Shown here: positions 1 through 64,000 of the stretch, piece after piece
Numbering within the stretch: the first letter of the stretch is position 1
How the letters are laid out: each line of letters starts with the position of its first letter
NCBI RefSeq assembly: GCF_016903815.1
Contig: NZ_CP069973.1
Source: Escherichia coli
Lineage (GTDB): Bacteria; Pseudomonadota; Gammaproteobacteria; Enterobacterales; Enterobacteriaceae
Length of the DNA stretch: 64,000 nt
Reading direction: 5' to 3' (one strand)
The notes under the pieces: generated by a model
Database searches by the model: none
Told to the model about the DNA's origin: nothing
The model's input: the letters and a program-made list of their open reading frames with translations, nothing else
Made by a program: the position numbers and the translations under genes

Positions 1-761
1 ACGCTGTTAAACGCTGTGCGCCGCCAGTAGCGCGAAGAGAACAAGGTTTTGATGTGTTTATGGGTCGCCGTTGCCACTTCATCGCCCAGTAAAACATGGG
101 GACCAAAATAGCGATGCACGATAGCGTGAGCTTCTGCAAAACGCCCCTGGCGCAGTAGCCAGCGTGGCGATTCTGGCGTTCCCCAGCGTAATAACGTAAT
201 CAACAATGCGGGCAGAGCTGCCGATGCCAGCAGCCAGCGCCAGGCCTCCGGGCTTTCGCTAATAAAGTGATGTCCGGCAATACTTGCCAGCACATAGCCT
301 ACAGTCCACACCACGCTGAACGCGCCCAGCAAAATACCGCGGTGGCGGCGCGGGGAAAATTCAGCCAGCAAGGTGTGACCGACTGAGTAATCGCCTCCCA
401 GACCAATGCCAATCAAAATGCGCAGTCCAATAAGATGCTCTGGCGTGGTGGCAAAAAATTGTAAAAACGAAGCAAGCGTAATCAGCAAAAAGCTGAAGGT
501 GAAGATTTTTTGTCGCCCAATATGGTCGGAGATCCAGCCCAGAACCAGGCTGCCAAGAAACAAACCAAGGAGTGCTGAGCCGCCAATCATTCCCGCCATA
601 AACGGCGTCAGTTGCATGGCGGGCGTAAGCTGAATAATGGCGTAACCAATGACGCCGAGGACATAACCGTCGGTCAGGTGTGCGCCGAAAGTGAGCGCAG
701 CAATGCGGCAGTGAAAACGGTTAAGTGGTAAATCATCCATTCGCACCGGTGAAGTGTTCAT
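1..761 (-). CDS. ygcS: MFS-family transporter, 5' part only (C-terminus lies beyond the window start)
   Basis: Reverse-complement reading from ATG at 759-761 gives MNTSPVRMDDLPLNRFHCRIAALTFGAHL..., hydrophobic MFS-like; AAGGGA RBS upstream; no stop before the window edge, so absent from the ORF track. Confidence 0.8.
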   Translation of the reverse strand, partial: MNTSPVRMDDLPLNRFHCRIAALTFGAHLTDGYVLGVIGYAIIQLTPAMQLTPFMAGMIGGSALLGLFLGSLVLGWISDHIGRQKIFTFSFLLITLASFLQFFATTPEHLIGLRILIGIGLGGDYSVGHTLLAEFSPRRHRGILLGAFSVVWTVGYVLASIAGHHFISESPEAWRWLLASAALPALLITLLRWGTPESPRWLLRQGRFAEAHAIVHRYFGPHVLLGDEVATATHKHIKTLFSSRYWRRTAFNS

Positions 762-854
762 CTTTATCCCTTCATTGTCCGGTAATAAGAACGGCTTCTC
801 GCCTGAGAAGCCGAAAAGGCAACGCCCCGTCATCGCGGAACGCTGCCTGACACA

Positions 855-2309
855 TTATTTTTCAATCGGATAGATAGTACCCGTATTCATAATGCCGTTA
901 GGATCGAACTGCTTTTTCAGACCTTCCAGCAACGTCCACGCGCTGCCGTGTTCCAGCTTGCTCCAGTGAACGCGATGTTTACCAATGCCGTGGTGGTGCA
1001 CCATCGAACCACCGAGGCGAATGGTTTCTTCGCAGATGATTTTGTTGAGCGGATTGTGGTACTTGTCGATTTCCTCTTCCGGCTTACAGTCAACAACGTT
1101 GTAGTCGTAAACGAAGTACATGTTGGTGCCGTTCTGGTAGCTGTGAGAGGAGTGACCGCCCAGCATGGTGATGTCGTCGGCGTGCGGGAACTCGGTACGA
1201 ATACGGTTAATAACGCTTTCGTAGATTTCGTGAATGCAGCTCCAGCAGCCGGACACTTCGGTGGTAAAGCCCATGTTGCCGGTTTTGAGGATCTGCACAC
1301 GTTCGGCAGCTACTTTATCCGGTCCCCAGTTCAGGTTGTTAAACCAGGTTTCGATCAGCTTGCTGTCCACTCGCTGGCATTGCGGGTAACGTGCCACGAT
1401 TTCAGCAATCCCTTCGCCCGTCGCCTTCGCAATGCGAGGGTTACCTTCAGCCATAAAGATCAGCACGCATTTTCCGTCAGCAAAATGGGTGAAGTGTTGG
1501 GTGCCATCTTCAGCGTCATACAAACGAGCGATCGACGGACGATACCCTTCCACCATGATTTCACGCAGGATGTTGAAGCCGGTTTTCATGTCTTCCAGGA
1601 TATAGCCGTAGAAGAGGTTGTTTTCCGGGGTGAACTTAAAGATTTTCACAGTTACTTCAGTGATATAGCACAATGCACCTTCGTTGCCGATGATGATGTG
1701 ACGAATGTCCGGGCCTGCCGCGCGGCGTGGTACGTTTTTAATGCGTGTTACGGTGCCATCAGCCAATACTGCTTCCAGACCAACGACCATATCTTCGATT
1801 GCGCCGTAGAGTGTGGAGAACTGCCCGATACTGCGGGTTGCTACCAGGCCGCCCATCTGCGCCAGCGGCTTTGACTGCGGAGAATGCCCCGTGGTGTAAC
1901 CTTTTTCACGCAACGCGTTTTCCAGCACTTCCAGCGGAACTCCGCATTGCGCCGTGGCCTGCATATTCTCAATATCAATATTAATGATTTGATTCATGGC
2001 AGAGCCGTCGAGCACCACCGAGTTTTCCACAACGGTTTCCAGCCCACCTTCGGTAGCGGAAGCACCGGTACGCGGCACACCGTTAATTTTGTGCGCATTC
2101 ATAAAATTCAGCACACGGGATACTTGTTCTGTGGAACCGAGTTTTACGACCGCTGCCGGAATCGGCAAAGTATAAATGCCATGAATATCCGGAAATTTGC
2201 GAAAACGGTCAATACTGTTCTTCTTTAATACTGTTTCATCGGTAATTACGCGATCTGCACCAACAATTTCCTTTAGCTGGTCGACAATCGCTGCGCGAGA
2301 TAAAGACAT
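855..2309 (-). CDS. ygcU: FAD-linked oxidoreductase
   Basis: 484-aa ORF; length and synteny match K-12 YgcU. Confidence 0.85.
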   Translation of the reverse strand: MSLSRAAIVDQLKEIVGADRVITDETVLKKNSIDRFRKFPDIHGIYTLPIPAAVVKLGSTEQVSRVLNFMNAHKINGVPRTGASATEGGLETVVENSVVLDGSAMNQIINIDIENMQATAQCGVPLEVLENALREKGYTTGHSPQSKPLAQMGGLVATRSIGQFSTLYGAIEDMVVGLEAVLADGTVTRIKNVPRRAAGPDIRHIIIGNEGALCYITEVTVKIFKFTPENNLFYGYILEDMKTGFNILREIMVEGYRPSIARLYDAEDGTQHFTHFADGKCVLIFMAEGNPRIAKATGEGIAEIVARYPQCQRVDSKLIETWFNNLNWGPDKVAAERVQILKTGNMGFTTEVSGCWSCIHEIYESVINRIRTEFPHADDITMLGGHSSHSYQNGTNMYFVYDYNVVDCKPEEEIDKYHNPLNKIICEETIRLGGSMVHHHGIGKHRVHWSKLEHGSAWTLLEGLKKQFDPNGIMNTGTIYPIEK

Positions 2310-2378
2310 AGTAATTCCTTCCTGATAATAAAAATGGAATAATCATTAATAAGAGAAAACAGAAACCACCGTTATGGA

Positions 2379-3164
2379 TTAGCGCACTAAATAACCACCA
2401 TCAACCACTAATAAATGTCCGTTGACATAATTCGATGCCGGACTTGCGAGGAATACGGCTGCGCCCATTAAATCCTGAGTATCGCCCCAACGGTTTGCCG
2501 GAATATGATCAAGAACGCGCTGATTGGTTTCTGGATTACTGCGTGTCGCCAGCGTAATATCTGTTGCATAATAGCCAGGGGCAATACCATTTACCTGAAT
2601 ATTATATTGACCTAGTTCATCACAGTAAGCTTTGGTGAATCCGGCAAGAGCATGTTTAGTGGCAGAATATGCAGGTGACCATTGTCCACCTAAGTAAGAG
2701 AATAATGAACAGATATTAATGATTTTACCGCTTTTCTGCGGGATCATAATTTTTGCAGCTTCATAGCTTAACTCGAATGCGGCGGTCAGGTTCACATCAA
2801 TCATCGGGTCCCAGTCGGCACGACCGAAGTCCAGCACCTTATTCAGCTTACAAATACCGGCATTGTTAATCAGAATATCGACGGTACCGAAACGTTCGCA
2901 ACAGGCGGCGATTATCTTCTGCGGCGCTCCTTCTGCGGTGATATCCACCTGCATGAAGTCCACCTCAACACCCTGTTTTTCAATCATTTCCTTTGTTTCG
3001 CCGTTATCTTTAACGAAGCTTGGAATAAAGATATTTGCGCCTGCTTTGGCCAGCGCCATGGCAAATGCCTGGCCTAAACCGCTATTCCCGCCGGTAACAA
3101 TTGCGGTTTTACCTTTCAGGGAGAAAAAATCCATTGAGAGCGCATTGAGAGATTCGATTGACAT
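2379..3164 (-). CDS. ygcW: short-chain dehydrogenase/reductase (SDR)
   Basis: ORF 2379..3239; TGxxxGxG Rossmann motif (TAIVTGGNSGLG); start set at MSIESL with a GGAG RBS, giving 261 aa. Confidence 0.8.
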   Translation of the reverse strand: MSIESLNALSMDFFSLKGKTAIVTGGNSGLGQAFAMALAKAGANIFIPSFVKDNGETKEMIEKQGVEVDFMQVDITAEGAPQKIIAACCERFGTVDILINNAGICKLNKVLDFGRADWDPMIDVNLTAAFELSYEAAKIMIPQKSGKIINICSLFSYLGGQWSPAYSATKHALAGFTKAYCDELGQYNIQVNGIAPGYYATDITLATRSNPETNQRVLDHIPANRWGDTQDLMGAAVFLASPASNYVNGHLLVVDGGYLVR

Positions 3165-3188
3165 AGTTAGCTCCAATTTCCGTAAGGC

Positions 3189-3235
3189 AAAAAAAAAGAA
3201 AGGTAACTTCCCCCGCGAGAGGGAAGTTACCTTTC
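3189..3235 (-). terminator. Strong hairpin plus U9 tract on the minus strand, in the 5' leader of ygcW
   Basis: Perfect 15-bp stem gaaaggtaacttccc / gggaagttacctttc (3198-3212 / 3221-3235), 8-nt loop, nine A at 3189-3197 on plus (U-run on minus). Confidence 0.55.
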
Positions 3236-3288
3236 TCATTATCTCTGGTAACTGGAGATAATTTTTATCATAAGGGCATAATCGCTAA

Positions 3289-3304
3289 TGTGATCGTAAT
3301 CACA
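3289..3304. promoter_or_regulatory. Perfect-consensus CRP site (TGTGA-N6-TCACA) in the ygcW/yqcE divergent region
   Basis: tgtgatcgtaatcaca read directly; both half-sites match the CRP consensus. Confidence 0.55.
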
Positions 3305-3407
3305 GTGTGATATTCGAATTGTCAAATAATTTTAAAAAGCAGAAGCGTGATTACTCTCACACAACACCACTGCTTTCCATGTTATTTCTTATTGCAATTA
3401 CTAGAGA

Positions 3408-3460
3408 CCTGAGAAAAGTAATCCACCTGAAAGGGCGGCTTACTTTTCTCTTTTTTTTGT
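3408..3460 (+). terminator. Terminator-like hairpin plus T8 tract on the plus strand, in the 5' leader of yqcE
   Basis: Perfect 11-bp stem gagaaaagtaa / ttacttttctc with 23-nt loop, followed by tttttttt, ending 23 bp before the yqcE ATG. Confidence 0.4.
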
Positions 3461-3482
3461 CTATTACAAATGGGAATACGAT

Positions 3483-4760
3483 ATGCAACACAACTCATAT
3501 CGCCGTTGGATAGCCCTCGCGATAATTAGTTTTAGCGGCGGCGTTAGTTTCGACCTGGCTTATTTACGTTATATTTATCAAATTCCCATGGCGAAATTTA
3601 TGGGATTCAGCAATACCGAGATAGGTTTAATAATGAGTACATTTGGTATTGCGGCCATTATTCTTTATGCCCCCAGCGGCGTTATTGCCGATAAATTTTC
3701 ACACCGCAAAATGATTACTTCCGCGATGATCATTACCGGATTACTGGGTCTGTTAATGGCAACATATCCACCGCTGTGGGTAATGCTCTGTATTCAGGTC
3801 GCCTTTGCGATAACCACTATTTTAATGCTGTGGTCGGTGTCGATTAAAGCCGCCTCATTGCTGGGCGATCATAGCGAGCAAGGGAAAATTATGGGCTGGA
3901 TGGAAGGGCTGCGCGGCGTCGGTGTAATGTCGCTGGCGGTGTTTACCATGTGGGTCTTTTCTCGCTTCGCTCCGGATGACAGCGCCAGTCTGAAAACGGT
4001 CATCATCATCTATAGTGTGGTTTACATCTTGTTGGGGATTCTGTGCTGGTTTTTTGTTAGCGATAACAACAATCTGCGCAGTGCCAATAACGAAGAAAAA
4101 CAGTCATTCCAGCTTAGCGACATCCTGGCCGTTTTGCGCATCAGCACCACCTGGTATTGCAGCATGGTGATTTTTGGCGTCTTCACCATCTACGCCATTC
4201 TGAGTTACTCCACCAACTATCTGACCGAAATGTACGGCATGTCGCTGGTGGCGGCGAGCTACATGGGGATTGTGATCAACAAAATCTTCCGCGCGCTGTG
4301 CGGCCCACTTGGCGGCATTATCACCACCTACAGCAAAGTGAAATCCCCTACCCGCGTGATCCAAATCCTTTCCGTACTCGGCTTGCTGGCGTTAACTGCC
4401 CTGCTCGTCACGAACTCTAACCCGCAATCGGTCGCGATGGGGATTGGCCTGATTTTACTGCTGGGATTCACCTGTTACGCCTCACGCGGGCTGTACTGGG
4501 CCTGCCCTGGCGAAGCGAGAACACCGTCTTACATTATGGGCACCACGGTAGGTATTTGTTCGGTGATTGGATTCCTGCCGGATGTCTTCGTTTACCCGAT
4601 TATCGGCTACTGGCAAGACACCCTGCCCGCTGCAGAAGCCTACCGCAATATGTGGCTGATGGGCATGGCGGCGCTTGCCATGGTGATCGTCTTTACCTTT
4701 TTGCTGTTCCAAAAAATTCGTACTGCTGATAGCGCCCCTGCTATGGCTAGCAGCAAGTAA
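3483..4760 (+). CDS. yqcE: MFS-family transporter
   Basis: 425-aa ORF, multiple hydrophobic segments; synteny. Confidence 0.85.
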   Translation: MQHNSYRRWIALAIISFSGGVSFDLAYLRYIYQIPMAKFMGFSNTEIGLIMSTFGIAAIILYAPSGVIADKFSHRKMITSAMIITGLLGLLMATYPPLWVMLCIQVAFAITTILMLWSVSIKAASLLGDHSEQGKIMGWMEGLRGVGVMSLAVFTMWVFSRFAPDDSASLKTVIIIYSVVYILLGILCWFFVSDNNNLRSANNEEKQSFQLSDILAVLRISTTWYCSMVIFGVFTIYAILSYSTNYLTEMYGMSLVAASYMGIVINKIFRALCGPLGGIITTYSKVKSPTRVIQILSVLGLLALTALLVTNSNPQSVAMGIGLILLLGFTCYASRGLYWACPGEARTPSYIMGTTVGICSVIGFLPDVFVYPIIGYWQDTLPAAEAYRNMWLMGMAALAMVIVFTFLLFQKIRTADSAPAMASSK

Positions 4761-4786
4761 GTCCAGAAAATTACAGGAGAAAAATC

Positions 4787-6265
4787 ATGTCGAAAAAATA
4801 CATCATAGGGATTGATGGTGGAAGTCAGAGCACAAAAGTGGTGATGTACGATCTGGAAGGTAATGTGGTTTGCGAAGGCAAAGGCTTATTGCAGCCGATG
4901 CACACGCCAGATGCCGATACCGCAGAACATCCTGACGACGATTTATGGGCATCATTATGCTTTGCCGGTCACGATTTGATGAGTCAGTTTGCCGGAAATA
5001 AAGAAGATATTGTCGGTATTGGTCTGGGATCCATCCGTTGCTGCCGTGCGTTATTGAAAGCCGATGGCACGCCAGCTGCGCCGTTGATTAGCTGGCAGGA
5101 TGCACGCGTTACACGCCCTTACGAACATACGAATCCTGACGTGGCATATGTCACCTCTTTTTCGGGTTATCTGACGCATCGCTTAACCGGCGAGTTTAAA
5201 GACAATATCGCCAACTATTTTGGTCAGTGGCCGGTGGATTATAAGACCTGGGCATGGAGTGAAGATGCCGCAGTCATGGAGAAGTTTAATATCCCCCGTC
5301 ATATGCTGTTTGATGTGCAAATGCCGGGCACTGTTCTTGGGCATATCACTCCTCAAGCCGCTCTGGCGACACATTTCCCGGCTGGGCTGCCGGTTGTTTG
5401 TACCACCAGTGATAAACCGGTAGAAGCACTGGGAGCCGGGTTACTGGATGATGAAACTGCGGTAATTTCTCTTGGCACTTACATCGCGTTGATGATGAAC
5501 GGCAAATTACTACCGAAAGATCCGGTAGCGTACTGGCCGATTATGTCTTCTATTCCGCAAACCTTGCTGTATGAAGGTTACGGTATTCGCAAAGGCATGT
5601 GGACGGTGAGCTGGCTACGCGACATGTTAGGCGAGTCGTTAATTCAGGATGCCAAAGCACAGGATCTTTCACCGGAAGATTTGCTCAACAAAAAAGCGTC
5701 TTGTGTGCCGCCAGGCTGTAATGGTCTGATGACGGTGCTGGACTGGCTGACCAATCCGTGGGAACCGTACAAACGCGGGATTATGATTGGCTTTGATTCC
5801 AGCATGGATTACGCATGGATATATCGTTCGATACTGGAAAGCGTGGCGCTGACGCTGAAGAACAATTACGACAATATGTGTAATGAAATGAATCACTTTG
5901 CAAAGCATGTGATCATTACTGGCGGCGGTTCGAACAGCGATCTGTTTATGCAGATTTTTGCCGACGTGTTCAACCTTCCGGCACGCCGTAACGCCATTAA
6001 TGGTTGTGCAAGCCTGGGGGCAGCGATTAATACGGCGGTAGGTCTGGGGCTATACCCGGATTACGCAACGGCTGTCGACAAAATGGTTCGCGTGAAAGAT
6101 ATCTTTATGCCTGTTGAGAGCAACGCCAAACGCTACAACGCGATGAATAAAGGCATTTTCAAGGAGTTAACCAAACATACTGATGTAATCCTGAAAAAAT
6201 CGTATGAAGTGATGCATGGGGAATTGGGGAATGCGGATTCGATCCAGAGCTGGTCGAATGCGTAA
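4787..6265 (+). CDS. ygcE: FGGY-family carbohydrate kinase
   Basis: 492-aa ORF with N-terminal IGIDGGSQSTK kinase motif; synteny. Confidence 0.85.
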   Translation: MSKKYIIGIDGGSQSTKVVMYDLEGNVVCEGKGLLQPMHTPDADTAEHPDDDLWASLCFAGHDLMSQFAGNKEDIVGIGLGSIRCCRALLKADGTPAAPLISWQDARVTRPYEHTNPDVAYVTSFSGYLTHRLTGEFKDNIANYFGQWPVDYKTWAWSEDAAVMEKFNIPRHMLFDVQMPGTVLGHITPQAALATHFPAGLPVVCTTSDKPVEALGAGLLDDETAVISLGTYIALMMNGKLLPKDPVAYWPIMSSIPQTLLYEGYGIRKGMWTVSWLRDMLGESLIQDAKAQDLSPEDLLNKKASCVPPGCNGLMTVLDWLTNPWEPYKRGIMIGFDSSMDYAWIYRSILESVALTLKNNYDNMCNEMNHFAKHVIITGGGSNSDLFMQIFADVFNLPARRNAINGCASLGAAINTAVGLGLYPDYATAVDKMVRVKDIFMPVESNAKRYNAMNKGIFKELTKHTDVILKKSYEVMHGELGNADSIQSWSNA

Positions 6266-6311
6266 GTGAGGAAGACCGGGCGGGAAACTGCCCGGCCTGA
6301 ACATACCTGAA

Positions 6312-6449
6312 TGGTTATCCCCGCTGGCGCGGGGAACATAAGTTCGACAACTTAAAAAATGATAACAAGTCCGGTTTATCCCCGCTGATGCAGGGAACAT
6401 AATAAAAACTTTAACTAGTTCGGTTTATCCCTGTTTTTACAAGGAATAT
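6312..6449 (-). CRISPR. Degenerate type I-E CRISPR remnant (3 decayed repeats)
   Basis: Repeat-like units at about 6312-6339, 6372-6400 and 6421-6449, each with mismatches or indels versus CGGTTTATCCCCGCTGGCGCGGGGAACTC; followed by an AT-rich leader-like stretch 6450-6900. Confidence 0.6.
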
Positions 6450-6902
6450 TAACTACACTCGATGTCTTTAGAATAAAAGACAATACGAATCGCACTTTAT
6501 CAATTTTCACTTAAAGTATGAACTGGATATCTTTATTCATAAGAACTATTCATCAACAGCGTATAGAGGCGATTATGTAAAACCACTCATTAGCCTCAAA
6601 ACAAAGACAAATTTCCAGATTTATTACTTAATCAATGAATAACAAGCTTAAAAAATACACTGTTATTCTAAAGAAAAAATTAACAGGCATTAATTAATAT
6701 TAAAAAAATAATATGTTAAAATTTCTTAACGGTTTAAGGATTATACAAATAACACTTTGATTAAATTTGATTTTTTGTATCGATAATTGTGAACTTCTCA
6801 TATATGGAGAGCTATTTTGAACATGAGGTGTTACGTGGATATGTTGCTTAATACGAGTACTGCTAATATAAAAACTTGAGAAAGAGATAACGGGTTATAT
6901 GG

Positions 6903-7236
6903 TGGTTTATTCCCGCTGGTGCGGGGAACTCATCAGTGATATCCAACATTGCGGAGCTAAACGCGGTTTATCCCCGCTGGCGCGGGGAACTCTAATATCC
7001 CTGGCGATAATCAACCGGCTTACTCGGTTTATCCCCGCTGGCGCGGGGAACTCGAGAGCGAGGGGAGATTCCGGCAGGGCGTGCACGGTTTATCCCCGCT
7101 GGCGCGGGGAACTCGCGGGTATGCTCCGCTCCGTGTTCGACAAACTCGGTTTATCCCCGCTGGCGCGGGGAACTCAAGGTCGCGGGGACGCCACGGGCAG
7201 TCAATGTCGGTTTATCCCCGCTGGCGCGGGGAACTC
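6903..7236 (-). CRISPR. Type I-E CRISPR array, 6 repeats and 5 spacers, transcribed on the minus strand
   Basis: 29-bp repeats at 6903-6931 (3 mismatches, leader-distal), 6964-6992, 7025-7053, 7086-7114, 7147-7175, 7208-7236; five 32-bp spacers at 6932-6963, 6993-7024, 7054-7085, 7115-7146, 7176-7207. Confidence 0.95.
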
Positions 7237-7440
7237 ACTAAACATAACCTATTATTAATTATTGATTTTTTAAGTCAGTCACAATCTACCAACTTAACAG
7301 AAACACACAAACAACACATCCATTATGTTAAAGAGCACTTAATTCATTGATTGAAAAGCCAAATATTTAAAGTAATTCTATACCGACTAAAATCCACCAA
7401 ACTCCGACGTAATAATTTTCACTCCAACGAAAAATTAACG
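7237..7440 (-). promoter_or_regulatory. CRISPR leader (AT-rich, contains the array promoter)
   Basis: AT-rich sequence directly abutting the perfect repeat at the higher-coordinate end; the degenerate repeat is at the opposite end. Confidence 0.6.
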
Positions 7441-7574
7441 CCACAGAATTTGTAGAAAATGATAATGATTAGTCCAGGATGGGCAAAATGGAGGTTTTTT
7501 AGAGGCGACAAAGAATATAAATGAGTAGAAGTCTTTACAGGTTCCACCCATTTATAACGCTTATAAATGTGTAA

Positions 7575-8246
7575 TCAGGCAATATTTAAATATTTATGTG
7601 TTTGCATCGACAAACGCCAATTACGCGCAATGCAGGTTTCAATGCACAAACGTGTGGCATCATCCTTTTGGCTAATCGGCTGCAGTGCAATGACTCGCGG
7701 TTTATCATCGGTCAGCGTCGCAAGCAATTCATCCAGTGCTTCGATATCACGTACGCGTCCAACTGGGTGTTTGATTTCGTTAGCTCGCTCCAGGGCTTGC
7801 GACAATACTTCATAACCACCACGCATATTTAGCTTTGGCGACACGGTGACCCAGGTATTCGGCGTACAACGCACTTCATGAGTACCGCTGGTTTCTATCT
7901 GGCAGCTAAAACCGTTCTTTTCGAGCAGGTCAGTCAGTGGCAGCAAATCATGAATGCAAGGCTCACCACCCGTAATCACCACATGCCGCGCGGTGTATCC
8001 CTGGCGACCAATGACAGCCAGCAAGTCTTCACTGCTCGCCGCCCCCCACTTATCACTCTCTTTGGTCTTCGCCAGAATGCTGAAAAGGGAGACTTCCCGA
8101 TCCTCAAGCTTTTCCCAGGTGTGTTTGGTGTCGCACCAGGCACAGCCAACCGGGCATCCCTGTAAACGAATAAAAATGGCGGGGACGCCGGTAAAGTAAC
8201 CCTCACCTTGCAGGGTCTGGAACATCTCGTTAATCGGGTACTGCAT
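7575..8246 (-). CDS. queE: 7-carboxy-7-deazaguanine synthase (radical SAM)
   Basis: 223-aa ORF with CxxxCxxC-type motif (GCPVGCAWCDT); synteny. Confidence 0.9.
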   Translation of the reverse strand: MQYPINEMFQTLQGEGYFTGVPAIFIRLQGCPVGCAWCDTKHTWEKLEDREVSLFSILAKTKESDKWGAASSEDLLAVIGRQGYTARHVVITGGEPCIHDLLPLTDLLEKNGFSCQIETSGTHEVRCTPNTWVTVSPKLNMRGGYEVLSQALERANEIKHPVGRVRDIEALDELLATLTDDKPRVIALQPISQKDDATRLCIETCIARNWRLSMQTHKYLNIA

Positions 8247-8539
8247 AGCATTCTCTGTGAAGTGGATAATTGTTAATTATTGCAGATCCTGCCACAACAA
8301 TCATGTCTTATTAACATTCTGTTACAGGCAGGTTTAAAGAAAAATGAGAAACAGATCGTTAATAATAAAAGGGAGTAACGTATTATGTCAGAAATAAATA
8401 AAGTAAAGGGATTTAATCATGTCAAAAACATTCACCAAAATTATACTTATTTTTTCTGTGTTCGTTTTTAATTATAACGAATCTCAAATTACCGATGCCG
8501 CCGTCAATTTATTTATCCAGCTTTAATGGGACATTTATA

Positions 8540-9412
8540 ATGCGCTATTTCATACTAATATTCACATTCGTGTGTTCCTTTATTGCAGCCCAACCAACTA
8601 TTGTCCCATCATTACAGCAACAAGTTACGGATCTTACGAGTAGCTTAAACTCACAAGAAAAGAAAGAACTGACGTACAAGTTAGAATCTATTTTCAATAA
8701 TACCCAAGTGCAAATTGCTGTATTAATTGTTCCCACAACCAAAGACGAGACAATTGAAAAATATGCTACACGGGTTTTTGACAATTGGCGTTTAGGAGAT
8801 GCCAAACGTAATGATGGGATACTGATCATTGTTGCCTGGTCGGATCGTACTGTCCGCATCCAGGTAGGTTATGGGCTGGAAGAAAAGGTAACCGATGCTC
8901 TGGCTGGAGATATCATCCGTAGCAACATGATACCCGCATTTAAACAACAAAAATTAGCTCAGGGATTAGAGCTAGCTATAAACGCTTTGAATAACCAACT
9001 CACTTCACAACACCAATATCCGGCTAATCCTTCAGAAATTGAATCAGCGTCTTCCAGTGATCATTATTACTTTGCTATTTTTTGGGTATTTGCAGTGATG
9101 TTCTTCCCTTTCTGGTTTTTTCATCAAGGCAGTAATTTTTGTCGCGCATGTAAAAGCAGTGTCTGTATTTCAGCAATCTATCTTTTAGATTTATTCCTGT
9201 TCTCCGATAAAACTTTTTCCATTGCTGTATTTTTCTTCTTTTTTACTTTCACCACCATTATGGTCTTTACCTGTTTATGTGTACTTCAGAAAAGAGCATC
9301 TGGTAGAAGTTATCATTCAGACAACAGCGGTTCCGCTGGAGGCTCAGATAGCGGCGGCTTCAGCGATGGTGGCGGTTCTTCTGGCGGTGGCGGCGCATCC
9401 GGTCGCTGGTAA
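8540..9412 (+). CDS. ygcG: TPM-domain membrane protein with Gly/Ser-rich C-terminal tail
   Basis: ORF 8495..9412; start chosen at [14 protein letters not shown] (signal-like) giving 290 aa; C-terminus has hydrophobic segments and a [24 protein letters not shown] tail. Confidence 0.75.
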
Positions 9413-9421
9413 CTCCACCAT

Positions 9422-9447
9422 AAAAAATGCCAGCCCGAAGGCTGGCA
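9422..9447 (-). terminator. Intrinsic terminator of eno (hairpin also usable for ygcG)
   Basis: Stem tgccagcc / ggctggca with cgaa loop; A6 on plus gives a U-run on the minus strand. Confidence 0.6.
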
Positions 9448-9471
9448 TTATCAAATCAGATAAAGTCAGAC

Positions 9472-10785
<1,314 letters not shown>

Positions 10786-10856
10786 TCACTAGTTAAACTG
10801 AAACTCCAGACAAACAACGCGTACCCAGGGTACGCGTTGCCGTTCTAACTTTTTTC

Positions 10857-12509
<1,653 letters not shown>

Positions 12510-12721
12510 TTAGGTTGAAAAGACGATGGAATAACCAGGACGGGAAAGCAGTATACCCGAACATGACCTATGCCACAAACTTTCATTATCCCTCCTCTTC
12601 GCCAGCGCACTATTGAAATCAGGAGTGAGAAAATAGCCCCTTTGGGGTAAATGTTTTTGACGCAAATCAAGCGCTTGTCATTTAAAAAATGACACAAATC
12701 GCGCTTGACCACGTAATTCCC

Positions 12722-13513
12722 TTAGAGATCAATTTCCTGCCGTTTTACCTGTTGCCAGACTTCTTCCATTGTTTCGAGGTCAACACCTGTCATTTCCAGT
12801 CCACGCGCGGCAACAATACGCTCCACTTCGCGAAAACGACGCTCGAATTTTTCGTTCGCTTTTTGCAATGCGATTTCCGCTTTTGTCCCTAAATGACGAG
12901 CCAGATTGACCGTGGCAAACAGCAGGTCGCCCATTTCCTCCTCCAGTTTAGCCTGGTCGATAACAGCCTGCCGTGCCTCGTACATCACCTCGTCGATCTC
13001 TTCGTAGACTTTATCGACTACCGGACCAAGCGTCGTCCAGTCAAAACCAACGTTGGCGCAACGTTTCTGGATTTTTTGCGCACGCATTAAAGCCGGTAAA
13101 CTACGAGGAATATCGTCCAGCGCCGAATGCTGCGCTTTCTGCGCGCGCTCTTCGGTTTTGATTTGCTCCCAACGGGCAAGCACTTCACTACTGTTTTCGG
13201 CAGAACTGTCAGCAAAAACATGCGGATGGCGACGTTCTAATTTATCGCTGATCGCGGCGCATATATCATTAAAGTCAAAGCGCCCTTCTTCCTGAGCCAT
13301 TTGTGCGTAAAACACCACCTGGAACAGCAGATCGCCCAGTTCACCGCGAAGATCGTCAAAATCTTCACGGGCGATGGCGTCCAGCACCTCGTAGGTTTCT
13401 TCAAGGGTGTAAGGCGCAATGGTGGCAAATGTCTGCTCTTTATCCCACGGGCAGCCGTTTTCCGGATCGCGCAGGCGCTGCATGATGGTGAGCAAACGGT
13501 CGATTTGATTCAT
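12722..13513 (-). CDS. mazG: nucleoside triphosphate pyrophosphohydrolase
   Basis: 263-aa ORF; synteny directly downstream of mazEF. Confidence 0.9.
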   Translation of the reverse strand: MNQIDRLLTIMQRLRDPENGCPWDKEQTFATIAPYTLEETYEVLDAIAREDFDDLRGELGDLLFQVVFYAQMAQEEGRFDFNDICAAISDKLERRHPHVFADSSAENSSEVLARWEQIKTEERAQKAQHSALDDIPRSLPALMRAQKIQKRCANVGFDWTTLGPVVDKVYEEIDEVMYEARQAVIDQAKLEEEMGDLLFATVNLARHLGTKAEIALQKANEKFERRFREVERIVAARGLEMTGVDLETMEEVWQQVKRQEIDL

Positions 13514-13584
13514 TAGAATGTCCTGAAAATTGCGGGTCCGTCAGGTGGAAACCTGTGACCAGAATAGAAGTGAGTTAGTAACAC

Positions 13585-13920
13585 CTACCCAATCAGCACG
13601 TTAATTTTGGCTTTAATGAGCTGTAATTCCTCTGGGGCAACCGTTCCTTTCTTCGTTGCTCCTCTTGCCCGCCAGGCGATACTTTTTACCTGATCAGCTA
13701 ACGCTACGCCATCACGTTCCTGACCGGATAAAACAACTTCGAACGGATATCCTTTTGATTGCGTTGTACAAGGAACACACAGACACATACCTGTTTTGTT
13801 GTTGTACATGAACGGACTCAGGACAACAGCCGGACGATGTCCGGCTTGCTCGCTACCTTTTGTCGGGTCAAAATCAACCCAAATCAGATCGCCCATATCG
13901 GGTACGTATCGGCTTACCAT
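13585..13920 (-). CDS. mazF: MazF endoribonuclease toxin
   Basis: 111-aa [39 protein letters not shown]... Confidence 0.95.
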   Translation of the reverse strand: MVSRYVPDMGDLIWVDFDPTKGSEQAGHRPAVVLSPFMYNNKTGMCLCVPCTTQSKGYPFEVVLSGQERDGVALADQVKSIAWRARGATKKGTVAPEELQLIKAKINVLIG

Positions 13921-14168
13921 TACCAGACTTCCTTATCTTTCGGCTCTCCCCAGTCGATATTCTCGTGGAGGTTTTCCGGCGTGATGTCGTTGACCAGTTC
14001 AGCAAGCGTAAATACGGGCTCTTTACGCACTGGCTCAATAATTAATTTGCCATCCACCAGGTCAATCTTCACTTCATCATCAATATTCAGATTGAGCGCC
14101 TGCATTAACGTAGCCGGGATCCGCACCGCCGGTGAATTTCCCCAACGCTTTACGCTACTGTGGATCAT
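13920..14168 (-). CDS. mazE: MazE antitoxin
   Basis: 82-aa [30 protein letters not shown]...; overlaps the mazF start by 1 nt. Confidence 0.95.
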
Positions 14169-14194
14169 AACCCTTTCCTCAAACCGCTATCATA

Positions 14195-14231
14195 TGTAGA
14201 TACAGTATATATCAATCTACATTGTAGATAC
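14195..14231 (-). promoter_or_regulatory. mazEF promoter-operator region (alternating palindrome)
   Basis: tgtagata (14195-14202), atctaca (14215-14221), tgtagata (14224-14231) immediately upstream of the mazE start. Confidence 0.6.
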
Positions 14232-14245
14232 GAGCTAATTTCGGC

Positions 14246-16480
14246 CTAACTCCCGTGCAACCGACGCGCGTCGATAACGTCTGGCACCTGATTGAGTTTA
14301 CCCAGCACGCGGCCCAGCACTTGCAGATTGTAAATCTCAATGGTCATGTCGATAGTCGCCAGTTGCTGTTTAGTGTCGCTACGGCTGGCAACGCCAAGCA
14401 CGTTCACCTTCTCGTTGGCAAGAATGGTCGTGATATCACGCAATAATCCACTGCGATCATTGGCCATCACCCGGACCACCAGCGAATATCCGGCGGAGTA
14501 GCTCTCACCCCATACCGCGTCAACAATGCGTTCTGGCGCATGGGAGCGCAGTTCCGCCAGTTGTTCGCAATCGGCGCGGTGTACTGAAATACCGCGTCCC
14601 TGGGTAATGAAGCCGACAATCTCATCTCCAGGAATCGGCTGACAGCAGCGCGCGATGTGGTGCATCAGGTTGCCGACACCTTCTACCACCACACGACCGT
14701 TATCTTTACTGCGGTTTTGCGGCGTATAGCTTTTTTGCTGAAGTTGCTTCAGCGCGGCGGCATCCTGCTCTTCGGCACTCGGCTTATTAAATTGCGATTG
14801 CAGGAAGTTCACCATCTGATTGAGACGGATATCCCCGCCACCAATTGCCGCCAGCAACTCGTCGACATCATTGAAGTTGTAACGCGGCAGCAGATGTTTT
14901 TCTGCTTCTTTCAGGCTGATCCCCAGATGTTCCAGCTCGTCGTCAAGGATTTGCCGCCCAGCCAGAATGTTTTTGTCACGGTCCTGTTTACGGAACCAGG
15001 CGTGAATTTTCGAACGCCCACGGCTGGTTGTGACGTAACCGAGGTTTGGGTTTAACCAGTCACGGCTGGGGTTCGGCTGTTTCTGGGTGATAATTTCAAT
15101 CTGGTCGCCCATCTGCAGCTGGTAGGTGAACGGCACAATGCGCCCGCCAATTTTTGCCCCGATGCAGCGGTGTCCGACATCACTGTGGATGTGGTAAGCG
15201 AAGTCCAGCGGTGTTGATCCCGCAGGCAAATCAACGACGTCACCTTTCGGCGTAAAGACGTACACCCGGTCGTCAAAGACCTGGCTGCGTACTTCGTCGA
15301 GCATTTCGCCGGAATCAGCCATCTCTTCCTGCCACGCAATCAGTTTACGCAGCCAGGCAATTCGGTCTTCATGTCCCGAACGTGCGCCGCCAGCTGCCGC
15401 GCCTTCTTTATATTTCCAGTGCGCAGCAACACCCAACTCTGCATCTTCATGCATCTGTTTGGTGCGGATTTGGATCTCTACGGTTTTGCCACCTGGTCCC
15501 AGAACCACGGTATGAATAGACTGATAACCGTTTGGTTTCGGGTTAGCGACGTAATCGTCAAACTCATCCGGCAGGTGGCGATAGTGAGTGTGCACTATCC
15601 CCAGTGCGGCATAACAATCCTGTAAACGCTCGGCGACAATACGTACCGCACGCACATCAAACAGCTCATCGAAGGCGAGGTTCTTTTTCTGCATTTTGCG
15701 CCAGATGCTGTAGATGTGTTTCGGACGACCATACACTTCAGCTTTAACGCCTTCAGCTTTCATCTCAGCGCGCAGATGACCGACAAACTCTTCGATATAG
15801 TGTTCGCGGTCGAGACGGCGTTCATGCAACAGTTTTGCGATGCGTTTGTATTCGGTCGGGTGGAGATAACGGAAGCAGTAATCTTCCAGCTCCCATTTCA
15901 GTTGTCCAATCCCAAGACGGTTCGCCAACGGCGCGTAGATATTGGTGCACTCTTTTGCCGCCAGTACGCGTTCATCTTCCGGCGCGTCTTTTACTTCGCG
16001 CAGATGAGCAATACGCTCTGCCAGTTTAATGACCACGCAGCGAAAATCATCGACCATCGCCAATAACATCCGGCGAACGTTATCGACCTGTTCGGAGGAA
16101 ACAGAATCGGTATGCGTCGCTTTCAGCTGGCGGATCGCCGCCATATCACGCACGCCGTGAATAAGGTTAACGACCGACTTACCGACGCACTCACGCAGCA
16201 CATCTTCGCTGACTACGTTGGCATCCGCCAGAGGGAACAGCAGCGCCGCCCGCAGCGTGTCAATGTCCATACTTAATGTCGAGAGGATCTCCACCATCTC
16301 AACACCACGCCACAATAACAGACTGGCATCCGGATGTCCCTGCGTCTGTTGCAGACAATACGCCCAGGTTTCGGCTAAGCACTCACACGACTTCTGGCTG
16401 GTAATACCCAGACTTGCGATCCATTTTTCCGGATCAAATTCACCAGCCTTATTGATATGTGCACTTCTTACCGCAACCAT
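14246..16480 (-). CDS. relA: GTP pyrophosphokinase, (p)ppGpp synthetase I
   Basis: 744-aa ORF; synteny. Confidence 0.95.
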   Translation of the reverse strand: MVAVRSAHINKAGEFDPEKWIASLGITSQKSCECLAETWAYCLQQTQGHPDASLLLWRGVEMVEILSTLSMDIDTLRAALLFPLADANVVSEDVLRECVGKSVVNLIHGVRDMAAIRQLKATHTDSVSSEQVDNVRRMLLAMVDDFRCVVIKLAERIAHLREVKDAPEDERVLAAKECTNIYAPLANRLGIGQLKWELEDYCFRYLHPTEYKRIAKLLHERRLDREHYIEEFVGHLRAEMKAEGVKAEVYGRPKHIYSIWRKMQKKNLAFDELFDVRAVRIVAERLQDCYAALGIVHTHYRHLPDEFDDYVANPKPNGYQSIHTVVLGPGGKTVEIQIRTKQMHEDAELGVAAHWKYKEGAAAGGARSGHEDRIAWLRKLIAWQEEMADSGEMLDEVRSQVFDDRVYVFTPKGDVVDLPAGSTPLDFAYHIHSDVGHRCIGAKIGGRIVPFTYQLQMGDQIEIITQKQPNPSRDWLNPNLGYVTTSRGRSKIHAWFRKQDRDKNILAGRQILDDELEHLGISLKEAEKHLLPRYNFNDVDELLAAIGGGDIRLNQMVNFLQSQFNKPSAEEQDAAALKQLQQKSYTPQNRSKDNGRVVVEGVGNLMHHIARCCQPIPGDEIVGFITQGRGISVHRADCEQLAELRSHAPERIVDAVWGESYSAGYSLVVRVMANDRSGLLRDITTILANEKVNVLGVASRSDTKQQLATIDMTIEIYNLQVLGRVLGKLNQVPDVIDARRLHGS

Positions 16481-16527
16481 CGTCCTCTCCTTTAGGGACC
16501 AGACCTGCCGAAATCGGCAAATCGTAA

Positions 16528-17829
16528 CTATTTAACGCGCGAGAAAAGTACCATCGATTCCAGATGTCCCGTGTGTGGGAACATATCCAGCATCGCCAGT
16601 CGCGCAATGGTATATCCTGCTTTTAATAACGCTTCGCTATCCCGAGCCAGCGTTGCAGGGTTACAGGATACATAAACTATACGAATAGGTTCCAGTTTTA
16701 TAATTTGCTGCATAACACCTGCGGCACCTGCTCGCGCCGGGTCCAGCAACACTTTATCGAAGCCGTTTTTCGCCCACGGCTGCTTTGTGACATCTTCTTC
16801 AAGATTTTCGTGATAAAACGTCACATTGTGTAAGCCATTAAGACGCGCATTCTGCTGGCCTTTTTCCACCAGCGCCGGAACGCCTTCTACACCCACCACA
16901 CTGGCAGCTTGTGTCGCCAATGGCAGTGTAAAGTTGCCCATACCGCAGAACAGATCCAGTACGCGATCTTCAGGTTGCACATCCAGCCATTCCAACGCAC
17001 GCGCTACCATTTTTTGGTTCACACCCGCATTGACCTGAATAAAATCGCGCGGGCTAAAAGTTAAGCGCAACCCGTTTGAGTCATACCAGGGCATCTCACC
17101 AGCGACGGTTTCGAGTATCTCACTATCGGGGGCGAGATACAGATCCAGGCCTTCAGAATGCGAAAAGCGTTCCAGTTTTTCGCGATCAGCCGAACTTAGC
17201 GGTGCGGTATGGCGCAAAATCATCAGCGTGCCGCTGGTTGCCTGTACCAGTTCAACATGACCAAGATGGCGCATAGCTTGTAAGCTGTCCAGGCATGCCC
17301 TGACTTTGGGCAGCAATGCTTCAAGTTGGGGCACTAAAATGGGGCATTGTTTAACGTCGACAATGTCACTGGAGCCCGCTTTGCGAAACCCCATCTGAAG
17401 TTGCTGTGTTTTCGGTAAGTAGTTCAAACTTAAACGCGCGCGACGGCGATAGCCCCAGGGAACATCGGCGATCACTTCAGAGACTTCGTGTTTCATTAAT
17501 CGGGCGAGTGCCGCACTTTTGCTTCGCTGCTGTAAATCCACGCTGGCGTGTTGTTGCTGACAGCCGCCGCATACGCCAAAATGAGGGCAGCGTGGCGTTT
17601 CGCGTTCCGGGTTATCGCTTAACCGGCGCACGACTTTAGCGCGAGCGTACTGTTTTTTATCTTCAGTAACAGTAACTTCCGCGTTTTCCTGTGGCAGTAA
17701 TCCAGGAATAAATAACGCTTTGCCGTTATGTCGCGCCACGCCCTGACCAAAAGAGTCGAGGTCGTTGACTGAAACAGTTATGATCTGACGCGTCGTCGTG
17801 CGTCGTTTTGCAGAGTAGAATTGCGCCAT
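16528..17829 (-). CDS. rlmD: 23S rRNA m5U1939 methyltransferase
   Basis: 433-aa ORF with TRAM and methyltransferase regions and Cys cluster; synteny. Confidence 0.9.
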
Positions 17830-17885
17830 TGGCGAGACTTTCTCAATTTAACAGTGTGACCTTAATTGTCCCATAACGGAACTCC

Positions 17886-20642
17886 ATGACCAACTACAGC
17901 CTGCGCGCACGCATGATGATTCTGATCCTGGCACCGACCGTCCTTATTGGTTTATTGCTGAGTATCTTTTTCGTTGTGCATCGCTATAACGACTTGCAGC
18001 GTCAACTGGAAGATGCCGGAGCCAGCATTATTGAGCCGCTTGCAGTTTCTACTGAATATGGCATGAGCCTGCAAAATCGCGAATCTATCGGTCAGTTAAT
18101 AAGCGTACTGCATCGTCGCCATTCCGATATTGTTCGCGCGATTTCGGTTTATGATGAAAATAACCGACTCTTTGTCACCTCCAATTTTCATCTTGATCCT
18201 TCATCAATGCAGCTCGGCAGCAACGTGCCGTTTCCTCGCCAGCTCACTGTCACTCGTGACGGCGATATTATGATCCTCCGCACGCCGATTATTTCTGAGA
18301 GTTACTCCCCCGACGAATCGCCCAGTAGCGATGCCAAAAATAGTCAAAATATGCTGGGATATATTGCGCTGGAGCTGGATCTTAAATCGGTTCGCTTGCA
18401 GCAATATAAAGAGATCTTTATTTCCAGCGTGATGATGCTGTTTTGTATCGGTATTGCGCTTATTTTTGGCTGGCGCTTAATGCGCGATGTAACCGGTCCG
18501 ATTCGCAACATGGTGAATACCGTCGACCGCATCCGTCGCGGGCAACTCGACAGCCGGGTGGAAGGATTTATGCTCGGCGAGCTGGATATGCTGAAAAACG
18601 GTATCAACTCGATGGCAATGTCGCTGGCTGCTTATCACGAAGAGATGCAGCATAATATCGACCAGGCGACGTCCGATCTGCGTGAAACGCTGGAGCAGAT
18701 GGAAATTCAGAACGTTGAGTTGGATCTGGCGAAAAAGCGCGCCCAGGAAGCGGCGCGTATTAAATCCGAGTTTCTGGCAAATATGTCACACGAGCTGCGT
18801 ACACCACTGAATGGTGTTATTGGCTTTACCCGCCTGACGCTGAAAACAGAATTAACACCAACGCAGCGCGATCACCTGAATACGATTGAACGTTCGGCAA
18901 ATAATTTGCTGGCAATTATTAATGATGTTCTCGACTTCTCGAAACTGGAAGCAGGTAAGCTGATTCTGGAAAGTATTCCATTCCCACTACGCAGCACGCT
19001 GGATGAAGTCGTTACCCTGCTGGCACATTCTTCTCACGATAAAGGGTTGGAACTGACGCTCAATATTAAGAGCGACGTGCCCGATAACGTGATCGGCGAC
19101 CCACTGCGATTACAGCAAATCATCACTAACCTGGTGGGGAATGCAATTAAATTCACCGAGAATGGCAACATTGATATTCTGGTAGAAAAACGTGCGCTGA
19201 GTAATACCAAAGTGCAGATTGAAGTGCAGATTCGGGATACCGGCATTGGTATTCCTGAACGCGATCAATCGCGCTTATTCCAGGCCTTCCGACAGGCTGA
19301 TGCCAGTATTTCCCGCCGTCATGGTGGTACCGGGCTGGGGCTGGTGATTACACAAAAACTGGTTAATGAAATGGGCGGCGATATTTCGTTCCATAGCCAG
19401 CCGAATCGCGGTTCAACTTTCTGGTTCCACATTAATCTCGATCTGAATCCGAACATTATTATCGAAGGGCCATCCACCCAGTGCCTCGCCGGCAAGCGCC
19501 TGGCCTATGTCGAACCAAACTCCGCAGCAGCGCAATGCACGCTGGATATTTTAAGTGAAACGCCGCTGGAAGTGGTTTATAGCCCAACGTTCTCCGCGCT
19601 GCCTCCCGCGCATTACGACATGATGTTGTTAGGCATCGCGGTGACCTTCCGCGAGCCGCTAACAATGCAACATGAGCGATTAGCGAAAGCAGTATCGATG
19701 ACCGATTTTCTCATGCTGGCACTTCCTTGCCATGCACAAGTCAATGCTGAAAAACTTAAGCAAGATGGTATCGGCGCGTGTCTGCTGAAACCATTAACAC
19801 CTACGCGCCTGTTACCTGCCCTGACGGAATTTTGTCATCACAAACAAAACACGCTTTTGCCTGTAACCGATGAAAGTAAGCTGGCAATGACAGTCATGGC
19901 GGTTGATGACAACCCCGCTAACCTGAAACTTATCGGCGCATTGCTGGAAGATATGGTGCAACATGTGGAACTTTGCGATAGCGGGCATCAGGCGGTTGAA
20001 CGGGCGAAACAGATGCCGTTCGATTTGATCTTAATGGATATTCAAATGCCGGACATGGACGGTATTCGGGCCTGCGAACTCATCCACCAGCTCCCCCATC
20101 AGCAACAAACGCCGGTTATCGCGGTAACGGCGCATGCAATGGCCGGGCAAAAAGAGAAGCTGCTTGGCGCAGGGATGAGCGATTATCTGGCGAAACCGAT
20201 TGAAGAAGAACGATTGCATAATTTGCTGTTGCGCTACAAGCCTGGCAGCGGTATTTCCTCTCGCGTCGTGACGCCCGAAGTCAACGAAATTGTGGTGAAC
20301 CCGAATGCGACCCTCGACTGGCAACTGGCACTACGCCAGGCAGCAGGAAAAACCGATTTAGCGCGCGATATGCTGCAAATGTTACTCGATTTCCTGCCTG
20401 AAGTTCGCAACAAAGTTGAGGAACAGCTGGTTGGAGAAAACCCGGAAGGCCTGGTTGATTTGATTCATAAACTGCATGGCAGTTGCGGCTATAGCGGTGT
20501 GCCGCGTATGAAGAATCTCTGCCAACTGATCGAACAACAGCTACGTAGCGGTACTAAAGAAGAAGATTTGGAGCCGGAGCTGCTGGAACTGTTAGACGAG
20601 ATGGATAATGTAGCGCGCGAAGCCAGCAAAATTCTCGGGTAA
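17886..20642 (+). CDS. barA: hybrid sensor histidine kinase BarA
   Basis: 918-aa ORF with two N-terminal TM segments, HAMP, HisKA (HELRTPLN), receiver and HPt domains. Confidence 0.95.
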
Positions 20643-20716
20643 CGGACGTCTTGTCGAGTAGCAATCGGCTTTTTATGACGCTGGTTTCAGATTGGTGACA
20701 AGGTGCCTGTGTTTAT

Positions 20717-20750
20717 GCCGGATGCGGCGTTAACGCCTTATCCGGCCTAC
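20717..20750. repeat. REP palindromic unit
   Basis: gccggatgcggcgttaacgccttatccggcctac. Confidence 0.7.
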
Positions 20751-20835
20751 AAAACCAATTAAATTCAATAAATTAAAAAGTATGTTGGCCTGATACGTAG
20801 CGCAACAGGCAATTTTGCGTTTGGTATCAGTCTCA

Positions 20836-20868
20836 AACCGGCTCCTGAAAGAGCCGGTTTTGGTTTTC
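20836..20868 (+). terminator. Hairpin plus T-rich tract between barA and gudD
   Basis: aaccggctc-ctgaaa-gagccggtt followed by ttggttttctg. Confidence 0.5.
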
Positions 20869-20872
20869 TGTC

Positions 20873-22213
20873 TTAACGCACCATGCACGGGCGCTTGTTA
20901 TCAAACGTCCAGCCAGGAATCAGATACTGCATTCCCATCGCATCGTCTCGCGCACCAAGCCCGTGTTTCTGATACAGCTCGTGGGCTTTCATCACCTGAT
21001 CCATATCGATTTCTACGCCCAATCCTGGTTTTTGCGGCACCTGTACCAGCCCGCCTTTGATCTCAAACGGTTCTTTGGTCAGACGCTGATTGCCTTCCTG
21101 CCAGATCCAGTGCGTATCAATAGCAGTAATTTTACCCGGTGCAGCAGCGGCTACATGGGTAAACATCGCCAGGGAAATATCGAAGTGGTTGTTAGAGTGT
21201 GAACCCCAGGTCAGGCCAAATTCATGGCACATTTGCGCCACACGTACCGAACCTTGCATCGTCCAGAAATGCGGATCCGCCAGCGGGATATCAACGGATT
21301 GTAACGAGAGCGTATGGCCCATCTGCCGCCAGTCGGTGGCGATCATATTGGTTGCGGTCGGCAGGCCAGTCGCGCGACGGAACTCCGCCATCACTTCACG
21401 CCCGGAGAAACCTTGCTCCGCACCACACGGATCTTCTGCATAAGCCAGCGAACCTTTCAGGTATTTACCGATTTTAATCGCTTCGTTCAGCGACCAGGCA
21501 CCGTTAGGATCGAGGGTAATACGCGCCTGTGGGAAGCGTTGCGCCAGTGCCACAATAGATTCTGCTTCTTCTTCCCCGGCCAGTACACCGCCCTTCAGTT
21601 TGAAATCGTTGAAGCCATATTTTTCATATGCCGCTTCCGCCAGGCGCACCACCGCATCCGGCGTCATCGCTTCTTCGTGACGCAGGCGATACCAGTCACA
21701 TTTATCATCCGGCTGGCTTTGATACGGCAGCGGTGTGGCTTTGCGATTACCGACGAAGAACAGATAACCGAGCATTTCGACTTCGCTACGCTGTTGACCA
21801 TCGCCCAGCAGCGATGCCACGTTAACCCCCAGATGCTGCCCCAGCAGATCCAGCATTGCCGCTTCTATCCCGGTAACTACATGAATAGTGGTCCGCAGGT
21901 CAAATGTCTGCAAACCGCGCCCACCGGCATCACGATCGGCAAATGTATTACGCACCAGCGTCAGAACGTTTTTGTATTCACCCAGCGTTTTACCCACCAC
22001 CAGCGGAATCGCATCTTCCAGCGTTTTACGGATTTTCTCGCCGCCGGGAATTTCCCCTACGCCAGTGTGACCAGAATTATCTTTGATAATCACAATATTA
22101 CGCGTGAAGAACGGTGCGTGTGCACCACTCAGATTCATCAGCATACTGTCATGGCCCGCCACCGGGATGACCTGCATTTCAGTAACAACAGGCGTCGTAA
22201 ATTGAGAACTCAT
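20873..22213 (-). CDS. gudD: glucarate dehydratase
   Basis: ORF 20873..22237; start set at [10 protein letters not shown] giving 446 aa; enolase-superfamily. Confidence 0.9.
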
Positions 22214-22233
22214 ATTTATGTCCTTTTTCAAAA

Positions 22234-23574
22234 TCAATGACGGCCGAAAACGGGACGTTTACGGTCAAAGGTCCAGCCGGGGATCAGGTACTGCATCGGG
22301 CCCGCGTCGTTACGCGCACCGCCAGGCAGACGTTTATAGGCCTCATGCGCCTTTTGTACCTGCTCCCAGTCCAGTTCCACGCCCAGACCGGGCGCATCAG
22401 GAACGGCAATTTTTCCGTTTTTAATCTCCAGCGGATTTTTGGTCAGGCGACAATCGCCCTCCTGCCAAATCCAGTGGGTATCGATAGCGGTAGGATTACC
22501 CGGTGCCGCCGCACCCACATGGGTAAACATCGCCAGAGAGATATCAAAGTGGTTATTGGAATGGCAGCCCCAGGTCAGCCCCCAGTCGTCGCAAAGCTGC
22601 GACACGCGGACTGCACCGGAAAGCGTCCAGAAGTGCGGATCGGCAAGTGGAATATCTACCGCATTGAGCATCACCGCATGGCCCATTTCGCGCCAGTTGG
22701 TGGCGATCATGTTAGTCGCGACGGGCAAGCCGGTCGCCCGTCGAAACTCCGCCATCACTTCACGTCCGGAGAAACCCTGTTCTGCGCCACATGGATCTTC
22801 GGCATAGGTGAGAACATCATTCAGCCCTTTGCACAGAGAAATAGCTTCATCAAGCAGCCATGCTCCGTTGGGATCAACGGTAATCCGCGCATCCGGGAAG
22901 CGTTTCTTCAATGCACGAACAGTGTCGATTTCTTGCTCGCCAGGTAACACGCCGCCCTTAAGTTTGAAATCTTTAAAGCCATAGCGATCCTGTGAAGCTT
23001 CCGCCAGACGCACAACGGCTTCGCTGTTCATCGCTTTCTGATGCCGCAATTGATACCACTCATGGTTGCCCGGCGTATTTTCCAGATAAGGAAGATCGGT
23101 TTTGGTCCGATCACCGATATAAAACAGATAACCGAGGACGGTAATAGCATCGCGTTGCTTGCCTGGCCCTAACAGTTCGCAGACCGGAACATTCAGCGCC
23201 TTACCTAGCAGGTCAAGCAAGGCGGCTTCCAGCGCCGCCACGGCATTAACGCGCAATTCAAAAGTCCAGGCACCTTTGCCGAAGGTATCAAAATCGGCTG
23301 CCTGATTACCTTTATGCACCTGCTGAACCACTTTATTCAGTCGTGCGATCTCCTGGCCCAACACCATCGGAATAGCATCGACCAGTGTTTGATAAATCAC
23401 CTCTCCGCCTGGCGCTTCACCAATGCCGGAATGTCCGGCATTATCGGTGAGTACCACGATATTGCGGGTGAAATATGCGTTATGTGCACCACCAATATTA
23501 AGCAACATGCTGTCATGCCCGGCCACCGGAATGACTTTCATATCAGTAATAACAGGACTGGATTGTGTCGTCAT
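22234..23574 (-). CDS. gudX: glucarate dehydratase-related protein (paralog of gudD)
   Basis: 446-aa ORF, clear paralogy to gudD across its length. Confidence 0.9.
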
Positions 23575-23575
23575 C

Positions 23576-24928
23576 TTATTGCCCCGCGACAGGTTTCAGC
23601 TCGATACGCTTGATATCGCCCACCAGCACCAGGTAGCTCAGCACCGCGATTAAGGCATGAACACCAACATAAATCAGCGCCCCATTAAACGAGCCAGTCG
23701 TGCCAACGATATAACCAATTGCGATTGGCGTGACGATGCCAGAAATGTTACCGAACATGTTGAACAGGCCACCGGAAAGACCGCTGATCTCTTTTGGCGC
23801 GGTATCTGCCATTACTGCCCAACCCAGCGCCCCGATGCCCTTACCGAAGAAGGCCAGCGCCATAAAACCGATGATCATCCACTCAACGTTGACGTAGTTG
23901 CAGAACACCATCACCATCGACAGCAACATGCCCATTACGATCGGTGTTTTACGCGCAATGTTCAGCGATCCCGTGCGGCGCATCAGCCAGTCGGAAATAA
24001 TCCCACCCAGCACACCGCCGATAAAACCGCAAACCGCCGGAACGGAAGCCACAAAGCCCGCTTTCAGAATCGACATCCCACGCGCCTGCACCAGATAAAC
24101 CGGAAACCAGGTAATGAAAAAGTAAGTCAGGGCGTTGATACAGTACTGACCGATATAAACGCCGATCATCATCCGTGACCCGAGCAGCTGTTTGATCTGC
24201 CCCCACTTCACGCTGAACGGCACTTTAACTTTGGTATTTTGCTGATCCATATTGATCAGCGCGCCACCCGCGGCGATGTACTCCAGCTCTTTCTGATTTA
24301 CACCCGGATGTTGATTTGGCTCGTGGATGACTTTCAACCAGATAAAGCTGATGACAATGCCCAGACCGCCCATAAAGAAGAAGACGTGTGACCAGCCCAC
24401 TTCATGCGTCAGCCAGCCCATAATCGGCGCGAAGATCACCGTTGCGAAGTATTGAGCGGAGTTAAAAATCGACACCGCCGTTCCCCTTTCCTGCGCCGGA
24501 AACCAGGCCGCAACAATGCGACTGTTGCCGGGGAAAGATGGCGCTTCAGCAAGCCCGACCAGGAAGCGCAGCGTAAACAGGGCAACGATAATGCCGAATC
24601 CACTAAAAATATCGACGAAGCCTTGCAGCAAGGTAAACATCGACCAGATAAAGATCGACCAGAAGTAGACGCGTTTTGAACCAAAACGATCCAGCAACCA
24701 ACCACCAGGGATCTGTCCGATAACATAAGCCCATGAGAAAGCAGAGAACACATAGCCCATTCCCACGGGATCAAGGCCGATATCTTTGGCCATTTCCGAA
24801 CCGGCAATAGAAAGCGTAGCGCGGTCGCCGTAGTTGAAGGATGTGACGATAAACAACATCACCACTATCCAGTAACGAGCATTTGTGCGTTTTTCCACAC
24901 TGCTCGCAGCCTGACTTAAAGAACTCAT
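23576..24928 (-). CDS. gudP: glucarate/galactarate MFS transporter
   Basis: 450-aa hydrophobic ORF; synteny. Confidence 0.9.
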
Positions 24929-25362
24929 TGTTGCACTCCTGAAAATTCGCGTTAGCCACGCTCACTCTGGACTGCGACATCGCCAGGAAATCAGAGGTGA
25001 CGTAGGGTGTTTTTTGCCGTTTTTATAGGTCGTTCGCCGAATACGGCGCGTGTTTATATCTGGCAATAGCAGTATAAAAAGCGCGCCATAGCGGCTCACC
25101 GTGCAACAACACAACATTAATGCGTTCAATGAGGCCCGATTTTGGCATTAGCCCTGGACGGTGGAATCCACTTCACGGAAATGAAAACAAGAACAAGAAA
25201 GGAAGGGTTAAAACGAAGAAATAAAGAAGAGTATGAAATGGATCGCTTGACTCCAGGCAAACGCCAGTAAAAATCCGCGCTATGAAGCAGTTTTTACTGG
25301 CATTTGCCTGAAAAGATTCGATTCAGCACCGCTAAAACGGCATTTACCGCTCGCTGAACGTA

Positions 25363-25812
25363 TCAGGACAACAGCGTGCCCCAATGTTCGACCCACGGAT
25401 TTGATTCCGTTTCCGGTTCCGGGTTCTCACTGGCGTCAATCAACAGCATTTCGCCAACCCGCTGAGCGCTCTGTTCCTGCAACAAGGCATCGAACTGTTT
25501 GCCGCCATTGCAGAAATTCACATAACTACTGTCGCCGAGCGCAATCACGCCATAACGCAGATTCGGCTGGAAGCCCAGACTATCTTTGATTCCCTGAAAG
25601 AGCGGCACAATGCTATCAGGAAGGTCGCCCTGCCCGGTCGTGGACGTAACCACCAGAACATACTTATCCTGATAGGGCAGCCAGTCGCTTAATTCAGGAT
25701 CTTCAAATACCGTTGCTTTGTGGCCCTGCGCGGTCAGAATTGCTTCCGCTTCTTCCGCCACTAACAGCGAATTTCCGTACATAGTGCCGACAAAAATACC
25801 AATTTCCGCCAT
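25363..25812 (-). CDS. yqcA: flavodoxin-like protein
   Basis: 149-aa [26 protein letters not shown]... Confidence 0.85.
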
Positions 25813-25829
25813 ACCGTTTTCTCCCTGGA

Positions 25830-26612
25830 TTAGGAACTTATCTCTCCATCCTGACCCGATGGCGCACTGAACTCAACCCTTTCATTTTCAGGAAGCAGAC
25901 CCCGCCAGCCAAATTGTGATAACGCCTGCATCCAGGTGTCGTCCAGGCCCGCGTGAATAGTCAGCGGCTCGCCAGTAAAAGGATGCGTCAATGACAACTG
26001 ACTGGCATGCAGCATTAACCGCTGAAGGCCAAAATGTTCAGCACCGCTGCGATTCTGGCGTAAATCACCATGTTTGCTGTCGCCAATAATCGGGTGGCGC
26101 AAATGGGCAAGATGGCGACGGAGCTGGTGCTTACGTCCAGTTTTCGGCTCCAGTTCCACCAGGCCGTAGCGCGTGGTCGGGTAACGTCCGGTCGCTATCG
26201 GCATTTCTACGGTCGCCAGACCGCGATAATGCGTCACTGCTGGCTGTGGGCCTTTATCTTCGCGGGCAAATTTATCAGCGATTTTGTCCAGTTCTTCCAC
26301 CAGTGGATAATCCAGAACTGCTTCTTCCATCAACCAGCCGCGCACAATCGCATGGTAACGTTTCTGGATTTGGTGCTGTTCAAACTGTTGTGCCAGCAGC
26401 CGTCCGGCCTCGCTGGATAATCCCATCAACAACACACCAGAAGTGGGTCGGTCCAGACGATGAGCAGTAAACACATGCTGGCCTATCTGGTCACGCACGG
26501 TTTGCATGACCACTACTTTCTCGTCGCGATCCAGCCAGCTGCGGTGAACCAGCCAGCCGGAGGGTTTATTTACCGCAACCAGCCATTCATCCTGATAGAG
26601 TATTTCCAGCAT
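25830..26612 (-). CDS. truC: tRNA pseudouridine65 synthase
   Basis: 260-aa ORF with RluA-family motif ([12 protein letters not shown]). Confidence 0.9.
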
Positions 26613-26941
26613 TAGCTCGCATCATCCGCAAAAAGAGCATCCAGTTTTTCCAGCTCAGCCAGAATAAGCGCGCGTTGCGGGTGGTCCGTCGCCAGCGCCA
26701 TTTCATAATAGGGTGCAACGGCAAAAGCGCCCGGTAACGGCTGGTTGTTATCTAACAAATCGTGCATTCGCGGGATCAGCACCCACTGCAACCACTCCAG
26801 TGGTTCCATGGTGTCCATAAAGAACGGTTGGGTACTGTTAAATTGATGCGGCTGGGGTTCATCGTTTTGCCAGTGCTGATGTTCACGCAGTAATGCTTCA
26901 AGCGCCTGCAGCTGGAGACGAACGCGGTCATGAGTGGTCAT
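26612..26941 (-). CDS. yqcC: DUF446-family protein
   Basis: 109-aa ORF; stop/start overlap with truC. Confidence 0.8.
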   Translation of the reverse strand: MTTHDRVRLQLQALEALLREHQHWQNDEPQPHQFNSTQPFFMDTMEPLEWLQWVLIPRMHDLLDNNQPLPGAFAVAPYYEMALATDHPQRALILAELEKLDALFADDAS

Positions 26942-26984
26942 AAAGCAACCTCAATAAGAAAAACTGCCGCGAAGGATAGCAGGA

Positions 26985-27352
26985 ATAAAAAAAGGGAGCA
27001 CTGTATTCACAGTGCTCCCGGTTCGTTTCGCAGCATTCCAGCTACTTTTGTTGCTCCCTGCTCATCCTTGACAACTTTTCCTCTGGCCTTGCGGCCAATC
27101 GTTCATCCTGAACTATTGCTTCCTGCTCACACCACCCCGATGTGATACTTCATCCTGAAGTGTCCCTGGCCTTCCTGACCCACCGAATCATCCTGACCGG
27201 TTCTCATTCTCCATCCTGGAGGTGTCCTTTAACGCGTCCTGCGTCATCCTCTTCGCTTCATCCAGAAGCCTTTCCCTGAAACACCATCCTGGTGTGTCCT
27301 TCAGAAGTGTCATCATCCTGATGTTCACTTCGTTGTCTGACTCCCTGTCGAC
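26985..27352 (-). ncRNA. csrB: CsrB sRNA (CsrA-sequestering, many GGA motifs)
   Basis: Minus strand starts GTCGACAGGGAGTCAGACAACGAAG (RC of 27328-27352), carries about 18 CAGGA(U)G-type repeats (seen as catcctg on plus) and ends in hairpin GGGAGCACTGTGAATACAGTGCTCCC plus U-run near 26985. Confidence 0.93.
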
Positions 27353-27525
27353 GAAGATAGAATCGTCTTTTTCGCGAAGACTTACAAGGCGCTTACAGAC
27401 AATGCCTTAAGGAAAATTTCATATGAAAGTTAAGAATTGACAAGCAATATATTGATTTTAAATGAAAATAACGATTCTTATCTTTTTAAGTATTCGCTTA
27501 TTTCCTGGCGATCTCCTACAGAGTC

Positions 27526-27543
27526 TGTAAGAGATCTCTCACA
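27526..27543. promoter_or_regulatory. UvrY (BarA/UvrY) binding palindrome upstream of csrB
   Basis: Perfect 18-bp palindrome tgtaagagatctctcaca about 175 bp upstream of the csrB 5' end. Confidence 0.75.
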
Positions 27544-27562
27544 ACCAGATGGGGTATTTGGA

Positions 27563-28108
27563 TTACAGAAGAGGCTTAAGTTGATTAAGGAATTCCGCAA
27601 GATTTGAGGCTAAATGCGTCCGTTTACGTGTTCCCAGCGTCTCTTTGCACACTTCACCGGAGAGATTACACACCGAGATGACCTCTAACTCTTCTTCCAG
27701 CGTCGCGATAAATAGCGTGGGCGGCAGTTTTAGCCTTTTCTGAGTCACCAGATGACCAATCAGATTTTCCTGCACCCGACGGAAATCGTCTTCACTCCAG
27801 GTTTGCAGCAATGTCAGTTTGATATCGCCAAACTGCGCGTGCATATCCCCGGCAAACTGAGTCGTATAAAAGGTATGAATCGTGGGTTGTATCACAATAT
27901 CAAAAGCGCGTTCAACCGCGTTTACATTTTGTTCCCCGGTAAACGGCTGGGGTTGCCAGTATACGGCATCTTCGGTAGTTGAAATAATGCACGGTGAAGG
28001 AACGCCGTACAGTTCCTCACTCAACGGCCAGCTTTTATGCTCTTCATGCCACGCATCGCAGTAACATGCAGTAAAATCTTTCAGGGCTTGTGCGGTCAAA
28101 TCGTCCAC
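27563..28108 (-). CDS. syd: SecY-interacting protein Syd
   Basis: 181-aa ORF; synteny. Confidence 0.9.
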
Positions 28109-28175
28109 TAATTTCTCTCTTCACTTAAACCAGATACACTTGTCGTTTAGTTTATCTGGTTTATGACGGTGAAAC

Positions 28176-29024
28176 ATGTCTTCTTATGCAAACCATCAGG
28201 CACTTGCGGGCCTGACTCTTGGAAAATCAACCGATTACCGGGATACCTATGACGCCAGCCTACTGCAAGGCGTTCCGCGTAGTCTGAATCGCGATCCGCT
28301 GGGTCTGAAAGCGGATAACCTGCCTTTTCACGGTACGGATATCTGGACGCTATATGAACTTTCCTGGCTGAATGCGAAAGGTTTGCCGCAGGTCGCCGTC
28401 GGTCATGTTGAACTTGATTACACCAGCGCAAATCTGATTGAGTCGAAGAGTTTTAAGCTCTATCTCAACAGTTTTAACCAGACGCGTTTTAATAACTGGG
28501 ATGAGGTGCGCCAGACGCTGGAGCGCGACTTAAGCACTTGCGCTCAGGGTAAGATTAGCGTGGCGTTATATCGTCTTGATGAACTGGAAGGCCAGCCGAT
28601 AGGTCATTTTAATGGCACTTGCATTGATGACCAGGATATCACTATCGATAACTATGAATTCACTACTGACTATCTGGAGAATGCCACCTGTGGTGAAAAA
28701 GTAGTGGAAGAGACGCTTGTCAGCCACCTGCTGAAATCAAACTGCCTGATCACCCATCAACCAGATTGGGGTTCGATCCAAATTCAGTATCGTGGACGCC
28801 AAATTGACAGAGAAAAACTGCTGCGTTACCTGGTCTCATTCCGTCATCACAACGAGTTCCACGAACAGTGCGTGGAACGCATCTTTAATGACCTGTTACG
28901 CTTCTGCCAGCCAGAAAAATTGAGCGTTTACGCACGTTATACCCGTCGTGGCGGTCTGGACATTAACCCGTGGCGCAGTAATAGCGATTTTGTCCCATCG
29001 ACCACAAGACTGGTTCGGCAATAA
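28176..29024 (+). CDS. queF: NADPH-dependent 7-cyano-7-deazaguanine reductase
   Basis: 282-aa ORF; synteny. Confidence 0.9.
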
Positions 29025-29135
29025 ATTTTTTCTCAATTTTGCGTGCTGGATTCACGCAGAAGGTTGTGAAAGGTCATCAGGCAGGGCTATTGTAATCAAA
29101 GGGAATGACGATATTCGTCCCATAAGGAGTTTTTC

Positions 29136-30500
29136 TTGATTACACATATTAGCCCGCTTGGCTCCATGGATATGTTGTCGCAGCTGGAAGTGGATATGCT
29201 TAAACGCACCGCCAGCAGCGACCTCTATCAACTGTTTCGCAACTGTTCACTTGCCGTACTGAACTCCGGTAGTTTGACCGATAACAGCAAAGAATTGCTG
29301 TCTCGTTTTGAAAATTTCGATATTAACGTCTTGCGCCGTGAACGCGGCGTAAAGCTGGAACTGATTAATCCCCCGGAAGAGGCTTTTGTCGATGGGCGAA
29401 TTATTCGCGCTTTGCAGGCCAACTTGTTCGCGGTCCTGCGTGACATTCTCTTCGTTTACGGGCAAATCCATAACACCGTTCGTTTTCCCAACCTGAATCT
29501 CGACAACTCCGTCCACATCACTAACCTGGTCTTTTCCATCTTGCGTAACGCTCGCGCGCTGCATGTGGGTGAAGCGCCAAATATGGTGGTCTGCTGGGGC
29601 GGTCACTCAATTAACGAAAACGAGTATTTGTATGCCCGTCGCGTCGGAAACCAGCTGGGCCTGCGTGAGCTGAATATCTGCACCGGCTGTGGTCCGGGAG
29701 CGATGGAAGCGCCGATGAAAGGTGCTGCGGTCGGACACGCGCAGCAGCGTTACAAAGACAGTCGTTTTATTGGTATGACAGAGCCGTCGATTATCGCCGC
29801 TGAACCGCCTAACCCGCTGGTCAACGAATTGATCATCATGCCAGATATCGAAAAACGTCTGGAAGCGTTTGTCCGTATCGCTCACGGTATCATTATCTTC
29901 CCTGGCGGTGTGGGTACGGCAGAAGAGTTGTTGTATTTGCTGGGAATTTTAATGAACCCGGCCAACAAAGATCAGGTTTTACCATTGATCCTCACCGGCC
30001 CGAAAGAGAGCGCCGACTACTTCCGCGTACTGGACGAGTTTGTCGTACATACGCTGGGCGAAAACGCGCGCCGCCATTACCGCATCATCATTGATGACGC
30101 CGCTGAAGTCGCTCGTCAGATGAAAAAATCGATGCCGCTGGTGAAAGAAAATCGCCGCGACACTGGTGACGCTTACAGCTTTAACTGGTCAATGCGCATT
30201 GCACCAGATTTGCAAATGCCGTTTGAGCCGTCTCACGAGAATATGGCTAATCTGAAGCTTTACCCGGATCAACCTGTTGAAGTGCTGGCTGCCGACCTGC
30301 GCCGTGCGTTCTCCGGTATTGTGGCGGGTAACGTAAAAGAAGTCGGTATTCGCGCCATTGAAGAGTTTGGTCCTTACAAAATCAACGGCGATAAAGAGAT
30401 TATGCGTCGTATGGACGACCTGCTACAGGGTTTTGTTGCCCAGCATCGTATGAAGTTGCCAGGCTCAGCCTACATCCCTTGCTACGAAATCTGCACGTAA
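29136..30500 (+). CDS. ppnN: nucleotide 5'-monophosphate nucleosidase (LOG-like)
   Basis: 454-aa ORF (ygdH); synteny. Confidence 0.88.
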
Positions 30501-30649
30501 TCTCCCCTCCCCCGGTGACGTTTGTTGCCGGGTTTTCTCGTTTTTGGTCACTTACTCATCAACTCATTTCATTTGTTATATGAATGTTTCTTACCACCCT
30601 CACGCGACAAATATCATCACAGTCAATATGTCATACAATTTATATTGCA

Positions 30650-30665
30650 ACGCAAACGTTTCCCT
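30650..30665. promoter_or_regulatory. PurR-box-like motif between ppnN and sdaC
   Basis: ACGCAAACGTTTCCCT fits the PurR operator pattern ANGMAAACGTTTNCNT at every specified position; about 390 bp upstream of the sdaC ATG. Confidence 0.35.
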
Positions 30666-31056
30666 ATTTTCATAAACCGTATTTTATCGCTATGAAAAAG
30701 AAATTATCGCCATGATTAACTAAAAGTATTGATTTTTTCAGTTCAACCTACATATATTGCGCGCCCCGGAAGAAGTCAGATGTCGTTTAATGGGCAAATA
30801 TTGCCCTTAAATTCTCTTTTACTTTTAATTTACAGAGTAAAGCGTTGGGATAATCTATCTTCCAAGTAGATTATTGTATTTGGGATCAAGATCACTGATA
30901 GATACATAACTTGTGTGTATCTTTCCGCCCTCAAATTATTACGGCGGTAAATGATTAAGCCATCGCCGATAGACAGATTTCATTTTTACGGTCAGGCACC
31001 TTCCCGGGCTGAACTGGCTAAAAGCTGAATTATTTGCATTCCTCCAGGAGAAATAG

Positions 31057-32346
31057 ATGGAAACGACTCAAACCAGCACGATTGCGTCGAAAGACTCTCG
31101 TAGTGCCTGGCGCAAGACAGACACCATGTGGATGCTGGGCCTTTACGGCACGGCAATCGGCGCGGGCGTGCTGTTCCTGCCAATCAACGCCGGTGTTGGC
31201 GGTATGATCCCGCTGATCATCATGGCTATCCTTGCGTTCCCGATGACGTTTTTTGCTCACCGCGGCCTGACTCGCTTCGTACTGTCTGGTAAAAACCCGG
31301 GCGAAGACATCACCGAGGTTGTAGAAGAACACTTTGGTATTGGCGCAGGTAAACTGATTACCCTGCTCTACTTCTTCGCTATCTACCCGATCCTGCTGGT
31401 TTATAGCGTGGCAATCACCAATACCGTTGAAAGCTTCATGTCTCACCAGCTGGGTATGACGCCACCGCCGCGTGCGATTCTGTCGCTGATCCTGATCGTG
31501 GGTATGATGACCATCGTTCGCTTCGGTGAGCAGATGATCGTTAAAGCGATGAGTATTCTGGTATTCCCGTTTGTTGGCGTACTGATGCTGCTGGCTCTGT
31601 ACCTGATCCCGCAGTGGAACGGCGCTGCACTGGAAACGCTGTCTCTGGACACTGCATCTGCAACCGGAAACGGTCTGTGGATGACCCTGTGGCTGGCAAT
31701 TCCGGTAATGGTGTTCTCGTTCAACCACTCTCCGATCATCTCTTCTTTCGCCGTTGCGAAGCGTGAAGAGTACGGCGATATGGCAGAACAGAAATGCTCG
31801 AAGATCCTGGCATTCGCACACATCATGATGGTGCTGACCGTAATGTTCTTCGTCTTCAGCTGTGTACTGAGCCTGACTCCGGCAGACCTGGCTGCGGCTA
31901 AAGAGCAGAACATCTCGATTCTGTCTTACCTGGCTAACCACTTTAACGCACCGGTTATCGCGTGGATGGCTCCGATTATCGCGATTATCGCTATCACCAA
32001 ATCCTTCCTCGGTCACTACCTGGGCGCACGTGAAGGCTTCAACGGTATGGTGATTAAATCTCTGCGTGGTAAAGGTAAGTCTATCGAAATCAACAAGCTG
32101 AACCGTATCACTGCGCTGTTCATGCTGGTAACGACCTGGATTGTTGCCACCCTGAACCCGAGCATCCTGGGTATGATTGAAACCCTGGGCGGCCCAATCA
32201 TCGCGATGATCCTGTTCCTGATGCCGATGTACGCAATTCAGAAAGTACCGGCAATGCGTAAGTACAGCGGTCACATCAGCAACGTATTCGTTGTCGTGAT
32301 GGGTCTGATTGCAATCTCCGCAATCTTCTACTCTCTGTTCAGCTAA
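31057..32346 (+). CDS. sdaC: serine:H+ symporter
   Basis: 429-aa hydrophobic [34 protein letters not shown]... Confidence 0.95.
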
Positions 32347-32403
32347 GTCCTTTCGCGCCGCTTTCGGGCGGCGCTTCCTCCGTTTTAACGCGATGTATTT
32401 CCT

Positions 32404-33771
32404 ATGATTAGCGTATTCGATATTTTCAAAATCGGCATTGGCCCTTCCAGTTCTCATACCGTTGGACCAATGAAAGCGGGTAAACAATTTACCGACGATC
32501 TGATTGCCCGTAACCTGCTTAAAGACGTGACCCGCGTGGTGGTTGACGTGTACGGCTCGCTCTCTCTGACCGGTAAAGGCCACCACACTGATATCGCCAT
32601 TATTATGGGCCTGGCGGGTAACCTGCCGGATACCGTGGATATCGATTCCATCCCTGGTTTTATTCAGGATGTGAATACTCATGGTCGCCTGATGCTGGCA
32701 AACGGTCAGCATGAAGTGGAGTTCCCGGTTGATCAGTGCATGAACTTCCATGCAGACAACCTTTCTCTGCATGAAAACGGTATGCGCATTACCGCGCTGG
32801 CGGGCGATAAAGTCGTTTACAGCCAGACTTACTACTCTATTGGCGGTGGCTTTATCGTTGATGAAGAGCATTTTGGCCAGCAGAATAGCGCACCGGTTGA
32901 AGTTCCTTATCCGTACAGTTCAGCAGCCGATCTGCAAAAACATTGTCAGGAAACCGGGCTGTCACTCTCTGGCCTGATGATGAAAAATGAGCTGGCGCTG
33001 CACAGCAAAGAAGAGCTGGAACAGCACCTGGCGAACGTATGGGAAGTCATGCGTGGCGGTATTGAGCGCGGTATTTCCACCGAAGGCGTGTTGCCTGGCA
33101 AACTGCGCGTTCCACGCCGTGCTGCGGCACTACGCCGGATGCTGGTCAGCCAGGATAAAACCACCACTGACCCGATGGCGGTTGTTGACTGGATCAACAT
33201 GTTTGCACTGGCAGTGAACGAAGAGAACGCTGCTGGCGGACGCGTGGTGACTGCGCCGACTAACGGTGCGTGCGGGATTATCCCGGCAGTGCTGGCGTAC
33301 TACGACAAGTTTATCCGCGAAGTGAACGCTAACTCACTGGCTCGTTACCTGCTGGTAGCCAGTGCCATTGGTTCTCTTTATAAGATGAACGCGTCAATTT
33401 CTGGTGCTGAAGTCGGCTGCCAGGGTGAAGTTGGTGTGGCGTGCTCAATGGCGGCGGCTGGTCTGGCAGAGCTGTTAGGTGCAAGCCCGGCGCAGGTGTG
33501 CATCGCGGCGGAAATCGCCATGGAGCACAACCTCGGTCTGACGTGTGACCCGGTCGCCGGACAGGTCCAGGTGCCATGCATCGAGCGTAACGCCATTGCG
33601 GCAGTAAAAGCGGTGAACGCCGCACGTATGGCGCTACGCCGTACCAGCGAGCCGCGCGTCTGCCTCGATAAAGTTATCGAAACCATGTACGAAACAGGTA
33701 AAGATATGAACGCCAAGTACCGCGAAACCTCTCGCGGCGGCCTGGCAATGAAGATCGTTGCCTGCGATTAA
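32404..33771 (+). CDS. sdaB: L-serine dehydratase 2
   Basis: 455-aa [29 protein letters not shown]... Confidence 0.95.
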
Positions 33772-34638
<867 letters not shown>

Positions 34639-34644
34639 CGGCGA

Positions 34645-34672
34645 GCCGGATACGCCGCAAACGTCGTATCCG
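34645..34672. terminator. Bidirectional hairpin between convergent xni and fucO
   Basis: ccggatacg-ccgcaaacgt-cgtatccgg perfect stem. Confidence 0.5.
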
Positions 34673-34692
34673 GCATTATCACATCAGCGCAT

Positions 34693-35841
34693 TTACCAGG
34701 CGGTATGGTAAAGCTCTACAATATCCTCAAGCGTTGCTTCACGCGGGTTGCCACCGGTACAAACATCATTCAGTGCCGCCTGCGCCAGTGCCGGAATGTC
34801 TTCCTTGCGTACCCCAACATCACGCAAATGTGGCGGAATACCGACATCACGGTTGAGAGCAAACACCGCTTCAACAGCGGCATTACGCGCCTCTTCCAGG
34901 CTCATACCTTCCACTTTCACGCCCATAACGCGCGCGATATCGCGGTACTTCTCACCGGTAAAGTCAGCGTTATAGCGCATGACATGCGGTAGCAGGATGG
35001 CGTTTGCAACACCGTGTGGAGTGTTATAAAACGCGCCCAGTGGATGCGCCATACCATGCACCAACCCTAACCCAACATTCGAGAAGCCCATACCCGCAAC
35101 ATACTGCCCGAGCGCTATTTCTTCTCCGGCATCCTTATCACCAGCAACCGATCCTCGCAGCGCCCCAGCAATGATTTCAATCGCTTTAATGTGCAGTGCA
35201 TCGGTTAGCGCCCACGCGCCACGGGTAATATACCCCTCAATAGCATGAGTGAGCGCATCGACACCCGTCGCAGCTTTCAGCGCTGGAGGCATACCATCCA
35301 TCATGTCAGCGTCAATAAACGCCACCTGCGGGATATCATGCGGATCAACGCAAACAAACTTGCGCCGTTTTTCTTCGTCAGTGATCACGTAGTTAATGGT
35401 CACTTCTGCCGCAGTGCCTGCTGTGGTGGGGATTGCCAGAATCGGTACACTGGGTTTATTGGTCGGGGAAAGCCCTTCCAGGCTACGCACATCGGCAAAC
35501 TCCGGGTTGTTGCTGATAATGCCAATCGCTTTACAAGTATCCTGTGGAGAACCACCACCAATAGCGATCAGGTAATCCGCGCCGCTATTCTGGAATACAC
35601 CGAGCCCTTCTTTGACGACAGTAATTGTTGGGTTGGGCACTACGCCGTCGTAAATCGCCCATGCCAGCCCTGCAGCATCCATCTTATCGGTCACTTTCGC
35701 CACCACGCCGCATTGCACCAGCGTTTTATCGGTGACGATCAGCGCCTTCTGATAACCACGGCGTTTCACCTCATCGGTTAAAGCCCCAACAGCACCCCGA
35801 CCAAACCATGCCGTTTCGTTCAGAATCATTCTGTTAGCCAT
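34693..35841 (-). CDS. fucO: L-1,2-propanediol oxidoreductase (lactaldehyde reductase)
   Basis: ORF 34693..35844 (MMANRMILNE...); iron-containing alcohol dehydrogenase; start at first or second Met. Confidence 0.93.
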   Translation of the reverse strand: MANRMILNETAWFGRGAVGALTDEVKRRGYQKALIVTDKTLVQCGVVAKVTDKMDAAGLAWAIYDGVVPNPTITVVKEGLGVFQNSGADYLIAIGGGSPQDTCKAIGIISNNPEFADVRSLEGLSPTNKPSVPILAIPTTAGTAAEVTINYVITDEEKRRKFVCVDPHDIPQVAFIDADMMDGMPPALKAATGVDALTHAIEGYITRGAWALTDALHIKAIEIIAGALRGSVAGDKDAGEEIALGQYVAGMGFSNVGLGLVHGMAHPLGAFYNTPHGVANAILLPHVMRYNADFTGEKYRDIARVMGVKVEGMSLEEARNAAVEAVFALNRDVGIPPHLRDVGVRKEDIPALAQAALNDVCTGGNPREATLEDIVELYHTAW

Positions 35842-35868
35842 CATCCTTCTCCTTGTTGCTTTACGAAA

Positions 35869-36516
35869 TTACTCTTCAATTCGTAACCCATAGGTTTTGA
35901 ATTTCTCCAGCACTACGGCAATCTCTTCATCGCTCAGCACTGGCACCGGGTCCGTAATCGCCAGGGTCGTCAGGTAAAGTTGCGCCAGCACTTCAACTTC
36001 ATGCGCCAGCCATAACGCTTTTTCCAGATTCACCTCACAAGCGATAAGCCCATGATGTTGTAACAAAGTTGCCTTACGATTTTTGAGAGCCAGCGCAACA
36101 TGTTCAGAAAGTTCACGTGTTCCAAAGGTCGCATAAGGCGCGCAAGGAATAGAATTACCGCCCGCCGCCGCAATCATGTAGTGAATAGCGGGGATCGGTC
36201 GGTTAAGAATGGAAACTGCCGTGCAATGAACGGCATGATTGTGAACAACCGCGTTGGCATCCGGTCTGCTTTGATAGGCTGCCATATGGAAACGCCACTC
36301 GCTGGAAGGAATCTTACCTTCTTCGTATTTGCCGTTGCCATCAACATAGACAATCATATTCTCCGTCATTCTTTCATAAGGAATACCGCTGGGAGTAATC
36401 AACATGCCGTTTTCAAAACGTGTGCTGACATTCCCCGCTGTCCCCTGATTTAACCCAAGGCGCGTCATTTCCAGACAGGTTTCAATTATTTCACGGGATA
36501 AACGTGTTCTTTCCAT
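35869..36516 (-). CDS. fucA: L-fuculose-1-phosphate aldolase
   Basis: 215-aa ORF MERTRLSREIIETCLEMTRLGLNQGTAGNVS... Confidence 0.95.
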   Translation of the reverse strand: MERTRLSREIIETCLEMTRLGLNQGTAGNVSTRFENGMLITPSGIPYERMTENMIVYVDGNGKYEEGKIPSSEWRFHMAAYQSRPDANAVVHNHAVHCTAVSILNRPIPAIHYMIAAAGGNSIPCAPYATFGTRELSEHVALALKNRKATLLQHHGLIACEVNLEKALWLAHEVEVLAQLYLTTLAITDPVPVLSDEEIAVVLEKFKTYGLRIEE

Positions 36517-36648
36517 TTCTATTCTCCAGATACAGTTTCAGCTCGCCTTGTTGCGTAAAACAGCACCGCAAATGAAGACGGGGTTATTTTTAGTAAGGGG
36601 AGGCCACTGAATATCATTGTTCAGTAGCCTGATATCTTTTGGCGATTA

Positions 36649-37647
36649 TTATTTTTTTCTTATGCGCTTAATTAATTTCATTCCTACTTTAACTGTTTTT
36701 TTGACTGGTCTTTCTTCGATCGCGCTTAACATCATTTCGAACGCTTTTTCTGCCCAGGCATTTTCATCCTGCTGCATTGACCAGACATTGTTGGCGAGAA
36801 ATCCCAGCATAGGATGTTCATCGAAAGTGCCAATATTGATTTCTGGCGGTACAGCGCCAAGACGGTCGCGAATCGCGCGGACAGCGCCTTCAAGCACAGG
36901 CAAAGACGAGGCGATAAATGCCTGCGGACATCCCTGCTCTTCAATGAGTTTTTCCATAATGACATAGCCGCCTTCCGGAGTATTTACCGGACCTTCCCGC
37001 ACCCAATCGCGATGGGTAATCCCTTTTTTTGCCAACGCATTCAAATAACCTGTCAGACGATCGCTGATACTCGGCAAACCGGCATCTCCCAGCAAAAACC
37101 ATACTGGAGCCTGCCCGGCCTCAAGAATATTTTGCGTCAGCTTTTCTCCGCCAGAAATATTATTACTCTCTACCAATGCGTTATCGGTATATTTAAAATC
37201 ACGATCGAGTAAAACCATGGGCTTACGAATTTTGCGTAAATGATGCTGCTGATTTTCCAGCGTCGAAGGAACAATAAAAAGACCATCTACATTTCGTGCG
37301 ATAAATGCTTTCGTCAATTTATTTTCATAGTCAACATCATCATAAGTGCAACTGATTGTAAGTTGATATCCGGAACGTCGACAGCGTTGTTCGAGTTTTT
37401 CTGCCAGCGTAGCAAAAAAGACGTTGGATATGTTGGGAACAATCAACCCTAATGTATCAGTTTTGTTAAGCTTAAGGCTGCGAGCGGAATGATTAATGAT
37501 ATAACCATAGCGTTCAACATATTCATTGATACGCGTTTGGGTTTTGACGCTGATTCGATATTGTTCCGCTTTTCCATTTAGCACCAGTCGCACGGTCGTA
37601 ACCGATAAATTCAGGTCGCTGGCTATCTGCTCTACTGTTTTAGCCAT
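36649..37647 (-). CDS. LacI/GalR-family transcriptional regulator
   Basis: 332-aa ORF with N-terminal HTH (MAKTVEQIASDLNLSVTTVRLVLNG...) and periplasmic-binding-like effector domain. Confidence 0.85.
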   Translation of the reverse strand: MAKTVEQIASDLNLSVTTVRLVLNGKAEQYRISVKTQTRINEYVERYGYIINHSARSLKLNKTDTLGLIVPNISNVFFATLAEKLEQRCRRSGYQLTISCTYDDVDYENKLTKAFIARNVDGLFIVPSTLENQQHHLRKIRKPMVLLDRDFKYTDNALVESNNISGGEKLTQNILEAGQAPVWFLLGDAGLPSISDRLTGYLNALAKKGITHRDWVREGPVNTPEGGYVIMEKLIEEQGCPQAFIASSLPVLEGAVRAIRDRLGAVPPEINIGTFDEHPMLGFLANNVWSMQQDENAWAEKAFEMMLSAIEERPVKKTVKVGMKLIKRIRKK

Positions 37648-37711
37648 AGGTATTTCCCAGTTAACATCCAGACGTCAAATCACAATCATAAAAGTATTTT
37701 CAACTTTTGTC

Positions 37712-39292
37712 TTATTGCATCAGTTGGTTAACCGCCTGTTGTTGCTCCCAAAGCGTCAGGTAAACCCGGTATTTACGCTCTAAAAATTCACGGCGTTGTG
37801 GATTTACCTGAATAATCTCTCCGGCTTCAACCATTGCTTTACACGCAGATGTAAAATCCCCCCATGCTCCGCTGGCAACAGCGCCGCTAATTGCTGCGCC
37901 CAACGTAACGGCATCTTCTTCTTGCATCAGGTGGATATCGCAACCTGTCACGTCTGCATATTCGCGTAGCCATAAAGGGTTGTGCGTTGCACCACCACAT
38001 AATGTTAATCGGGTAATGGTATGCCCATTTTCCCGCAGAGTTTCAATAATATGTCTGGTGCCAAAGGCTATTGCCTGTAAAGTCGCAAGATAAAGTCGCG
38101 CGAGCTGATTTTCACCACGCTCCAGTGTTAAGCCATAAACACTGCCTCTGGCATCGGGCCGCGCTCGTGGCGAACGGTTGCCGTGATGATCGGCAAGCAC
38201 ATGTAAATTTCGTGTGGGTTCTGACTCGTTAGCTTCAAGGGCTGCTACCCATTCATTAATCAGTTGAATCGGATGACATCCGCGTTGCTGCGCCTTGTGA
38301 AAAAGATTTGCGCTTGCCCCTGACTCCTGAAGCGTCCACTCCACCAGCGCCCCTGCGGCGCTTTGCCCGCCTTCGGTTAGCCAGTAATTTGGCAACATGG
38401 CCGACCAGTATGGCCCCCAGACGCCAGGGGTGAATATCTCTTTTTCACTACACAGCATATGGCAGTTCGACGTTCCGCTTATCAATGCCAGCGTTCCTAA
38501 TGGGTGAGCGCCAGCCAGCGCCACGCCACCGGCATGGGCATCAATCAAGCCACTGGCCACGATAACATTAGTCGTTAATCCTAACTCTTCAGCAGCTGTG
38601 GCGGTTAACGTTCCCACGGCAGCGCCAGGCGGAAGAATGTCGGCAGGAATTCTTTCAAGCATATCGGTCAGGTCTATCGATTCCAGTAAGCTATGGCTAA
38701 AGCGTTGCTCATGAGCTAGATAATTCCATTTACACGTTAGCGTGCATAATCCCGCGACGTCTCGCCCTGTTGCTTTCCAGACCAGAAAATCCGCCAGATC
38801 GAAAAAGCGATGAGCGGCCTGCCAGGTTTGCGGTAGATGCGTCTTCAACCAACGTAACTTTGGTAACTCCATCTCGACGCTCACTTCGCCGCCAACGTAG
38901 CGCAATGCGGGATCCTTCATTGCGTTAATCTGCGCCGTCTCGACAGTTGCACGATGATCCATCCACATAATAATGTCGTGATTCGCAGATCCACCGGACG
39001 AAACCGCTAAACCCTGGCCTTGTTCATCAAGAACAACCAGCGAGCAGGTAGCGTCAAAACCCAGTGAGCGAATTGCGGAAATGGGGATGCCTGCCAAAGC
39101 TGTCGCCTCTTTCACCGTTTTACAAACTTGTTGCCAGATCTCTGCCGAAGACTGTTCGACACGCTCGCCGCCAGGGCGAAACTGGGAGACGGGCGCAGTA
39201 GCGAATGCCAGCCTGTGGCCACTGGCACTGTAAACGCCTGCCCTGACACTGGCCGATCCGACATCGACACCGAGAAAATAACCGTTGTGCAT
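37712..39292 (-). CDS. FGGY-family pentulose-type kinase (candidate D-ribulokinase)
   Basis: ORF 37712..39412; start set at MHNGYFLGVDVGSASVRAGVY with AGGGAGG RBS (527 aa); DHHGNRSP motif typical of the ribulokinase/pentulose-kinase branch. Confidence 0.8.
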   Translation of the reverse strand: MHNGYFLGVDVGSASVRAGVYSASGHRLAFATAPVSQFRPGGERVEQSSAEIWQQVCKTVKEATALAGIPISAIRSLGFDATCSLVVLDEQGQGLAVSSGGSANHDIIMWMDHRATVETAQINAMKDPALRYVGGEVSVEMELPKLRWLKTHLPQTWQAAHRFFDLADFLVWKATGRDVAGLCTLTCKWNYLAHEQRFSHSLLESIDLTDMLERIPADILPPGAAVGTLTATAAEELGLTTNVIVASGLIDAHAGGVALAGAHPLGTLALISGTSNCHMLCSEKEIFTPGVWGPYWSAMLPNYWLTEGGQSAAGALVEWTLQESGASANLFHKAQQRGCHPIQLINEWVAALEANESEPTRNLHVLADHHGNRSPRARPDARGSVYGLTLERGENQLARLYLATLQAIAFGTRHIIETLRENGHTITRLTLCGGATHNPLWLREYADVTGCDIHLMQEEDAVTLGAAISGAVASGAWGDFTSACKAMVEAGEIIQVNPQRREFLERKYRVYLTLWEQQQAVNQLMQ

Positions 39293-39344
39293 AAAGCCTC
39301 CCTGACGCTGGAGATAACGGGGATGAAAATTCATCCCCAATTTT

Positions 39345-40295
39345 TTATTTCTTACCGAATGGGTGCAGGAGTTTGTCGATTTCTGGCGTGTTAATATTCT
39401 CGGCATTAACAAATTTCACGGGAATATCGATCTCTTTTTCAACGGCTTGCCCCGAAAGGGCCGCGTTCAACGTTTTGATCCCTTGATAGCCAATCTGGTA
39501 TGCATCCTGAACAACAAAGCCCTGAATGACGCCGTTCTTCAGGAAGTTAATAATCGCTTCCGTACTATCAAAACCAATGACCTTCACCTTACCTTTCAGA
39601 TTCTGGCTATCAATGGCATTCGCCACCCCGAGCGTTGAACCTTCATTGGTGCCATAGATCCCAGCAAGATCGGGATTGGCCTGAATCATATCGATAGTTT
39701 TATCCATCGCTTTTTGCGGGTCACCATCGCTGTACTGAACGGGTAAGACTTTAATGTCAGGATATTTTTCTTTCATACGCTCCATGAAGCCTTCCGAGCG
39801 TTCAATAGCGGAAGATGTTCCTGCAACGTGCGCGATAATCCCAACTTTCCCTTTATTATTTACCTGCGAGGCTAAGGCATCAGCTGCCTGAGCACCTGCT
39901 TTACGGTTATTGGTGGCGACAAAACTCACCGGAATGTCTGAATTGATGCCTGAATCAAAGGTCACCACTTTGATACCGCGTGAATTTGCCGTTTCTACCA
40001 GTGGGGCGAGCGCATTCGCGTCGAGGGCTGCCAGAAGCAAGCCATTCGGTTTCTGCGCCATCGCATTTTCGACTAACTGAATTTGCTCGGCTATTTGCGT
40101 TTCATCAGCCGGGCCAACATAGCTGGTTTTATCCCCCAACTCTTTAGCCGCAGCTTCAGTCCCCATTTTTACGGTTTGCCAGAATTCATGTTGGAAACCT
40201 TTACTAACAACCGGAAGATTTAAATCCTTCGCCAGTGCGCTGGAACTTACGCAAGCCAGCAGAGATAACGCATAGATAAAATGCCTGGTTTTCAT
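39345..40295 (-). CDS. periplasmic sugar-binding protein (RbsB-like) of the ABC transporter
   Basis: ORF 39345..40418; start set at MKTRHFIYALSLLACVSSSALA (signal peptide) giving 316 aa. Confidence 0.8.
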   Translation of the reverse strand: MKTRHFIYALSLLACVSSSALAKDLNLPVVSKGFQHEFWQTVKMGTEAAAKELGDKTSYVGPADETQIAEQIQLVENAMAQKPNGLLLAALDANALAPLVETANSRGIKVVTFDSGINSDIPVSFVATNNRKAGAQAADALASQVNNKGKVGIIAHVAGTSSAIERSEGFMERMKEKYPDIKVLPVQYSDGDPQKAMDKTIDMIQANPDLAGIYGTNEGSTLGVANAIDSQNLKGKVKVIGFDSTEAIINFLKNGVIQGFVVQDAYQIGYQGIKTLNAALSGQAVEKEIDIPVKFVNAENINTPEIDKLLHPFGKK

Positions 40296-40368
40296 TGTTG
40301 TACTCCGTTCTGAGTGAATCACCCTTAACGTCAGGGCAGTTGTTTCCCGATAAAACAGGGAGCCTAAG

Positions 40369-41352
40369 TCAACGAATCTTTTTGCGTAATGTATCGAGGT
40401 AAACGGCAGCGACCACAACGACGCCCATCGCGACCATTTGCCAGAACTGGGAGACGCCCATTAAATTGAGGCCATTTTTCAGTACACTCATAATGAAAGC
40501 GCCAATGATTGTGCCGCCAATAGTGCCAATACCGCCCATTAAGCTGGTTCCGCCAATCACTACCGCGGCAATAGCTTCCAGTTCATAACCCACACCTACC
40601 GTCGGTTGTCCGGAGTTGAGACGAGATGCCAGAATGACACCTGCAATCCCCGTTAATAATCCACAGAAGGCATAGACGAAAATTTTCACGCGCTGAACTT
40701 TAATACCAGAAAGATGAGCAGCAACTTCATTACTGCCTACGGCATAGACATAGCGACCAATGACGGTTTTCTTCAGGATGTAAGCGCCGACAAGCGCTAC
40801 AATGACAAGGTAGAAAACAGGATAAGGCAGCACATCAAATAAGCGTCCCTGAGCGAGCGTTTTGAACATCGGGTAATCGGCAAAATAGATGGCGCGCCCG
40901 TCGGTCATCACCATATTGATACCTCTGACGGACATCATCAGGCCCAAGGTAGCGATAAATGGTGGAATGGTCATTTTAGTGACCAACAAACCATTCACAT
41001 AGCCGCACATTCCACCGGCTAAAACACCGGCAATAATACACACTGGCAGCGGCAGGCCCAGTGTGGCGCAAATCCCCACGGCGACACCAGAAAAAGCCAC
41101 CACGGAGCCCAATGAAAGATCGATGCCCGCGGTAATAATGACGAAAGTTACCCCAATGGCCATAATGCCGATAACCGACGTTTGCAGAGCAATCGTCATG
41201 ATATTTTCGGTATTAAAGAAAAAGGGAGAGCTGAAACTAAAAAACAGCACTAATATAATTAAGCTAAAAAGAGGCGCAAGGCGCATCAAAAGTTCTTTAT
41301 TTATCTTTATTTTCTTATTATTACTGTCTGGAGAGGTTACAGAGATAGTCAT
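40369..41352 (-). CDS. sugar ABC transporter permease (RbsC-like)
   Basis: 327-aa hydrophobic ORF with multiple TM segments. Confidence 0.8.
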   Translation of the reverse strand: MTISVTSPDSNNKKIKINKELLMRLAPLFSLIILVLFFSFSSPFFFNTENIMTIALQTSVIGIMAIGVTFVIITAGIDLSLGSVVAFSGVAVGICATLGLPLPVCIIAGVLAGGMCGYVNGLLVTKMTIPPFIATLGLMMSVRGINMVMTDGRAIYFADYPMFKTLAQGRLFDVLPYPVFYLVIVALVGAYILKKTVIGRYVYAVGSNEVAAHLSGIKVQRVKIFVYAFCGLLTGIAGVILASRLNSGQPTVGVGYELEAIAAVVIGGTSLMGGIGTIGGTIIGAFIMSVLKNGLNLMGVSQFWQMVAMGVVVVAAVYLDTLRKKIR

Positions 41353-41355
41353 AAT

Positions 41356-42870
41356 TTAATCCTCTAACGTCGCGTATTGCATAATTTTTTCTTGTGTCGC
41401 TTCTTTTGCGCTAAGTTCGCCGGTAATTCGACCACTGCGCATCACTAAAATACGGTCGCACATTCCTAACACCTCAGGCAATTCAGAGGAGATCATGATG
41501 ATTGATTTCCCTTTTGCCACCAGGCGATTCATTAACTCATAGATTTCCAGTTTGGCGCCAACATCAATGCCGCGAGTGGGTTCATCGAAGATTAAAATAT
41601 CAGTATCTTTACACACCCAACGTGCAATTATAATTTTCTGCTGGTTTCCTCCACTTAGATTTAATGCCGCCTGTTCAAGATTTGGCGTTTTAATCCTTAA
41701 CGCTTTTACCTGTTCCTCACTGGTTTGTTGGCAACGACGCGAATCGACATTCCCAAAACGATCGGAATATTCAGGGTAGTTTCCTAACATAATATTTCGT
41801 TCAACAGATAAATTCAGCGCCAGCCCTTCTTTTTTGCGGTCTTCCGTCAGGTAACTAATTCCCTGCTGAATAGCATCCGAAATATCTTTAATAACGGTTT
41901 CCTTACCATTTAATTTTAGCGTTCCGCTGTCAATAGAATCCGCACCAAAAATCGCACGCGCAAGTTCAGTACGCCCCGCGCCCATCAGTCCGGCAAAGCC
42001 GAGGATCTCGCCACGATAAAGCGTAAAATTAATATCGTTCAGGACGCCTTTGCGCGTCAGTCCGTTTACCTCCAGAACCGGAATCCGCTGCTGCAAGGCC
42101 TCGCGGCGGGGATAGATATTCCCTAAATCGCGACCAACCATCATGGCAATCAGATCGCTGATTTTTACGCACTCATAATCCACCGTGCTGATGTACTGAC
42201 CATCACGCATTACAGTCGCACGGTCGGCAATTAGCGCCAACTCTTCCAGACGGTGGGAGATATAAACAATGCCGGTCCCCTGCTCTTTCAATAACCGGGT
42301 GACGCGAAATAAGCTTTCAATTTCAGTTTCTGTTAACGCCGCAGTAGGTTCATCCATAATGAGAATCCTGGCGTTAACTGAAATGGCCTTGGCAATTTCT
42401 ACCATCTGCTGCTGAGCTACCGTAAGGTCGGCAACCAGAGTATCTGGTTTGATCGCCAAATTTAATTTTTGCAAAATTTCAATCGTCGCCTGGCGTTGCT
42501 GTTTTTCATCCAGACGCCAGCGATTTTTTTTACAAAACTCCCTGCCGATAAAAATATTTTCTTCTACTGTAAGCTCGGGAAATAAATTAAATTCCTGGTG
42601 AATAATAGTAATACCTACGTTTTGCGCACTTAACGGATCAGAAAATGAGACTGGTTTATCTTCAAAAATTATTTCGCCTTCATCAGGTTGATAAACCCCC
42701 GACAAAATTTTCATTAAGGTAGATTTTCCTGCACCATTTTCACCTAATAATGCATGAACCTCGCCCCGGCGTAGGGAAAATTGCACGTCATTAAGCGCCA
42801 ACACTCCAGGAAAGCGTTTGGTGATATGCTTCATTTGCAAAAATGTTTCGGACATTGCAGCTTTCCTCAA
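41356..42870 (-). CDS. sugar ABC transporter ATP-binding protein with two NBDs (RbsA/CUT2-like)
   Basis: 504-aa ORF with Walker A GENGAGKST, second P-loop GLMGAGRTE and signature LSGGNQQK. Confidence 0.85.
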   Translation of the reverse strand: MRKAAMSETFLQMKHITKRFPGVLALNDVQFSLRRGEVHALLGENGAGKSTLMKILSGVYQPDEGEIIFEDKPVSFSDPLSAQNVGITIIHQEFNLFPELTVEENIFIGREFCKKNRWRLDEKQQRQATIEILQKLNLAIKPDTLVADLTVAQQQMVEIAKAISVNARILIMDEPTAALTETEIESLFRVTRLLKEQGTGIVYISHRLEELALIADRATVMRDGQYISTVDYECVKISDLIAMMVGRDLGNIYPRREALQQRIPVLEVNGLTRKGVLNDINFTLYRGEILGFAGLMGAGRTELARAIFGADSIDSGTLKLNGKETVIKDISDAIQQGISYLTEDRKKEGLALNLSVERNIMLGNYPEYSDRFGNVDSRRCQQTSEEQVKALRIKTPNLEQAALNLSGGNQQKIIIARWVCKDTDILIFDEPTRGIDVGAKLEIYELMNRLVAKGKSIIMISSELPEVLGMCDRILVMRSGRITGELSAKEATQEKIMQYATLED

Positions 42871-42987
42871 TAATCAGAAACTGAAAATGTGAAGTACGGC
42901 ATAAACGTCGCTACTAAAGCCATCTCCACTGTGATACGAATAACCTTTGAATAAATATTCATCGCATCAATCTATTCTTCGCATTTT

Positions 42988-43003
42988 GCTAACTCGAGTT
43001 AGC
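42988..43003. promoter_or_regulatory. 16-bp perfect palindrome GCTAACTCGAGTTAGC (candidate operator), upstream of the ABC operon
   Basis: Read directly; 118 bp upstream of the ATPase start codon on the minus strand; identical to the site at 43227. Confidence 0.5.
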
Positions 43004-43226
43004 GATCGCCTTTTAAAGCTATTTTAGGTATACAAATTAGCCAAATCATTTGAGTTAAAACTGTGATGCATAACCATTAAAATCTAATAACCATATGATT
43101 ATACGTAAAATTTATTTTTCTCCCGCTAAATAATAATTTGACAGAGATCGTATTTTAACCACTTCTCGTGAAGCCCCTCACATTTCAACAACAAAAAAGT
43201 TGTGCATAAAAAGCCTACAAACCTAA

Positions 43227-43242
43227 GCTAACTCGAGTTAGC
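43227..43242. promoter_or_regulatory. 16-bp perfect palindrome GCTAACTCGAGTTAGC (candidate operator), upstream of fucI
   Basis: Read directly; 83 bp upstream of the fucI ATG; identical to the site at 42988, 239 bp away. Confidence 0.5.
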
Positions 43243-43324
43243 AAATAATGACCAATACTACTGCTTCGGTGGTTTCCTTTCTCCGCCTTAGCAGAGCGCC
43301 AATAAAGCGAGATGAGGAATCCTG

Positions 43325-45100
43325 ATGAAAATTAATACGTTACCGAAAATTGGTATCCGCCCGGTTATTGACGGTCGTCGCATGGGTGTTCGTGAGTCGC
43401 TTGAAGAACAAACAATGAATATGGCGAAAGCCACGGCCACACTGCTGACCGAGAAACTGCGCCATGCCTGCGGAGCTGCCGTCGAGTGTGTCATTTCCGA
43501 TACCTGTATCGCGGGTATGGCTGAAGCCGCTGCTTGCGAAGAAAAATTCAGCAGCCAGAATGTAGGCCTCACCATTACGGTAACGCCTTGCTGGTGCTAT
43601 GGCAGTGAAACCATCGACATGGATCCAACCCGCCCGAAAGCCATTTGGGGCTTTAACGGCACTGAACGTCCCGGCGCTGTTTACCTGGCAGCGGCTCTGG
43701 CAGCTCACAGCCAGAAAGGCATCCCGGCATTCTCCATTTACGGTCATGACGTTCAGGATGCCGATGACACATCGATTCCAGCCGATGTTGAAGAAAAACT
43801 GCTGCGCTTTGCCCGCGCCGGTTTGGCAGTCGCCAGCATGAAAGGTAAAAGCTATCTGTCGCTGGGCGGCGTTTCGATGGGTATCGCTGGTTCCATCGTT
43901 GATCACAACTTCTTTGAATCCTGGCTGGGAATGAAAGTCCAGGCGGTGGATATGACCGAACTGCGTCGCCGTATCGATCAGAAGATTTACGACGAAGCCG
44001 AACTGGAAATGGCGCTGGCCTGGGCTGATAAAAACTTCCGCTACGGCGAAGATGAAAATAACAAACAGTATCAACGCAATGCCGAGCAAAGCCGCGCAGT
44101 TCTGCGCGAAAGTTTACTGATGGTGATGTGTATCCGCGACATGATGCAAGGCAACAGCAAACTGGCCGATATTGGTCGCGTGGAAGAATCACTTGGCTAC
44201 AACGCCATCGCTGCGGGCTTCCAGGGACAACGCCACTGGACCGATCAATATCCCAATGGTGACACTGCCGAAGCGATCCTCAACAGTTCATTTGACTGGA
44301 ATGGCGTGCGCGAACCCTTTGTCGTGGCGACCGAAAACGACAGTCTTAACGGCGTGGCAATGCTAATGGGTCACCAGCTCACCGGCACCGCTCAGGTATT
44401 TGCCGATGTGCGTACCTACTGGTCACCAGAAGCAATTGAGCGTGTAACGGGGCATAAACTCGATGGACTGGCAGAACACGGCATCATCCATTTGATCAAC
44501 TCAGGTTCTGCTGCGCTGGACGGTTCCTGTAAACAACGCGACAGCGAAGGTAACCCGACGATGAAGCCACACTGGGAAATCTCTCAGCAAGAGGCTGACG
44601 CTTGCCTCGCCGCTACCGAATGGTGCCCGGCGATCCACGAATACTTCCGTGGCGGCGGTTACTCTTCCCGCTTCCTTACCGAAGGCGGCGTCCCGTTCAC
44701 CATGACTCGTGTCAACATCATCAAAGGCCTGGGACCGGTACTGCAAATCGCGGAAGGCTGGAGCGTGGAATTGCCGAAGGATGTGCATGACATCCTCAAC
44801 AAACGCACCAACTCAACCTGGCCAACCACCTGGTTTGCACCGCGCCTCACCGGTAAAGGGCCGTTTACGGATGTGTACTCGGTAATGGCGAACTGGGGCG
44901 CTAACCATGGGGTTCTGACCATCGGCCACGTTGGCGCAGACTTTATCACTCTCGCCTCCATGCTGCGTATCCCGGTATGTATGCACAACGTTGAAGAGAC
45001 CAAAGTGTATCGTCCTTCTGCCTGGGCTGCGCACGGCATGGATATTGAAGGCCAGGATTACCGCGCTTGCCAGAACTACGGTCCGTTGTACAAGCGTTAA
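43325..45100 (+). CDS. fucI: L-fucose isomerase
   Basis: 591-aa [41 protein letters not shown]...; GAGGAA RBS. Confidence 0.95.
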
Positions 45101-45178
45101 TACATTACTCCCTGATGTGATGCCCGGTCGCTCCGGCTACCGGGCCTGAACAAGCAAGAGTGGTTAGCCGGATAAGCA

Positions 45179-46627
45179 ATGTTATCCGGCTATATTGCAG
45201 GAGCGATTATGAAACAAGAAGTTATCCTGGTACTCGACTGTGGCGCGACCAATGTCAGGGCCATCGCGGTTAATCGGCAGGGCAAAATTGTTGCCCGCGC
45301 CTCAACGCCTAATGCCAGCGATATCGCGATGGAAAACAACACCTGGCACCAGTGGTCTTTAGACGCCATTTTGCAACGCTTTGCTGATTGCTGTCGGCAA
45401 ATCAATAGTGAACTGACTGAATGCCACATCCGCGGTATCGCCGTCACCACCTTTGGTGTGGATGGCGCTCTGGTAGATAAGCAAGGCAATCTGCTCTATC
45501 CGATCATTAGCTGGAAATGTCCGCGAACAGCAGCGGTTATGGACAATATTGAACAGTTGATCTCCGCACAGCGGTTGCAGGCTATTTCTGGCGTCGGAGC
45601 CTTTAGTTTCAATACGTTATATAAGTTGGTGTGGTTGAAAGAAAATCATCCACAACTGCTGGAACGCGCGCACGCCTGGCTCTTCATTTCGTCGCTGATT
45701 AACCACCGTTTAACCGGCGAATTCACTACTGATATCACGATGGCCGGAACCAGCCAGATGCTGGATATCCAGCAACGCGATTTCAGTCCGCAAATTTTAC
45801 AAGCCACCGGTATTCCACACCGACTCTTCCCTCGTCTGGTGGAAGCGGGTGAACAGATTGGTACGCTACAGAACAGCGCCGCAGCAATGCTCGGCTTACC
45901 CGTTGGCATACCGGTGATTTCCGCAGGTCACGATACCCAGTTCGCCCTTTTTGGCGCAGGTGCCGAACAAAATGAACCCGTGCTCTCCTCCGGTACATGG
46001 GAAATTTTAATGGTTCGCAGCGCCCAGGTTGATACTTCGCTGTTAAGTCAGTACGCCGGTTCCACCTGCGAACTGGATAGCCAGGCAGGGTTGTATAACC
46101 CAGGTATGCAATGGCTGGCATCCGGCGTGCTGGAATGGGTGAGAAAACTGTTCTGGACGGCTGAAACACCCTGGCAAATGTTGATTGAAGAGGCTCGTCT
46201 GATCGCGCCTGGCGCGGATGGCGTGAAAATGCAGTGTGATTTATTGTCGTGTCAGAACGCTGGCTGGCAAGGAGTGACGCTTAATACTACGCGGGGGCAT
46301 TTCTATCGCGCGGCGCTGGAAGGGTTAACTGCGCAATTACAGCGCAATCTACAGATGCTGGAAAAAATCGGGCACTTTAAAGCCTCTGAATTATTGTTAG
46401 TCGGCGGAGGAAGTCGCAACACATTGTGGAATCAGATTAAAGCCAATATGCTTGATATTCCGGTAAAAGTTCTCGACGATGCCGAAACGACCGTCGCAGG
46501 AGCTGCGCTGTTCGGTTGGTATGGCGTAGGGGAATTTAACAGCCCGGAAGAAGCCCGTGCACAGATTCATTATCAGTACCGTTATTTCTACCCGCAAACT
46601 GAACCTGAATTTATAGAGGAAGTGTGA
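45179..46627 (+). CDS. fucK: L-fuculokinase
   Basis: 482-aa FGGY kinase ORF; synteny. Confidence 0.93.
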
Positions 46628-46628
46628 A

Positions 46629-47051
46629 ATGCTGAAAACAATTTCGCCGTTAATTTCTCCCGAACTATTGAAAGTGCTGGCAGAGATGGGACATGGAGAT
46701 GAAATTATTTTTTCCGATGCTCACTTTCCCGCCCATTCGATGGGACCGCAGGTGATCCGCGCTGATGGCCTGTTGGTGAGCGACTTGCTCCAGGCGATTA
46801 TCCCGTTATTTGAACTGGACAGTTACGCACCGCCGCTGGTGATGATGGCAGCGGTAGAAGGTGACACTCTCGATCCTGAAGTAGAACGACGTTACCGTAA
46901 TGCGCTTTCACTACAAGCCCCGTGTCCTGACATCATCCGCATCAATCGTTTTGCGTTTTATGAACGGGCGCAAAAAGCCTTTGCGATCGTTATCACAGGC
47001 GAACGAGCGAAGTACGGGAATATTCTTTTAAAAAAAGGGGTAACACCGTAA
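46629..47051 (+). CDS. fucU: L-fucose mutarotase
   Basis: 140-aa ORF; synteny. Confidence 0.93.
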
Positions 47052-47108
47052 TCTCATACCGGTACGCCCGCATGACGCGGGCGGTTATCGAATGATGGGG
47101 TGAAAAAT

Positions 47109-47840
47109 ATGAAAGCGGCACGCCAGCAAGCGATAGTCGACCTGCTGCTGAACCATACCAGCCTGACCACGGAAGCTCTCTCTGAACAGCTAAAGGTCAG
47201 TAAAGAAACCATTCGTCGCGATCTCAATGAATTACAGACGCAGGGTAAAATTCTGCGCAATCATGGACGCGCTAAATATATCCACCGTCAAAATCAAGAC
47301 AGTGGCGATCCCTTTCACATCAGGCTGAAAAGCCATTATGCGCATAAAGCAGATATCGCGCGCGAGGCGCTCGCGTGGATTGAAGAAGGGATGGTGATAG
47401 CCTTAGACGCCAGTTCAACTTGCTGGTATCTGGCACGCCAGTTGCCTGACATCAACATTCAGGTCTTCACCAATAGCCATCCGATTTGCCATGAACTCGG
47501 TAAACGCGAACGCATTCAACTGATCAGTTCCGGCGGCACACTTGAGCGCAAATATGGCTGTTACGTCAATCCCTCGCTGATTTCCCAACTTAAATCGCTG
47601 GAAATCGATCTGTTTATTTTTTCTTGTGAAGGGATCGATAGCAGCGGCGCACTGTGGGACTCCAATGCCATCAACGCTGATTACAAATCGATGCTATTAA
47701 AACGTGCCGCGCAATCGTTGTTATTGATTGATAAAAGTAAATTTAATCGTTCAGGGGAAGCCCGCATCGGGCATCTGGATGAGGTAACGCACATTATTTC
47801 TGATGAGCGCCAGGTTGCAACTTCTTTGGTAATAGCCTGA
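47109..47840 (+). CDS. fucR: DeoR-family L-fucose operon activator
   Basis: ORF 47100..47840; start set at MKAARQQAIVDLLLNHTSL giving 243 aa. Confidence 0.9.
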   Translation: MKAARQQAIVDLLLNHTSLTTEALSEQLKVSKETIRRDLNELQTQGKILRNHGRAKYIHRQNQDSGDPFHIRLKSHYAHKADIAREALAWIEEGMVIALDASSTCWYLARQLPDINIQVFTNSHPICHELGKRERIQLISSGGTLERKYGCYVNPSLISQLKSLEIDLFIFSCEGIDSSGALWDSNAINADYKSMLLKRAAQSLLLIDKSKFNRSGEARIGHLDEVTHIISDERQVATSLVIA

Positions 47841-47883
47841 CGGAAAGGGTAGCAGGCCGGAGACGACGCCCCGGCCTTGCCTG

Positions 47884-48984
47884 TTATCGCTCGTCGCGAC
47901 GACCACCCACCGCAGCCCAGATGCGGCGGACGTGCACCGTCACTTCTTCGCGATCGTGATACAACTGCCGCGCCTGAATCTGAGCATTTATGCCATGTTC
48001 ATCAAGCTGTGCCTGAATATACGCCAGATTGTGTGACACTTCTTCGTAGCGTTTTTTCATCGGCAGTTTGAGGTTGAAAATGGTTTCACGACACCAGCCA
48101 TTAACCAGCCACTGCGCCATCAATGCCGCAACTTTCGCCGGTTTTTCAACCATATCGCATACCATCCAGGAGATATTGCTGCGCGTCGGACGGAATTTGA
48201 AACCGTCTTCCCGCAGCCACGTCACCTGTCCGGTATCCATCAGACTTTGCGCCATCGGGCCGTTGTCGACGGAATAAACCCACATGTTGCGCTTCACCAG
48301 TTGGTAGGTCCAGCCGCCAGGGCAAGCGCCTAAATCCACCGCCCACATCCCGTTCGCCAGGCGTTCATCCCACTCATCCGCAGGAATAAACACATGAAAT
48401 GCCTCTTCCAGTTTGAGTGTGGAACGACTCGGCGCATCTGCCGGAAATTTCAGGCGCGGAATGCCCATATAGAACGGCGAATTATTGTTGCTGTATGAGT
48501 AACCGGTATAGCAGCAGCCTGGTGCAATAAAGAATACATGCACAACCGGACGCTTCGGCGTTTCATAGTTCGCCAGCACCCCAGCATCGCGCAAGGCAGC
48601 GCGTAGCGGCACGGTGAATTTACGGCAGAATTTCAGCAACTCTTTGCTTTCGTTGGTATCGGCAACTTCAACACGCAGTTCACCGCCCTTCTCTACTACA
48701 CCCTGTAACATGCCGACAATGGGGGTAATACGATCTTCTGGCGGCAAATGCTGCAGGAGTTCCCCCACCACAAACCACTGGCGGGCAAAAATTAATGAAC
48801 TGAACGGCAGCTCACGGATTAACTTATCGCCATCATCAGGTTGATAACATTCATAAATGACATAACCCGCATTCTCTTTCACGCGGGCAAAACCGAAAAT
48901 TTCCCGCTGGCCGGCTTTATCGGTAATTTCTGCGGCGCACTCTTTTTCAAACCCCGGACGGCACAGCAATACAACCTTATTCAT
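47884..48984 (-). CDS. rlmM: 23S rRNA 2'-O-ribose C2498 methyltransferase
   Basis: 366-aa ORF; synteny. Confidence 0.9.
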
Positions 48985-49372
48985 GACTTACGCCCTTGCG
49001 CTTTAAACGGATAGCACCAACTAACATTAACGCCCAGCCCGCAAGGAAGCTCACGCCGCCAACCGGAGTGACAAACGCCCACAAACGCAGATGGGACAGT
49101 GCCAGGCAATAAAGGCTGCCGCTGAACAGCACCGTGCCTAACGCGAGGAAAACGCTACTCCAGTAAAACCAGATACTGATGCGACGCTGCATTGCCACCG
49201 CCAGACCTAAGATCGCCAGCGTATGAAACGCCTGGTATTCGAGACCGGTCTGGATCCAGCCCATCTCAACGGCCCCCATGGTTTTACTTAACACATGCGC
49301 GCCAAAAGCGCCCAGAGCCACAAAAATGAAGCCGCTAATGGCGGCGAAAATCAGCATAAAACGGCTGGTCAT
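48977..49372 (-). CDS. ygdD: DUF423 inner-membrane protein
   Basis: 131-aa hydrophobic ORF; overlaps the rlmM start. Confidence 0.85.
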
Positions 49373-49390
49373 GGTCGTACCCTACGTAAA

Positions 49391-50308
49391 TTATTGTTCA
49401 TAACGAAAGCGGAATTTTTCTTGTTCAGCAGCGGCTTTCGCCAGGATCCATTGACGAAAGGCGGCTATTTTACCCAGTTCTGCCTGGCTGTCATGACAAA
49501 CCAGATAAAAAGCGTTTTTACTGACCAGAACATCATTAAACGGGCAAACAAGACGTCCGGCCTCGATTTCAGATTGCGCCATCACGTTATTTGCCAGCGC
49601 CACTCCCTGCCCGTGGATAGCCGCTTGCAGCACCATGGCGCTATGGCTAAAAATTGGCCCTTGCTGAACGTTGATATGATTTAACCCCAACTGTCGGGTA
49701 TATGTCTGCCAGTCACGGCGCGACGCATCATGTAATAACGTATGTTTAGCCAGATCTTCCGGGGTCTTCAAGGGTTTTTCGCCAGTCAGCAGTAGCGGCG
49801 AACACACCGGCAATAAATATTCGGCGTACAGTTTTTCCACCCGTAGCCCCGGCCAGTTGCCCCGACCATAAAATATCGCCACATCAACATCATCCGCCAG
49901 CTTATCTTCCTGACGATCAACCGCCTGGATTCGAACGTCAATTCCCGGATAAGCTGAATTAAAGCTGGAAAGTCGCGGAACCAACCAATGAATGGCGAAA
50001 CTGGGGAGTAAACTGACCGTCAACGCCCCCTTGGCGCTACGGGCCTGGAGTTTACGCGTCGCTTCGGTTAATTGCGAAAATATCTCTTTGATATCGAGGA
50101 AATAGCTTTGCCCTTCCTCGGTCAGCAGGAGTGAACGATTACGGCGGCGGAACAGTTTTAGCCCCAAAAAATCCTCAAGAGACTTGATTTGATGACTTAC
50201 TGCGGCCTGGGTCACAAAAAGCTCTTCTGCTGCGCGAGTGAAACTTAAATGGCGTGCTGCAGCATCAAAAACTCGTAAGGCATTTAGCGGTGGTAATCGT
50301 TTAGACAT
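49391..50308 (-). CDS. gcvA: LysR-family glycine cleavage regulator
   Basis: 305-aa ORF with LysR HTH (MSKRLPPLNALRVFDAAARHLSFTRAAEEL...). Confidence 0.95.
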   Translation of the reverse strand: MSKRLPPLNALRVFDAAARHLSFTRAAEELFVTQAAVSHQIKSLEDFLGLKLFRRRNRSLLLTEEGQSYFLDIKEIFSQLTEATRKLQARSAKGALTVSLLPSFAIHWLVPRLSSFNSAYPGIDVRIQAVDRQEDKLADDVDVAIFYGRGNWPGLRVEKLYAEYLLPVCSPLLLTGEKPLKTPEDLAKHTLLHDASRRDWQTYTRQLGLNHINVQQGPIFSHSAMVLQAAIHGQGVALANNVMAQSEIEAGRLVCPFNDVLVSKNAFYLVCHDSQAELGKIAAFRQWILAKAAAEQEKFRFRYEQ

Positions 50309-50436
50309 GGCTTTTAAACTTTGATGTTAAATGAATTTAACAATTAGATCACACTGTGTAACCTATTAGTTTTTTTAATCTGAGCCATTATAAATTGTCC
50401 GTTGAGCTTCTACCAGCAAATACCTATAGTGGCGGC

Positions 50437-50642
50437 ACTTCCTGAGCCGGAACGAAAAGTTTTATCGGAATGCGTGTTCTGGTGAACTTTTGGCTTACGG
50501 TTGTGATGTTGTGTTGTTGTGTTTGCAATTGGTCTGCGATTCAGACCATGGTAGCAAAGCTACCTTTTTTCACTTCCTGTACATTTACCCTGTCTGTCCA
50601 TAGTGATTAATGTAGCACCGCCTAATTGCGGTGCTTTTTTTT
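50437..50642 (+). ncRNA. gcvB: GcvB sRNA
   Basis: Starts ACTTCCTGAGCCGGAACGAAAAG, contains the G/U-rich region GTTGTGATGTTGTGTTGTTGTGTTTG and ends in hairpin GCACCGCCTAATTGCGGTGC plus U-run; divergent from gcvA. Confidence 0.9.
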
Positions 50643-50658
50643 ACCTTGCGATCGCGAA

Positions 50659-50886
50659 TTACTGATCCAGTTCGACCATCTCTTTCACGTCAGTACGGTT
50701 GATCTGCTGTTTGTTGCCATTAGCGTCTTTATACGAAATCATACCGGTATCGTTATCAGTCTGTGGTTTGCCGTCAGAGACGATGGTACGTCCGTCATTG
50801 GTGTGCATCACATAGTTCGAACCGGAACAGGCGCTCAGGGCAAAAGTCAGCATACAGGCAGAAATAATTGCGGCAGTCTTTTTCAT
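50659..50886 (-). CDS. ygdI: small lipoprotein (DUF903)
   Basis: ORF 50659..50889; [20 protein letters not shown] lipobox. Confidence 0.85.
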
Positions 50887-51077
50887 CATCTTCTCCTTAA
50901 AGCGATTAATAAATCTTAATAGTATTGATTAACAGGCTAAAATTAACGCCTAACACTATTCAGCATATGTTACTGACGCGGCTTCGCCAGGATATCCAGA
51001 TAATTCTGATGGTTAGCACTCTCCTTGTATCAAAGTGAATTTTGCGTCACGATCGGTGCATCAAGCCGAGGAGTACC

Positions 51078-52283
51078 ATGAACGTTTTTAATCCCGCGCA
51101 GTTTCGCGCCCAGTTTCCCGCACTACAGGATGCGGGCGTCTATCTCGACAGCGCCGCGACCGCGCTTAAACCTGAAGCCGTGGTTGAAGCCACCCAACAG
51201 TTTTACAGTCTGAGCGCCGGAAACGTCCATCGCAGCCAGTTTGCCGAAGCCCAACGCCTGACCGCGCGTTATGAAGCTGCACGAGAGAAAGTGGCGCAAT
51301 TACTGAATGCACCGGATGATAAAACTATCGTCTGGACGCGCGGCACCACTGAATCCATCAACATGGTGGCACAATGCTATGCGCGTCCGCGTCTGCAACC
51401 GGGCGATGAGATTATTGTCAGCGTGGCAGAACACCACGCCAACCTCGTCCCCTGGCTGATGGTCGCCCAACAAACTGGAGCCAAAGTGGTGAAATTGCCG
51501 CTTAATGCGCAGCGACTGCCGGATGTCGATTTGTTGCCAGAACTGATTACTCCCCGTAGTCGGATTCTGGCGTTGGGTCAGATGTCGAACGTTACTGGCG
51601 GTTGCCCGGATCTGGCGCGAGCGATTACCTTTGCTCATTCAGCCGGGATGGTGGTGATGGTTGATGGTGCTCAGGGGGCAGTGCATTTCCCCGCGGATGT
51701 TCAGCAACTGGATATTGATTTCTATGCTTTTTCAGGTCACAAACTGTATGGCCCGACAGGTATCGGCGTGCTGTATGGTAAATCAGAACTGCTGGAGGCG
51801 ATGTCGCCCTGGCTGGGCGGCGGCAAAATGGTTCACGAAGTGAGTTTTGACGGCTTCACGACTCAATCTGCGCCGTGGAAACTGGAAGCTGGAACGCCAA
51901 ATGTCGCTGGTGTCATAGGATTAAGCGCGGCGCTGGAATGGCTGGCAGATTACGATATCAACCAGGCCGAAAGCTGGAGCCGTAGCTTAGCAACGCTGGC
52001 GGAAGATGCGCTGGCGAAACGTCCCGGCTTTCGTTCATTCCGCTGCCAGGATTCCAGCCTGCTGGCCTTTGATTTTGCTGGCGTTCATCATAGCGATATG
52101 GTGACGCTGCTGGCGGAGTACGGTATTGCCCTGCGGGCCGGGCAGCATTGCGCTCAGCCGCTACTGGCAGAATTAGGCGTAACCGGCACACTGCGCGCCT
52201 CTTTTGCGCCATATAATACAAAGAGTGATGTGGATGCGCTGGTGAATGCCGTTGACCGCGCGCTGGAATTATTGGTGGATTAA
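51078..52283 (+). CDS. csdA: cysteine sulfinate desulfinase / cysteine desulfurase
   Basis: ORF 51042..52283; start set at [16 protein letters not shown] giving 401 aa; class V aminotransferase. Confidence 0.9.
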
Positions 52284-52726
52284 TGACAAACCCGCAATTC
52301 GCCGGACATCCGTTCGGCACAACCGTAACCGCAGAAACGTTACGCAATACCTTCGCACCGTTGACGCAATGGGAAGATAAATATCGCCAGTTGATCATGC
52401 TGGGGAAACAGCTTCCGGCATTGCCAGACGAGTTAAAAGCGCAGGCTAAAGAGATTGCCGGATGCGAAAACCGCGTCTGGCTGGGATATACAGTGGCTGA
52501 AAACGGCAAAATGCATTTCTTTGGCGACAGCGAAGGGCGCATTGTGCGCGGCCTGCTGGCGGTGTTGTTGACTGCCGTTGAGGGGAAAACCGCCGCCGAG
52601 TTGCAGGCACAGTCACCACTGGCATTGTTTGATGAGCTGGGATTACGTGCGCAGCTTAGCGCCTCACGCAGCCAGGGGTTAAATGCGTTAAGCGAGGCGA
52701 TTATCGCTGCGACGAAGCAGGTTTAA
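52283..52726 (+). CDS. csdE: sulfur acceptor protein CsdE
   Basis: 147-aa SufE-like ORF; translationally coupled to csdA. Confidence 0.9.
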
Positions 52727-52738
52727 GCACAGAACCGG

Positions 52739-52768
52739 GTCGGATAAGACGTTCGCGTCTCATCCGAC
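52739..52768. terminator. Bidirectional hairpin between convergent csdE and tcdA
   Basis: gtcggataagacg-ttcg-cgtctcatccgac. Confidence 0.5.
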
Positions 52769-52776
52769 CTGATTGT

Positions 52777-53583
52777 TTAACCCTGACGCGCCGCTTTCGC
52801 CATCATCTTCTTCAGCGCATGAGAAACCGCAACAAACCCAAAGGTGGCGGTCACCATCGTTGCCGCGCCAAATCCAGATGCACAATCCATCCGCTTCGGC
52901 CCTTCTGCCGTGGCTTTCATCGCACACACCGTACCGTCTGACTGCGGGTACACCAGCGCTTCAGTAGAAAACACGCAATCCACGCCGAGCTTACCTTTAC
53001 TGTTTTTCACTACGCCAAAATCGCTTTTCAGGCGCTCGCGCAACTTCGCCGCCAGCGGGTCCTGAATCGTTTTCGCCAGATCGGTAACCTGAATCTGCGT
53101 CGGATCAATCTGCCCACCCGCGCCACCAGTTGTGACCAGTGGGATTTTATTGCGCCGACAATAAGCAATCAGCGCCGCTTTGGGCCGTACACTATCAATG
53201 GCATCAATCACGTACGAATAACCCACGCTCATATACTGCGCTACGTTATCCGGCGTCACGAAATCATCCACCACCGTTACACGGCACTCCGGGTTAATCT
53301 GGCGAATACGCTCCGCCATAACTTCCGCTTTTGCCAGCCCAACGTTATCGCGCAGGGCATGAATTTGCCGATTGGTATTGGTGACGCACACATCATCCAT
53401 ATCGATAAGCGTGATTGCGCCAATCCCCGTGCGCGCCAGCGCTTCCGCCGCCCAGGAACCGACACCACCGATACCAACCACACAAATATGCGCGTCAGCA
53501 AACAGTTGCAACGCTTTTTCACCATACAGACGCGCTGTGCCACCAAAACGCTGACGCCATGCATCACTAATTACCACAGACAT
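52777..53583 (-). CDS. tcdA: tRNA threonylcarbamoyladenosine dehydratase
   Basis: 268-aa ThiF/MoeB-like ORF (VVGIGGVGSWAAEALARTGIG). Confidence 0.9.
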   Translation of the reverse strand: MSVVISDAWRQRFGGTARLYGEKALQLFADAHICVVGIGGVGSWAAEALARTGIGAITLIDMDDVCVTNTNRQIHALRDNVGLAKAEVMAERIRQINPECRVTVVDDFVTPDNVAQYMSVGYSYVIDAIDSVRPKAALIAYCRRNKIPLVTTGGAGGQIDPTQIQVTDLAKTIQDPLAAKLRERLKSDFGVVKNSKGKLGVDCVFSTEALVYPQSDGTVCAMKATAEGPKRMDCASGFGAATMVTATFGFVAVSHALKKMMAKAARQG

Positions 53584-53635
53584 AGCACCTCAGAATTAAA
53601 AAGGGCGAGGTTATCCCTCACCCTAAACGCATAAA

Positions 53636-53735
53636 TGCCTGATGCGCTACGCTTATCAGGCCTACATAACTCCTGCAATATTTTGGATTTGCATGATTTG
53701 TAGGCCGGATAAGGCGTTCACGCCGCATCCGGCAT
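53636..53735. repeat. BIME: two REP units in opposite orientation
   Basis: gcctgatgcgctacgcttatcaggcctac and aggccggataaggcgttcacgccgcatccggcatg; flanked by near-identical direct repeats gaggttatccctcaccct / gaggttacccctcaccct. Confidence 0.75.
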
Positions 53736-53821
53736 GAACAACGCGCACTTAGTCAATAATCAGGATGTGAGGTTACCCCTCACCCTGTCATATCCGTAAA
53801 AACGGCATACAGAATATCACA

Positions 53822-54919
53822 TCAGCCGCTAAAGACGTTACCTGCGCCCGGGGCGGTTTTCAGCACCCAGACACGTCCATAGTGGTTGTACCAACCTGCG
53901 CGGTGTCCGGCTTCCGGCCCGATCCCTTGATAGATATCGAAGTGTTGGCCTTTGATTGCACCACCGACATCCAGCGCCACCATCAGACGCAGTTCGTACT
54001 GACCATTAAATTTGCCGTTATTATCCAGCAACGGCACTTCTGCCAGCAAGGTAGTACCTGGCGGAATAATGGAACGATCAGAGGCAACTGACGCGCGACC
54101 AACCAGCGGCACCGCACTTGCCCCTTTCACCGGAGCAAAAGATTGCGGTTTAAAGAAGACGAAAGACGGGTTCTGTTCCAGCAGCTCGCGAACCTCGGCT
54201 TCACTGTGTGTTTCGCCCCAGTGACGAATCGCCTGCATCGACATATCTTCTTTTTTCACTTCGCCACGGTCGATCAGCACCTTACCAATGCTGCGATAGG
54301 CATGACCGTTTTTCCCTGCATAGCTGAAAAAGTTAAGCGGACTGCCATCACCAAAGTCGATATACCCACTACCCTGCACATCCATAATGAAGTTATCCAT
54401 CAGGGAGTTACTGTAAGCGAGAATATATTTATCACTCAATGCCCCCGCGTAGATCTCCGCACGAGACGGCAGACGACCACGTTTTGGCGGCATACGGTAA
54501 ATAGGATACTGGAACTCGCCCTGGCGGGTATGGCGCGCCTGAATTACCGGCGTGTAATAACCGGTAAACTGCACGTTACCATAGTTGTCGGCACCTTCCA
54601 TCTGCCAGGCATCAATGCCGAACTGGCGCATATTGCGGGTATCACCGCCTGCGCGCAGCCACTCTTGCACCGCGTTATAAACATTACTCTGGTTGCCATA
54701 CAGACGCGGTGACGAATTACGGATATGGTTAATTTGCTCGGCAAAATCACCGGCGTTAATCGGCGCGCCAACGGCATCTGGCTGGTTCACCAGAGAGAAA
54801 GGCTGGGTAAATTTCCCGTCTTTATATTGCTGTCCGCGATCGGTTGGTTTGGAAGAGCAGGCGGCAAGCATTGCCACAACCGTGCCCATAAGAAGGTACT
54901 TTACCCAACGTCCTTTCAT
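53822..54919 (-). CDS. mltA: membrane-bound lytic murein transglycosylase A
   Basis: Track ORF 53822..55201 runs antisense over the tRNA genes; true start set at MKGRWVKYLLMGTVVAMLAACSS (lipobox) giving 365 aa. Confidence 0.9.
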   Translation of the reverse strand: MKGRWVKYLLMGTVVAMLAACSSKPTDRGQQYKDGKFTQPFSLVNQPDAVGAPINAGDFAEQINHIRNSSPRLYGNQSNVYNAVQEWLRAGGDTRNMRQFGIDAWQMEGADNYGNVQFTGYYTPVIQARHTRQGEFQYPIYRMPPKRGRLPSRAEIYAGALSDKYILAYSNSLMDNFIMDVQGSGYIDFGDGSPLNFFSYAGKNGHAYRSIGKVLIDRGEVKKEDMSMQAIRHWGETHSEAEVRELLEQNPSFVFFKPQSFAPVKGASAVPLVGRASVASDRSIIPPGTTLLAEVPLLDNNGKFNGQYELRLMVALDVGGAIKGQHFDIYQGIGPEAGHRAGWYNHYGRVWVLKTAPGAGNVFSG

Positions 54920-55127
54920 TGTTCTCTTCTTCAGGTTAAAAAATAAGGCGCAACGAAGATAACAAACCGCCGCGTTTAATGAAATGAGCAGCCTCTCCCT
55001 GACGCAAATTTTGCACAAAAAATAGGCTTTAGTGATTTGTTTTTGTTCAAAATCATGCCAAATCCGTGATCGGGGTAAAAAAAAGGTTGCATGAAAACGC
55101 GAGCGGAGTATAGTGCGCATCCACGGA

Positions 55128-55204
<77 letters not shown>

Positions 55205-55237
55205 ATTAAAATTTGATGAAGTAAAGCAGTACGGTGA

Positions 55238-55314
<77 letters not shown>

Positions 55315-55347
55315 ATCAAATTTGATGAAGTAAAAGCAGTACGGTGA

Positions 55348-55424
<77 letters not shown>

Positions 55425-55432
55425 ATTATTGA

Positions 55433-55455
55433 ACACCCTAACGGGTGTTTTTTTG
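55433..55455 (+). terminator. Intrinsic terminator of the tRNA-fMet operon
   Basis: acaccc-taac-gggtgt followed by ttttttt. Confidence 0.8.
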
Positions 55456-55497
55456 TTTCTGGTCTCCCATAAAAAAGCGCCATTCAGCGCCTTTTTA

Positions 55498-56751
55498 TCA
55501 TCCCCTTCTCGCCAGCGTCGCCCCATCGGCAAAATACGCTTTAATCCCCGCAAGAATAGACTCCGCAACTTCCTGCTGGAAAGTCGCCGTTTTCAGTTTA
55601 CGCTCTTCCTCAACGTTACTGATAAACGCCGTTTCGACCAGAATGGAGGGAATATCTGGTGCCTTTAGTACGGCAAACCCGGCCTGTTCAACTTGATTTT
55701 TATGCAGCTTGTTGATTTTACCGAGCTTATTCAGTACCGCTTTACCAAACTTCAGGCTGTCGGCAATGGTCAGCGACTGTACCATATCGAACATGGTGTG
55801 GTCGACATAGCGGTCACCGCTTTTGCTCACGCCACCAATCAAGTCCGAGGCGTTCTGGGTTTGTGCCAGATATTTTGCCGCAGTACTGGTTGCACCTTTG
55901 GTTGAGAGCGCAAACACAGAGGAACCGCTCGGCTGACGACTGGTAAAGGCGTCGGCATGGATAGAGACAAACAGGTCAGCACGCTGTTTCTGGGCTTTTG
56001 CTACGCGCACTTGCAATGGAATGAAGATGTCTTCATTGCGCGTCATGTACACCTTCATATTGCCCTCTTTCTCGATCAGAGAGCGCAAACGGCGAGCTAT
56101 TTGCAATACCACATCTTTTTCGCGCGTTTTGTATTTCCCCACCGCACCGGAGTCTTCGCCACCGTGGCCAGGGTCAAGCATAATGACAATCGGACGATCG
56201 CGCCCTGCTTTACCCGGTTGTGGACCACTTTGCGCTGGCGGCACCTGCTTTTCGAGGTCGCCTTTGTTGTAATCCTCCAGCAGCGCCAGCAGCGGGTCCT
56301 GCATATCCTGTGCATTGGCCGGATAGAGGTCCATCACCAGACGCTCTTTAAACCCGGCGACCGGCGCAAGGGCAAACAGCTGCGGTTTTACGTTTTGCTT
56401 TAATTCAAAAACCATGCGTACGGTTTGCGGGTCAAATTGCCCGACGCGCGCCGACTTGATGAACGGGTCGTCTGCACGAATTTGTGCCGCCATCCCCTTG
56501 AGTACCGAGTTCAGGTTTACATCTTCGATATCCACCACCACGCGTTCCGGGTTACTCAACGCGAACTGCTTATATTTCAGCTGACGATTTGATTCTACCG
56601 TCACACGGGTGTAGCTGGACGCAGGCCAGACGCGCACCGCCACGACCTGGCTAACCGCAGCCAGGCTGACCTGACTTACGCTCAATAGCCACATGGCGCC
56701 CGCGCCTTGCAGTAAACGACGACGGCTGATTGCAGTGTTGGATCCTGACAT
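55498..56751 (-). CDS. amiC: N-acetylmuramoyl-L-alanine amidase AmiC (Tat signal)
   Basis: ORF 55498..56841; start set at [23 protein letters not shown] (twin-arginine signal) giving 417 aa. Confidence 0.9.
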
Positions 56752-56982
56752 GCCTCTCCCGAGCAAAAGAAATCTAAGCTGTGTAACAAGTAAACGACTA
56801 ATTTGACCGGAAACTTTAGCGAAAGACGCATAATCTGTCATCTAATAAACGGTAAACATTCTTTTTATATTCACGGCATTACTGATAAAAAAGTCGCTCT
56901 CGCATAAAATTTACACTTGCACCCTGCGAAAAAACAGAATAAAAATACACTAATTTCGAATAATCATGCAAAGAGGTGTGCC

Positions 56983-58314
56983 GTGGTAAAGGAACGTAAA
57001 ACCGAGTTGGTCGAGGGATTCCGCCATTCGGTTCCCTATATCAATACCCACCGGGGAAAAACGTTTGTCATCATGCTCGGCGGTGAAGCCATTGAGCATG
57101 AGAATTTCTCCAGTATCGTTAATGATATCGGGTTGTTGCACAGCCTCGGCATCCGTCTGGTGGTAGTCTATGGCGCACGTCCGCAGATCGACGCAAATCT
57201 GGCTGCGCATCACCACGAACCGCTATATCACAAGAACATACGTGTGACCGACGCCAAAACACTGGAACTGGTGAAGCAGGCTGCAGGAACATTGCAACTG
57301 GATATTACTGCTCGCCTGTCGATGAGTCTCAATAACACGCCGCTGCAGGGCGCGCATATCAACGTCGTTAGTGGCAATTTTATTATTGCCCAGCCGCTGG
57401 GCGTCGATGACGGCGTGGATTACTGCCATAGCGGGCGTATCCGGCGGATTGATGAAGACGCGATCCATCGTCAACTGGACAGCGGTGCAATAGTGCTAAT
57501 GGGGCCGGTCGCTGTTTCAGTCACTGGCGAGAGCTTTAACCTGACCTCGGAAGAGATTGCCACTCAACTGGCCATCAAACTGAAAGCTGAGAAGATGATT
57601 GGTTTTTGCTCTTCCCAGGGCGTCACTAATGACGACGGTGATATTGTCTCAGAACTTTTCCCTAACGAAGCGCAAGCGCGGGTAGAAGCCCAGGAAGAGA
57701 AAGGCGATTACAACTCCGGTACGGTGCGCTTTTTGCGTGGCGCAGTGAAAGCCTGCCGCAGCGGCGTGCGTCGCTGTCATTTAATCAGTTATCAGGAAGA
57801 TGGCGCGCTGTTGCAAGAGTTGTTCTCACGCGACGGTATCGGTACGCAGATTGTGATGGAAAGCGCCGAGCAGATTCGTCGCGCAACAATCAACGATATC
57901 GGCGGTATTCTGGAGTTGATTCGCCCGCTGGAGCAGCAAGGTATTCTGGTGCGCCGTTCTCGCGAGCAGCTGGAGATGGAAATCGACAAATTCACCATTA
58001 TTCAGCGCGATAACACGACTATTGCCTGCGCCGCGCTCTATCCGTTCCCGGAAGAGAAGATTGGGGAAATGGCCTGTGTGGCAGTTCACCCGGATTACCG
58101 CAGTTCATCACGGGGCGAGGTTCTGCTTGAACGCATTGCCGCTCAGGCGAAGCAGAGCGGCTTAAGCAAATTGTTTGTGCTGACCACGCGCAGTATTCAC
58201 TGGTTCCAGGAACGTGGATTTACCCCGGTGGATATTGATTTACTGCCCGAGAGCAAAAAGCAGTTGTACAACTACCAGCGTAAATCCAAAGTGTTGATGG
58301 CGGATTTAGGGTAA
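56983..58314 (+). CDS. argA: N-acetylglutamate synthase
   Basis: ORF 56917..58314; start set at GTG 56983 ([26 protein letters not shown]) giving 443 aa. Confidence 0.88.
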
Positions 58315-58326
58315 GCGACGAAAATC

Positions 58327-58367
58327 GCCGGATGCGACATGCGTAACACTCGTGCGTCGCATCCGGC
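58327..58367. repeat. REP-like palindrome / bidirectional terminator between argA and recD
   Basis: gccggatgcgac ... gtcgcatccggc, perfect 12-bp arms. Confidence 0.7.
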
Positions 58368-58375
58368 AATTACGT

Positions 58376-60202
58376 TTATTCCCGCGAACTAAACAACGCC
58401 GCCAGACCACTGCGCCGCTCAGTACGAGTGGCGATTGCCGCACTTAATATACGCTCATCGGCATACAGCGACAGACGGCGACGCGCGCGGGTCACCGCGG
58501 TGTATACCAGCTCTCGCGTTACTACCGGCGTGCGTTGGCTCGGTAAAATCAACGCCGCATGGTCGAACTCCGATCCCTGCGATTTATGTACCGTCATCGC
58601 CCACGTAGTTTCGTGCTCTGGCAAGCGACTCGGTTGCACAGACTTAATATTGCCGTCCGGCATCGCAAACCAGACGCGCGTCCCCTGCCCGCGATCCAGC
58701 GCAATACCGATATCGCCATTAAACAACCCAAGCGCGCTGTCATTACGGGCAATCATCACCGGTCGGCCTTCGTACCAACGAGAGTGCGGATGACGATGAA
58801 TTTTGCGCTTCTGTTGCATAAACTGCTCAATTCGCTCATTCAGTCCAGCCACGCCAAACGGCCCTTCCCGCAGGGCGCACAAAAGCTGGTACTCATTGAA
58901 CGCCTGAATGATTAAATCCGGCTCGGCACGCGCTTGCAGCAGATCCAGATAACGTCCGTAACCCGCAAGAGCTTCCTCAAGCATCGCAATATAATCTTCG
59001 CCGCTCTGTAAAAGTCGTTTTTCGATATCAGTAAAATCCTGCTGAAAAACGGTTTTCACTGCCGTTTTATCACCACGATTGATCGCCGCAGCTAACTGAC
59101 CAATGCCAGAATCGCTGCCGAAACGATAGCTTTTTTGCAGCAGGCAGAGACTGTCGCGCAAAGATGCCGCTTCTGTGCCGGTTCCTGCCGGAACGTGAGT
59201 CCCCGTCAGGCGGCTTAGCTGCCTGGCACGCTCGGCGGTAAAGCCCGCGTTGGCATAAGCGCAGATATCGCCCAGCACAGCCCCAGCCTCAACCGAGGCC
59301 AGTTGATCACGATCGCCGAGAAAGATCACTCGCGCATGATCTGGCAAGGCGTCGATCAGTCTCGACATCATAGGCAGATCGATCATTGACGCTTCATCTA
59401 CCACCAGCACATCAAGATGCAGCGGGTTACCGGCATGATGACGTAAACGCTGGCTACCCGGCTGCGCACCCAGCAATCGGTGCAAAGTGCTGGCATCTTC
59501 CGGAATGCGTTTCTTTTGTTCATCGCTCAGCGGTAACTGTCGCAAAGCCTTGCCGAGAGATTCGGTTAAGCGCGCGGCAGCTTTACCCGTTGGTGCAGCC
59601 AGACGGATACGGCAGCGTTCGCCGTCGGCCATTTGAATTAACGCTGCCAGCAACTTCGCCACGGTGGTCGTTTTACCGGTGCCTGGGCCGCCGGAAATCA
59701 CCGAGATCCGCCGCGTCAGCGCCACTGCCGCCGCAACTTTTTGCCAGTTAATTTCATCGCTTACTGGAAAAAGTTTGTCCAGGGTTTGCGCCAGTAGAGC
59801 TTCATCAACCTCGATGGCATGATTCACCTCATTGAAGAAGCGCGCTACCGTCCGCTCGTTACACCACATGCGATTCAAATAAAGACGATCGCCACAGAGG
59901 ATCATCGGCGTGGGTTCATCTCCCCGGCTGACCGCTTGTGAAGCCAGCAAGCATTCTTCCCAATTTTGTAGCTCACCGATTTCACTGACACAGGTCGCCA
60001 ACAGCGGATGCGACGCCTCGTTATTTTCCAGTCGTGAAAGCGGTAAACAGACATGCCCTTCCCCGGCGTCGTGGCTTAACAGGGCTGCCGCGAGGGTGAC
60101 GGCAGGATGTTCATCTCCCGCCACGGTCAGGGCAAATTGCACATCCAGCGGGCGTAGCTGTTTGTGCTCCACAGCTTCCAGTAATTGCTTTTGCAATTTC
60201 AT
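58376..60202 (-). CDS. recD: exodeoxyribonuclease V alpha subunit
   Basis: 608-aa ORF with Walker [10 protein letters not shown]. Confidence 0.95.
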
Positions 60203-63200
60203 TACGCCTCCTCCAGGGTCATACCGGCAAACATCTCATCCATCAGGTCAATCAACCCTGCATTGGGTCGGGTTGTGTAAATCCCCTGTTGCGGATGTTC
60301 TTTATCAACGCCACGCAGGAACAGATAGATAACGCCGCCAAAGTGACGATCATAGTCGTAATCAGCAATGCGATGGCGCAGATAACGATGCAGCGCCAGG
60401 GTATAAAGCTGATATTGCAGATCATAGCGGTGTGCCTGCATCGCTGCTGCCATAGCCTGTTGGGTGTAAGCCGAACTGTCTTCACCCAACCAGTTGGATT
60501 TATAGTCGAGCAGGTAATAACGCCCTTCGTGGCGGAACACCAGGTCGATAAAGCCTTTTAACATGCCACGTACCTGCATGAACTCTAGCGGCGGGCAGCC
60601 TGCGGATAGCGGGTCAAACTGGCGGATTAACGTATCAAGCTGACTGGCGATAAGCGGTTCACTAATCGGCAGATAAAACTCCATCTCCACCTGTTTATTG
60701 CGGGCGGAAAGTTGACTCAGGCTTACGCCGGTTTCATTGAGAGGTGCCTGGAGGACAGCCGTGATCCACTCGGTCAATACCGGTTCCCACTGCGATTCAA
60801 AGCCGCCGAGTTCCAGTTTTTCCCGCACCCAGTTCGGGTCAACCGGCTGGGTAAAATCCAGGTCTTCAAACAAACTGTGCAAGAATGTCCCTGGTGACGC
60901 ACCGCGCGGGAACTGATGCGGTGTTAACGTCGGTTCTTCAACGACGCTGACCACGCCTGCGGCATCAACATCCAGCCGTGGCATCAGATCCTGAGCGATA
61001 CCGTGACCACGCTGCTGCAAACCGGAGTAGCTGGTGACACGCCAGTTATCGCCGGGCAATCGTTGTAGCGTCCTCGCATTCAGTTCTGCAGTTAAAGCAT
61101 CATTAACCTGCCAGGGCTGTTTATCACCCGTTTGTGCCGTTTGCCAGGCAATATCATCATCGCATAACGCTTCAATACAGGTGCGAAGCCCTGCCGCATC
61201 TTGCGGTTCCCCTTTTTGCAGCAAACGCCCGAGCGCACTTTGGTGGACGTCGGTGTCACCTTTTTTATCGCCACGACGGCGCACCAGCGGTGCAACGCCG
61301 AGACTGCAATGCCAAACCGAACGTGTCAGCGCCACGTAAAGCAAACGCAGATCTTCCGCCAGACGTTCGGCCTCCGCGAGGTCGACGCTTTCTGGCGCAG
61401 CATTAAGATCCAGAACTGCCTCAAACGAGTGGCGATCGTGATAAAACGCCTGCTCCTGGACGCGGAAATTGGTGATAAACGGCAGCCAGACCAATGGATA
61501 TTCCAGCCCTTTCGATTTGTGGATCGTGACAATCTGCACCAGATGTTTATCACTTTCGAGACGCATTTGTTGGCTGGAGGCATTACTGTCTGGCTCGAGG
61601 ATATGTTGCGATAACCAGCGTACCAGCGCATGTTCACTTTCCAGCTGCGTTCCGGCTTCTTGTAGCAGTTCGCTGATATGCAAGATATCGGTAAGACGCC
61701 GCTCACCGCCTGCCGTTGCCAGCAAGTTTTCTGCAATGTTACGCGCCGACATCAGCGCCCGCAGCATCGGCATAACGCCACGTTTGCGCCAGATTTGCCG
61801 ATAACCATCGAACTCTTCAACTACCGCATCCCACGCATGTTCGTCATTATTCAGCGTTTCGATATCCAGCGCGTTCAGCCCCATCATTGACGTTGCCAGC
61901 GCACTACGCAGGGTGTTCTCACGTTCGGGCGTCATCACCGCCTGCAACAACCAAAGCATTTCCTGCGCTTCCAGAGTTTCAAAAACACTGTCGCGGTTCG
62001 AAAGGTAAACGGAAGGGATTTCCAGCAACGTTAAGGCATCGCGCACCTGGGCGGCCTCCTGGCGGCTGCGCACCAGCACACTGATGTCCGAAGCACGCAC
62101 CGGACGCGCGTCGTCGCCGTTCATCAGCAACGCTTCGCCCCTCTGTCCGGCTTGTAGCCAGTCGCGGATTTGCGCAGCACATACCTGCGCCATGGTACTT
62201 TGATAATCGCCAACGCCGCAGCTTTCGCCTTCCATCAGCCACATTTTCATCGCAGGCTGCGTTTCACCTTTAAATACAAAACGTAACGCCTGATTTTTCC
62301 CGGCTGATTTCACTGGAATAAACGGTATTTCGCGAAACATGAACGCGTCATCAGTCTGGCTGAAAAGCTTATTCACGCTGTTCACCATTCCTGGTGCGGA
62401 ACGCCAGTTGGTGTCTAAAGTGTAGTGGGCGTGAACTTCGCTACGCGCCTTCATATAAGTGAAGATATCCGCACCCCGGAATGCATATATGGCCTGCTTC
62501 GGGTCGCCAATTAGCAACAATGCGGTTTCCGGCTGATGGTGCCAGATACGGCGAAAAATTCGGTACTGCTGGGGGTCGGTATCCTGAAATTCATCGATCA
62601 TTGCCACCGGGAATCGCGTACGGATCGCCGCTGCCAACACCTCACCGCTTTCGCTACGCAGCGCGGAATCGAGCCGACTTAACATGTCATCAAAACCCAA
62701 TTCGCCACGGCGGCGTTTTTCACGCGCTACTGTTTCGCGGATCTCAGCCAATGCGCGGGTGATCACCAGATCGCGGATCGACAATGGTTCTGCAAGCAGT
62801 TGATCGATCGCCTCAAACAGTGGATGTCGCGGGGTTTCCCCCCCGGCCTTCGTGCGATCTTCTAAGAAACGCTGGGAGAATTTTTCCAGCGACTCCGGCA
62901 ACTGATAACTGTTTGTCTCTTCTTCTGCCCAGGCGCTGATCTTGTCGATCCATTTAGCCTGATTGCTACGGTTAAACTTGCGTCGCTCAATACCAGAAGA
63001 TTCGATCAGCGCATCCAGTTCACCCACTGCGTCGCGCCACTGCTGTTTTACCGTATCAATACGCGCCACAATTTGCGCGTGACGGGAAGCCAGCGTTTCA
63101 TCATCGGGCGGCGGTGCTTTGATAACCGGCGCTTCGCCTTGCAGATAACGATTAATATCGCGCAGCAACGCCTGCGGCCCTTTCCAGGTTTCAAAGACGA

Positions 63201-63744
63201 CCTGGGCTATTTCACGCGGCAGCGGGTAGCAGTGGCGACGCCAGAAATCGGCGCAGGCCTGGTAGCGTAGCAGAGACTCATCTTCAATCAGCTGCTGCTC
63301 AAACAGCATGCCGGATTCAAAGGCATTCAGGTTGAGCATGCGCTGGCAAAAGCCGTGAATAGTAAAGACTGCCGCTTCATCCATCTGCCGTTCGGCTAAC
63401 AACAACCACTGCGCGGCTTGCGCTTTATCGTCGATCTCTTCCAGCAGGCGTTCGTACAGTGGATTGTCGGTGGTTTCACGCAGACAGGCGATGCGCAACT
63501 CGTGGATATTGCTACGGATACGACCGCGCAATTCTGCCGTGGCAGCCTCGGTAAAGGTGACCACCAGCAGTTCTTCAACGGTCAGCGGGCGGGGAAAGGC
63601 GGCGGAACCGCCTAGTCCAAGTAACAGGCGCAAATAGAGCGCCGCAATCGTAAAGGTTTTGCCTGTGCCGGCAGAGGCTTCAATCAGGCGCTCACCCTGT
63701 AAGGGCAAGCGCAAAGGATCTAGTGTCTCGGCGACATCACTCAT
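60202..63744 (-). CDS. recB: exodeoxyribonuclease V beta subunit
   Basis: ORF 60202..63753; start set at [32 protein letters not shown] giving 1180 aa; 1-nt overlap with recD. Confidence 0.95.
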
Positions 63745-64000
63745 TCTTTTCACTCATCAGGGGCATTGTTTGCTGCAACGCGCTGACGTTCTCCCACACT
63801 TTCCAGCCTTCAGGGTGTACATATTCGGCTTTCCCGTTCTGGCTGCCGGAAATCTGCGACAGAATAGCCATGCCTTGCGGCTCGACCACCGCCTGATGGA
63901 AGAAATCAGCAAGTTTTTGCGGCGTCAGCAGTTTTATCTGGGCCACGATTTTATCACGCGAATCGAAGCGCATATTGCCGCGATCGAAATCTTTACTTAA
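63737..64000 (-). CDS. ptrA: protease III (pitrilysin), 3' end only
   Basis: Minus-strand frame open to the window edge, ending ...[12 protein letters not shown]; overlaps the recB start. Confidence 0.8.
   Translation of the reverse strand, partial: LSKDFDRGNMRFDSRDKIVAQIKLLTPQKLADFFHQAVVEPQGMAILSQISGSQNGKAEYVHPEGWKVWENVSALQQTMPLMSEKNE

Follow-up and report, generated by a model that had tools for sequence, protein, structure and literature searches.

The 469 bp that precede fucI in this stretch of Escherichia coli DNA (64,000 nucleotides, here called the window) are probably the divergent control region native to a second, widespread form of the L-fucose/D-arabinose locus, the B-type fuc/dar locus, acquired by recombination and run by a LacI-type regulator together with CRP. 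The locus itself is already known; its cis-regulatory anatomy appears to be undescribed.

Gene content and distribution

According to the ORF list and to RefSeq, which annotates an identical record, fucO (34693-35844) and fucA (35869-36516) lie on the minus strand. On the same strand are a LacI-family regulator gene (36649-37647; ORF list, RefSeq, profile matches), the gene for an FGGY pentulose kinase that is DarK, the D-ribulokinase of E. coli B (37712-39292; TIGR01315; PMC12307932; PMC6150544), and a whole ribose-type (CUT2) ABC transporter (39345-42855; profiles; PMC10221146), made up of a substrate-binding protein (39345-40295), a permease (40369-41352) and an ATPase (41356-42855), each assigned from RefSeq and profiles. 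On the plus strand, fucI, for L-fucose/D-arabinose isomerase (43325-45100; ORF list, RefSeq, profiles), is followed in the RefSeq annotation by fucK, fucU and then fucR, a resident K-12-type allele (47109-47840; RefSeq and K-12 alignment). The fucIKUR genes are now headed by fucI with no fucP ahead: fucP is missing, and the ABC transporter stands in its position (ORFs, RefSeq, K-12 alignment, profiles). DarK scores 531 bits against the TIGR01315 pentulose kinase model (cut-off 409), and its gene, between fucA and fucI, shares 99.9% DNA identity with the REL606/BL21 gene. The regulator gives full-length matches to LacI-family models; its best family is the Cra/fructose-sucrose repressor subfamily TIGR02417, at 234 bits (under the cut-off of 390), and database names for it are generic only. 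Its BL21 counterpart, by position next to ECD_02649, is ECD_02648.

A sequence-only reading of this DNA had spoken of this strain only. The arrangement is no peculiarity of one strain; it is the long-known fuc/dar (darK) variant of E. coli B, found in about 381 of 5,426 complete E. coli genomes (7.0%; 381-382); carriers include REL606, BL21 and E. coli C, with the same gene order and fucI leader as in REL606/BL21. REL606 also has an IS1 in fucA, and there is none in this window. The same locus is the “Variant 2” of Saif et al. (2023; PMC10221146), in which fucP is absent, replaced by an ABC transporter, and which that study counted in 50 out of 1,058 genomes and in 7.5% of its isolates.

Thirteen further loci have fucI and fucK, the leader, the ABC genes, darK and fucA in the same order, in E. 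whittamii, Citrobacter, Lelliottia, Huaxiibacter, Enterobacter (E. hormaechei), C. freundii, Atlantibacter and Affinibrenneria; fucU and fucO are outside, or missing from, some of the fetched flanks. The regulator is present in 11 of the 13 and was not detected in the other two (L019 and L020).

Replacement of the interval between fucA and fucI

The K-12 fucA-fucP intergenic region contains PfucAO (transcription starting 63 nt 5' of fucA), the OFucR2/3 and OCrp2/3 sites, which have been validated, and also PfucPIK with OCrp0/1 (Zhang et al., 2024; PMC11011485). By alignment this whole control region is missing here, as is fucP, and the earlier suggestion that the fucPIK promoter architecture is gone was correct; with the entire intergenic region absent, the junctions are not those of K-12 plus a simple insertion. 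The tract replaced relative to K-12 is 36298-43339, and no K-12 homology is found by alignment in 36517-43312, even at word size 7. Up to 36297 the sequence is that of K-12. The left junction (36297/36298) lies about 219 bp inside fucA, and the 5' 219 bp of this minus-strand gene (36298-36516) are a donor-type recombination tract, about 75% identical to K-12 (66-76% in 50-bp windows) and 100% identical between both E. coli subtypes of the locus. The right recombination tract (43313-43339, plus strand; K-12 alignment) comprises the ribosome-binding site TGAGGAATC and donor-type fucI codons 1-5 (MKINT, also found in E. whittamii); K-12 has MKKIS (MKKISLPKIG), with codons 3-5 differing. The crossover is at 43339/43340, and the sequence is ~99% K-12-like from 43340 on. 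The sequence-only reading had thus rightly suspected a changed fucI N-terminus and a junction at the start of fucI; it had misplaced the left junction, which is well inside fucA and not at its end. It had also taken GAGGAA as a new ribosome-binding site of fucI's own, but TGAGGAATC matches the K-12 fucP-fucI spacer exactly and is hence ancestral.

Because both crossovers fall within fucA and fucI, the donor must already have had these genes, and the identical junctions of both E. coli subtypes point to one acquisition. Judged from the alignment, the change is an allelic replacement via homologous recombination inside fucA and fucI, rather than the insertion of an island. An ancestor of these E. 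coli would have received the segment from an Escherichia-like donor by homologous recombination; the exchange would have taken out fucP, PfucPIK, PfucAO and all known FucR boxes, and the incoming segment would have brought the ABC transporter, DarK, a Cra-like LacI-family regulator and a 255-bp control cassette. E. whittamii is ruled out as the direct donor by DNA identities of 87.6% overall and 91% for DarK, despite having MKINT in common.

The spacer from the regulator stop codon to the fucA ATG (36517-36648, minus strand; K-12 alignment, scans) measures 132 bp, in agreement with the approximately 130 bp first noted. It contains no K-12 homology, FucR box, consensus promoter or terminator; it can fold into two RNA hairpins, and its counterpart in Lelliottia, Huaxiibacter and Enterobacter hormaechei is ~30 bp long. 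fucAO are probably co-transcribed with the upstream genes, as the tail of an ABC-darK-regulator transcript.

A conserved divergent cassette ahead of fucI

The divergent intergenic region that forms the fucI leader (42856-43324; sequence and cross-taxon alignment) is 469 bp long, a length that assumes the ATPase to start at a conserved ATG with the ribosome-binding site GAGGAAAG. The earlier description of AT-rich non-coding DNA holds (G+C is 36%, vs 50% in the window); its length of 454 bp does not, because a longer TTG-start ATPase ORF had been used. No ORF conserved across genera occurs in the 469 bp. A 25-codon upstream ORF (43248-43325), whose stop overlaps the fucI ATG, was rejected as a gene: it has no Shine-Dalgarno sequence and is broken after 7 codons in Citrobacter. 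An Rfam search of 36300-43500, at E up to 1, gave no match, and so no known riboswitch, leader or small RNA.

In a footprint of 15 sequences, two palindromes, two CRP sites and putative -35 and -10 elements stand out, and the remaining AT-rich DNA is unalignable. The order is operator, CRP site, spacer, CRP site, operator, and the spacings are kept in 15 of 15 sequences (O1-O2, 239-240 bp; O1-CRP1, 74-75 bp, start to start; CRP2-O2, 59 bp), while the outer flanks of the cassette vary (59-265 bp and 82-106 bp). The proposed operators O1 (42988-43003) and O2 (43227-43242) are copies of the perfect 16-bp palindrome GCTAACTCGAGTTAGC, which is found exactly twice in the 64 kb, even at 3 mismatches (0.13 expected by chance). 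CRP-like site 1, TGTGAtgcataACCAT (43062-43077), combines a strong, conserved left half (AAAnTGTGA) with a weak right one, and so offers one good half-site only. CRP site 2, cGTGAagccccTCACA (43167-43182), matches 9 of 10 positions of the consensus TGTGA-N6-TCACA, and its half-sites are invariant in all 15 sequences; it is among four strand-wise matches to GTGA-N6-TCACA in the 64 kb (three distinct places, one palindrome being counted twice; 0.38 expected). Between the CRP sites are an AT-rich spacer of 57 bp (43080-43136), invariant in length over seven genera and not conserved in sequence, and a block, TTTGACAGAGATCGTATTTTAACCACTTCT (43137-43166, plus strand), directly 5' of CRP site 2, kept in Escherichia, Citrobacter and the Lelliottia group only. 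The block occupies the place where an activator would bind, which was counted against the best explanation.

Promoters can be placed only provisionally, from conservation: the elements proposed are weak matches, picked for their conservation and their fit to the CRP geometry. The predicted ABC-darK-regulator(-fucAO) promoter (43016-43044, minus strand) would have a -35 of TTGGCT (43044-43039), a 17-bp spacer, a -10 of TAGCTT (43021-43016) and a start at ~43008; the predicted fucI promoter (43200-43229, plus strand) would have a -35 of TTGTGC, an 18-bp spacer, a -10 of TAAGCT and a start at ~43236, with TTGT and CTA(A/T)GCT conserved. CRP site 2 would then be centred at about -61.5 relative to the fucI start. 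A class II reading (-41.5) was set aside in favor of -61.5, the implied -10, GCATAA, being poor and not conserved. Generic sigma-70 and terminator scans of the leader gave chance-level results, which were not counted as evidence. A possible 5' UTR stem-loop (CTGC..GGTGG / CCGCC..GCAG; 43261-43294, plus strand) is a weak candidate, supported by a few compensatory changes.

Taken together, the leader appears to be the locus's own conserved two-way switch, for a regulator other than the FucR of K-12. The 255-bp cassette would consist of O1, the leftward ABC promoter, CRP1, the 57-bp spacer, the conserved block, CRP2, the rightward fucI promoter and O2, with two weak back-to-back promoters each aided by a CRP dimer near -61.5 (class I geometry, for which -72.5 and -92.5 are the other usual positions). 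The LacI-type protein of the locus, proposed as a repressor acting on the twin palindromes, may sit at O2, which overlaps the predicted fucI -10 and transcription start, and at O1, which covers roughly +5 to +20 of the promoter predicted for the ABC operon; that the operators lie over or just past the transcription starts is true of the predicted starts only. The invariant 239-240 bp across a non-conserved spacer suggests a predicted loop around both promoters. A sugar of the pathway would lift repression; the candidates are D-arabinose or D-ribulose and, probably, also L-fucose, L-fuculose or a phosphate ester.

Candidate regulators and related systems

The palindrome, as GCTNNNTCGANNTAGC, also occurs 27-106 bp upstream of darK homologues in ~30 distant loci, Brenneria, Proteus, Mixta and Propionivibrio among them, spanning three proteobacterial classes. 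Its association with the regulator family is looser than that with darK homologues: motif and regulator homologue are both present in 29 loci and both absent from 25, with the motif only in 15 (the regulator not being in the fetched flank) and the regulator only in 11 (Fisher p = 0.003). This co-occurrence across distant taxa is one argument that the locus-encoded protein binds the palindrome; another is that its N-terminal helix-turn-helix (MAKTVEQIA..LNLS.TTVR) is near-invariant when compared with relatives only 53-56% identical, from loci with the same palindrome. Both count against the idea that another regulator, such as Cra or some other global factor, uses the sites. That idea draws on a 12 of 16 match between the palindrome and the idealised Cra operator, GCTGAATCGATTCAGC, and on Affinibrenneria, which has twin operators yet no regulator gene in the fetched locus; with 4 of the 8 half-site positions unlike the Cra consensus in both half-sites, we consider it very unlikely. 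The central CG of the palindrome is typical of operators of the LacI family; this, the partial likeness to the Cra operator and the regulator's best match to the Cra subfamily also count for the preferred reading. A text search of the literature for the palindrome returned shRNA loop sequences only.

Still harder to credit is a leader that is largely a passive leftover of recombination, its palindromes being a hairpin, REP-like element, terminator or scar and fucI being expressed constitutively or by read-through. The palindrome can indeed make a 6-bp stem, 43242-43227 is flagged as terminator-like on the minus strand, and generic promoter matches are at chance level; a passive leader would nevertheless have to keep its elements and spacings over seven genera amid unalignable surroundings, and its palindrome would have to recur 5' of darK homologues in three proteobacterial classes. 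In C. freundii, O1 is GCTGCGTCGACGTAGC, shifted towards symmetry, and O2 is asymmetric; in Atlantibacter, O1 is shifted towards symmetry with one asymmetric position, and O2 is again asymmetric. An asymmetric O2 would be tolerable to a dimeric protein, not to a hairpin. There are also no further copies in the 64-kb window, unlike REP elements, and the recombination junctions lie inside fucA and fucI, away from the palindromes.

The place of FucR deserves more weight. Validated K-12 FucR sites have a common core, CGGTCAT (PMC11011485), which occurs four times within 95 bp of the K-12 intergenic region. Neither the 132-bp nor the 469-bp gap contains it, no cluster is present anywhere in 33-49 kb, and the leaders and gaps of the other taxa lack it, bar one copy in Affinibrenneria; no conserved FucR-dependent promoter is visible in the sequence. 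fucR itself is intact, one residue from K-12 (by RefSeq protein accession), and is kept in eight Citrobacter species with this layout; its retention in E. coli and Citrobacter hints at some remaining role. In E. whittamii it is precisely gone, 11 bp standing in place of ~800 bp, and the DNA downstream of fucU showed no FucR homologue in Huaxiibacter, C. freundii M-21, Atlantibacter or Affinibrenneria (the flanks of Lelliottia and E. hormaechei are too short to judge). Since FucR boxes are missing and some relatives with the layout are without fucR, rewiring of control to a LacI-type repressor and CRP is a well supported prediction, under which FucR would be without its known targets at this locus.

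An unlikely but more serious alternative is that fucI, and perhaps the ABC operon, is still under FucR activation via leader sites that are non-canonical or degenerate, with the LacI-type protein acting on the ABC/darK side only or as a second layer. Besides the intact K-12-like fucR and its presence in all eight Citrobacter loci, this could explain why the 43137-43166 block is directly 5' of CRP site 2, much as the key FucR site of K-12 PfucAO is just upstream of the key CRP site (PMC11011485). The block is equally conserved in E. whittamii, which has no fucR, and is also found in Lelliottia, Huaxiibacter and E. hormaechei, with no fucR found in the Huaxiibacter flank. The closest match to the FucR motif in the leader, AGTATTGGTCATTAT (43245-43259, minus strand), breaks the motif's most conserved CGG, is downstream of the predicted start and is not found in E. 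whittamii or Citrobacter. A one-mismatch FucR 7-mer at 43248-43254 was dismissed as chance, about 1.7 being expected in 469 bp, and is not conserved; nor does the locus hold any CGGTCAT cluster. In BL21, growth on fucose gives more fucI mRNA than growth on glucose (PMC10221146), an observation that FucR activation, a LacI-type repressor and plain CRP de-repression fit equally well.

Older phenotypes can be set beside the preferred reading, control by a LacI-type repressor with CRP. According to work by Elsinghorst and Mortlock (J Bacteriol, 1988), L-fucose and D-arabinose reportedly induce the fucose enzymes of E. coli B co-ordinately with its D-ribulokinase; constitutive mutants are said to be constitutive for all these enzymes, and fuculose-1-phosphate is said not to be the inducer. 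Such a pattern is what one shared repressor would give. Restriction mapping by the same authors in 1994 reportedly put an insert of 5.2 kb between fucA and a fucP that was still present, unlike the sequence here, which is without fucP. Neither that work nor PMC10221146 is known to describe the fucA and fucI junctions, the operator pair, the CRP sites or the missing FucR boxes. Growth on D-arabinose is seen in B strains and not in K-12 (PMC3446290; PMC6150544), the phenotype being reported for REL606 and BL21 only, and BL21 grows slowly on fucose, like K-12 delta-fucP (PMC10221146). A literature search by BL21/REL606 locus tags returned PMC6150544 only, with no transcription-start or expression data on these genes.

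These points can be joined in a reading that we offer only tentatively. The fucose genes of roughly 7% of E. coli, and those of several other enterobacterial genera, may have left the FucR regulon, with fucIKU(R) and ABC-darK-regulator-fucAO both placed under one Cra-like repressor that clamps operators 239-240 bp apart and with fucR left an orphan; the module may have been recruited from a D-arabinose-yielding pathway of other proteobacteria, and D-arabinose or D-ribulose, not fuculose-1-phosphate, may be what is sensed. In other proteobacteria the same operator is found 5' of darK, together with a FucI-like isomerase, a DHDPS-family lyase, a BNR sialidase-like protein and a TTT transporter. 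In gut E. coli the use of fucose bears on colonisation and signalling, and it is routinely assumed that the K-12 rules (FucR, fuculose-1-phosphate, FucP) apply to every strain, BL21, REL606 and E. coli C included. Should the variant work with another regulator and inducer, models of how fucose and D-arabinose are used, of propanediol evolution via fucAO and of BL21 engineering would need a new wiring diagram, fucR may be dispensable in these strains, and the fixed-geometry cassette with twin operators and twin CRP sites would be a compact natural case of one repressor serving two divergent promoters. The gain is incremental, locus and phenotype having been known since 1988-1994 and 2023.

In its general plan the cassette resembles K-12 fuc control (PMC11011485): divergent promoters between the fucA-side and fucI-side operons, CRP sites on each side, and an identical fucI ribosome-binding site. 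It differs in having no sequence homology and no FucR boxes, in the first gene on the right (fucI, not fucP), in five extra genes ahead of fucA on the left, and in a predicted LacI-type repressor with twin operators where K-12 has a DeoR-type activator. The lac (O1/O2/O3), gal (OE/OI) and Cra-regulated promoters offer another likeness: a locus-encoded LacI-family protein, identical palindromes with a central CG and, as in paired-operator LacI systems, an operator over or just past each predicted start, a fixed distance and CRP as co-activator. Unlike in these systems, one operator pair is predicted here for two back-to-back promoters at once, the putative 239-bp loop enclosing both CRP sites; the regulator also scores under the Cra equivalog cut-off. 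The Rbl D-ribulose locus of Citrobacter rodentium similarly joins an ABC sugar transporter and an FGGY D-ribulokinase in one operon, but lacks a cognate regulator, includes a KpsF-like isomerase, lies outside fuc and is absent from E. coli (Nat Commun, 2025; PMC12307932); the present locus, unlike Rbl, has its own LacI-type regulator and is joined to the fucose genes. Among Escherichia D-ribulokinases, the DarK-in-fuc group is the largest clade, with 50 of 96 strains (PMC12307932).

Exchange of the fucose control region

Reading from the left, fucO, fucA (35869-36516), a 132-bp gap (36517-36648) and genes for a LacI-family regulator (36649-37647), the FGGY pentulose kinase DarK (37712-39292) and three ABC transporter proteins (39345-42855; substrate-binding protein, permease, ATPase) are all on the minus strand; fucI (start 43325), fucK, fucU and fucR follow on the plus strand. 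The ATPase begins at a conserved ATG at 42855 with GAGGAAAG in front of it, so the gap before fucI measures 469 bp (42856-43324); the 454 bp of the sequence-only reading derived from a longer ORF with a TTG start. That reading was right about the character of this DNA, which is AT-rich (36% G+C vs. 50% in the window) and apparently non-coding, with no Rfam match and no ORF kept across the genera compared. One 25-codon ORF (43248-43325), whose TGA overlaps the fucI ATG (TGATG), is retained in Escherichia whittamii; it has no Shine-Dalgarno sequence, is 7 codons long in Citrobacter, and is probably not a gene. For the substrate-binding protein (39345-40295) the nearest solved structures are 4rxt_A (E = 1e-54) and 4wut_A (E = 1e-51), deposited only under “sugar/ribose ABC transporter”; these structural-genomics entries reportedly contain bound D-arabinose and D-fucose.

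BLAST against the K-12 record aligned positions 29800-36495 and 43313-49500 and nothing between 36495 and 43313. On the left, identity with K-12 runs to 36297; beyond this, the rest of fucA, the 219 bp that reach its ATG, shows only 66-76% identity in 50-bp windows. On the right, the fucI ribosome-binding site TGAGGAATC is the same in K-12, codons 3-5 differ (MKINT vs. MKKIS in K-12), and the sequence is ~99% K-12-like rightward of 43340. The segment 36298-43339 (7,042 bp) thus stands in place of ~2.1 kb of K-12. Both crossovers fall within homologous genes (fucA and fucI). On these alignments the event is allelic replacement, with a donor in which fucA and fucI already flanked the five genes, and insertion is rejected. 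Exactly these junctions recur in another E. coli sub-lineage with the locus (strain 50579417, ~98% identical), and a single founding event therefore accounts for both. E. whittamii shares the MKINT terminus; as a direct donor it is too divergent (87.6% DNA identity). The suspicion that recombination occurred at the very start of fucI, altering its N-terminus, is borne out; three further points are corrected, in that the fucI ribosome-binding site is already present in K-12, the left junction is at 36297/36298, 219 bp within fucA, and the “island” is a segment exchanged by crossovers inside both flanking genes.

In K-12, PfucAO starts 63 nt upstream of fucA and has a minimal region of -270 to -1; CRP and FucR were each validated at two sites (FucR at ccgaaaaCGGtCAtt and ttaagagCGGtCAtt), and PfucPIK is served by OCrp0 and OCrp1 (Zhang et al., 2024; PMC11011485). 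A 95-bp part of this intergenic region in K-12 has four copies of the core CGGTCAT/ATGACCG, alternating in orientation. All of these PfucAO and PfucPIK sites and all four cores are deleted here: exact copies are absent from the 132-bp and 469-bp gaps, clusters of the core are absent across 33-49 kb of the window, and the equivalent gaps of other taxa contain none, bar one copy in Affinibrenneria. A single-mismatch match at 43248-43254 was rejected: its conserved CGG is broken, it is not kept in relatives, and such matches occur at chance frequency. The fucPIK promoter architecture is gone, as had been claimed from the sequence, and with the corrections above the interpretation that fucose-operon control has been rewired probably holds.

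The spacing between fucA and the regulator, put earlier at about 130 bp, is 132 bp; scans of it for a promoter or terminator consensus and for FucR or CRP elements gave none, and the equivalent gap is only ~30 bp in Lelliottia, Huaxiibacter and Enterobacter hormaechei. Most simply read, fucAO would be the tail of the ABC-darK-regulator transcript. The minus-strand RNA of 36517-36648 is predicted to form a pair of hairpins (-33.4 kcal/mol, z = -2.3). E. whittamii and Citrobacter keep parts of their stems, GGCUACUGAA/UUCAGUGGCC and a CGUCUU..AAGACG-like pair, and the spacer may act between cistrons in RNA processing or stability.

A fixed-geometry leader shared among genera

One genome per species was scanned with DarK, and loci were then mapped by tblastn. 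The core order fucI and fucK, leader (the gap before fucI), ATPase, permease, binding protein, DarK and fucA recurs in 13 further loci, from E. whittamii, Citrobacter (seven full-length loci), Lelliottia, Huaxiibacter, E. hormaechei, C. freundii M-21, Atlantibacter and Affinibrenneria; fucU and fucO were outside or missing from some of the fetched flanks. The regulator is present in 11 of the 13 and was not detected in the two Affinibrenneria loci (L019, L020). An eighth Citrobacter locus (L009) ends at the permease, with the regulator-fucA-fucO side present.

Alignment of 15 leaders leaves a clear footprint on an AT-rich and otherwise unalignable background. Conserved in it are a 16-bp palindrome (O1, 42988-43003, GCTAACTCGAGTTAGC); blocks at 43008-43028 and 43039-43053; the strong half, AAAnTGTGA, of a CRP-like site (CRP1, 43062-77); a CRP site with invariant half-sites (CRP2, 43167-82, cGTGAagccccTCACA), directly preceded, in the closer genera only, by a block at 43137-43166 (TTTGACAGAGATCGTATTTTAACCAC / TTTGACAGAGATCGTATTTTAACCACTTCT); TTGT at 43200-03; CTA(A/T)GCT running into the twin palindrome (O2, 43227-42); and the GAGGA ribosome-binding site of fucI. 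In all 15 sequences O1 and O2 are 239-240 bp apart, O1 and CRP1 74-75 bp, and CRP2 and O2 59 bp, and the central spacer, although free in sequence, is therefore invariant in length; the outer flanks vary (59-265 bp and 82-106 bp). The CRP centers are 105 bp, or ten helical turns, apart.

GTGA-N6-TCACA has four strand-wise matches in the 64-kb window (0.38 expected by chance), at three distinct places, since one palindrome is counted on both strands; CRP2 is one of the three. The other three matches (two places) lie at 3289-3361. Here the gene of a short-chain dehydrogenase (2379-3239, minus) diverges from that of an MFS transporter (3483-4760, plus), after which comes an FGGY kinase gene; this is probably a further divergent sugar locus under CRP control.

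In class I geometry CRP is centered at -61.5, which would place transcription starts near 43236 (fucI) and 43008 (ABC operon). The predicted promoters have conserved hexamers (TTGTGC, 18 bp, TAAGCT for fucI; TTGGCT, 17 bp, TAGCTT for the ABC operon), and O2 would cover the fucI -10 and start, with O1 spanning roughly +5 to +20 in the ABC operon. A generic promoter scan of the leader was uninformative. There is also a possible stem-loop in the fucI 5' UTR (43261-43294; CTGC..GGTGG / CCGCC..GCAG, pyrimidine-rich loop), with compensatory changes at three of nine pairs among nine sequences and a weak consensus energy (-8.4 kcal/mol).

Candidate repressor and a possible residual role for FucR

The pattern GCTNNNTCGANNTAGC is found 27-106 bp upstream of darK homologues in ~30 distant loci (Brenneria, Proteus, Silvania, Mixta, Franconibacter, Propionivibrio, Accumulibacter), many encoding a homologue of the regulator (53-59% identical). 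Motif and regulator co-occur (both in 29 loci, neither in 25, motif only in 15, regulator only in 11; Fisher p = 0.003), and the darK homologues of Photorhabdus and Xenorhabdus, with neither, are a natural control. The N-terminal helix-turn-helix region of the homologues is nearly invariant (MAKTVEQIA..LNLS.TTVR), the best family match of the regulator is the Cra/fructose-sucrose repressor subfamily, under the curated cut-off, and the palindrome has the central CG typical of LacI-family operators. On these grounds the twin palindromes are predicted to be sites of the locus regulator, an assignment that is well supported but indirect. The palindrome also matches the idealized Cra site at 12 of 16 positions; database names for the protein are generic only.

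The proposed mechanism is that CRP aids each of two weak back-to-back promoters, that the regulator, acting through O1 and O2, shuts both, probably with co-operative looping over 239 bp, and that a pathway sugar opens both. This would fit the E. coli B work of Elsinghorst and Mortlock in 1988, which reportedly showed that L-fucose and D-arabinose induced the fucose enzymes and D-ribulokinase co-ordinately, that mutants were jointly constitutive, and that the inducer was not fuculose-1-phosphate.

FucR may keep some residual role at the locus, since E. coli and Citrobacter retain fucR and the block at 43137-43166 matched no factor already known. Conservation of this block extends over Escherichia, Citrobacter and the Lelliottia group, and takes in E. 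whittamii and Huaxiibacter, in neither of which fucR was found; C. freundii M-21, Atlantibacter and Affinibrenneria have a different, unrelated sequence in its place. Among loci with this layout scored for fucR (all but Lelliottia and E. hormaechei, whose flanks were too short), only those of E. coli and Citrobacter have it: E. whittamii lacks fucR precisely, with 11 bp between fucU and rlmM instead of the ~800 bp that hold it in the window (47054-47854), and in Huaxiibacter, C. freundii M-21, Atlantibacter and Affinibrenneria the DNA downstream of fucU gave no DeoR-type homologue.

In distant bacteria the same palindrome precedes darK homologues in loci like that of Brenneria roseae (L021, 9970-19759; similar in L022, L023, L025 and others). 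Next come genes for a 550-aa protein that weakly matches the C-terminal domain of FucI, for a lyase of the DHDPS family and for a BNR sialidase-like protein; these loci also encode a transporter of TctCBA type and a relative of the LacI-family regulator. This looks like a pathway in which an acidic sugar, at a guess KDO-like, is cleaved to D-arabinose, leading through D-ribulose to D-ribulose-5-phosphate.

Relation to known fucose-operon variants

The locus itself is already known. Its kinase gene is 99.9% identical to those of E. coli B REL606, BL21 and E. coli C, and 381-382 of 5,426 complete E. coli genomes carry the entire segment. In the literature this kinase is named DarK, a D-ribulokinase from the L-fucose-D-arabinose cluster of E. 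coli B (Elsinghorst and Mortlock, 1994, as cited in PMC12307932); unlike K-12, B strains can grow on D-arabinose (PMC3446290; PMC6150544). A fucose-operon variant with an ABC transporter in place of fucP was described by Saif et al. (2023; PMC10221146) in 50 of 1,058 genomes and in 7.5% of isolates; BL21 grew slowly on fucose, with a long lag, like K-12 delta-fucP. BL21 fucI mRNA was higher on fucose than on glucose by qRT-PCR (PMC10221146), a comparison compatible with specific induction or CRP de-repression alike. The literature searched appears to hold no earlier account of the cis-regulatory cassette or of the lost FucR targets; a LacI-type repressor with CRP is an ordinary type of control, and the fixed-geometry arrangement is the interesting part. 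In REL606 (L003), fucA is interrupted by IS1A (4381-5805), which probably contributes to its fucose-negative state vs. the slow growth of BL21, a phenotype that the published study ascribes to lost fucose transport; fucA in the window is intact.

Follow-up and report, generated by a model that had tools for sequence, protein, structure and literature searches.

A complete gcvB gene identical to that of K-12 in an Escherichia coli chromosomal window, with sdaC most likely outside its targets

Organization of the gcvA–gcvB–ygdI locus

We analysed a 64-kb stretch of Escherichia coli DNA (hereafter the window), which is base-for-base identical to positions 3187464–3251463 of the chromosome of strain 7/2 (NZ_CP023820.1). 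A sequence-only reading of the window had placed the gene of the GcvB small RNA (sRNA), divergent from gcvA, at 50309–50658. That interval does contain gcvB, but it corresponds to the entire 350-bp gcvA–ygdI intergenic region; the RNA gene itself takes up only 206 nt within it, at 50437–50642. The divergent arrangement was confirmed, with gcvA on the minus strand and gcvB on the plus strand, separated by a 128-bp spacer that holds the gcvB promoter and a GcvA repeat (IR1). The order gcvA–gcvB–ygdI–csdA is the same in the window and in K-12. The features of the locus are as follows.

49391–50308, minus strand: gcvA, LysR-type activator, ORF of 305 amino acids, carrying this annotation in both K-12 and strain 7/2
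50365–50379, no strand: putative GcvA inverted repeat IR1, ATTAG-n5-TTAAT, read from the sequence, centred at −65 from the gcvB start
50387–50401, no strand: expected place of the weak second GcvA repeat IR2, centred at −43, placed after PMC5002191 and adjoining the −35 box
50402–50430, plus strand: sigma-70 promoter of gcvB, with −35 box TTGAGC (50402), 17-nt spacer and −10 box TATAGT (50425), 9 of 12 matches in a consensus scan
50437–50642, plus strand: gcvB, full-length 206-nt GcvB sRNA, from Rfam RF00022 and identity to K-12 b4443
50659–50889, minus strand: ygdI, lipoprotein gene

The gcvB start at 50437 lies 7 nt downstream of the −10 box and agrees with the 5' ends of both the Rfam model and the K-12 annotation. 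The product of gcvA is the activator of gcvB and gcvTHP, a role taken from the literature (including PMC9299463 and PMC5002191). Phylogenetic footprinting located the better conserved repeat, IR1, at −65 and the least conserved GcvA repeat, IR2, at −43 (PMC5002191). Consistently, the centre of IR1 lies at −65 in the window, and ATTATAAATTGTCCG, found at the expected place of IR2, fits the consensus poorly. The motif CTAAT is present on the minus strand at 50365–50369, within IR1. When taken alone as a GcvA motif, CTAAT was uninformative, as shuffled sequences had more matches than the 56 counted in the window, and it was rejected as such; it carries weight only through its position inside the published IR1.

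Identity, conservation and structure of the GcvB RNA

The whole window was scanned against all 4227 Rfam families. The GcvB family (RF00022) matched at 50437–50642 on the plus strand with 199 bits, above the gathering score of 42 (E = 1.1e-46), and the untruncated match spans model positions 1–204 of 204. Alignment with K-12 MG1655 gave identity at 206 of 206 nt to b4443 (NC_000913.3, 2942696–2942901). These are the two checks that the sequence-only reading had proposed, with failure to match the covariance model named as refutation, and together they bear out its claim of a complete GcvB running from the 5' end to the terminator. The 5' end that it quoted, ACTTCCTGAGCCGG, is present at 50437–50450, and so is the G/U-rich target-binding region, GGTTGTGATGTTGTGTTGTTGTGTTTGCAATT, at 50499–50530.

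Over the 371 bases aligned with K-12, there are only two substitutions, and both lie upstream of the RNA: T in place of A at 50313, 4 nt before the gcvA ATG, and G in place of A at 50356, −81 from the gcvB start. Both fall outside IR1 and IR2. A 551-bp segment that includes the two positions is 100% identical in at least 12 of the genomes listed, among them E. coli C and BLR(DE3).

Of 5426 complete E. coli genomes, all but one contain a match to the 206-nt gcvB sequence; among these 5425, the identity reaches at least 99% in 5389. Two records matched at only 80–90% identity, and one of the matching places is on a plasmid record. In NZ_AP042483.1, gcvB matches in two places, the better of which covers 61%, and this split suggests an insertion.

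The strain 7/2 RefSeq record has no gcvB feature, although the gene is annotated in K-12. We sampled eight other E. coli genomes across the ranking of matches, and no feature lies under the gcvB match in any of them; seven of these unannotated genomes have the full 206 nt at 100% identity, the exception being NZ_AP042483.1 with its partial match. Because K-12 annotates gcvB and many records have no feature under a 100% match, the missing feature in the strain 7/2 record reflects the annotation pipeline.

The predicted structure of the RNA further agrees with that of GcvB. Folding with ViennaRNA gave −62.1 kcal/mol, more stable than expected from 200 shuffled sequences (z = −3.6), and this fold concurs with the Rfam consensus structure on the main GcvB elements, which are listed below with nucleotide positions in the RNA.

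50443–50497, plus strand: stem-loop 1, nt 7–61, from the Rfam consensus structure and the MFE and centroid folds
50499–50527, plus strand: R1, the G/U-rich seed, nt 63–91, from the sequence and the pairing scan
50530–50548, plus strand: stem-loop 2, nt 94–112, from the Rfam structure and the fold
50550–50570, plus strand: stem-loop 3 and U6, the internal terminator t1, nt 114–134, from the terminator scan
50571–50599, plus strand: seeds R2 (about nt 135–150) and R3 (about nt 151–163), an exact match to the Rfam consensus
50614–50642, plus strand: terminator t2, an 8-bp hairpin and U8, nt 178–206, from the terminator scan and the Rfam structure

R1, which pairs with the CA-rich sites of most targets (PMC9299463), is unpaired over nt 71–93 in the centroid fold, with nt 63–64 and 67–70 paired. 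The R3 positions named in published point mutants, G156, G160 and C162 (PMC9299463), carry the correct letters in this sequence. In the terminator scan, the t1 hairpin (50550–50564) reads GGTAGCAAAGCTACC and is followed by TTTTTT; the GC-rich t2 hairpin (50614–50635) reads AGCACCGCCTAATTGCGGTGCT and is followed by T8, forming the 3' end of the 206-nt RNA. The two terminators t1 and t2 are known to give RNAs of about 130 and 206 nt (PMC1557403).

Comparison with known systems places the gene within its family. The window and K-12 GcvB (b4443) share the same 206 nt, promoter hexamers, IR1, t1 and t2, R1–R3 and the neighbours gcvA and ygdI, and differ only at 50313 and 50356, two positions of the spacer that precedes the RNA. 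The GcvB RNAs of Salmonella and Yersinia belong to the same family, with the same synteny to gcvA, a two-terminator layout and R1-based repression of dppA and oppA (PMC9299463, PMC1557403). The Salmonella RNA, however, differs from that of E. coli at 10 nt, and that of Y. pestis is 77% identical (PMC9299463, PMC1557403); the window carries the E. coli form, not that of Salmonella or Yersinia. Every defining feature of GcvB that could be tested was found here, namely the covariance-model match, the reference identity, the synteny with gcvA, the seeds and the terminators, and we found no argument against the identification. The segment 50437–50642 is thus almost certainly the canonical E. coli gcvB gene itself, which is already known.

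A mechanical ATG-to-stop ORF of 46 codons lies wholly inside gcvB on the plus strand (50470–50610), which would make GcvB a dual-function RNA that also encodes a 46-amino-acid peptide. Its ATG, however, falls within the stem-loop 1 loop and lacks a properly spaced Shine–Dalgarno sequence upstream (aaaagttttatcggaATG), the ORF crosses R1 and both structured stem-loops, where RNA function explains the conservation, and the GcvB RNA is not translated according to the literature (PMC1557403). Given this start context and RNA-explained conservation, we rejected the ORF as a real gene, and the chance that it is one is close to nil.

Pairing of GcvB with known targets and with sdaC

The sequence-only reading had also proposed that GcvB probably targets the transcript of sdaC, a gene of the same window.

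31057–32346, plus strand: sdaC, serine transporter gene, followed by sdaB; 19 kb from gcvB in the window

For each of 74 genes, we scanned the stretch between −150 and +60 relative to the start codon; the window supplied 49 of these genes, and five K-12 loci of known targets the other 25. Sliding 28-nt segments were folded as duplexes with all of GcvB, and the cost of opening both partners was included. Known targets ranked high among the 74 genes: argT was first (−25.2 kcal/mol), cycA third, hisQ fourth, dppA fifth, oppA sixth and sstT twelfth. The argT, dppA, oppA and sstT sites were recovered via R1, and those of cycA and hisQ via the R2/R3 region. Since published seeds bring all six of these targets into the first 12 places, the scan detects real sites. 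The second rank went to gcvA but is artefactual: its 150-nt upstream region extends over the first 23 nt of gcvB on the opposite strand and gives a simple antisense match, and the gene was dropped from the background. The background consists of 66 non-target genes, not the whole genome, with a mean of −7.9 and a standard deviation of 2.3 kcal/mol.

The proposed targeting of sdaC found no such support. Its best site ranked 18 of 74 at −9.97 kcal/mol, and 15% of the 66 background genes have sites at least as strong. This sdaC site would pair R3 (nt 153–172) with the leader at 30961–30977, which corresponds to −96 to −80 relative to the start codon. The core of the duplex is formed by nine contiguous pairs, one of them G–U, between GAUAGACAG in the leader and CUGUCUGUC in R3; when extended, it has a hybrid energy of −16.8 kcal/mol, which weakens to the value above after accessibility costs. 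Regulation of sdaC by GcvB through this site has several points in its favour: other targets do use R3 as a seed (PMC9299463), the control would be functionally plausible as GcvB represses another serine transporter, sstT, and the site is the same in this strain and in K-12. Nearly all GcvB sites, however, lie between −60 and +20, where sdaC ranked only 33 of 74 (−7.12 kcal/mol); in the 74-gene scan, complementarity of sdaC to R1, R2 or R3 near the translation initiation region was not above background. In addition, 30961–30977 is only a putative part of the sdaC transcript, suggested by a consensus promoter match at 30729–30758.

Published target data likewise argue against this regulation. 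More than 50 verified GcvB targets have been compiled from RIL-seq, CLASH and MAPS (PMC9299463, 2021, Table 1). There is no sdaC entry in this table, and 'sda' appears nowhere in the paper; the serine/threonine transporter listed is sstT, which has more chimeric reads than any other target. Among the rows listed from the CLASH supplement, the sole sdaC chimera is with guaA. The available parts of the literature examined that names both GcvB and sdaC contain no link between the two. As far as the accessible text of these sources goes, sdaC appears as an ArcZ target (Papenfort 2009 and later work), is tabled under OmrA, or is described as ruled by Crp, Lrp and serine. The sdaC leader shows five differences from K-12, none of them in the −96 to −80 site or in the ribosome-binding site, and the K-12 data therefore apply to the sdaC gene of this strain.

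ArcZ is reported to be an Hfq-dependent sRNA that represses sdaC by pairing at −13 to −3, near the ribosome-binding site. This is the kind of control that the sequence-only reading had assigned to GcvB, but the documented regulator is ArcZ, not GcvB. Collectively, sdaC is most likely not a GcvB target, and its documented sRNA regulator is ArcZ. The complementarity between GAUAGACAG and CUGUCUGUC, being within the background range, is probably due to chance. We consider regulation of sdaC by GcvB through the R3 site very unlikely. The more specific proposal, in which R3 (nt 153–172) pairs with the leader at 30961–30977 and sdaC is co-regulated by ArcZ and GcvB, is a shade less probable still. 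The statement that sdaC is a target was an unsupported guess, with a slim chance, similarly low, of being true nevertheless. If it were true, a second serine transporter and the sdaCB serine-catabolic operon would join the GcvB regulon beside sstT.

Working model, genomic surroundings and implications

The signals found at the locus are compatible with a model in which gcvB would be transcribed rightward from a sigma-70 promoter overlapping the divergent gcvA control region. Following the literature on the K-12 RNA, GcvA bound at about −65 is expected to activate gcvB at high glycine, with GcvR counteracting it, and both the 206-nt RNA and a form of about 130 nt, which ends at t1, are expected to bind Hfq. 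The single-stranded seeds, mainly R1 and less often R2 or R3, would then base-pair with more than 50 mRNAs, at their ribosome-binding sites or close to them; these mRNAs mostly encode amino-acid and peptide transporters and biosynthetic enzymes. Such pairing would block translation and lower mRNA stability, and the SroC sponge would in turn lead to decay of GcvB by RNase E. Control by GcvA, GcvR and glycine, Hfq binding, target repression and the SroC sponge are taken from PMC9299463, where they are described for the identical K-12 RNA. The present analysis itself supports the identity and completeness of the RNA, its structure, the promoter and terminator signals, the synteny, and in-silico pairing with six known targets.

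Several other features of the window were observed in the course of the analysis. A full-length CsrB sRNA lies between yqcC and syd at 26984–27343 on the minus strand (RF00018, 382.9 bits, model positions 1–356 of 356); the strain 7/2 RefSeq record leaves it unannotated, as it does gcvB. The ES036 (CssrF) sRNA (RF02751) was matched in the tcdA–mltA spacer at 53658–53700 on the minus strand, with 46.5 bits (gathering score 37.6). At 55128–55421 on the plus strand there are three tandem, apparently identical initiator-type tRNA-Met genes in the metZWV arrangement, scoring 61.4 bits each and annotated as tRNA-Met in the strain 7/2 record. That record also annotates a CRISPR array at 6903–7236 on the plus strand, between ygcE and queE; cas genes do not adjoin it within the window.

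Between fucA and fucI, a segment of about 6.8 kb (36496–43312) replaces the 5' end of K-12 fucA, the fucA–fucP spacer and fucP. It encodes a LacI-family regulator, an FGGY-family kinase and a three-gene sugar ABC transporter, all on the minus strand. The fucose permease gene, fucP, is absent, a tblastn search giving no match to it, and the fucA flanking the segment is only 91.7% identical to that of K-12. The part of the window from 30000 to 50000 is covered to at least 80% in only 376 of the 5425 matching E. coli genomes.

Work on GcvB dates back to 2000, and a copy identical to the reference matters little in itself. Since the RefSeq record of strain 7/2, as well as many from other E. coli, does not annotate gcvB, finding the gene there requires an RNA-family scan. 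Proximity to GcvB combined with a function in amino-acid transport does not amount to evidence of targeting by GcvB: the serine transporter gene under GcvB control is sstT, and sdaC is a target of ArcZ.

Follow-up and report, generated by a model that had tools for sequence, protein, structure and literature searches.

Introduction

BIME-1, an element that also goes by the names RIP, RIB and REPIN, is the described system closest to the repeat region examined here. Excisions of 'a whole BIME-1' were reportedly mentioned in an abstract by Bachellier from 1997. Polymorphism of BIME-1 between strains is documented, 71% of BIME-1 length lying in strain-specific loops (Chiapello, 2005; PMC1187871), and a 2026 preprint states that the in vivo insertion mechanism is not established and suggests 'semi-random' insertion (10.64898/2026.03.23.713779). 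The presumed mobilizing enzyme, TnpA_REP of the REPIN-RAYT system, is an IS200/IS605-like Y1 HUH transposase that cleaves at C^T in vitro (PMC3333891); IS200/IS605-type enzymes are reported to leave no target duplication (PMC3333891, PMC2817692).

Here, we analysed the spacer between tcdA and mltA of Escherichia coli within a 64-kb window, i.e. the whole stretch of 64 000 nucleotides under study. The element found there resembles described BIME-1 copies in its exact inverted Z1 and Y units, in a linker that aligns with the L type, in a conserved right and part of a conserved left external segment, and in its length of about 140–150 bp. Like them, it is extragenic, lies where a transcription unit has its 3′ end, and is present in some strains but absent from others; it differs in having no 12-bp GAGACTGATGAC end. 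The original prediction for this region had recognized a BIME bracketed by near-identical direct 18-mers, and had offered a composite repeat type or a past REP-associated rearrangement as interpretations. This account is borne out in part: it overlooked that the repeats are terminator hairpins and that the element is polymorphic between strains.

Results

A BIME-1 element between two copies of a predicted terminator hairpin

The gene order at the locus, csdA-csdE-tcdA/mltA/metZWV/amiC, is the same as in E. coli K-12. Both tcdA and mltA lie on the minus strand, so that the 238-bp spacer is at once the 3′ region of mltA and the 5′ region of tcdA. A promoter scan of positions 53400–54000 returned no σ70-like site, and the K-12 feature table (NC_000913.3) lists no REP feature for the mltA-tcdA intergenic region. 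The longest mechanical mltA reading frame (53822–55201, minus strand) starts with a TTG at 55201 and crosses tRNA-Met genes; annotated mltA spans 53822–54919. The features of the region are as follows.

52777–53583, minus strand: tcdA coding sequence, downstream of the element (open reading frame; matches annotated tcdA in K-12 and other genomes)
53586–53591, minus strand: tcdA Shine-Dalgarno sequence (GAGGTG on the minus strand), a few bases past the terminator T-run (from sequence)
53593–53624, minus strand: distal hairpin copy 1 and T-run, predicted mltA intrinsic terminator, holding the first 18-mer (terminator scan)
53625–53636, plus strand: left external segment of BIME-1, AAACGCATAAAT (alignment to the fepA-entD BIME-1 and 45 other copies)
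53637–53665, plus strand: Z1-type REP, or palindromic unit (29/29 exact match to Z1)
53666–53699, no strand assigned: L linker of BIME-1, 34 bp (aligns to other BIME-1 linkers; Rfam ES036)
53700–53733, minus strand: Y-type REP, inverted relative to the Z1 REP (34/34 exact match; inverted-repeat pairs)
53734–53766, plus strand: right external segment of BIME-1, ATGAACAACGCGCACTTAGTCAATAATCAG, and three further bases, GAT (paralogue homology to about 53763)
53767–53786, minus strand: proximal hairpin copy 2, GTGAGGTTACCCCTCACCCT, holding the second 18-mer (repeat search, fold)
53822–54919, minus strand: mltA coding sequence, the upstream gene whose terminator is the probable insertion target (open reading frame; K-12 b2813 mapped onto the window)

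Read from the sequence, the two 18-mers are GAGGTTATCCCTCACCCT at 53607–53624 and GAGGTTACCCCTCACCCT at 53769–53786. They stand in direct orientation, are identical at 17 of 18 positions and are spaced 162 bp from start to start; with one mismatch allowed, the repeat extends to 20 bp (53605–53624 and 53767–53786). A search of the 64-kb window that allowed up to three mismatches gave these two matches and no others, with 0.01 expected from shuffled sequence. The predicted BIME with its bracketing repeats was thus correctly recognized, as was the position of the first copy; the second lies one base further to the left than had been proposed.

Over positions 1–137 of the 144 bp between the 18-mers, paralogues are ∼90% identical, e.g. 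the fepA-entD copy, which is the best match in empty-site strains. Because this paralogy reaches beyond both REPs, the segments outside them belong to the element. The Z1 29-mer, scanned against one genome per species, recurs exactly in 120 stretches (loci) of Escherichia and related genera. Several positions of the linker deviate from the consensus of the family, and the IHF site, a feature of the family, is putative here. When the external segments (GAGACTGATGAC-AAACGC... on the left, ...GCGCACTTTGTCAnCAATCTG on the right) were tested, the right segment and AAACGCATAAAT were present and the outer left 12 bp were missing; this canonical end, which usually precedes the left external segment, is also absent from the orthologues of the mltA-tcdA copy. 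The element is a single, extragenic copy. It occupies the 3′ end of a transcription unit, with the mltA stop codon on one side and the terminator of mltA on the other, and lies upstream of tcdA. Judged by its sequence, it is a complete BIME-1 consisting of Z1 REP, L linker and inverted Y REP, and is an ordinary element of an already catalogued type.

Further matches were seen in the window. Rfam ES036 (CssrF sRNA, RF02751) matches 53658–53700 on the minus strand with 46.5 bits against a gathering score of 37.6, and the match covers the L linker together with the edges of the REPs on either side; what ES036 describes as an 'sRNA family' thus amounts to the linker of BIME-1. The Y REP is also matched by naRNA4, with a score under its threshold. 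Another Y-type REP (33/34 match) lies at 20717–20750 on the plus strand.

The predicted intrinsic-terminator hairpin of mltA is present in two copies, and each 18-mer makes up the greater part of one of them. On the minus strand, copy 1 reads AGGGTGAGG-gataa-CCTCGCCCT, followed by the T-run TTTTAATT. The terminator scan gave a stem of nine pairs (53624 to 53602) with a T-rich tail, and the RNA is predicted to fold with −17.2 kcal/mol; copy 1 thereby has the GC-rich hairpin and immediate U-run by which a rho-independent terminator is defined. Copy 2, just past the mltA stop codon, has an AT bulge, no T-run and a predicted fold of −14.7 kcal/mol, and falls outside this definition. The copy next to tcdA has kept its T-run and still looks like the mltA terminator, while the copy next to mltA, having none, would be a mere hairpin within a 3′ UTR lengthened by 162 nt. 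Copy 1 has as its homologue the one hairpin present in the empty E. coli alleles described below, and likewise that of Salmonella and Cronobacter; copy 2 is identical to the hairpin of the empty ST131-type alleles.

Filled and empty alleles in E. coli

To compare the intergenic length with that of other strains, a 501-bp query across the spacer was compared with 5426 complete E. coli genomes, 5425 of which gave a match. The match was full length in 2751 genomes (51% of E. coli); the other matches sampled spanned 339 bp, i.e. 162 bp less, which is exactly the spacing of the repeats. In the three empty alleles that were sequenced (ST131 O25b:H4, O111:H8 and WP4), one hairpin with its T-run is present, the sequence being AAAAAGGG[T/C]GAGGTTA[C/T]CCCTCACCCTGTC. 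In the ST131 hairpin, the 9-bp palindromic stem is perfect (−17.7 kcal/mol). A filled allele therefore consists of an empty allele to which a 142-bp insert and a second, 20-bp copy of the hairpin have been added.

Allele-specific 39-mers found the empty T..C variant in 1104 genomes and the empty T..T variant in 886, in each case at one place in every genome. The C..T probe matched 2997 genomes, filled alleles being included through their left copy, and one record contained two matches. In about 430 filled genomes, the left junction was not classified by this census with 39/42-mers. A T..T left copy adjoining the BIME was seen in only three E. coli genomes. By these searches the 18-mer is unique to the locus, the 39-mers matching one place per genome.

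The named strains with an empty allele are presumably of phylogroups B2 (ST131, clone D i14 and APEC O1) and B1 (O111:H8, W and SE11), and those with a filled allele of phylogroups A (K-12 and BL21) and E (O157:H7). The gene tnpA_REP is missing in B2 and B1 strains (Ton-Hoang, 2012), and E. coli without a RAYT has fewer REPINs (Bertels and Rainey). Judging by the phylogroups of these named strains, loss of the RAYT and loss of BIME-1 may be linked.

Age of the insertion and direction of change

In Salmonella enterica and Cronobacter sakazakii, the mltA-tcdA spacer of ∼108 bp contains no BIME-1. It has one homologous hairpin with a T-run directly before the tcdA ribosome-binding site, and the motif TCTGAGGT likewise follows the hairpin in both. 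Because these outgroup genera have a single hairpin, the single hairpin is ancestral. Both also carry a GC-rich palindrome upstream of the conserved terminator hairpin, e.g. GCCCGATAACGCGATCGCTATCGGGC (L133/L134 580–705 in Salmonella; L136 580–705 in Cronobacter), which may be a genus-specific REP.

Among the 120 loci with the Z1 29-mer, the orthologous spacer is filled in E. albertii (L031) and in two genomes labelled 'E. coli', E69 (L114) and SCPM-O-B-8794 (L088), which appear to be separate species representatives in the collection used. The BIME of these three lineages is 95–97% identical to that of the window, compared with at most 90% for paralogues, and all three share its atypical left junction, with the left repeat directly abutting AAACGC and the 12-bp end missing. 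In SCPM-O-B-8794 the two hairpin copies are identical (20/20). The simplest reading, on grounds of parsimony, is one BIME-1 insertion before the split of E. coli and E. albertii, followed by precise deletions between the repeats in E. coli lineages.

This reading has to accommodate the variants of the empty hairpin (T..C in 1104 genomes, T..T in 886 and C..T in the remainder), which require several events or recombination. Empty E. coli alleles could instead have retained the ancestral state, with the filled allele spreading among Escherichia by homologous recombination. Such retention would fit the empty outgroup genera, the frequent recombination known for E. coli, and the empty alleles themselves, which are perfect hairpins in three haplotypes, two of them (T..C and T..T) not obtainable by one crossover from a K-12-type filled allele. 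We nevertheless consider it unlikely as the general explanation: the filled allele is found in E. albertii, in two divergent Escherichia lineages and in 51% of E. coli; the 3–5% divergence of the BIME resembles vertical descent when compared by eye with the displayed flanks; the ancestral-type T..T left copy stands beside the BIME in just the three genomes mentioned; and precise deletion is classically seen where 20-bp direct repeats enclose inverted repeats. Retention or import of an empty allele via recombination is nevertheless a live alternative to insertion followed by deletion for some of the pattern.

Hairpin duplications flank many BIME-1 copies

Every full-length BIME-1 was extracted from the 120 loci (45 copies, from Escherichia and Pseudocitrobacter), and the left flank of each was compared with its own right flank, using mismatched flank pairs as the null and their 99th percentile as the cut-off. 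Twenty-three of the 45 copies scored at or above this cut-off (observed mean 12.8; null 6.1 ± 1.5). The flanking repeats are locus-specific and 16–30 bp long, mostly 19–23 bp with a median of 22, and almost all of them form GC-rich hairpins (−9 to −19 kcal/mol); frequently an A-run precedes the left copy and a T-run follows the right one. No detectable flanking repeat was found at about half of the BIME-1 copies, including fepA-entD.

The junctions are regular. The right copy begins at the first base past ...CAATCTG in 16 of 24 cases, and the left copy stops directly before the conserved GAGACTGATGAC in 15 of 24. At 30 of 44 right ends and 24 of 44 left ends, the element is abutted by a hairpin of −8 kcal/mol or stronger; for control positions at a distance of 60 bp the figure is 6–7 of 44. 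The dyad of the hairpin marks the centre of the duplication (offset mostly 0 to +1), and the two largest duplications (27 and 30 bp) occur at the two largest hairpins. Across copies, the hairpin span, taken as the outermost predicted pair, correlates with duplication length at Pearson r 0.33 and Spearman rho 0.49, A-U extensions adding noise. It is mainly the 27- and 30-bp cases, few as they are, which suggest that the cut sites track structure and not a fixed stagger. The target hairpins have no sequence in common with one another or with the element.

The mltA-tcdA copy departs from this geometry in having no 12-bp GAGACTGATGAC end and in a right hairpin copy whose first 3 bp do not match; owing to these two irregularities, the original duplication could have been 20 or 23 bp.

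These data bear on what the 18-mers are. That they are terminal direct repeats of a composite BIME element has in its favour that they directly abut BIME-1 on the left side. Yet the 39-mer context occurs at one place per genome, among 132 loci the 18-mer matches only the mltA-tcdA orthologues, other BIME-1 copies are flanked by different, locus-specific hairpins, and one copy stands without any BIME in the empty alleles and in other genera. The composite repeat type of the original prediction is therefore refuted. Still less credible is that the 18-mers resemble each other by chance, or that they are merely conserved spacer sequence unconnected with the BIME: the shortness of an 18-mer is all that speaks for it, against the 0.01 matches expected in the window, a 162-bp polymorphism equal to the repeat spacing, and the same architecture at more than 20 other loci. 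The other half of the prediction, a past REP-associated rearrangement, is correct, with the repeats as the footprint of a BIME-1 insertion. Very probably, the rho-independent terminator hairpin of mltA was duplicated when a BIME-1 entered it, the 18-mers being the cores of a target-site duplication of ∼20–23 bp.

Other polymorphic loci, opposite orientations and tandem arrays

Three further loci are polymorphic in E. coli, namely rutG-ymdF (filled in 1734 genomes), fdnI-yddM (2070) and the spacer between a prohibitin-family gene and tkt (1365). The empty alleles have one hairpin each. Filled and empty alleles differ by the element plus the duplication at fdnI-yddM (about 178 bp) and prohibitin-tkt (about 173 bp); at rutG-ymdF the difference between filled K-12 and the empty allele is 174 bp (599 versus 425). 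At rutG-ymdF, BIME-1 lies in opposite orientations in K-12 (DH10B, L130) and SCPM-O-B-8794 (L081), with the same duplicated 22-bp hairpin around each; opposite orientations in one hairpin mean that the insertions were independent. For the gudD-barA BIME-1 (L087), no empty allele was present among the matches spanning the intergenic region, and most genomes, including K-12, matched the barA flank only. In NZ_AP040219.1 (strain NR329, H191), an IS200/IS605-family tnpA is annotated inside the fdnI-yddM spacer with the BIME-1/hairpin polymorphism.

E. albertii NBRC 107761 carries a tandem array (L035 1220–1945) of four hairpin-plus-BIME-1 units and a final hairpin, with a 177-bp period and the terminator-like hairpin AAACCGACGCCAAAAGGTGTCGGTT between units. 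An array of this period is the product expected of unequal exchange between the flanking repeats. Its four units contradict the textbook view of BIME-1 as single-copy. A second E. albertii array (L014 6956–7531) has a period of 147 bp and about four BIME-1-like units; the 18-bp segment that joins them is no obvious hairpin, and the units are without the canonical left end.

Discussion

Insertion of BIME-1 into the mltA terminator is argued for by the duplication itself, by the single-hairpin allele in other strains and genera, by the generality of the pattern and by independent insertions in both orientations in one hairpin, each of them demonstrated above. The bracketing repeats are accounted for by a whole-hairpin target duplication common to many BIME-1 copies. 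We could not find a description of such a duplication flanking BIME-1 in the accessible literature; a prior report, e.g. in the key BIME papers of the 1990s, is possible.

The footprint is not the one expected of the presumed enzyme. BIME-1 resembles the REPINs mobilized in the REPIN-RAYT system as a non-autonomous inverted-REP doublet that is long-lived and vertically inherited, and both of its ends contain the C^T dinucleotide cleaved by TnpA_REP (GAGAC^TGATGAC and CAATC^TG). The RAYT locus itself is situated outside the window. However, IS200/IS605 elements insert as single strands beside a short target and without duplication, whereas BIME-1 has a 16- to 30-bp duplication over a whole hairpin, at mltA-tcdA and at 23 of 45 copies. 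Since Y1 transposases of this type, the TnpA_REP family, are reported to make no target duplication, the presumed mobilizing enzyme fails to predict the footprint. Given this expectation, either the in vivo reaction departs from the IS200/IS605 model or another activity takes part.

A terminator-type hairpin as the target, duplication of the entire hairpin, fixed element ends, insertion in both orientations and, by parsimony, clean loss are established by the comparisons above. From these we tentatively propose, with somewhat less than even confidence, that BIME-1 is a structure-targeting element: it would enter terminator hairpins by symmetric cuts at their base and leave a dyad-centred duplication of the whole hairpin that grows with hairpin size, and the same repeats would then drive both precise loss and tandem amplification. 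The two strands would be cut on opposite sides of the hairpin, either in an extruded cruciform or in a hairpin on each strand; resolution of a cruciform, or a hairpin-recognizing nuclease acting on each strand, would give the same pattern of cuts. The stagger would be the palindrome itself, and fill-in after joining of the element would duplicate the hairpin. Symmetric cutting at a hairpin base lies outside the IS200/IS605 model, and in the literature searched we found no description of it for REPs or REPINs; the claim that it is new to these elements is as tentative as the proposal to which it belongs.

A duplication could also arise with no staggered cut at all, if template switching or gene conversion brought in a copy of BIME-1 while the terminator hairpin was being replicated, and the re-copied hairpin became the second copy. 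Replication is generally known to stall and slip at hairpins, the mltA-tcdA junction is untidy, with 12 bp missing and an odd GAT, and RAYT-type enzymes are not expected to duplicate their target (PMC3333891). Against this, the element ends at fixed nucleotides across loci (GAGACTGATGAC...CAATCTG) that abut the repeats, both orientations occur in one target at rutG-ymdF, and the target hairpins, being unrelated in sequence both to one another and to BIME-1, offer no microhomology to guide a switch. We regard this route as improbable. Retro-transposition, i.e. copying from an mRNA 3′ end, was also considered and rejected, as the duplicated hairpin is that of the target and not that of a donor.

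For insertion by cutting at the hairpin, the nearest analogue for structure-directed targeting is provided by IS1272 and TnSha1, staphylococcal elements of the IS1182 family. These are likewise targeted to hairpins and terminators by structure, with no primary-sequence consensus, and likewise show repeated independent insertions into one hairpin in both orientations (PMC4923244). IS1272 differs in cutting inside the stem and deleting part of the target without duplication, whereas BIME-1 leaves two complete hairpins. BIME-1 is also like classical MITEs in being small and non-coding, in duplicating its target and in its presence/absence polymorphism. MITE duplications are fixed and short, however, whereas those of BIME-1 (16–30 bp, median 22) follow the size of the target hairpin; moreover, neither end of BIME-1, GAGACTGATGAC or CAATCTG, is the inverted copy of the other, the REPs being sub-terminal inverted repeats. 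REPs have been stated to lack MITE signatures (Delihas, 2011; PMC3184786).

The same duplication provides a route for loss. Tn10- and Tn5-type insertions are precisely excised by slipped mispairing between the target duplications that flank their inverted repeats. BIME-1 is comparable in that direct repeats bracket an insert with internal inverted repeats, and loss restores the target exactly; the Tn10/Tn5 repeats are 9 bp, those of BIME-1 are at least 20 bp and are themselves hairpins, and BIME-1 loss is deduced from population data. With an insert placed between 20-bp direct repeats and containing inverted REPs, precise loss is possible, and it may proceed by slipped mispairing or by recombination between the repeats. 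Its product would be a single perfect terminator, the allele of about half of the E. coli genomes. Tandem amplification would likewise result from slippage or recombination between the flanking repeats.

How REPs and BIMEs arrive at new sites has been an open question for about 40 years. A reproducible footprint, consisting of a terminator-hairpin target, duplication of the whole hairpin, fixed ends and insertion in both orientations, makes this question approachable by experiment, and accounts simply for the presence of BIME-1 at operon 3′ ends and for its clean gain and loss between strains. Because one hairpin copy keeps its U-run, insertion of BIME-1 need not destroy termination. At mltA-tcdA the consequence is modest, in that the 3′ UTR of mltA, immediately upstream of tcdA, is extended by 162 nt with REPs in some strains and not in others. 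If BIME-1 does target structure, this would explain its location at 3′ ends, its polymorphism between strains and its loss in RAYT-less lineages, and the whole-hairpin duplication offers a testable clue to how BIME-1 inserts and how it is lost.
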